Of a stretch of 18,815 nucleotides of DNA, positions 1 through 18,815 are shown piece after piece (position 1 is the first letter of the stretch; each line of letters opens with the position of its first letter). This stretch comes from Candidatus Fervidifonticultor secundus (GTDB lineage Bacteria > Sysuimicrobiota > Sysuimicrobiia > Sysuimicrobiales > Humicultoraceae), in NCBI GenBank assembly GCA_031459385.1, contig JAVKIP010000034.1:1-18815 (forward strand). Reading direction: 5' to 3'. The notes below the pieces were generated by a model. That model did not search any database, was not told where the DNA came from, and worked only from the letters and a program-made list of their open reading frames with translations. The translations under genes and the position numbers were made by a program.

Positions 1-443
1 TCGCCGATCACCAGGGCGCCGCCCCCACCGAACAGGATGCGTCCGGGCTCCTGGTAGTCGGCGCCGAAGTTGACGAAGGCGCCGATGGTGCGCGGCGCGC
101 CCACGATGGCGGCGATGCGCTCCTCGTTGAAGCCGTTCTGCATCGAGACGATGGCGCCGTCGGGCGCCAGGTGCGGGGCGACCTGCGCGGTCGCCGCCTC
201 GGTGTGCATCGTCTTCACCGCCAGGAAGACCATGCGCAGCGGGCCGCGCACCTCGGCCGGGCCGAGCGCCGGAGCCCGTACGGTGAACGTCTCCTGCTGG
301 CCCTCGATGGTCAGGCCGCGGGCGTTGATGGCCGCCACGTGGTCGGCCGCGGCGTCCACGAAGGTGATGGCATGACCCGCCCGCGCCAGGTGCGCGCCGA
401 GCACCCCGCCGATGGCGCCTGCGCCGACGATCGTGATCTCCAT
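1..443 (-). CDS. Ketopantoate reductase (PanE/ApbA) family NAD(P)-dependent 2-oxoacid reductase; N-terminal part, runs off the window edge
   Basis: Not in the ORF track. Manual translation from ATG at 443 gives MEITIVGAGAIGGVLGAHLARAGHAITFVD...VFLAVKTMHT...IVSMQNGFNEE, with the Rossmann GxGxxG, the AVK motif and the QNG motif typical of ApbA/PanE. Starts 5 nt after the capA-like stop. Confidence 0.9.
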   Translation of the reverse strand, partial: MEITIVGAGAIGGVLGAHLARAGHAITFVDAAADHVAAINARGLTIEGQQETFTVRAPALGPAEVRGPLRMVFLAVKTMHTEAATAQVAPHLAPDGAIVSMQNGFNEERIAAIVGAPRTIGAFVNFGADYQEPGRILFGGGGALVIG

Positions 444-448
444 GGGGG

Positions 449-1585
449 TCACCTCGCCACGCCGGCGGGGTGCAGGGCGATCTGCCCGCGGTCGCCGGCG
501 GATGTGATCGTGACGCCGTAGGGCGTCGACTGCTCGGCCAGGCTGGTCAGGATGCGCGCCGCGTCCGTGCCGGTCGCCAGCTCGGGGTCGCCGTCGGCGT
601 TCATCACGACCGGCACGAGCTCCACGCCGTGCACCCCGCCGGCGTCGCAGCGCACCAGCGCGATCACCGAGTCGAGGTTGACGGGCGAGCGCAGGCTCTT
701 CCACGAGTAGGGCGGGTCGGGCCGCCGCAGCGTCGGGAACCGCCCCGGCGTCACGGAGTGGAAGAGGAAGTTCCCCAGGCTGTAGAAGACCGGCCGGCCG
801 TTGATGACGTCGATGCCGTGCAGGACGTGGGGGTGGTGGCCCACGACGACGTCGGCCCCGGCGTCGATGAGCGCCTCGGCCAGCGGCCGCTGGTAGCCGG
901 CCACCGGGTTCTGGAACGCGGCCACGAACCCGTGCGGCACGCCCCAGTGCACCCCGACCACCACCACATCGGCCTGCCGTTTGGCCTGCGCCACCGCTTC
1001 CGCCGCCACCTCGACGTCGCCGGGCCAGCAGCGCGTCTCGACGTAGGGCGCCTTGCCCGGCGTTTCGTCCAGCCCCGCGTTGTCCACGACGTACAGCGTC
1101 GTGACGTGCACCGGCGCGATGCCGGGCCGGTCGGGCGCCGCGGCGCTGCCCACGGGCAGGGTCGAGGCCAGGCCGAGGAACGCCACGCGCGCGCCCCGGG
1201 CCGTCAGCACCGCCGGTGCCAGGGCCTCGGCCAGCGTGCGCCCGGCCCCGACCGCCGGCAGGCCGGTCTGCCGCAGTGTCTCCAGCGTGTCGAACAGCCC
1301 GTCGGGCCCGTAGTCGAGCATGTGGTTGTTGGCCAGCGTCACGACATCGATGCCCGCGGCGCGCAGGTCGCCGGCCAGCCGGGGGTCGGCGCGGAAGGCC
1401 ACGTGCTTGTCGGCCGGCGCGCCGCGCGAGGTGAGCGGCACCTCCAGGTTGACGAAGACCAGGTCGGCCTGGTGGAAGACCTCCCAGACCGCCGCGCTGC
1501 CCGGCGACCGGCCGCCGCCGGCCGGCGTGATGGGGCGTTCGAGCATCAGGTCGCCCGCCAGGGCGACGGTGAGCGGCTGACTCAT
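449..1585 (-). CDS. CapA/PgsA family metallophosphatase-fold protein (no signal peptide, predicted cytoplasmic)
   Basis: Motifs LAGDLM, VNLE, LANNHMLDYG, VHWG, GHHPHV and YSLGNF are the hallmark CapA (PGA_cap) motifs. Confidence 0.92.
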   Translation of the reverse strand: MSQPLTVALAGDLMLERPITPAGGGRSPGSAAVWEVFHQADLVFVNLEVPLTSRGAPADKHVAFRADPRLAGDLRAAGIDVVTLANNHMLDYGPDGLFDTLETLRQTGLPAVGAGRTLAEALAPAVLTARGARVAFLGLASTLPVGSAAAPDRPGIAPVHVTTLYVVDNAGLDETPGKAPYVETRCWPGDVEVAAEAVAQAKRQADVVVVGVHWGVPHGFVAAFQNPVAGYQRPLAEALIDAGADVVVGHHPHVLHGIDVINGRPVFYSLGNFLFHSVTPGRFPTLRRPDPPYSWKSLRSPVNLDSVIALVRCDAGGVHGVELVPVVMNADGDPELATGTDAARILTSLAEQSTPYGVTITSAGDRGQIALHPAGVAR

Positions 1586-1631
1586 GGCGCACCTCGCAGC
1601 GTGGTCTCAGTGCTCTGCGCGCACCGTCGAC

Positions 1632-2531
1632 TCATCGCTCAGCCAGTGTCGGGTCGATGGCGTCGCGCAACCCGTCGCCGAACCAGTTGTAGCACAGCAC
1701 CGTGAGGAAGATCATCAGGCCCGGGAACACTGCCAGGCCCGGCACCGTCCGCAGGTAGGCCCGCGCGCCGGAGAGCATGTTGCCCCACGACGGCGCCGGC
1801 GGCTGCACGCCCAGGCCCAGGAACGACAGCGACGTCTCCAGCAGCACCGCGTAGGCCACGCCCAGCGTGGCGGCCACCGTGATCGAGGGGATGGACTGGG
1901 GCACCACGTGTCGGGCCAGGATGCGCCACCCGCTGCATCCCAGCGCGCGGGCCGCCAGCACGAACTCCAGGGTGCGCGTGCGCAGCACCTCGGCCCGCAC
2001 GACCCGCGCCACGGTCATCCACGAGGTGAGCGCGATCACCGCCACCAGGTTCACCAGGGTCGCTCCCAGCATCGCCAGGGCCATGAGCGCCACGAAGAAG
2101 AGCGGGACCGCCAGCATTCCGTCCGTCACCCGCATCAGGAGCACGTCGGCGATCCCGCCCAGGTACCCGGCCAGCGCGCCGATCGCCACGCCAATGCCCA
2201 TCGACGCCAGCACAGACGCCAACCCCACGGCCAGCGAGACCCGGCCGCCGTAGAGCAGCCGCGTCAGGACGTCGCGGCCGTACTCGTCGGTCCCCAGCCA
2301 GTACGGGCGGCCGGGCGGCCGCAGCCGGTCGCCGAGCGCGATGGCCTCGGGGTCGGCCGGTGCGAGCCAGGGCGCCGCGGCCACCGCAGCGTGGATCAGT
2401 ACCAGCACCCCCAGGGCCGCCACGGCCAGGCGGTTGCGCCGGAACCGGGCGACGATCCGGCCGCCCGGCGTGCGGGTCCGCGGCAGCGCCGGGCGGCTAC
2501 TCGTACCTGATGCGCGGATCGAGGTAGACAT
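1632..2531 (-). CDS. Peptide/nickel/opine ABC transporter permease, DppC/OppC type (start codon uncertain)
   Basis: RFRRNRLAV N-terminus, WLGTDEYGRDVLTRLLYGGRVSL, EAA-like loop EFVLAARALG, ETSLSFLGLG...PSWGNML, GDGLRDAIDP. Confidence 0.93.
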   Translation of the reverse strand: MSTSIRASGTSSRPALPRTRTPGGRIVARFRRNRLAVAALGVLVLIHAAVAAAPWLAPADPEAIALGDRLRPPGRPYWLGTDEYGRDVLTRLLYGGRVSLAVGLASVLASMGIGVAIGALAGYLGGIADVLLMRVTDGMLAVPLFFVALMALAMLGATLVNLVAVIALTSWMTVARVVRAEVLRTRTLEFVLAARALGCSGWRILARHVVPQSIPSITVAATLGVAYAVLLETSLSFLGLGVQPPAPSWGNMLSGARAYLRTVPGLAVFPGLMIFLTVLCYNWFGDGLRDAIDPTLAER

Positions 2532-3444
2532 AGAGGAGGTCGACCAGCAGGGTGCTGGCCACCACCACCGCCGAGATCACCAGCGTGATGCCCATGATCA
2601 TGGGGTAGTCGCGCTCGAACGCCGCGCGCACCGCCAGGCTGCCCATGCCGGGCCAGGCAAAGACCGTCTCGGTGATGGCGGCCCCGCCCACCAGACGCGG
2701 CAGCTGCAGCCCGACCACCGTGACGACGGTGAGCAGGGCGTTGCGCAGCGCGTGGCGGTAGAGCACGCTGCGCTCGGGCAGCCCCTTCGAGCGCGCGGTG
2801 CGCACGTAGTCCTGGCGCAGCACCGCCATGGTGGCCGAGCGCGTGTACCGCGCGAACAGGGCCATGTTGGCCGTGCCCAGCACCACCGCCGGCAGGACCA
2901 GGTGGCGCAGGACGTCCAGCGCCGAGCGCTCGCCGCCCAGCGTGTGCATCCCGCCCGGCGGCAGCCAGCCCAGCACGATGGAGAACAGCACGATCAGCAT
3001 GAGCCCGTACCAGAACGTGGGCACCGAGATGCCGAAGAAGCACAGGGTGGTGACGGCGTGATCGATGGCCGAGTAGGGGCGGGCTGCGGAGATCACGCCT
3101 GCCGGAATGGCCACCACCAGCGAGAGCGCCAGGCTGGCCGCCGACAGCAGTAACGTGTTGGGCAGCATCTGGAGGATGATCTCCAGCACCGGCAGTCCGG
3201 CCTGGTAGGAGACGCCCAGGTTCCCGCGCAGCACCTGCGCCAGCCACCGCACGTACTGCACGTGCACCGGCTGGTCCAGGCCCAGCAGCGCCCGCATCCG
3301 GGCCAGCTCCTCGGCGCCCATGTTGCGGTCCAGCAGGATGGACGGCCCGCCCGGGGCCTGGGTGACCAGCGCGAAGACCACCACGCTGACCACCAAAAGC
3401 AGGATCACCGTCTGCACCAGCCGGCGCAGGAGGTAGCGGCTCAC
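2497..3444 (-). CDS. Peptide/nickel/opine ABC transporter permease, DppB/OppB type
   Basis: GTG start; YLLRRL, LGLDQP..VQY, DYVRTARSKGL, ETVFAWPGMG, RDYP, DLLYVYLDPRIRY. Confidence 0.95.
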   Translation of the reverse strand: MSRYLLRRLVQTVILLLVVSVVVFALVTQAPGGPSILLDRNMGAEELARMRALLGLDQPVHVQYVRWLAQVLRGNLGVSYQAGLPVLEIILQMLPNTLLLSAASLALSLVVAIPAGVISAARPYSAIDHAVTTLCFFGISVPTFWYGLMLIVLFSIVLGWLPPGGMHTLGGERSALDVLRHLVLPAVVLGTANMALFARYTRSATMAVLRQDYVRTARSKGLPERSVLYRHALRNALLTVVTVVGLQLPRLVGGAAITETVFAWPGMGSLAVRAAFERDYPMIMGITLVISAVVVASTLLVDLLYVYLDPRIRYE

Positions 3445-3483
3445 CGTCGCGCGGAGGCTCTGGGCGCGTCACACCCGGCGCGC

Positions 3484-5079
3484 TCAGCGCCCGATGGCGA
3501 CGTTCGTCATGTGCGTCAGCGCGTCGCGGTAGCCCATCTTCACCCAGCCCTGCACCCGGCGGTTGATCGCCTGCAGCTCGTGCGGGTAGACCAGGTAGAT
3601 GACGGGCGCGTCCCAGGCCATGAGCTTCTGGGCCTGCTGGTAGATCCTGGCGCGCTCCTTGGGGTCGAAGGTCGCGCGGCCTGCCTCCAGGAGACGGTCC
3701 AGCTCAGCGTTGGCGTAGCCGAACTCGTTGAGGGTCCCCTGGCTGTGGTAGTAGGCCAAAATGTCGGCTTCCGGCGGCGTGATGTACCACAGCGTCCAGG
3801 TCTGGAGCGGGTTGGGGCGCGACCGGATGCGCGAGAGCAGCGCGTTGAACTCGCTCACGCGCACCTCGGCGTCCACGCCGACATCGCGCCAGTACTGACG
3901 CGTCACCACCGCGGTCTGCTCGCGCACCGGGTTGCCGCGGTCTACGTCGATGGTGATCTTCAGCGGCTGTCCGCCCTTGCGCCGGATGCCGTCCGGGCCC
4001 CTGGCCCAGCCGGCCTCCTCCAGCAGGCGGTTGGCCAGGTCGGGGTTGTAGGGGAACTGGTGGACCTTGTCGGTGTACGCCCAGGCGATCAGCGGGTTGA
4101 TCGGCCCGGTGGCCAGCCGGCCCTTGCCCTGGTAGATCTTGTCGAGGATGGCCTTGCGGTCCACCGCGTGGGTGAGCGCCTGGCGCACTTTGCGGTCGTC
4201 GAAGGGCTCCAACTTGTGGTTGAAGGCCACGAAGGTGTAGTTGACCTGCGGCGCGTCGATCACCTGGACGTTGGGCATGCGCTGGACCAGGCTCAGCTGG
4301 TGGGGCTCGATGATCATCAGGTCGAGCTGCCCGGTCTGGAGCTGCGCCAGCTGCTGTTCGAGATCGGCGACCACGCGGAAGACGATGGCGTCCAGCCGCG
4401 GACGGCCGCCGAAGTAGCGGTCGTAGGCCACCAGGCGCACGTGCGAGCCCAGCACGCTCTCGGCGAACCGGAACGGCCCGGTGCCGATGGGGTTGCGCAG
4501 GAACTCCACCGGGTTGCGGAGCTGGTCGACGGTATAGCGGCCGAGGATGTGCTCGGGCAGGATGTTGGCCAGGTAGCCCAGCATGACCGGCAGCGTGGCG
4601 AACGGCACCCGCGTCACGATGCGCACCGTGTAGTCGTCGACGATATCCACGCGGCTGATCTCGCTCACGTTCCCCCGCTGGAAGAACGGCACCTGGGGGT
4701 TCAGCCACAGCCGCTCGATGGTGAACTTCACGTCGCGGGCCGTGAAGGGCTGGCCGTCGTGCCAGGTGGCGTTCCGCCGTAGCGCAAACGTCCAGGTGAG
4801 ACGGTCGTCGCCCAGCGTCCAGCGCTCGGCCAGGTCGCCCACGGGCTGCCAGTTGTTGGGATCGTACTTGACCAGCGTGCTGTAGAGCACCTTATTGACC
4901 AGGATGTTGGGCAGGCCGCCCACGATGGGCCACATCCGGGCGTTGTCGATGATGGGCAGCGTGAAGGTCCCGCCGCGGGCCTGCGCAGCCACGGGCTGCG
5001 AGACCCCGGCTGCGGCCAGCAGGACAGCTGCGACCGCGAGGGTCGCCGCCCGGAGCGCCGTACTAACCGCCTGGTGCAT
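3484..5079 (-). CDS. ABC transporter substrate-binding protein, family 5 (DppA/OppA type), 531 aa
   Basis: Real start is ATG 5079 (MHQAVSTALRAA...) after a strong RBS GGAGGTGAGGAGC. Sec-type signal peptide ending VAA|Q with no lipobox. Family-5 motifs LAERW, WHDGQPFTARDVKFT, PIGTGPF, VRQALTHAVDR, LLEEAGW. The upstream extension in the ORF track is spurious. Confidence 0.95.
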   Translation of the reverse strand: MHQAVSTALRAATLAVAAVLLAAAGVSQPVAAQARGGTFTLPIIDNARMWPIVGGLPNILVNKVLYSTLVKYDPNNWQPVGDLAERWTLGDDRLTWTFALRRNATWHDGQPFTARDVKFTIERLWLNPQVPFFQRGNVSEISRVDIVDDYTVRIVTRVPFATLPVMLGYLANILPEHILGRYTVDQLRNPVEFLRNPIGTGPFRFAESVLGSHVRLVAYDRYFGGRPRLDAIVFRVVADLEQQLAQLQTGQLDLMIIEPHQLSLVQRMPNVQVIDAPQVNYTFVAFNHKLEPFDDRKVRQALTHAVDRKAILDKIYQGKGRLATGPINPLIAWAYTDKVHQFPYNPDLANRLLEEAGWARGPDGIRRKGGQPLKITIDVDRGNPVREQTAVVTRQYWRDVGVDAEVRVSEFNALLSRIRSRPNPLQTWTLWYITPPEADILAYYHSQGTLNEFGYANAELDRLLEAGRATFDPKERARIYQQAQKLMAWDAPVIYLVYPHELQAINRRVQGWVKMGYRDALTHMTNVAIGR

Positions 5080-5084
5080 GCTCC

Positions 5085-6932
5085 TCACCTCCGACGGAAT
5101 CGGTTCGTGTCGGCCACCGCGTCCAGCGCCGCCGCGGCGGTCTGCAGGGTATGGGCCACCTGGTTGCGCCGCCGCACGAGCCGCGTGGCCAGCACGCGCG
5201 CCTCGTGGGAAGTCGGGTCCATCTGCGCCAGGTCCCGCGCGTCGGCCAGCGCCGGCAGCGGCCGCTGCGGGACGGCGGGATCGTGGTCGAACGGGTTGCC
5301 GCCCACGTAGCCCACCTGCACCAGCGCCCGGATCGCCGCCCGCCGGGCGCGCGCCAGCGCCTCCACGCGGCGGGGCGGTGCGCCGCCGGGCTGCGCTGCC
5401 GCGGCGACGGCCCGGTCGAACCGGCGCGCCTGGGCGGCGAGCCGGTCCAGCGCGGCGGCCACCGGGCTCAGGTCGAACCGCTCGCCGACATCGTGCTGCA
5501 AGCCGGCGACGACCTGCCGCAGTTCCAGGACCGCGGGCGCCACCTGCTGCGGCGGCAGGGGCTCGGCCGCGAACCGGTAGGCGGCCGCCAAGTAGATCTG
5601 CGCGTCCAGCCGCAGGATCTGCGGGTCGACCTTGTCCAGCGTGTCCGCCTCGGTGTGCCACCACCAGCCCAGGCCCGAGCCGCCCACGTGCCAGCGCTGG
5701 CCCGGTGGCCGCACCGACAGCCCCATGAACAGCGACGGGACGCCCGCACCCCAGAACGACTGGTCGCCGGCGCGCACCGGCCGCTCCCAGCCCACGGTCT
5801 GCCCGGTGCGCTCGCGGATCAGCGCGACCCCAAACGCCGCCACGTCGGCCGTGGCCGTGATGGGGTCGTAGCTCGTCGCGCCGACGACGCCCGGCGAGTC
5901 GCAGTTGATGTGCAGGATACAGTGCTCGGCCAGCTCGGCCCAGAACCGGTCGGCGTACCAGGTGGACCCCGCGTAGCGCCCGGTGGAGTGCCCGGGCCAG
6001 AAGGCGCAGCGCACGCCCCGGTGCAGCCGGGCCCGCGCGCCGTGCAGGAGGCGCGCGACCTCCATGGTGACCGCGTTGCCCGTGGCGTTGTCGGTGGCGC
6101 CCAGGTGCCAGGAGTCCACGTGCCCGGAGAAGAGCACGAACTCCTCCGTGCGCCCGGGGACGTACGCCACCGGCAGCGTCACGCGCCGCCAGCCGCTCTC
6201 CACCCGGCTGTGCAGCCGCAGCCGCACCGGGCCGCGGGCGAGCGCGGCGCGCAGCGCCTCGCCGCTTCCCTTCGTGATGCCCAGGATGGGGATGCGGGGG
6301 AACGCCTGGACGGTCTCGGGCGTCGGCGCGCCCCAGACCGGCGAGACGATCCCCTCGTGGATGGCCTCCTCGTCGCTGGGCCACATGTGCAGGTAGGCCA
6401 CCGCGCCGCGCTCCTGGGCCGCCTGCATGTTGCGCCGGCTGCCGGCCTCGGACAGCACGATCTTGCCGGCCACGAGGTCGGCGTCGAGCCGCCGGTGGGT
6501 TTCGGTGTCGCGAAACAGGTCGACCCCGCCGGGGACAGAGACGACCTCGGCGGTAATCCCCTCGGGCGGGGTGACACCCGAGAACGACCGGGTCTTCGCC
6601 GGGATCTGCGCCGGGAGGCCGTCGCCTGCCAGCACCTCGATGCGACCCTCGCGCGGGTAGCTCAGGTAGGCGTCGAACTCGTGGACGTCAACGCGGATCC
6701 CGTCGGCCCGCAGCCGCTGCGCGATGTAGTCCATGGCGCGGCGCTCGCCCGCGGTCCCCGAGGTGCGGTCGAAGCCGCAGAGGAACTCCAGGTCGCGCCA
6801 CATGCGGTCGAGCGAGACCTGCGCCACGATGTCGCCGGGCCCGGCGGCGCTGGCGCGGGCCCTCGGCGCCGCGGGTCGGCGCGTGGCGCCGACCTGGCGC
6901 CGCCCCGTCACCGCGCGGGCGCCGGTCCTCAC
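5085..6932 (-). CDS. M28 family metallo-peptidase/hydrolase with PA domain and atypical active-site loop
   Basis: RTSGTAGERRAMDYI, PA-domain region (GKIVL...GAVA...PRIPILGIT), SGHVDSW...ATDNATG, INCDSPG, WWHTEADTLDKVD. Start placed at GTG 6932 (GTGA overlap with the racemase stop); GTG 6911 or a later start is possible. Confidence 0.85.
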   Translation of the reverse strand: MRTGARAVTGRRQVGATRRPAAPRARASAAGPGDIVAQVSLDRMWRDLEFLCGFDRTSGTAGERRAMDYIAQRLRADGIRVDVHEFDAYLSYPREGRIEVLAGDGLPAQIPAKTRSFSGVTPPEGITAEVVSVPGGVDLFRDTETHRRLDADLVAGKIVLSEAGSRRNMQAAQERGAVAYLHMWPSDEEAIHEGIVSPVWGAPTPETVQAFPRIPILGITKGSGEALRAALARGPVRLRLHSRVESGWRRVTLPVAYVPGRTEEFVLFSGHVDSWHLGATDNATGNAVTMEVARLLHGARARLHRGVRCAFWPGHSTGRYAGSTWYADRFWAELAEHCILHINCDSPGVVGATSYDPITATADVAAFGVALIRERTGQTVGWERPVRAGDQSFWGAGVPSLFMGLSVRPPGQRWHVGGSGLGWWWHTEADTLDKVDPQILRLDAQIYLAAAYRFAAEPLPPQQVAPAVLELRQVVAGLQHDVGERFDLSPVAAALDRLAAQARRFDRAVAAAAQPGGAPPRRVEALARARRAAIRALVQVGYVGGNPFDHDPAVPQRPLPALADARDLAQMDPTSHEARVLATRLVRRRNQVAHTLQTAAAALDAVADTNRFRRR

Positions 6933-7657
6933 GCGCCGCCCCCCGTCTGCGGGGCGACCGCGGCGCGTTGCAGGGCGGTGGGGGTGGGGTAGGCGACCTT
7001 CGAGTGCGCCAGGCGGCTGCCGACCAGGAACTCGGCCATGCGCACCGAGACCCGCAGCACGTTGACCACCGGCACGGGCAGCACCGCAGCCAGGTCGTCG
7101 CCGAAGCGGTGGCTGAGGCTGGCGCACGCCAGCACCAGCGCGTCGGCACCGTCCTCGGCGATGCAGCGGCGGGCGACGCCCACGATCTTGTCGAGCGTCT
7201 CGCGCCGGCCGGCCCGCAGCTCCATCACCCCGCAGCCCACCGAGCGGACCGAGGCGCACTTCTCGGCCAGGCCGCAGTGGCGGACGAGCGCGCGCGTGGG
7301 GCGCACCGTGCTCTCCAGCGGCGAGAGCACAGAGAACCGGTCGCCCAGCATGGCGGCGGCGTGGAGGCCCGCCTGCCCCGGCCCAACGACCGGAATGCGC
7401 ACCAGCTCCCGCGCCGCTTCCACGCCCGGGTCCCCGGCGCAGCCCGTGATGACGGCGTCGTAGCCCCGGCGCTCGGCCTCCACGCACATCTCGACCGTCC
7501 ACGGCGCCAGCAGCGCCTCGTCGTAGAGCGACTCGATGACCTCGGGCCGCGGCCACGACGGCGCCAAGTCGCCAAGCGTCTCGACGGCGACCCCGGGGCT
7601 CGCGGTGTCCTGCAGGTAGCGGCGGCGCTCCTCGCCGCCCAGGTAGCACAGGCGCAT
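6929..7657 (-). CDS. Asp/Glu/hydantoin racemase family protein (hydantoin/allantoin racemase-like)
   Basis: IESLYDEAL, catalytic Cys pair in ITGCAGDPGVEAARE and LVLACASL, VPVV. RBS AGGAGGGAG upstream of ATG 7657. Confidence 0.9.
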   Translation of the reverse strand: MRLCYLGGEERRRYLQDTASPGVAVETLGDLAPSWPRPEVIESLYDEALLAPWTVEMCVEAERRGYDAVITGCAGDPGVEAARELVRIPVVGPGQAGLHAAAMLGDRFSVLSPLESTVRPTRALVRHCGLAEKCASVRSVGCGVMELRAGRRETLDKIVGVARRCIAEDGADALVLACASLSHRFGDDLAAVLPVPVVNVLRVSVRMAEFLVGSRLAHSKVAYPTPTALQRAAVAPQTGGGA

Positions 7658-7848
7658 CGATCTCCCTCCTAGGGAATATCATGACAGTTCGTCCATGCAG
7701 ACGCGGCTCCCTGCGCTGCCGGACCCGTGGGCAGTCTCGCGCAACAGCGACGCCCCCACCGCATCCCGCCATGCGGGACGACAGGTCGGCGGGAGCCGGA
7801 CCCACTGCCTGTCGGGCGAGCTCCGCCGTGGCCTGGCCCGGCCCGGCC

Positions 7849-7879
7849 AAACGTGTATACTGTAAAAATGTATGCAGTT
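7849..7879. promoter_or_regulatory. Candidate operator / divergent promoter core (TGTATAC-N9-GTATGCA imperfect inverted repeat)
   Basis: AT-rich island AAACGTGTATACTGTAAAAATGTATGCAGTT in otherwise very GC-rich DNA between the divergent operons. Two GTAT(A/G)C cores resemble GntR/FadR-type boxes. Confidence 0.55.
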
Positions 7880-7993
7880 CGCCGTGCCACCCGCAGCGCG
7901 CCCACTCTGTGCAGGGGGCCCGTGCGCGTCGCGGGCCGGGGCCGCGGGAGCACCGCTGTGCGCGGCGCTGCCCCTGTGCGACGGAGCGCCGTG

Positions 7994-8980
7994 ATGGCCC
8001 TCGTACTGACCCCCGAGCAGATCGACGCCTGCCTCACCTACGACGACGTGCTGGCAGCCCTGCGGGCCGGGTTCCTCGCCGAGGCCGAGGGGCGCGTCGC
8101 ACAGCCGGACCGCCTCACCACCGACGTCCCCTCCGGCTGGCTGCGCATCATGCCGGCGGTGGTGGGCGGCGACGGCGCGGGCTACATGGGCTGCAAGGTG
8201 ATGAACCTGGTGCGGGGCGCCGGTGTCCGCTACCTGATCCTCCTCTACAGCGCGGGCAGCGGCGACCTGCTGGCGGTCATGGACGCGGCGCAGATCACGC
8301 AGATGCGCACTGCGGGCGTGGCGGTGCTGGCCGCGCAGCGCATGCTCGACGGCCCGTTTGCGGTCCTGGGCGTGCTGGGCAGCGGCTACGAGGCGCGGGG
8401 CCTGCTGGTGGCCATGGCCGAGGCGTTCCCGTTCGCGGAGGCGGTCGTCTACAGCCCGCGACGGTCCAGCCGCGAGGCGTTCGCGGACGCGATGAGCCCG
8501 CGTATCGGACGGCCGGTCATGGCGGTCGACTCCGCCGAGGCCGTGCTGCACCGTACGCCCGTGACCGTGCTGGCCACGAAGAGCGCCACCCCTGTGCTCG
8601 ACGGCCGGCGGCTGCTCCCGGGCGCGACGGTGCTGTCCGTCGGGTCCACGCGGCTCGACCTGCGCGAGCTCGACCTCGAGTCGCTGCGGCGGGCGCGCTG
8701 GCTGCTCGTGGACTCGGTGCGCGGCGTGCGCACCGAGTCGGGCGACGTCCGGGCCGCGCTGGATGCGGGGGCGCTGGCCCCGGAGCGGATCGTGCCGCTC
8801 GCCGACGTGCTGCGTGACGGCCGGCGGCTGCGTGCGCATCCCGACGACGTTCTCGTCCTGAAGACCGTCGGCACCGCGATGCAGGACCTGGTGGTGGCCG
8901 GACGCGTCTACGAGCGCGCCCGGGCCCGGGGCCTGGGCACTGAGATCGGCCAGATCCCGCAGCTCAAGCCGTTCGCGTGA
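7994..8980 (+). CDS. Ornithine cyclodeaminase / mu-crystallin (imine reductase) family protein
   Basis: MALVLTPEQI start with GGAG RBS; LRIMPA, GCKV, ITQMRTAG, LGVLGSGYEA, VLATKSATPVL, KTVGTAMQDL. Confidence 0.92.
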   Translation: MALVLTPEQIDACLTYDDVLAALRAGFLAEAEGRVAQPDRLTTDVPSGWLRIMPAVVGGDGAGYMGCKVMNLVRGAGVRYLILLYSAGSGDLLAVMDAAQITQMRTAGVAVLAAQRMLDGPFAVLGVLGSGYEARGLLVAMAEAFPFAEAVVYSPRRSSREAFADAMSPRIGRPVMAVDSAEAVLHRTPVTVLATKSATPVLDGRRLLPGATVLSVGSTRLDLRELDLESLRRARWLLVDSVRGVRTESGDVRAALDAGALAPERIVPLADVLRDGRRLRAHPDDVLVLKTVGTAMQDLVVAGRVYERARARGLGTEIGQIPQLKPFA

Positions 8981-9025
8981 TCCCGCGCCGCGGCGGCGGC
9001 AGGGGGGGAGGAGGCGCAGCCAGGC

Positions 9026-9679
9026 ATGCCCGAGGCCATCCTCTTCTCGCAGATGACGCCCCCGCCCGACCTCGAGGCGGAGTTCGGCGACTGGTACGAC
9101 CACGAGCACGTGCCGGCGCGCCTGGCGATCCCGGGCTTCCTGGGCGCACGCCGGTACGTGGCGGTGCAGGCCGACCCCCGGTACGCGGTCACGTACTCTC
9201 TGGCCGGGCTCGGCGCGCTGCACCACCCCGCCTACGTCCGCCTCAAGGACGCGCCAAGCCCCCGCACCGCGCGGATGCTGGCGGCGGTGCGCGGCTTCAC
9301 GCGCTACGTGGGGGAGGAACTGGCGCGCCACCGGCGGCCCGACGCGCCGGCGGGCCCCGAGGCCGCGCCGTACCTGTACGCGGTGATGTTCGCGGTGCCG
9401 CCGGCGCGCGCGGCCGAGTTCGACCGCTGGTACGACGACGAGCACTGCCCGATGCTGTTGGCAAACCCGCACTGGTGGCAGGTCCGGCGCTATGCCATCC
9501 GGGAGGGCACGCCCGGCCCGTGGACGCATCTGGCCCTGCACTACCTGGCCGATCTCGCCGCACTCGACGGACCGGAGCGCGCTCGAGCACGGGCCACGCC
9601 CTGGCGCGCCCGCCTGGCGGCCGAGCCGTGGTTTGCGCCCCAAGGCGCCATCTACCGCGGGCTGCCTCCGGCATGGTAG
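9026..9679 (+). CDS. Tandem DUF4286/EthD-like (dimeric alpha-beta barrel) domain protein
   Basis: Two copies of the EFxxWYxxEHxP...RRY motif (EFGDWYDHEHVPARLAIPGFLGARRY and EFDRWYDDEHCPMLLANPHWWQVRRY). RBS GGAGGAGG upstream. Confidence 0.8.
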   Translation: MPEAILFSQMTPPPDLEAEFGDWYDHEHVPARLAIPGFLGARRYVAVQADPRYAVTYSLAGLGALHHPAYVRLKDAPSPRTARMLAAVRGFTRYVGEELARHRRPDAPAGPEAAPYLYAVMFAVPPARAAEFDRWYDDEHCPMLLANPHWWQVRRYAIREGTPGPWTHLALHYLADLAALDGPERARARATPWRARLAAEPWFAPQGAIYRGLPPAW

Positions 9680-9770
9680 TGGGGGGCGCAGCAGGCCCGA
9701 GGGCCCGGCCGCACGACGGTCGGAACGAGCGGCGCGGCAGCAGAGGGCGCGCGCCGGGGGAGGAGGGACG

Positions 9771-10346
9771 ATGCTGGCGGTCCGCAAGTGGCTGACAGTC
9801 GTTGAGGAAGTGCACGCCGAGATGGGGCGCGGCGACGGCGGCCCGCCGCTGCGCAAGGCGGCGGTGTGCGCCGTGGTGCGCAACCCCCATGCCGGCCGCT
9901 ATGTGGAGGACCTGGGCGACCTGGTCGGGGCGAGCGCGGCGCTGGGCGACGAACTCTGCCGGCGCGCCGCGGCCGCCCTGGGCGCGCCCGTCGAGTCCTA
10001 TGGCAAGGGTGGGATCGTCGGGATCGACGGCGACCAGGAGCACATCAACGCGCTCCTCACCACAGTCTTCGGCGACGTCATGCGCGCCCACGCGGGCGGC
10101 GGCAGGGCCTGGATTCCTTCCATGACCAAGCGGGGCGGGCCGGGCGAGCGCATCGATATCCCGCTGGCCTACAAGGACGCCCTCTACGTCCGTTCGCACT
10201 ACGACGGGATCACCGTGGCCGTCCCGGATGCACCCGGCCCCGATGAGATCGTCGTGGTCGCCGCCTACGCCAACCGCGGCCGGCTCAACGCCCGGCTAGG
10301 TGGCCTGCGCAAAGAGGAGGCGACGGCCGGCGATGGGCTGCGCTGA
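9771..10346 (+). CDS. Amino acid synthesis family protein (AA_synth, PF06684 / DUF1185)
   Basis: ATG 9771 after GGAGGAGGG. Family motifs VRK...VEE, AVVRNPHAGRYVEDL, ESYGKGGIVG..GDQEH, IDIPLAYKDALYVRSHYD, DAPGPDEIVV. Confidence 0.9.
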   Translation: MLAVRKWLTVVEEVHAEMGRGDGGPPLRKAAVCAVVRNPHAGRYVEDLGDLVGASAALGDELCRRAAAALGAPVESYGKGGIVGIDGDQEHINALLTTVFGDVMRAHAGGGRAWIPSMTKRGGPGERIDIPLAYKDALYVRSHYDGITVAVPDAPGPDEIVVVAAYANRGRLNARLGGLRKEEATAGDGLR

Positions 10347-11529
10347 CCCGGCCGCCACCGCGATCGTCAACATCGGCACCATCGTCACGGGCCGGCTGGA
10401 GGCGCCGTTCGCGGACGGCGACGCGGTTCTCATGGTCGACGGCACCATCGCCGCCATCGGCCGGCGCGCGGACCTGGACCTGGAGCGGGCGGTGCTGGTG
10501 ATCGACGCCGGCGGCGCGACGCTGGTCCCGGGATTGATCGACTCGCACTGCCACGTCGTCATCGGCGACTACACGCCGCGGCAGAAGACCGTGGACTTCC
10601 TCGAGTCGTACGTCCACGGTGGCATCACGCGCGTCATCTCGCCCAGCGAGGTCCACGCGCCGGGCCGGCCCCGCGACCCCGCGGGCGTCAAGGCCCTGGC
10701 CCTGGCCGCCCAGCGCTGCTTCCTCCACTACCGGCCCGGCGGCATGACGGTCCACGGCGGCTCGGTCATCCTGGAGCCCGGCCTCACCGAGGCCGACTTC
10801 GCCGAGCTCGCCGCCCAGGGCGTGTGGCTGGCCAAGGCCGGCTTCGGCAACTTCACCCGGCCGCGCGACTGCGCGCCGCTGGTGCGCTGGGCGCAGCAGC
10901 ACGGTTTCGTCGTCATGTGCCACACCGGCGGAGCGTCCATTCCCGGCTCGTCGCCGGTGACCGCCGACGACCTGCTCGAGATGCTGCCCGACGTCAGCGG
11001 GCACGTGAACGGCGGGCCGACGGCCATGGCCGACGGGGACGTCGAGCGCGTCGTCACGCAGACGGAGATCGCGCTGCAGGTTGTCCAGGCCGGCAACCTA
11101 CGCTCGGCGCTCCACGTCGCGCGCCTGGCGCGGGAGGCCGGCCAGCTGGCCCGCCTGCTGATCGCCAGCGACACGCCCACGGGTACCGGGACGATGCCGC
11201 TGGCGGTCCTGAAGTCGGTGGTCGAGCTGTCCTCGCTCGGGCCCCTGCCGCCCGAGGTGGCGCTGGCCGCAGCCACGGGCAACGTGGGCCGCGTCTACCG
11301 GCTCGAAGCGGGCATCCTCGCGCCCGGCCGCCCGGCCGACCTGCTGCTGCTCGACGCGCCGCTCGGCTCGCACGACCGCGATGCCCTGCACGCCATCGCC
11401 CGCGGCGACATCCCCGCGGTTGCGGCAGTGTGCACCGCGGGCGAGCTGCGGGTGCTGGGCAGCCGCAACACCCCGCCGCCGACGCGGCCGATCCGGGTGA
11501 TCAGGGACGCGACGCGGCGCTGGTCGTGA
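10333..11529 (+). CDS. Enamidase-like amidohydrolase
   Basis: PGLIDSHCH, GDYTPRQKT, PGRPRDPAGVKALA, HTGGASIPGS, GHVNGGPTA, SDTPTGTG, SRNTPP closely follow, from memory, Eubacterium barkeri enamidase (nicotinate fermentation). ATG 10333 overlaps the AA_synth gene end by 14 nt. Confidence 0.88.
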   Translation: MGCADPAATAIVNIGTIVTGRLEAPFADGDAVLMVDGTIAAIGRRADLDLERAVLVIDAGGATLVPGLIDSHCHVVIGDYTPRQKTVDFLESYVHGGITRVISPSEVHAPGRPRDPAGVKALALAAQRCFLHYRPGGMTVHGGSVILEPGLTEADFAELAAQGVWLAKAGFGNFTRPRDCAPLVRWAQQHGFVVMCHTGGASIPGSSPVTADDLLEMLPDVSGHVNGGPTAMADGDVERVVTQTEIALQVVQAGNLRSALHVARLAREAGQLARLLIASDTPTGTGTMPLAVLKSVVELSSLGPLPPEVALAAATGNVGRVYRLEAGILAPGRPADLLLLDAPLGSHDRDALHAIARGDIPAVAAVCTAGELRVLGSRNTPPPTRPIRVIRDATRRWS

Positions 11530-11614
11530 GTGGGCCCTGGCAGGCCGGCCGATGGCCAGGGGGGAAGCGCGAGGCCGAAGTCGGGCGTGAGTGCGCGGGA
11601 GAGGAGGAGCGGTG

Positions 11615-12646
11615 ATGAGCGCGGTGGTCGCCTTACCCTACACGCGGGGCGAGGCCAAGGAGTGGGCGCAGGCCACCTGGCACGGCTGCTGCAACGTGGT
11701 GATGCCGACGTTCACCCGTGACTGCAGGCGGTTGAACGCCCGGGCCATCGCCCACGACGTCCAGCGCTCGGCGCAACTCGGCTTCTGGGGGACGCTGCTG
11801 GTCTCCGAGTGCGGCACCACGCTGGACGAGTACTGCCAGCTGATCGATATCGCCGCCGGCGCGCGGCCCAGGGACTTCCACCTGGTGGTCCACGGGTCGT
11901 TCGACGCGCTGGAGGACGTGATCGCCGCCTGCCGCTACGGCCAGATGCACGGGTGCAGCGCGGTGCTGCTGTCGTATCCGACCTATTTCTATCCGACCAC
12001 CGCCCGGGAGATCTACGACTACACGCGTGCGGTGGCCGAGGCCACCGACCTGGCCGTCATCCTCTTCGTCGTGCCGACGTGGAACTTCGCCCGCTTCCAC
12101 CCCAGCCAATTCCCTTTGGACGTGCTGGTGGAGATGTGCGACCTCGAGACGGTCGTGGCCGTGAAGTACGAGGCCGGCCAACCCGGCTTCTCCGGCATGG
12201 TCCAGGTGCACCGCCTGCTGCAGGGGCGAAGGGTGCTGCTGTCCGAGCCGATGGAGTACAACGGGCCGGCCTGCGTCGAGCTATTCGGCATGCAGTGGAT
12301 GGGCACGAGCGGCTACGAGTACTTCGCCGACCGTGTGCCGCGCTGGTTCCGTCTGCTGCGGGACGGCCACTTCGACGAGGGGATGGACCTGTTCTGGACG
12401 CTCCAGCCCGCCCGCCTAGCCCGCGGGCAGCTCCACGCCTCCATCGCCGGCGCCAAGCTCATCCACCGGACCGCCTGGAAGTACATGGGCTGGCTGAATG
12501 GCATGGCCGGCGGCCCCCTGCGGATGCCGACGATGCGCCTGGACGACGCGCAGATGCGCGCGCTGCGGCTGGGGCTGGAGCGCTCGGGGATCGCGCCGAC
12601 CGCCGACCCTGATGCTGCGTTCTTCCTCGGGCGCTTCCCCGAGTAG
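11615..12646 (+). CDS. Dihydrodipicolinate synthase / N-acetylneuraminate lyase superfamily aldolase (not canonical DapA)
   Basis: RBS GAGGAGGAG; PTF...LN..AI..DV, LLSYPTYFYP, AVAEATDLAVILF, Schiff-base Lys in VVAVKYE, GGPLRMP. Lacks the GTTGE motif of DapA. Confidence 0.85.
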   Translation: MSAVVALPYTRGEAKEWAQATWHGCCNVVMPTFTRDCRRLNARAIAHDVQRSAQLGFWGTLLVSECGTTLDEYCQLIDIAAGARPRDFHLVVHGSFDALEDVIAACRYGQMHGCSAVLLSYPTYFYPTTAREIYDYTRAVAEATDLAVILFVVPTWNFARFHPSQFPLDVLVEMCDLETVVAVKYEAGQPGFSGMVQVHRLLQGRRVLLSEPMEYNGPACVELFGMQWMGTSGYEYFADRVPRWFRLLRDGHFDEGMDLFWTLQPARLARGQLHASIAGAKLIHRTAWKYMGWLNGMAGGPLRMPTMRLDDAQMRALRLGLERSGIAPTADPDAAFFLGRFPE

Positions 12647-12718
12647 CGTGGGCTCGCCGTCCCCTGGCATCCGCGCAACCGCCGCCACCGCCGCCACCGC
12701 CCCGAGGGTCGCCAGGCG

Positions 12719-13495
12719 CTAGATCCCGATGTCGATGATCGCCGAGACGCCCACACCGGGCACCCGCCGGAACGCCTCCCAGGGCTTGAGGTTGTCTACC
12801 GGCACGTAGGCCTTGATGCGGAACGCCGTCTGGTGGTCCGCCTCCAGCAGGGCGACTGCCTGCACGCGCTCCAGCGCGGCCGGGGGGCCGGACACCTGGG
12901 CGGCGCCAATGTACGCGCTGCCCGGCGTCTGCAGCCCGATGGTGACGCTGAGGATCGGGACCACTTTCGTCTGGGCCTGGACCGCCGCGCCGCGGTTCTG
13001 TAGCAGCGTGTTGATGAAGCTGTTGATCGACGGGCCGAAGGTGCGGACCACGTAGCCGATGCCGAAGGTCTTGATGATGGTCACGAGCAGGTTGCTGCTG
13101 CCGGCGGGCGGCGCCACGGCCGGTGGCGCCTGGGGGACCGGCTGCGGGGGGACGGCGATGGCGGTTCCGCCGCTGCGGCCCAGGAACGTGATCTTGCGCG
13201 CCAGCACGTTCTGGCCGCCGAGCCAGGCACCCTTAACTTCGACGACGTCGCCGGGCGTCAGCCGGCGGATTCTGCGGTCGTCATCGTCGTCATCGAGTTC
13301 CCTGCGGATGATGAACACCGTCCACCGGGTCCCCCGGCCGAGTTCCTGCACCTGGAAGTTGCCGGCGGCGTCCTGCGCCACGATCACGCCGGTCAGGCGG
13401 ATGTGGTTGCCGTTGGCGCGCGCCGCCAGCGGCGCGAGCACCGATGTCCCGAGGAACACGACCAGAACCAGCGCGATCGCCCTTACGGATGTCAC
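12719..13495 (-). CDS. Secreted hypothetical protein: signal peptide, OB-fold/DUF5666-like region, Pro-rich linker, conserved-looking C-terminal domain
   Basis: GTG start with RBS GGAGGTG. Hydrophobic signal peptide ending ARA|N, LTPGDVVEVKG..VLARKI segment, PPQPVPQAPP linker, C-terminal TKVVPILS...YIGAAQVSGP...RVPGVGVSAIIDI. Confidence 0.8.
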   Translation of the reverse strand: MTSVRAIALVLVVFLGTSVLAPLAARANGNHIRLTGVIVAQDAAGNFQVQELGRGTRWTVFIIRRELDDDDDDRRIRRLTPGDVVEVKGAWLGGQNVLARKITFLGRSGGTAIAVPPQPVPQAPPAVAPPAGSSNLLVTIIKTFGIGYVVRTFGPSINSFINTLLQNRGAAVQAQTKVVPILSVTIGLQTPGSAYIGAAQVSGPPAALERVQAVALLEADHQTAFRIKAYVPVDNLKPWEAFRRVPGVGVSAIIDIGI

Positions 13496-13891
13496 GGCGG
13501 CTCACCTCCACATCGGGTGGGGCGTTCTGCCCCGGCACCTTCCTTACGTATGTGCCCACCCGGGGGGCCCCGCCGCAGCGGGAGGTGTGTAATCGGAACC
13601 GTTGACCTGAATCCGCCGGCATTTGGGGTTTGCCCGTGAGAATCCTGATTCGAGGCCCCGCCAGCAGTGCGGCACACAGCGTGTGAAGGAGAATTTGGCT
13701 GCTCACCAAATAACGTCGCCACGATCGCGGTGATCGGTGAAGCGACATTCCACCCGTTTCGGGGATCGGGTGTGTCATCGCCGAGGTCTCCGGCAACGCA
13801 CCAGTGCCTCCAGCATCCCAGAGATGCTGCTGGCGCATCAACCTCGCGGACTCCTCGAAACTGTGGTGGGTAGAGCGGACAGGGGAAGGAT

Positions 13892-14899
13892 ATGGCGGGA
13901 TATCTGGTAACCGGTGGGGCGGGATTCATCGGCGCGCACCTTGTGAAGGCCCTGGCGGGGCGCGGGACGCTGGTACGGGTCCTCGACAATTTCACGACCG
14001 GATCGGCCCGCAATCTCGCCTATGCCCTCGGCCGGGAGGAGATTGATCTTCCCCTGGAGGACCGTGAAGTGCTCCAGTATGAGAATGTGGAGGTGATGCG
14101 GGGGGACGTCCGCGATCCCGCCACCTGCGCCCAGGCATGTCGAGGGATGGACGTCGTTCTGCACCAGGCGGCCATGCGCTCGGTGCCGCGCTCGGTGGAC
14201 GATCCCCGGGGTGCCAACGAGAATAACGTCGTCGGTACCCTCAACCTGCTCATCGCGGCCCACGGGGCGAGCGTGCGGCGCTTCGTCTACGCGTCGTCGT
14301 CCTCGGTCTACGGCGACCTGCCAGACCTGCCCAAGCGCGAGGACCAGGTGCCGGCGCCGGTGTCGCCGTACGCCGCGTCCAAGCTGGCCGGGGAACACTA
14401 TTGCCGGGTCTTTGCCAGGACCTACGGCCTGTCCACAGTGTCGCTGCGCTACTTTAACGTCTTCGGCCCGCTCCAAGACCCCCAGTCCCAGTGCGCCGCG
14501 GTCGTGCCCCGGTTCATCCGCTGGACCCTGGAGGGCCATCCGCTGGAGATTCACGGTGACGGGCTCCAGTCGCGGGACTTCACGTACATTGACAATGTGG
14601 TCTCTGCCAATCTGCTGGCGGCAGACGCCCGCGGCGTGCACGGTGAGGTGTTCAACATCGCCTGCGGGGAGCGCTTCACCGTGCTGCAGATCGCCGATGT
14701 GGTGGAGGAACTGATCGGCCGGCGTGTTGCGCGGCACCACGCTCCGCCCCGCATCGGGGATGTCCGCCACACGCTGGCCGACATCACCAGGGCCAGGGCG
14801 CATCTCGGTTACGAACCCGTGGTGGGCTTCCGCGACGGGATGGCCAGGACCGTGGCGTTCTTCGTGCCGGCCTCCGCCGGGCCGGGAGGGACGAGATGA
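13892..14899 (+). CDS. NAD-dependent NDP-sugar epimerase/dehydratase (extended SDR, UDP-Glc/GlcNAc 4-epimerase WbpP-like)
   Basis: LVTGGAGFIG, HQAAMRSVPRSVDDP, YASSSSVYG, PYAASK (YxxxK), LRYFNVFGP, GDGLQSRDFTYIDNVV, GDVRHTLADI. RBS AGGGGAAGG. Confidence 0.95.
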   Translation: MAGYLVTGGAGFIGAHLVKALAGRGTLVRVLDNFTTGSARNLAYALGREEIDLPLEDREVLQYENVEVMRGDVRDPATCAQACRGMDVVLHQAAMRSVPRSVDDPRGANENNVVGTLNLLIAAHGASVRRFVYASSSSVYGDLPDLPKREDQVPAPVSPYAASKLAGEHYCRVFARTYGLSTVSLRYFNVFGPLQDPQSQCAAVVPRFIRWTLEGHPLEIHGDGLQSRDFTYIDNVVSANLLAADARGVHGEVFNIACGERFTVLQIADVVEELIGRRVARHHAPPRIGDVRHTLADITRARAHLGYEPVVGFRDGMARTVAFFVPASAGPGGTR

Positions 14900-15003
14900 C
14901 CGTCTGCGTGGTCGGCGGCTGGGCTACGTTGGCTTCGTGACCAGCGTCTGGCTGGCCGAGCTCGGGCACACGGTCACCGCCGTGACGTGGACGGCGAGCG
15001 GCG
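14896..15003 (+). pseudogene. Frameshifted, truncated N-terminus of a UDP-glucose/GDP-mannose dehydrogenase
   Basis: ATGA overlap with the epimerase stop and RBS GGAGGG. Reads MTVCVVG, frameshift, LGYVGFVTSVWLAELGHTVTA, frameshift, (V)DVDGER, matching the Ugd-family N-terminus (VxGxGYVG...LAExGHxVxxxDxD). Similarity stops just before the tRNA promoter. Confidence 0.8.
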
Positions 15004-15033
15004 ACTACGGGGTGGCGGCCGCTCCCGCAGTCG

Positions 15034-15062
15034 TTGACCGCCCCGGGGCCCGTTGCTAGACT
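15034..15062 (+). promoter_or_regulatory. Sigma70-type promoter of the tRNA-Phe gene
   Basis: TTGACC (15034-15039), 17-nt spacer, TAGACT (15057-15062) with extended TG at 15054-15055, 13 nt upstream of the tRNA. Confidence 0.8.
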
Positions 15063-15075
15063 ATCCCTCGCAGAC

Positions 15076-15151
15076 GCCGGGGTAGCTCAGTTGGTAGAGC
15101 GGCGGACTGAAGATCCGCGCGTCGGCGGTTCGATTCCGTCCCCCGGCACCA
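15076..15151 (+). tRNA. trnF: tRNA-Phe (GAA), 76 nt, CCA encoded
   Basis: Acceptor stem GCCGGGG/CCCCGGC, D arm TAGCTCAGTTGGTAGAGC, anticodon arm GCGGA-CTGAAGA-TCCGC, T arm GGCGG-TTCGATT-CCGTC, 3' ACCA. Confidence 0.97.
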
Positions 15152-15247
15152 CGGGGTGTCCACAGGCTCAGCGCTACGCGGCCGGGGCGCGCCCGGCGAT
15201 GCCTCGCCGCGCACCCGCCGGCCACGGCCGCGCGGCGCCAGCGCCGG

Positions 15248-16444
15248 TCACGCCTCGCCAGGCTGCCTGGCGGCGGCCGGCCGTTCCCTGATCTGCGTCG
15301 TCGTGACCAGCCGTAGCATCGCCAGCGCCGACGCCACCAGCCAGATGGCCGTGAAGCTACCGGTCCGGTCGAGGATCCACCCGAACAGCGCACCCGAGAG
15401 CCCCGAGCCCGCCTGGCCGGAGGCCACGGTGACGGCCCCGACCATGCCTGCGCGCTCCGGCCCGAACATCTCCATGCTCAGCACCGTCAGCGGCGTGACG
15501 CTGGCCGACATGCCGAGACCGAGGACGAACGCCAGGACGTAGATCCAGACGCCCGCGGGGGTGACGGTCAGCGCCAGGGTGCAGGCGGCGAGGGTGACCG
15601 TGGCGCCCCAGACGAGCGGCAGCCGTCGTCCCAGCCGGTCCGACAGGCTGCCCGCAGGGTAGGTGCCCAGCAGCTGCGCGACCAGCACGACCGCCATGAC
15701 TACGCCGGCCTGCGCCTTGGAGTAGCCCAGCGCATCGGTCAGGTGCGACGGAAGCCAGCTGAGGATGCCGCTGATGGTGAACAGCCCCAGCAGCGCCGAG
15801 GCAGCGATCAGCGCGAAGTCACGGCCGAGCACGCCGCGGAATGCCGGCGCGGGCCGCAGGCGGGCGGGCCCGGACGCCGACCCCAGCGCCACCGCCGGAA
15901 ACACCGCGAGGGTGGCGGCGCACAGCGCCGGCAGCGCCAGCAGCAGCGCCTGGTAGGACACCCACTGACTGAGCACCGGCAGCACGCTCAGGGCCGTGAG
16001 CATGCCCAGGCTCGTCGCCCACTCCATGATGCCCACGGCCTTGCCGCGGTTCTCGCGGGAGAAGACGACCGCGATCAGTTTCAGCGTGGTGGTGTAGGTC
16101 AGGGCCACTGCGACGCCCACCAGCACGCGGGCGGCCAGCGCCACGGAATACGTGGGGGCCAGCGCCACGGCCGCGCTGGCCAGGCCCAGCAGCGCCAGCC
16201 CCACGGCCATCTGCCGGCGCGGGTGCCGGCGGTCGGCGGCCGCGCCGGCCGGGATGAGCGTGAGCGCGTAGCCGATGAAGAAGGCCGAGAAGAGCGCGCC
16301 GGCGCCGGCGTAGCTGGTCCCGAAGCGCTGCATGAGCTCGGGGTAAAAGGGGACGATGTTGAGCCGGCCGACGAACGCCAGGTACCGGCCGACGCTGAGC
16401 AGGGCGAGCAGCGGCAGCGCGTCGCGCAGGCGGCGTGGCGTCAC
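15248..16444 (-). CDS. MFS transporter
   Basis: GTG 16444 overlaps the OsmC stop (GTGA). About 12 hydrophobic segments, motif A-like GAAADRRHPRR and GSLSDRLGRR, ENRGKAVG, GWILDRTGSF. Confidence 0.9.
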   Translation of the reverse strand: MTPRRLRDALPLLALLSVGRYLAFVGRLNIVPFYPELMQRFGTSYAGAGALFSAFFIGYALTLIPAGAAADRRHPRRQMAVGLALLGLASAAVALAPTYSVALAARVLVGVAVALTYTTTLKLIAVVFSRENRGKAVGIMEWATSLGMLTALSVLPVLSQWVSYQALLLALPALCAATLAVFPAVALGSASGPARLRPAPAFRGVLGRDFALIAASALLGLFTISGILSWLPSHLTDALGYSKAQAGVVMAVVLVAQLLGTYPAGSLSDRLGRRLPLVWGATVTLAACTLALTVTPAGVWIYVLAFVLGLGMSASVTPLTVLSMEMFGPERAGMVGAVTVASGQAGSGLSGALFGWILDRTGSFTAIWLVASALAMLRLVTTTQIRERPAAARQPGEA

Positions 16445-16887
16445 GGCGCGGCGGCAGCCGGCTGCGGGGGCTGGTCGCTGGTGACGATCTCCACGCTGAT
16501 CGCCGCCGTCTTCCGCAACATCGCCGAGACCGAGCAGTACTTCTCCTCCGACAGCCGGACCGCGCGCTCGACCTGGTCGCGCCGCAGGCCCGGCCCCCAC
16601 GCCACGTAGCGCAGCCGGATCGCCGTGAACACCTTGGGGTGCTCGGCCGCCCGGTCGGCGGAGACGTCGATCACGAGCCCCTCCAGCGGTGCCCGCATCT
16701 TCGCCAGCGTGTTCACCACGTCGATCCCCGTGCACCCGGCCAGCGCCATCAGCACGGTCTCCATCGGCGAGGGGCCGGCGCCGGTGCCACCGGCGTCGGG
16801 CCGCGCGTCCATGGTCAGCCGGGCACCGCTGGCCAGCGAGCGGCCCTCGAACCGCTTGGGTGCCGTCCAGACGACCTGCACGTCCAT
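16441..16887 (-). CDS. OsmC/Ohr family protein (YhfA-like)
   Basis: GPSPMETVLMALAGCTGIDV and AVRLSEEKYCSVSAML (Cys pair). ATG 16887 is preferred because GGAGG lies just upstream; ATG 16902 is the alternative. Confidence 0.92.
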   Translation of the reverse strand: MDVQVVWTAPKRFEGRSLASGARLTMDARPDAGGTGAGPSPMETVLMALAGCTGIDVVNTLAKMRAPLEGLVIDVSADRAAEHPKVFTAIRLRYVAWGPGLRRDQVERAVRLSEEKYCSVSAMLRKTAAISVEIVTSDQPPQPAAAAP

Positions 16888-17067
16888 TGTCGCGTCCTCC
16901 ATTTCGCCAGATCGTTCCCGCCTCGGCGCGCCCGCCCCAGCGCGCCTCGTCCCGGCCCGCCTCAGCCCGGCGCGCCCCGCTCAACGACGGCCGGCCGGCC
17001 CGCTCATCCCACCACCGGCAGGAGTCGCCGGCCCGCCGGGGCGAAACCCGCACGCGGAGACGCGACG

Positions 17068-18507
17068 ATGGCTGAGATGTTCATCAACGGCCGCAGCGTG
17101 CCGTCCCGGGGACGCGCGCGCCTGCCCGTGATCAACCCGGCGACCGAGGAGGTCGTCGACACCGTCCCGCGCGGCGGCGCCGACGAGGTCGCCGCCGCCG
17201 TCGAGGCCGCGGCCAGGGCGTTCGCTGCCTGGCGCGACCTGCCTGCCGCCCGCCGGGGAGAACACGTGGCCGCCGCCGCCCGGGCGGTGGCCGCCCGCGT
17301 CGACGAGCTGGCGCGGCTGCTGACCGCCGAGCAGGGCAAGCCCCTGCGCGAAGCCCGCATGGAGATCCGGCGCTTCGTGCACACCCTGGAGCACTACGCC
17401 GGCCTCGCCAAGAACCTTCGCGGCGGGTACGTCCCAAACCTTGACGAGGGTACCTACGGCATGATCCTCAAGCTGCCCCTGGGCGTGGTGGGTGCCATCG
17501 TGCCGTGGAACTTCCCCATCTCGCTGCTGGGCAACAAGCTCGGGCCGGCGCTGGTCGCGGGCAACACGGTCGTGGCCAAGCCGGCGGAGACGACGCCGCT
17601 TACGACACTACAGGTGGCGGCGATCATGCACGAGGCGGGGCTGCCGGCCGGTGTCTTCAACGTCGTCACGGGGCCGGGGGCCGAGGCCGGCCGGGCCCTG
17701 GTCGAGCACCCGCAGGTGCGCAAGGTGGCCTTCACCGGCTCGACGCCCGTGGGCAAGCAGATCATGGCCGCGGCCGCCGCCGACCTCAAGCGCGTGACGC
17801 TGGAACTGGGCGGGTCCGACCCGCTGATCGTCTGCGACGACGCCGACCTGGACGCGGCGGCCAGCGCGGCCAGCGTCGGGCGCTTCTTCAACTGCGGGCA
17901 GGCGTGCCTGGCGGTGAAGCGGCTGTACGTCTTCGCGCGCGTCGCCGACGAGTTCATCGAGCGGCTGCGGGCCAAGGTCCTGCGGCTGCGCGTGGGGCCC
18001 GGCGACGTCGACGGCGTGCTGCTCGGACCGCTGCACACCGCGGGCGGGCGGGCGGAGATCGAGGCGCAGGTGGCCGACGCGCTGGCCACAGGCGCGCAGG
18101 TGCTGGCTGGCGCGAAGCGGCCGGCGGGGGAGCCGTTCGCGCGCGGCTTCTTCTACGAGCCCACGCTGCTCTTTGAGCCCTCGCACGACGCGCGCGTGGC
18201 CCGCGAGGAGGTCTTCGGGCCGGTCCTGCCCCTCTGGCGCGTGGCCGATCTGGACGAGGCGATCGCTCGGGCCAACAGCTCGATCTACGGCCTGGGCTCG
18301 TCCATCTGGACCCGCGACCTCGACCGCGCCGCGTACGCGGCCGAGCGACTGGAGGCCGGCTATACCTGGATCAACGCACCGCAGAAGATCTACGACGAGC
18401 TGCCCTTCGGCGGGGTCAAGCAGAGCGGGATGGGCAAGGAGCACGGTATCGAAGCCCTCGATTACTACATGGAGACGAAGTCGGTGGTCGTCCGGCGGTC
18501 CTCGTGA
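17068..18507 (+). CDS. NAD(P)+-dependent aldehyde dehydrogenase
   Basis: ATG 17068 after GGAG. INPATEE, IVPWNFP, KPAETTP, FTGSTPVG, LELGG (catalytic Glu), FFNCGQAC (catalytic Cys), EEVFGPV, PFGGVKQSGMGKE. Confidence 0.96.
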   Translation: MAEMFINGRSVPSRGRARLPVINPATEEVVDTVPRGGADEVAAAVEAAARAFAAWRDLPAARRGEHVAAAARAVAARVDELARLLTAEQGKPLREARMEIRRFVHTLEHYAGLAKNLRGGYVPNLDEGTYGMILKLPLGVVGAIVPWNFPISLLGNKLGPALVAGNTVVAKPAETTPLTTLQVAAIMHEAGLPAGVFNVVTGPGAEAGRALVEHPQVRKVAFTGSTPVGKQIMAAAAADLKRVTLELGGSDPLIVCDDADLDAAASAASVGRFFNCGQACLAVKRLYVFARVADEFIERLRAKVLRLRVGPGDVDGVLLGPLHTAGGRAEIEAQVADALATGAQVLAGAKRPAGEPFARGFFYEPTLLFEPSHDARVAREEVFGPVLPLWRVADLDEAIARANSSIYGLGSSIWTRDLDRAAYAAERLEAGYTWINAPQKIYDELPFGGVKQSGMGKEHGIEALDYYMETKSVVVRRSS

Positions 18508-18521
18508 GGGAGGGAAGGATC

Positions 18522-18815
18522 ATGGTGGACGTCCCGCGGCTGTACAACGCCTCGGTGGTGCTGGACCAGAACCTGGAGGCCGGGCGGGCCGGCCGGGTCG
18601 CCATCTTCTGGCAGGACCAGCAGGTGACCTACGGCGACCTGCGGCGTCGGGTCTGCCGCCTGGGGAGCGCGCTGCGCCGGCTCGGCGTGCGGCGCGAGGA
18701 GCGCGTCGTGATGGTGCTCAACGACACGCCGGCCTTCCCCACGGTCTTCTACGGTGCCCTGCGCATCGGCGCGGTGCCGGTGCCGACCAACCCGCTGCTG
18801 CGGTGGGAGGACCAC
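18522..18815 (+). CDS. Benzoate-CoA ligase family (AMP-binding) protein; N-terminal part, runs off the window edge
   Basis: Not in the ORF track. RBS GGGAGGGAAGG. Manual translation MVDVPRLYNASVVLDQNLEAGRAGRVAIFWQDQQVTYGDL...LGVRREERVVMVLNDTPAFPTVFYGALRIGAVPVPTNPLL resembles the N-terminus of aromatic-acid CoA ligases. Confidence 0.85.
   Translation, partial: MVDVPRLYNASVVLDQNLEAGRAGRVAIFWQDQQVTYGDLRRRVCRLGSALRRLGVRREERVVMVLNDTPAFPTVFYGALRIGAVPVPTNPLLRWEDH

Follow-up and report, generated by a model that had tools for sequence, protein, structure and literature searches.

Two back-to-back operons of Candidatus Fervidifonticultor secundus with predicted roles in the catabolism of nitrogenous compounds

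In the hydroxyproline and Pyr2C routes, LhpC/HypD of the DHDPS family is found together with LhpI of the OCD family and a semialdehyde dehydrogenase. Reductive nicotinate catabolism of the THON type is described, in the available text of two reports, for the upper pathway of Eubacterium barkeri, which comprises nicotinate dehydrogenase, 6-hydroxynicotinate reductase and enamidase (PDB 2VUN), and for a proteobacterial cluster of Azorhizobium caulinodans and Bradyrhizobium (PMC3511419, PMC9304392). For the trigonelline (tgn) pathway of Acinetobacter baylyi, the available text of a further article cites a report that the DUF1185 protein TgnF stimulates succinate-semialdehyde oxidation by TgnE (PMC7913881). 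Two more systems resemble the locus described here in single genes, namely hydantoin utilisation (hyu) with the allantoin racemases (PDB 3QVJ, 5LFD), and the lasso-peptide C-terminal Trp epimerase MslH (PDB 8GQ9).

Layout of the locus

The window, i.e. the whole stretch of 18,815 nt that was analysed, is all of contig C28. GC3-based frame analysis together with Pfam gave 12 genes, seven on the minus and five on the plus strand (Table 1), which overlap or are separated by intergenic gaps of 2-101 nt within the operons. The PanE/ApbA gene, the last one of the left operon visible in the window, is cut at the contig end. Contigs that the same study obtained in other runs span 6425-8771 and 7610-12830, and the gene junctions are not assembly artefacts. 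The initial annotation had proposed two tightly packed divergent operons around an operator-like site; the layout, the 12 genes and the palindrome were all borne out, and every gene family that it had named was recovered by Pfam. Its assignment to a catabolic cluster with nitrogenous, amide or cyclic-amide chemistry is likewise supported. The back-to-back operons occupy a variable region adjoining tRNA-Phe.

Table 1. Genes and putative control elements of the two operons
Feature	Position	Strand	Basis or remark
PanE/ApbA-family reductase, N-terminal 146 aa only	3..443	-	Pfam ApbA E 6e-34
CapA-fold (PGA_cap) protein	449..1585	-	Pfam PGA_cap E 4.5e-70
OppC-type ABC permease	1632..2531	-	Pfam BPD_transp_1 + OppC_N
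OppB-type ABC permease	2497..3444	-	Pfam BPD_transp_1 + BPD_transp_1_N
Family-5 (Opp/Dpp/Nik-type) solute-binding protein, signal peptide	3484..5079	-	SBP_bac_5 E 8e-91
M28-derived protein, ~580 aa	5085..6827	-	Pfam Peptidase_M28 E 2e-13
Hydantoin/allantoin-racemase-like protein	6929..7657	-	Asp_Glu_race E 1.8e-37
Promoter-like bipartite element CAGGGAG..N..ACGAA	7688..7713	-	ends 30 nt before racemase ATG
Operator-like site, two imperfect copies of palindrome ACTGTATACAGT	7853..7881		GTGTATACTGT...ATGTATGCAGTTCG; 113-141 nt upstream of OCD start
OCD/mu-crystallin-family NAD(P)-dependent enzyme	7994..8980	+	Pfam E 2.9e-37
Two-domain DUF4286/EthD-like alpha+beta-barrel protein	9026..9679	+	Pfam 27.6 bits, cut-off 25.8
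AA_synth (DUF1185) protein	9771..10346	+	Pfam E 2.8e-64; PDB 2QTP E 2.4e-43
Enamidase homolog (cyclic enamide/lactam hydrolase)	10333..11529	+	2VUN E 7.3e-123
Divergent DHDPS/NAL-superfamily protein	11615..12646	+	Pfam DHDPS E 1.1e-9

The right operon and its palindromic sites

The right operon is built of two layers, a widespread pair of OCD and divergent DHDPS-like genes into which a DUF4286/AA_synth/enamidase triad is inserted. The amidohydrolase previously called 'enamidase-like' proved to be a close full-length homolog of the E. barkeri enamidase: its residues 19-400 align with 3-385 of the 386 residues of 2VUN, the HxH motif is retained and its ATG is preceded by AAGAGGAGG. Ring opening by such an enzyme is the best-founded step of those proposed earlier. 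In 21 of 25 plasmid records, the genes for AA_synth and the enamidase homolog are at most 10 kb apart. XDH-family hydroxylase genes adjoin the AA_synth-enamidase pair in G012, T. roseum, Mesorhizobium and Sulfitobacter, and in Mesorhizobium a succinate-semialdehyde dehydrogenase gene is found ~1.6 kb away. The DUF4286 protein falls into Atlas clusters annotated DUF4286/EthD, and genes of this kind adjoin enamidase homologs in G012, G003, A. vitis and Mariluticola.

The enamidase homolog is shared with THON-type nicotinate catabolism, and clusters of relatives also hold genes for an XDH-family hydroxylase, a GntR regulator and an ABC importer; the G012 cluster has its own Liv-type importer, GntR, isochorismatase, VOC and Mo-hydroxylase genes. 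Unlike in the described systems, neither a hydroxylase nor an Hnr-type reductase is encoded in the window or at the two further loci that carry the operator, and none of the E. barkeri downstream genes was seen in the window by Pfam. The best match in the genome to the hydroxylase of the G012 cluster is only 50% identical and located elsewhere. Since the regulon loci of this genome lack a Mo-hydroxylase and a recognised 6-hydroxynicotinate reductase, nicotinate itself may not be the substrate. To our knowledge, neither the OCD nor the DHDPS-like family takes part in any known nicotinate pathway. In the tgn pathway, too, an AA_synth/DUF1185 protein has an accessory part in breaking down a compound derived from a pyridine carboxylate, but equivalents of the Rieske TgnA/B, of TgnC and of TgnD are missing from the window, where the partner of AA_synth is an enamidase-type hydrolase.

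The OCD protein scores under all NCBIfam cut-offs and, judged by its family, might be an imine reductase, a dehydrogenase or a cyclodeaminase; in a quick tree it groups with OCDs that adjoin DHDPS-like genes. In the DHDPS-like protein (numbered from the GTG at 11591), the invariant alignment columns of the family and a profile alignment to N-acetylneuraminate lyase show that the Schiff-base Lys192 is kept, while Phe159 stands at the position of the catalytic Tyr and SECGT where GxTGE is expected. The protein has 603 homologs, and in 71 of 80 loci around them an OCD gene is adjacent (median gap 10 bp among the 60 that are clustered). The usual neighbours of this pair are Rieske oxygenases, SDRs, extradiol dioxygenases and VOC genes. 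As an enamidase is present in just two of the 80 loci, a role of the pair downstream of a THON-type ring opening is a guess. A window-type DHDPS-like gene (at least 78%) was found in two of 40 relatives, the enamidase homolog in three of the 40 and in neither of the two same-genus genomes. The DHDPS-family genes of the T. roseum and Rhodococcus USK13 clusters showed no detectable kinship to that of the window (tblastn, E 1e-6).

A cyclic amino acid or its lactam, resembling hydroxyproline, pipecolate, 6-oxopipecolate or pyroglutamate, is in our estimation an unlikely substrate of the right operon in place of a pyridine-derived ring. The OCD would then catalyse the oxidation or reduction of a cyclic imine in the manner of Pyr2C/Pip2C reductases, the DHDPS-like protein would work like a Pyr4H2C deaminase and the enamidase homolog as a plain lactamase. 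Models of Pyr2C/Pip2C reductases are indeed among the best NCBIfam matches of the OCD (E 1.6e-37, below cut-off), and the same two superfamilies are paired as in hydroxyproline clusters, whose composition is also resembled by an aldehyde dehydrogenase in 23 of the 80 loci; M24 creatinase/prolidase-like genes occur in 14 loci and a second, canonical DHDPS in 12. However, the DHDPS-like protein, with its altered Tyr and GxTGE positions, matches no NCBIfam model, and the neighbours of the pair differ from those of the hydroxyproline and Pyr2C routes. The enamidase homolog resembles the THON-specific enzyme very closely and has XDH-family hydroxylases and AA_synth as recurrent partners, and Pfam detected no proline-racemase-type or D-amino-acid dehydrogenase genes in the operon.

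The palindrome between both operons is kept in the window, L091 and L094, and two relatives have a cleaner version, CTGTATAC-N10-GTATACAG, in this intergenic region. The only exact genomic match to CTGTATACAG lies ~85 bp upstream of an operon on C59, which encodes an importer, a second DHDPS-like protein, a VOC enzyme and the ATP-dependent lactamase HyuAB; C59 also encodes an SDR and a luciferase-like enzyme. In this paralogous cluster type HyuAB holds the lactamase position. A site with one mismatch overlaps the promoter and start of a GntR regulator gene on C23, where a VOC enzyme is also encoded, and related sites precede operons of G003, G012 and Sulfobacillus. Matches number 33 in 1.35 Mb of DHDPS-like loci versus nine in the 3.3-Mb genome; since base composition alone predicts ~19 one-mismatch matches per strand of the genome, the argument rests on the location of the matches and not on their number. 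Each copy in the window is two positions off the palindrome core, and both were missed by the one-mismatch genome scan. Since matching sites precede the C23 and C59 operons and recur in relatives, the palindrome is probably part of a GntR regulon that serves a catabolic route of the nicotinate-like (THON) type. The left operon could respond to the operator as well, the site lying between both operons.

The left operon

The first gene of the left operon encodes a racemase of the hydantoin/allantoin family in which both catalytic Cys are present and aligned (3QVJ, E 9.5e-27). Unlike in the hyu and allantoin systems, no hydantoinase, carbamoylase or allantoinase of a known family was found by Pfam in the operon, and the racemase gene is grouped with those for an altered M28 protein, a CapA-fold protein, a PanE-like reductase and a peptide-type importer. 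Aligned to 3IIB and 2EK8, the M28-derived protein shows His-Ser in the place of the Glu-Glu that serves catalysis and metal binding, and the GHS motif of this M28-like family is kept in all 11 aligned members. The start codon of the SBP_bac_5 gene was located, and the OppC-type permease scores under every NCBIfam equivalog cut-off. The operon holds no importer ATPase gene, and the only two OppD/F pairs of the genome lie elsewhere. By sequence, the CapA-fold protein is related to MslH, with which it has the PGA_cap fold in common and whose structure 8GQ9 is its sole solved relative (E 1.7e-33), but it reaches 154.6 bits, far under the NCBIfam equivalog cut-off of 700, and no lasso-peptide genes are present. 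Full-length orthologs of the PanE/ApbA gene come after CapA in L101 and G002.

All 18 left-operon loci carry the promoter-like element at a comparable distance, versus 2.8% of random 130-nt genome windows, with a pattern defined only after the sequences had been inspected. Each of the two operons appears to have its own upstream control element. The left operon recurs intact with varying neighbours: it is syntenic in nine of 11 close metagenome loci, the remaining two contigs ending inside the racemase, and an OCD lies upstream in only two of the 11. With at least five further M28 + Opp loci, the genome has six or more such paralogous loci in all, and in relatives an SDR and a second M28-like gene are added. 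Racemase orthologs with at least 70% identity are found in eight of 40 relatives, including both same-genus genomes.

One pathway or two units

The initial annotation had read the 12 genes as a single pathway for one conjugated or peptide-linked N-heterocycle under a shared operator, with Opp-type import, deconjugation by M28 and CapA, racemisation, and then ring opening and cleavage by the right operon. We regard this as quite improbable. A conserved palindrome does separate the back-to-back operons, their adjacency is confirmed by contigs from other runs, and no importer is encoded by the right operon within the window. Comparative genomics speaks against it, however. A lack of conserved synteny and of co-regulation, named beforehand as grounds for refuting the model, applies between the two operons but not within either. 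Beyond the sub-lineage the two do not co-occur: homologs of the racemase, M28, CapA and PanE genes are found in none of the 80 DHDPS-like loci, and the enamidase block in none of the 11 loci around close racemase homologs. The left operon is present in both same-genus genomes, neither of which yielded the enamidase block; G002, the one whose locus was examined, keeps the OCD, which is separated from the racemase by thiamine genes spanning 4 kb. The block is also absent from L094. In G012, left- and right-type units lie on separate contigs, the latter with its Liv-type importer. Finally, a conserved promoter-like element of its own precedes the left operon, and palindromes of the same type are found at the C59 and C23 operons, where an importer and a regulator are encoded. 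These comparisons speak for two independently inherited, separately controlled units and do not support one 12-gene pathway.

It is very unlikely that the right operon is a stranded remnant of a larger G012-like cluster, rearranged near tRNA-Phe and without coherent function. In favour of this reading, several genes of the G012 cluster are missing (importer, GntR, isochorismatase, VOC, Mo-hydroxylase), the region differs among same-genus genomes, and DUF5666 paralogs are repeated at the flanks of the operon as well as of the C23 GntR-VOC unit. Against it, none of the five reading frames is disrupted, GC3 signal is strong and ribosome-binding sites are present, and the missing regulator and VOC gene are found on C23 with matching operator sites kept at all three loci, which points to a working split regulon.

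The genes had also been taken as an undescribed combination. This does not apply to the enamidase/AA_synth part, which belongs to THON-type nicotinate degradation as described in the available text of PMC3511419; it stands for the DHDPS-like/OCD pair and the left operon, for which our literature search found no description.

The best explanation, which we hold to be reasonably probable, is that of two functionally separate catabolic operons, the right one a member of a split regulon and the left one self-contained. From the gene content, homologies, synteny patterns and motif occurrences we infer the substrates and all reaction steps as follows. The right operon would form a scattered regulon of three loci under GntR/FCD control, together with C23, which supplies the regulator and a VOC enzyme, and C59, which supplies the importer. 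The regulon would serve the breakdown of an N-heterocycle of lactam type, and the likeliest candidate is a 2-pyridone carboxylate, partly reduced, as in the nicotinate/THON series. The enamidase homolog would hydrolyse the cyclic enamide to an open-chain enamine or aldehyde acid and ammonia, and AA_synth, perhaps together with DUF4286, may assist this step or the preceding one. As an ancient pair, the Lys-dependent DHDPS-like protein and the OCD-family NAD(P) enzyme might process the opened chain, by C-C or decarboxylation chemistry via a Schiff base and by reducing or oxidising an imine. The left operon, self-contained and under its own putative promoter, would import a peptide-like, amide or cyclic-ureide compound, powered by ATPases encoded elsewhere, and subject it to racemisation or epimerisation and further processing.

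Layout and inheritance of the two operons

The window has a G+C content of 73% and is the entire contig C28 of a 3.3-Mb assembly in 59 contigs (genome G000). With coding frames chosen by third-position G+C and families assigned with Pfam, all twelve genes of the two operons were placed in the families named in the initial annotation. Its layout of two divergent operons around an operator-like site also held, and since positions 6425-8771 and 7610-12830 are bridged by contigs assembled from three further runs of the same study, this layout is not an assembly artefact.

Features of the window, with strand and basis of the family assignment
Feature	Position	Strand	Basis or remark
PanE/ApbA	3-443	minus	Pfam; truncated by contig end
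CapA-fold PGA_cap	449-1585	minus	Pfam
OppC-like permease	1632-2531	minus	Pfam
OppB-like permease	2497-3444	minus	Pfam
Family-5 binding protein	3484-5079	minus	Pfam
M28	5085-6827	minus	Pfam
Hydantoin-type racemase	6929-7657	minus	Pfam
Bipartite element	7688-7713		upstream of racemase
Operator-like site GTGTATACTGT...ATGTATGCAGTTCG	7853-7881		in 336-nt intergenic region
OCD/mu-crystallin	7994-8980	plus	Pfam
DUF4286/EthD-like	9026-9679	plus	Pfam
AA_synth	9771-10346	plus	Pfam
Amidohydrolase (enamidase homolog)	10333-11529	plus	Pfam
DHDPS-like	11615-12646	plus	Pfam
Secreted DUF5666-like protein	12719-13495	minus	
tRNA-Gln(CTG)	13780-13857	minus	
tRNA-Phe(GAA)	15076-15151	plus	
MFS transporter, OsmC, aldehyde dehydrogenase (17068-18507), start of AMP-binding CoA-ligase-like gene	15248-18815		

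The twelve genes had been read as one pathway. Its catabolic character, the nitrogenous substrate and a ring opening stand; the single pathway and its common inheritance do not. Racemase, M28, CapA or PanE genes were found at none of the 80 best of 489 places carrying relatives of the DHDPS-like gene. A racemase-anchored search returned orthologs with 73-88% identity at 11 metagenome loci, where OCD lies upstream of the racemase only in L091 and L094, the closest two, and the enamidase block in none. The gene upstream of the racemase is otherwise variable (OsmC, phosphatase, ArsR, or MerR with a copper ATPase). The left operon itself is conserved: the M28 gene comes next after the racemase in nine of these loci, the remaining two contigs terminating within the racemase gene, and the longest locus, L101, has the same order of racemase, M28, binding protein, OppB, OppC, CapA and PanE, followed by a second M28 gene. 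Orthologs of the racemase with at least 70% identity occur in 8 of 40 relatives, both same-genus genomes included.

The near-complete same-genus genome G002 carries the same backbone as the window (aldehyde dehydrogenase, OsmC, MFS, tRNA-Phe, OCD, racemase through PanE, SDR, and the second M28 gene, M28b), and it is without the block from DUF4286 to the DHDPS-like gene, its OCD and racemase genes being 4 kb apart. At L094, homology to the window ends at the OCD stop codon and is picked up again at tRNA-Phe. In the relative G012 both units are present on separate contigs, the right operon lying among unrelated flanking genes. Because the window, G002 and L094 differ between tRNA-Phe and the racemase, this stretch is a variable region, and it behaves as a hot spot. 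The two operons are adjacent by accident of location, and the twelve-gene pathway is not a single entity.

The MFS, OsmC and aldehyde dehydrogenase genes have the same order in G002, with 83-88% protein identity (the G002 stretch stops within the dehydrogenase), and are part of a stable backbone outside the present finding. The G002 ortholog of OCD (87% identity) ends a thiO-thiG-tenI-OCD string (L131 11109-14918; G002:C1), which unexpectedly connects OCD with genes of thiazole/thiamine biosynthesis. The DUF5666-like protein is one of three paralogs that share 74-75% identity in their C-terminal halves, the others being encoded at C23:28331-28708 and C12:151043-151435 on further contigs of G000; one paralog is convergent to the right operon of the window and another to a GntR-VOC unit on C23. 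The listed breakpoints of independently assembled contigs all fall at 12803-12830, within this repeat.

At the left end, contig C36 carries an ortholog of the second M28 gene. It was rejected as a direct continuation of the window, since an SDR fragment flanks the gene rather than the PanE C-terminus; given the order PanE-SDR-M28b in G002, the two contigs are probably neighbours separated by a gap.

The enamidase homolog and the DHDPS-like/OCD pair

The enamidase reaction converts 1,4,5,6-tetrahydro-6-oxonicotinate (THON) to 2-formylglutarate and ammonia. The initially "enamidase-like" amidohydrolase aligns over residues 19-400 with residues 3-385 (of 386) of the Eubacterium barkeri enamidase structure 2VUN (E 7.3e-123, 413.8 bits) and keeps the HxH metal motif (DSHCHV at DTHVHV of 2VUN); by sequence, it is a near relative of this enamidase. 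The Bacillus chorismate-mutase-like fold resembles that of RidA-type deaminases. AA_synth (DUF1185) has this chorismate-mutase-like fold, with two structures solved for a family of no known function (PMC2954203). Published work gives the enamidase product as (S)-2-formylglutarate (PMC9304392), describes a THON-type nicotinate cluster from Proteobacteria (PMC3511419), and reports that, when trigonelline is degraded, TgnF, a member of the AA_synth family, stimulates an aldehyde dehydrogenase (PMC7913881).

Of the 40 relatives, 3 have the enamidase homolog, all within the same family (3/24; 0/2 in the same genus, 0/16 in other families of the order). G012 carries, on a single strand, OCD, a Liv-type importer, GntR, isochorismatase, VOC, DUF4286, AA_synth, enamidase, DHDPS-like and an XDH-family Mo-subunit. 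A 3.2-kb contig of G017 contains AA_synth, enamidase and DHDPS-like genes, and in G003 the genes GntR, VOC, DUF4286 and enamidase lie 12 kb from a second-type DHDPS-like/OCD/VOC/HyuAB cluster. An enamidase homolog (E-value threshold 1e-40) is present in 25 records of plasmids or megaplasmids; among the matches listed, AA_synth is no more than 10 kb away from it in at least 21 and 23 kb away in one, and DUF4286 adjoins it in two.

Annotated clusters combine the enamidase homolog and AA_synth with GntR, a DHDPS-family gene, Rieske alpha/beta, SDR, an XDH Mo-subunit, enoyl-CoA hydratases, a CoA ligase and VOC (Thermomicrobium roseum); with a three-subunit XDH, succinate-semialdehyde dehydrogenase, GntR and a Liv importer (Mesorhizobium); with GntR, DUF4286, an FAD monooxygenase and an ABC importer between flanking transposases (Agrobacterium vitis); or, with two AA_synth genes, with UPF0280, XDH and beta-oxidation-type genes (Sulfitobacter). 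The DHDPS-family genes of T. roseum and Rhodococcus USK13 have no detectable similarity to the DHDPS-like gene of the window. HyuAB (hydantoinase/oxoprolinase A and B) stands in place of the enamidase beside DHDPS-like and VOC in a cluster on contig C59 of G000 and at the loci L013, L016 and L071.

The subfamily that includes the DHDPS-like protein is large and unnamed, with 603 homologs at an E-value threshold of 1e-10. In a profile alignment the protein's invariant K192 pairs with the Lys within GVKFT of N-acetylneuraminate lyase (NAL), so that the Schiff-base lysine is present. An invariant Phe, F159, stands at the Tyr of IIYSIP, the position of the catalytic Tyr (Y133 of DHDPS, Y137 of NAL), and SECGT is found at the GxTGE substrate-carboxylate motif. 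A reading of the protein as an NahE-type hydratase-aldolase was set aside, and no NahE-type entry came up among the best 60 of 109 PDB matches in the profile search. The 489 places come from species-representative genomes, including those of cultured Rhodococcus, Streptomyces, Nocardia and Sulfobacillus. At the best 80, to which all neighbourhood counts refer, an OCD homolog lies near the DHDPS-like gene in 71, an aldehyde dehydrogenase in 23, a family-5 binding protein in 14, AA_synth in 3, and the enamidase homolog and DUF4286 in 2 each; the gap between OCD and DHDPS-like has a median of 10 bp at the 60 loci where OCD clustered. Further clusters of neighbouring ORFs comprise SDR (33 loci), VOC dioxygenase (23), two Rieske oxygenase groups (21 and 19), GntR/FCD (18 and 8), aldehyde dehydrogenase (18), CMD (14) and M24 (14). 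A literature search found no gene-level description that would fit a kynurenate or quinoline reading of these Rieske/SDR/VOC/DHDPS-like contexts, and this reading was set aside.

In a quick tree, for which 60 of 67 rows were picked for closeness to a DHDPS-like gene, the OCD of the window clusters with its orthologs in G002 and L091 and with the OCD of G012; this group nests in a supported clade of OCDs adjoining DHDPS-like genes, and the two other OCD paralogs of G000 are placed outside that clade. The neighbourhood counts and the tree together argue that OCD and DHDPS-like form an old pair, with DUF4286, AA_synth and the enamidase homolog lying between them.

A putative GntR regulon and the predicted ring degradation

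Palindromes of the form GT..AC are typical operators of the GntR family. The palindrome core CTGTATACAG of the operator-like site is matched exactly only once in the 3.3-Mb genome. This match, at C59:38978, lies about 85 bp before the probable start of a binding-protein gene that heads an operon (26943-39102) with an NMT1-type ABC importer, a second DHDPS-like gene (57% identity), VOC, HyuA, HyuB, SDR and a luciferase-like gene. Unlike its counterparts in L013 and L016, this operon contains no OCD gene. With one mismatch the core matches at eight positions in G000, one of which (C23:30330) coincides in part with the promoter and start of a GntR/FCD gene; this gene and the adjacent VOC gene are the genome's best matches to the regulator and VOC of the G012 cluster (66% and 59% identity). 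Related sites lie upstream of the GntR-VOC-DUF4286-enamidase operon of G003 (ACTGTATACAGTTCG) and of the OCD-led operon of G012 (TCTGTATACTGTTGACAGT), and within a Sulfobacillus cluster (ACTGTATACAGTTGACAGT).

Hits to the core number 33 across the 1.35 Mb of the DHDPS-like loci, where they fall in 20 of the 80, versus 9 in G000, two sequence sets that differ in G+C content. Since about 19 matches per strand are expected in G000 by base composition and 9 were seen, the argument rests on where the matches lie and not on their number. The links to other operons are visible only with the single-palindrome core. The strict two-site motif GTATAC-N9-11-GTATAC, with at most one mismatch, was found only in the window, whose copy deviates in one half-site, in L091 and in L094, apart from a match in L088 that is likely due to chance. 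Among 18 left-operon loci, in which up to 450 bp upstream of the racemase were searched (under 300 bp in three), the two-site form was absent except in L091 and L094. The site at 7853-7881 therefore most likely belongs to a predicted GntR regulon of the right-hand pathway, which is most likely divided among C28, C23 and C59.

Upstream of the racemase, all 18 left-operon loci carry a bipartite element, CAGG(G/A)...(A/G)CGAA. The distance from its end to the start of the racemase is 24-32 nt in 16 loci, and 55 and 74 nt in the remaining two. The pattern, defined after the sequences had been seen, also occurs in 2.8% of random 130-nt windows of the genome; it looks like a promoter of a type unfamiliar for the phylum.

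From the homologies, synteny and motifs observed here we infer a possible order of reactions. The enamidase homolog would open a pyridone-type or other cyclic-enamide carboxylate, with the nicotinate-derived THON as the model, and AA_synth may accelerate the step from enamine to aldehyde or an earlier ring reduction. The Lys-dependent DHDPS-like enzyme would then act on the resulting aldehyde or oxo acid by Schiff-base chemistry, while the OCD enzyme would deal with an imine. Tentatively, the Phe-bearing DHDPS-like protein and OCD might constitute an undescribed two-enzyme module under a conserved GntR operator, ACTGTATACAGT, that finishes the breakdown of lactam-type N-heterocycles after an enamidase or an ATP-dependent HyuAB lactamase. 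In such a module an aldehyde or enamine acid might undergo Schiff-base cleavage or decarboxylation, and an imine might be converted to an amino acid with NAD(P)H, whereby the ring nitrogen would be retained.

Nicotinate itself fits less well. An XDH-family hydroxylase belongs to the cluster in each of G012, T. roseum, Mesorhizobium and Sulfitobacter, whereas no Mo-dependent nicotinate hydroxylase is encoded with the enamidase homolog in the window; the best XDH-family match of G000 to the G012 cluster enzyme (50% identical) is encoded elsewhere. The strict nicotinate reading is weakened because neither a hydroxylase nor a recognised ring reductase was found at the three operator-bearing loci of G000, and because the commonest neighbours of the DHDPS-like/OCD pair elsewhere are aromatic-ring oxygenases. 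G000 has thirteen genes for XDH/CODH-family molybdopterin subunits, an unusually large set of candidate hydroxylases for 3.3 Mb.

The left operon and the significance of both units

The racemase keeps two catalytic cysteines, its TGCAGDPG and LACAS matching both Cys of 3QVJ; 3QVK, presumed to be a mutant, has Ser at both positions. The sole solved relative of the CapA-fold protein is the peptide epimerase MslH. In the M28 protein, PGHSTG occupies the position of AAEELG (3IIB) and GAEENG (2EK8), so that the catalytic Glu-Glu, which supplies the general base and a metal ligand, has become His-Ser. GHS was present, and the adjacent Glu-Glu missing, in all 11 family members aligned, and "M28 hydrolase" is therefore an unsafe label. 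The family alignment retains GHVDSW, TDNATG, INCDS and WHT, presumably the metal-ligand motifs (HxD, bridging Asp, NxD and C-terminal His).

This M28-derived family of roughly 600 aa, with a conserved W(P/S)GHS(H/T/Q)GR in place of the Glu-Glu, has at least six copies in G000 (the window, C9, C12, C21, C36 and C47). Five adjoin Opp-type binding-protein/permease genes and the sixth, at a contig end on C47, adjoins a CapA-fold gene. M28 and Opp loci beyond the window number at least five, on these same contigs, with assorted amidohydrolases; the C21 locus has a racemase as well, the C47 locus a CapA-fold gene.

For the Opp-type importer of the initial annotation, the family-5 binding protein and two permeases were confirmed, but not a pair of operon-borne ATPase genes: no oligo_HPY-type ATPase gene for it was found in the window, the full L101 operon or G002. 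G000 has only two OppD/F pairs, on C34 (about 138-141 kb) and C58 (about 8.5-10.6 kb), against many Opp-type binding-protein/permease sets without ATPase genes, which suggests that ATPases are common to several of these importers. The left operon would import a peptide-like, amide or cyclic-ureide compound and alter its stereochemistry.

The combination of families had been thought undescribed. The enamidase and AA_synth genes represent a variant of a pathway type already known, and descriptions were found neither for the DHDPS-like(Phe)/OCD pair with its GntR operator nor for the His-Ser M28 family in a literature search that covered subscription journals thinly and is weak evidence.

Adjacency in a variable region beside a tRNA gene can mimic a pathway. 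Of most interest are the uncharacterised DHDPS-like/OCD pair with its predicted regulon and the altered M28 family. The latter, expanded to at least six loci in a hot-spring bacterium, may carry out new chemistry or serve in binding, and AA_synth emerges as a consistent partner of enamidase homologs. Bench tests are feasible in cultured carriers such as T. roseum, A. vitis, Rhodococcus, Streptomyces and Sulfobacillus. The widespread DHDPS-like/OCD pair, which a common GntR-type operator appears to tie to ring opening of the enamidase or HyuAB type, offers a way to test the little-known steps that follow ring opening in the degradation of N-heterocycles resembling vitamin B3; if the proposed module is true, it would be a widespread unrecognised lower pathway.
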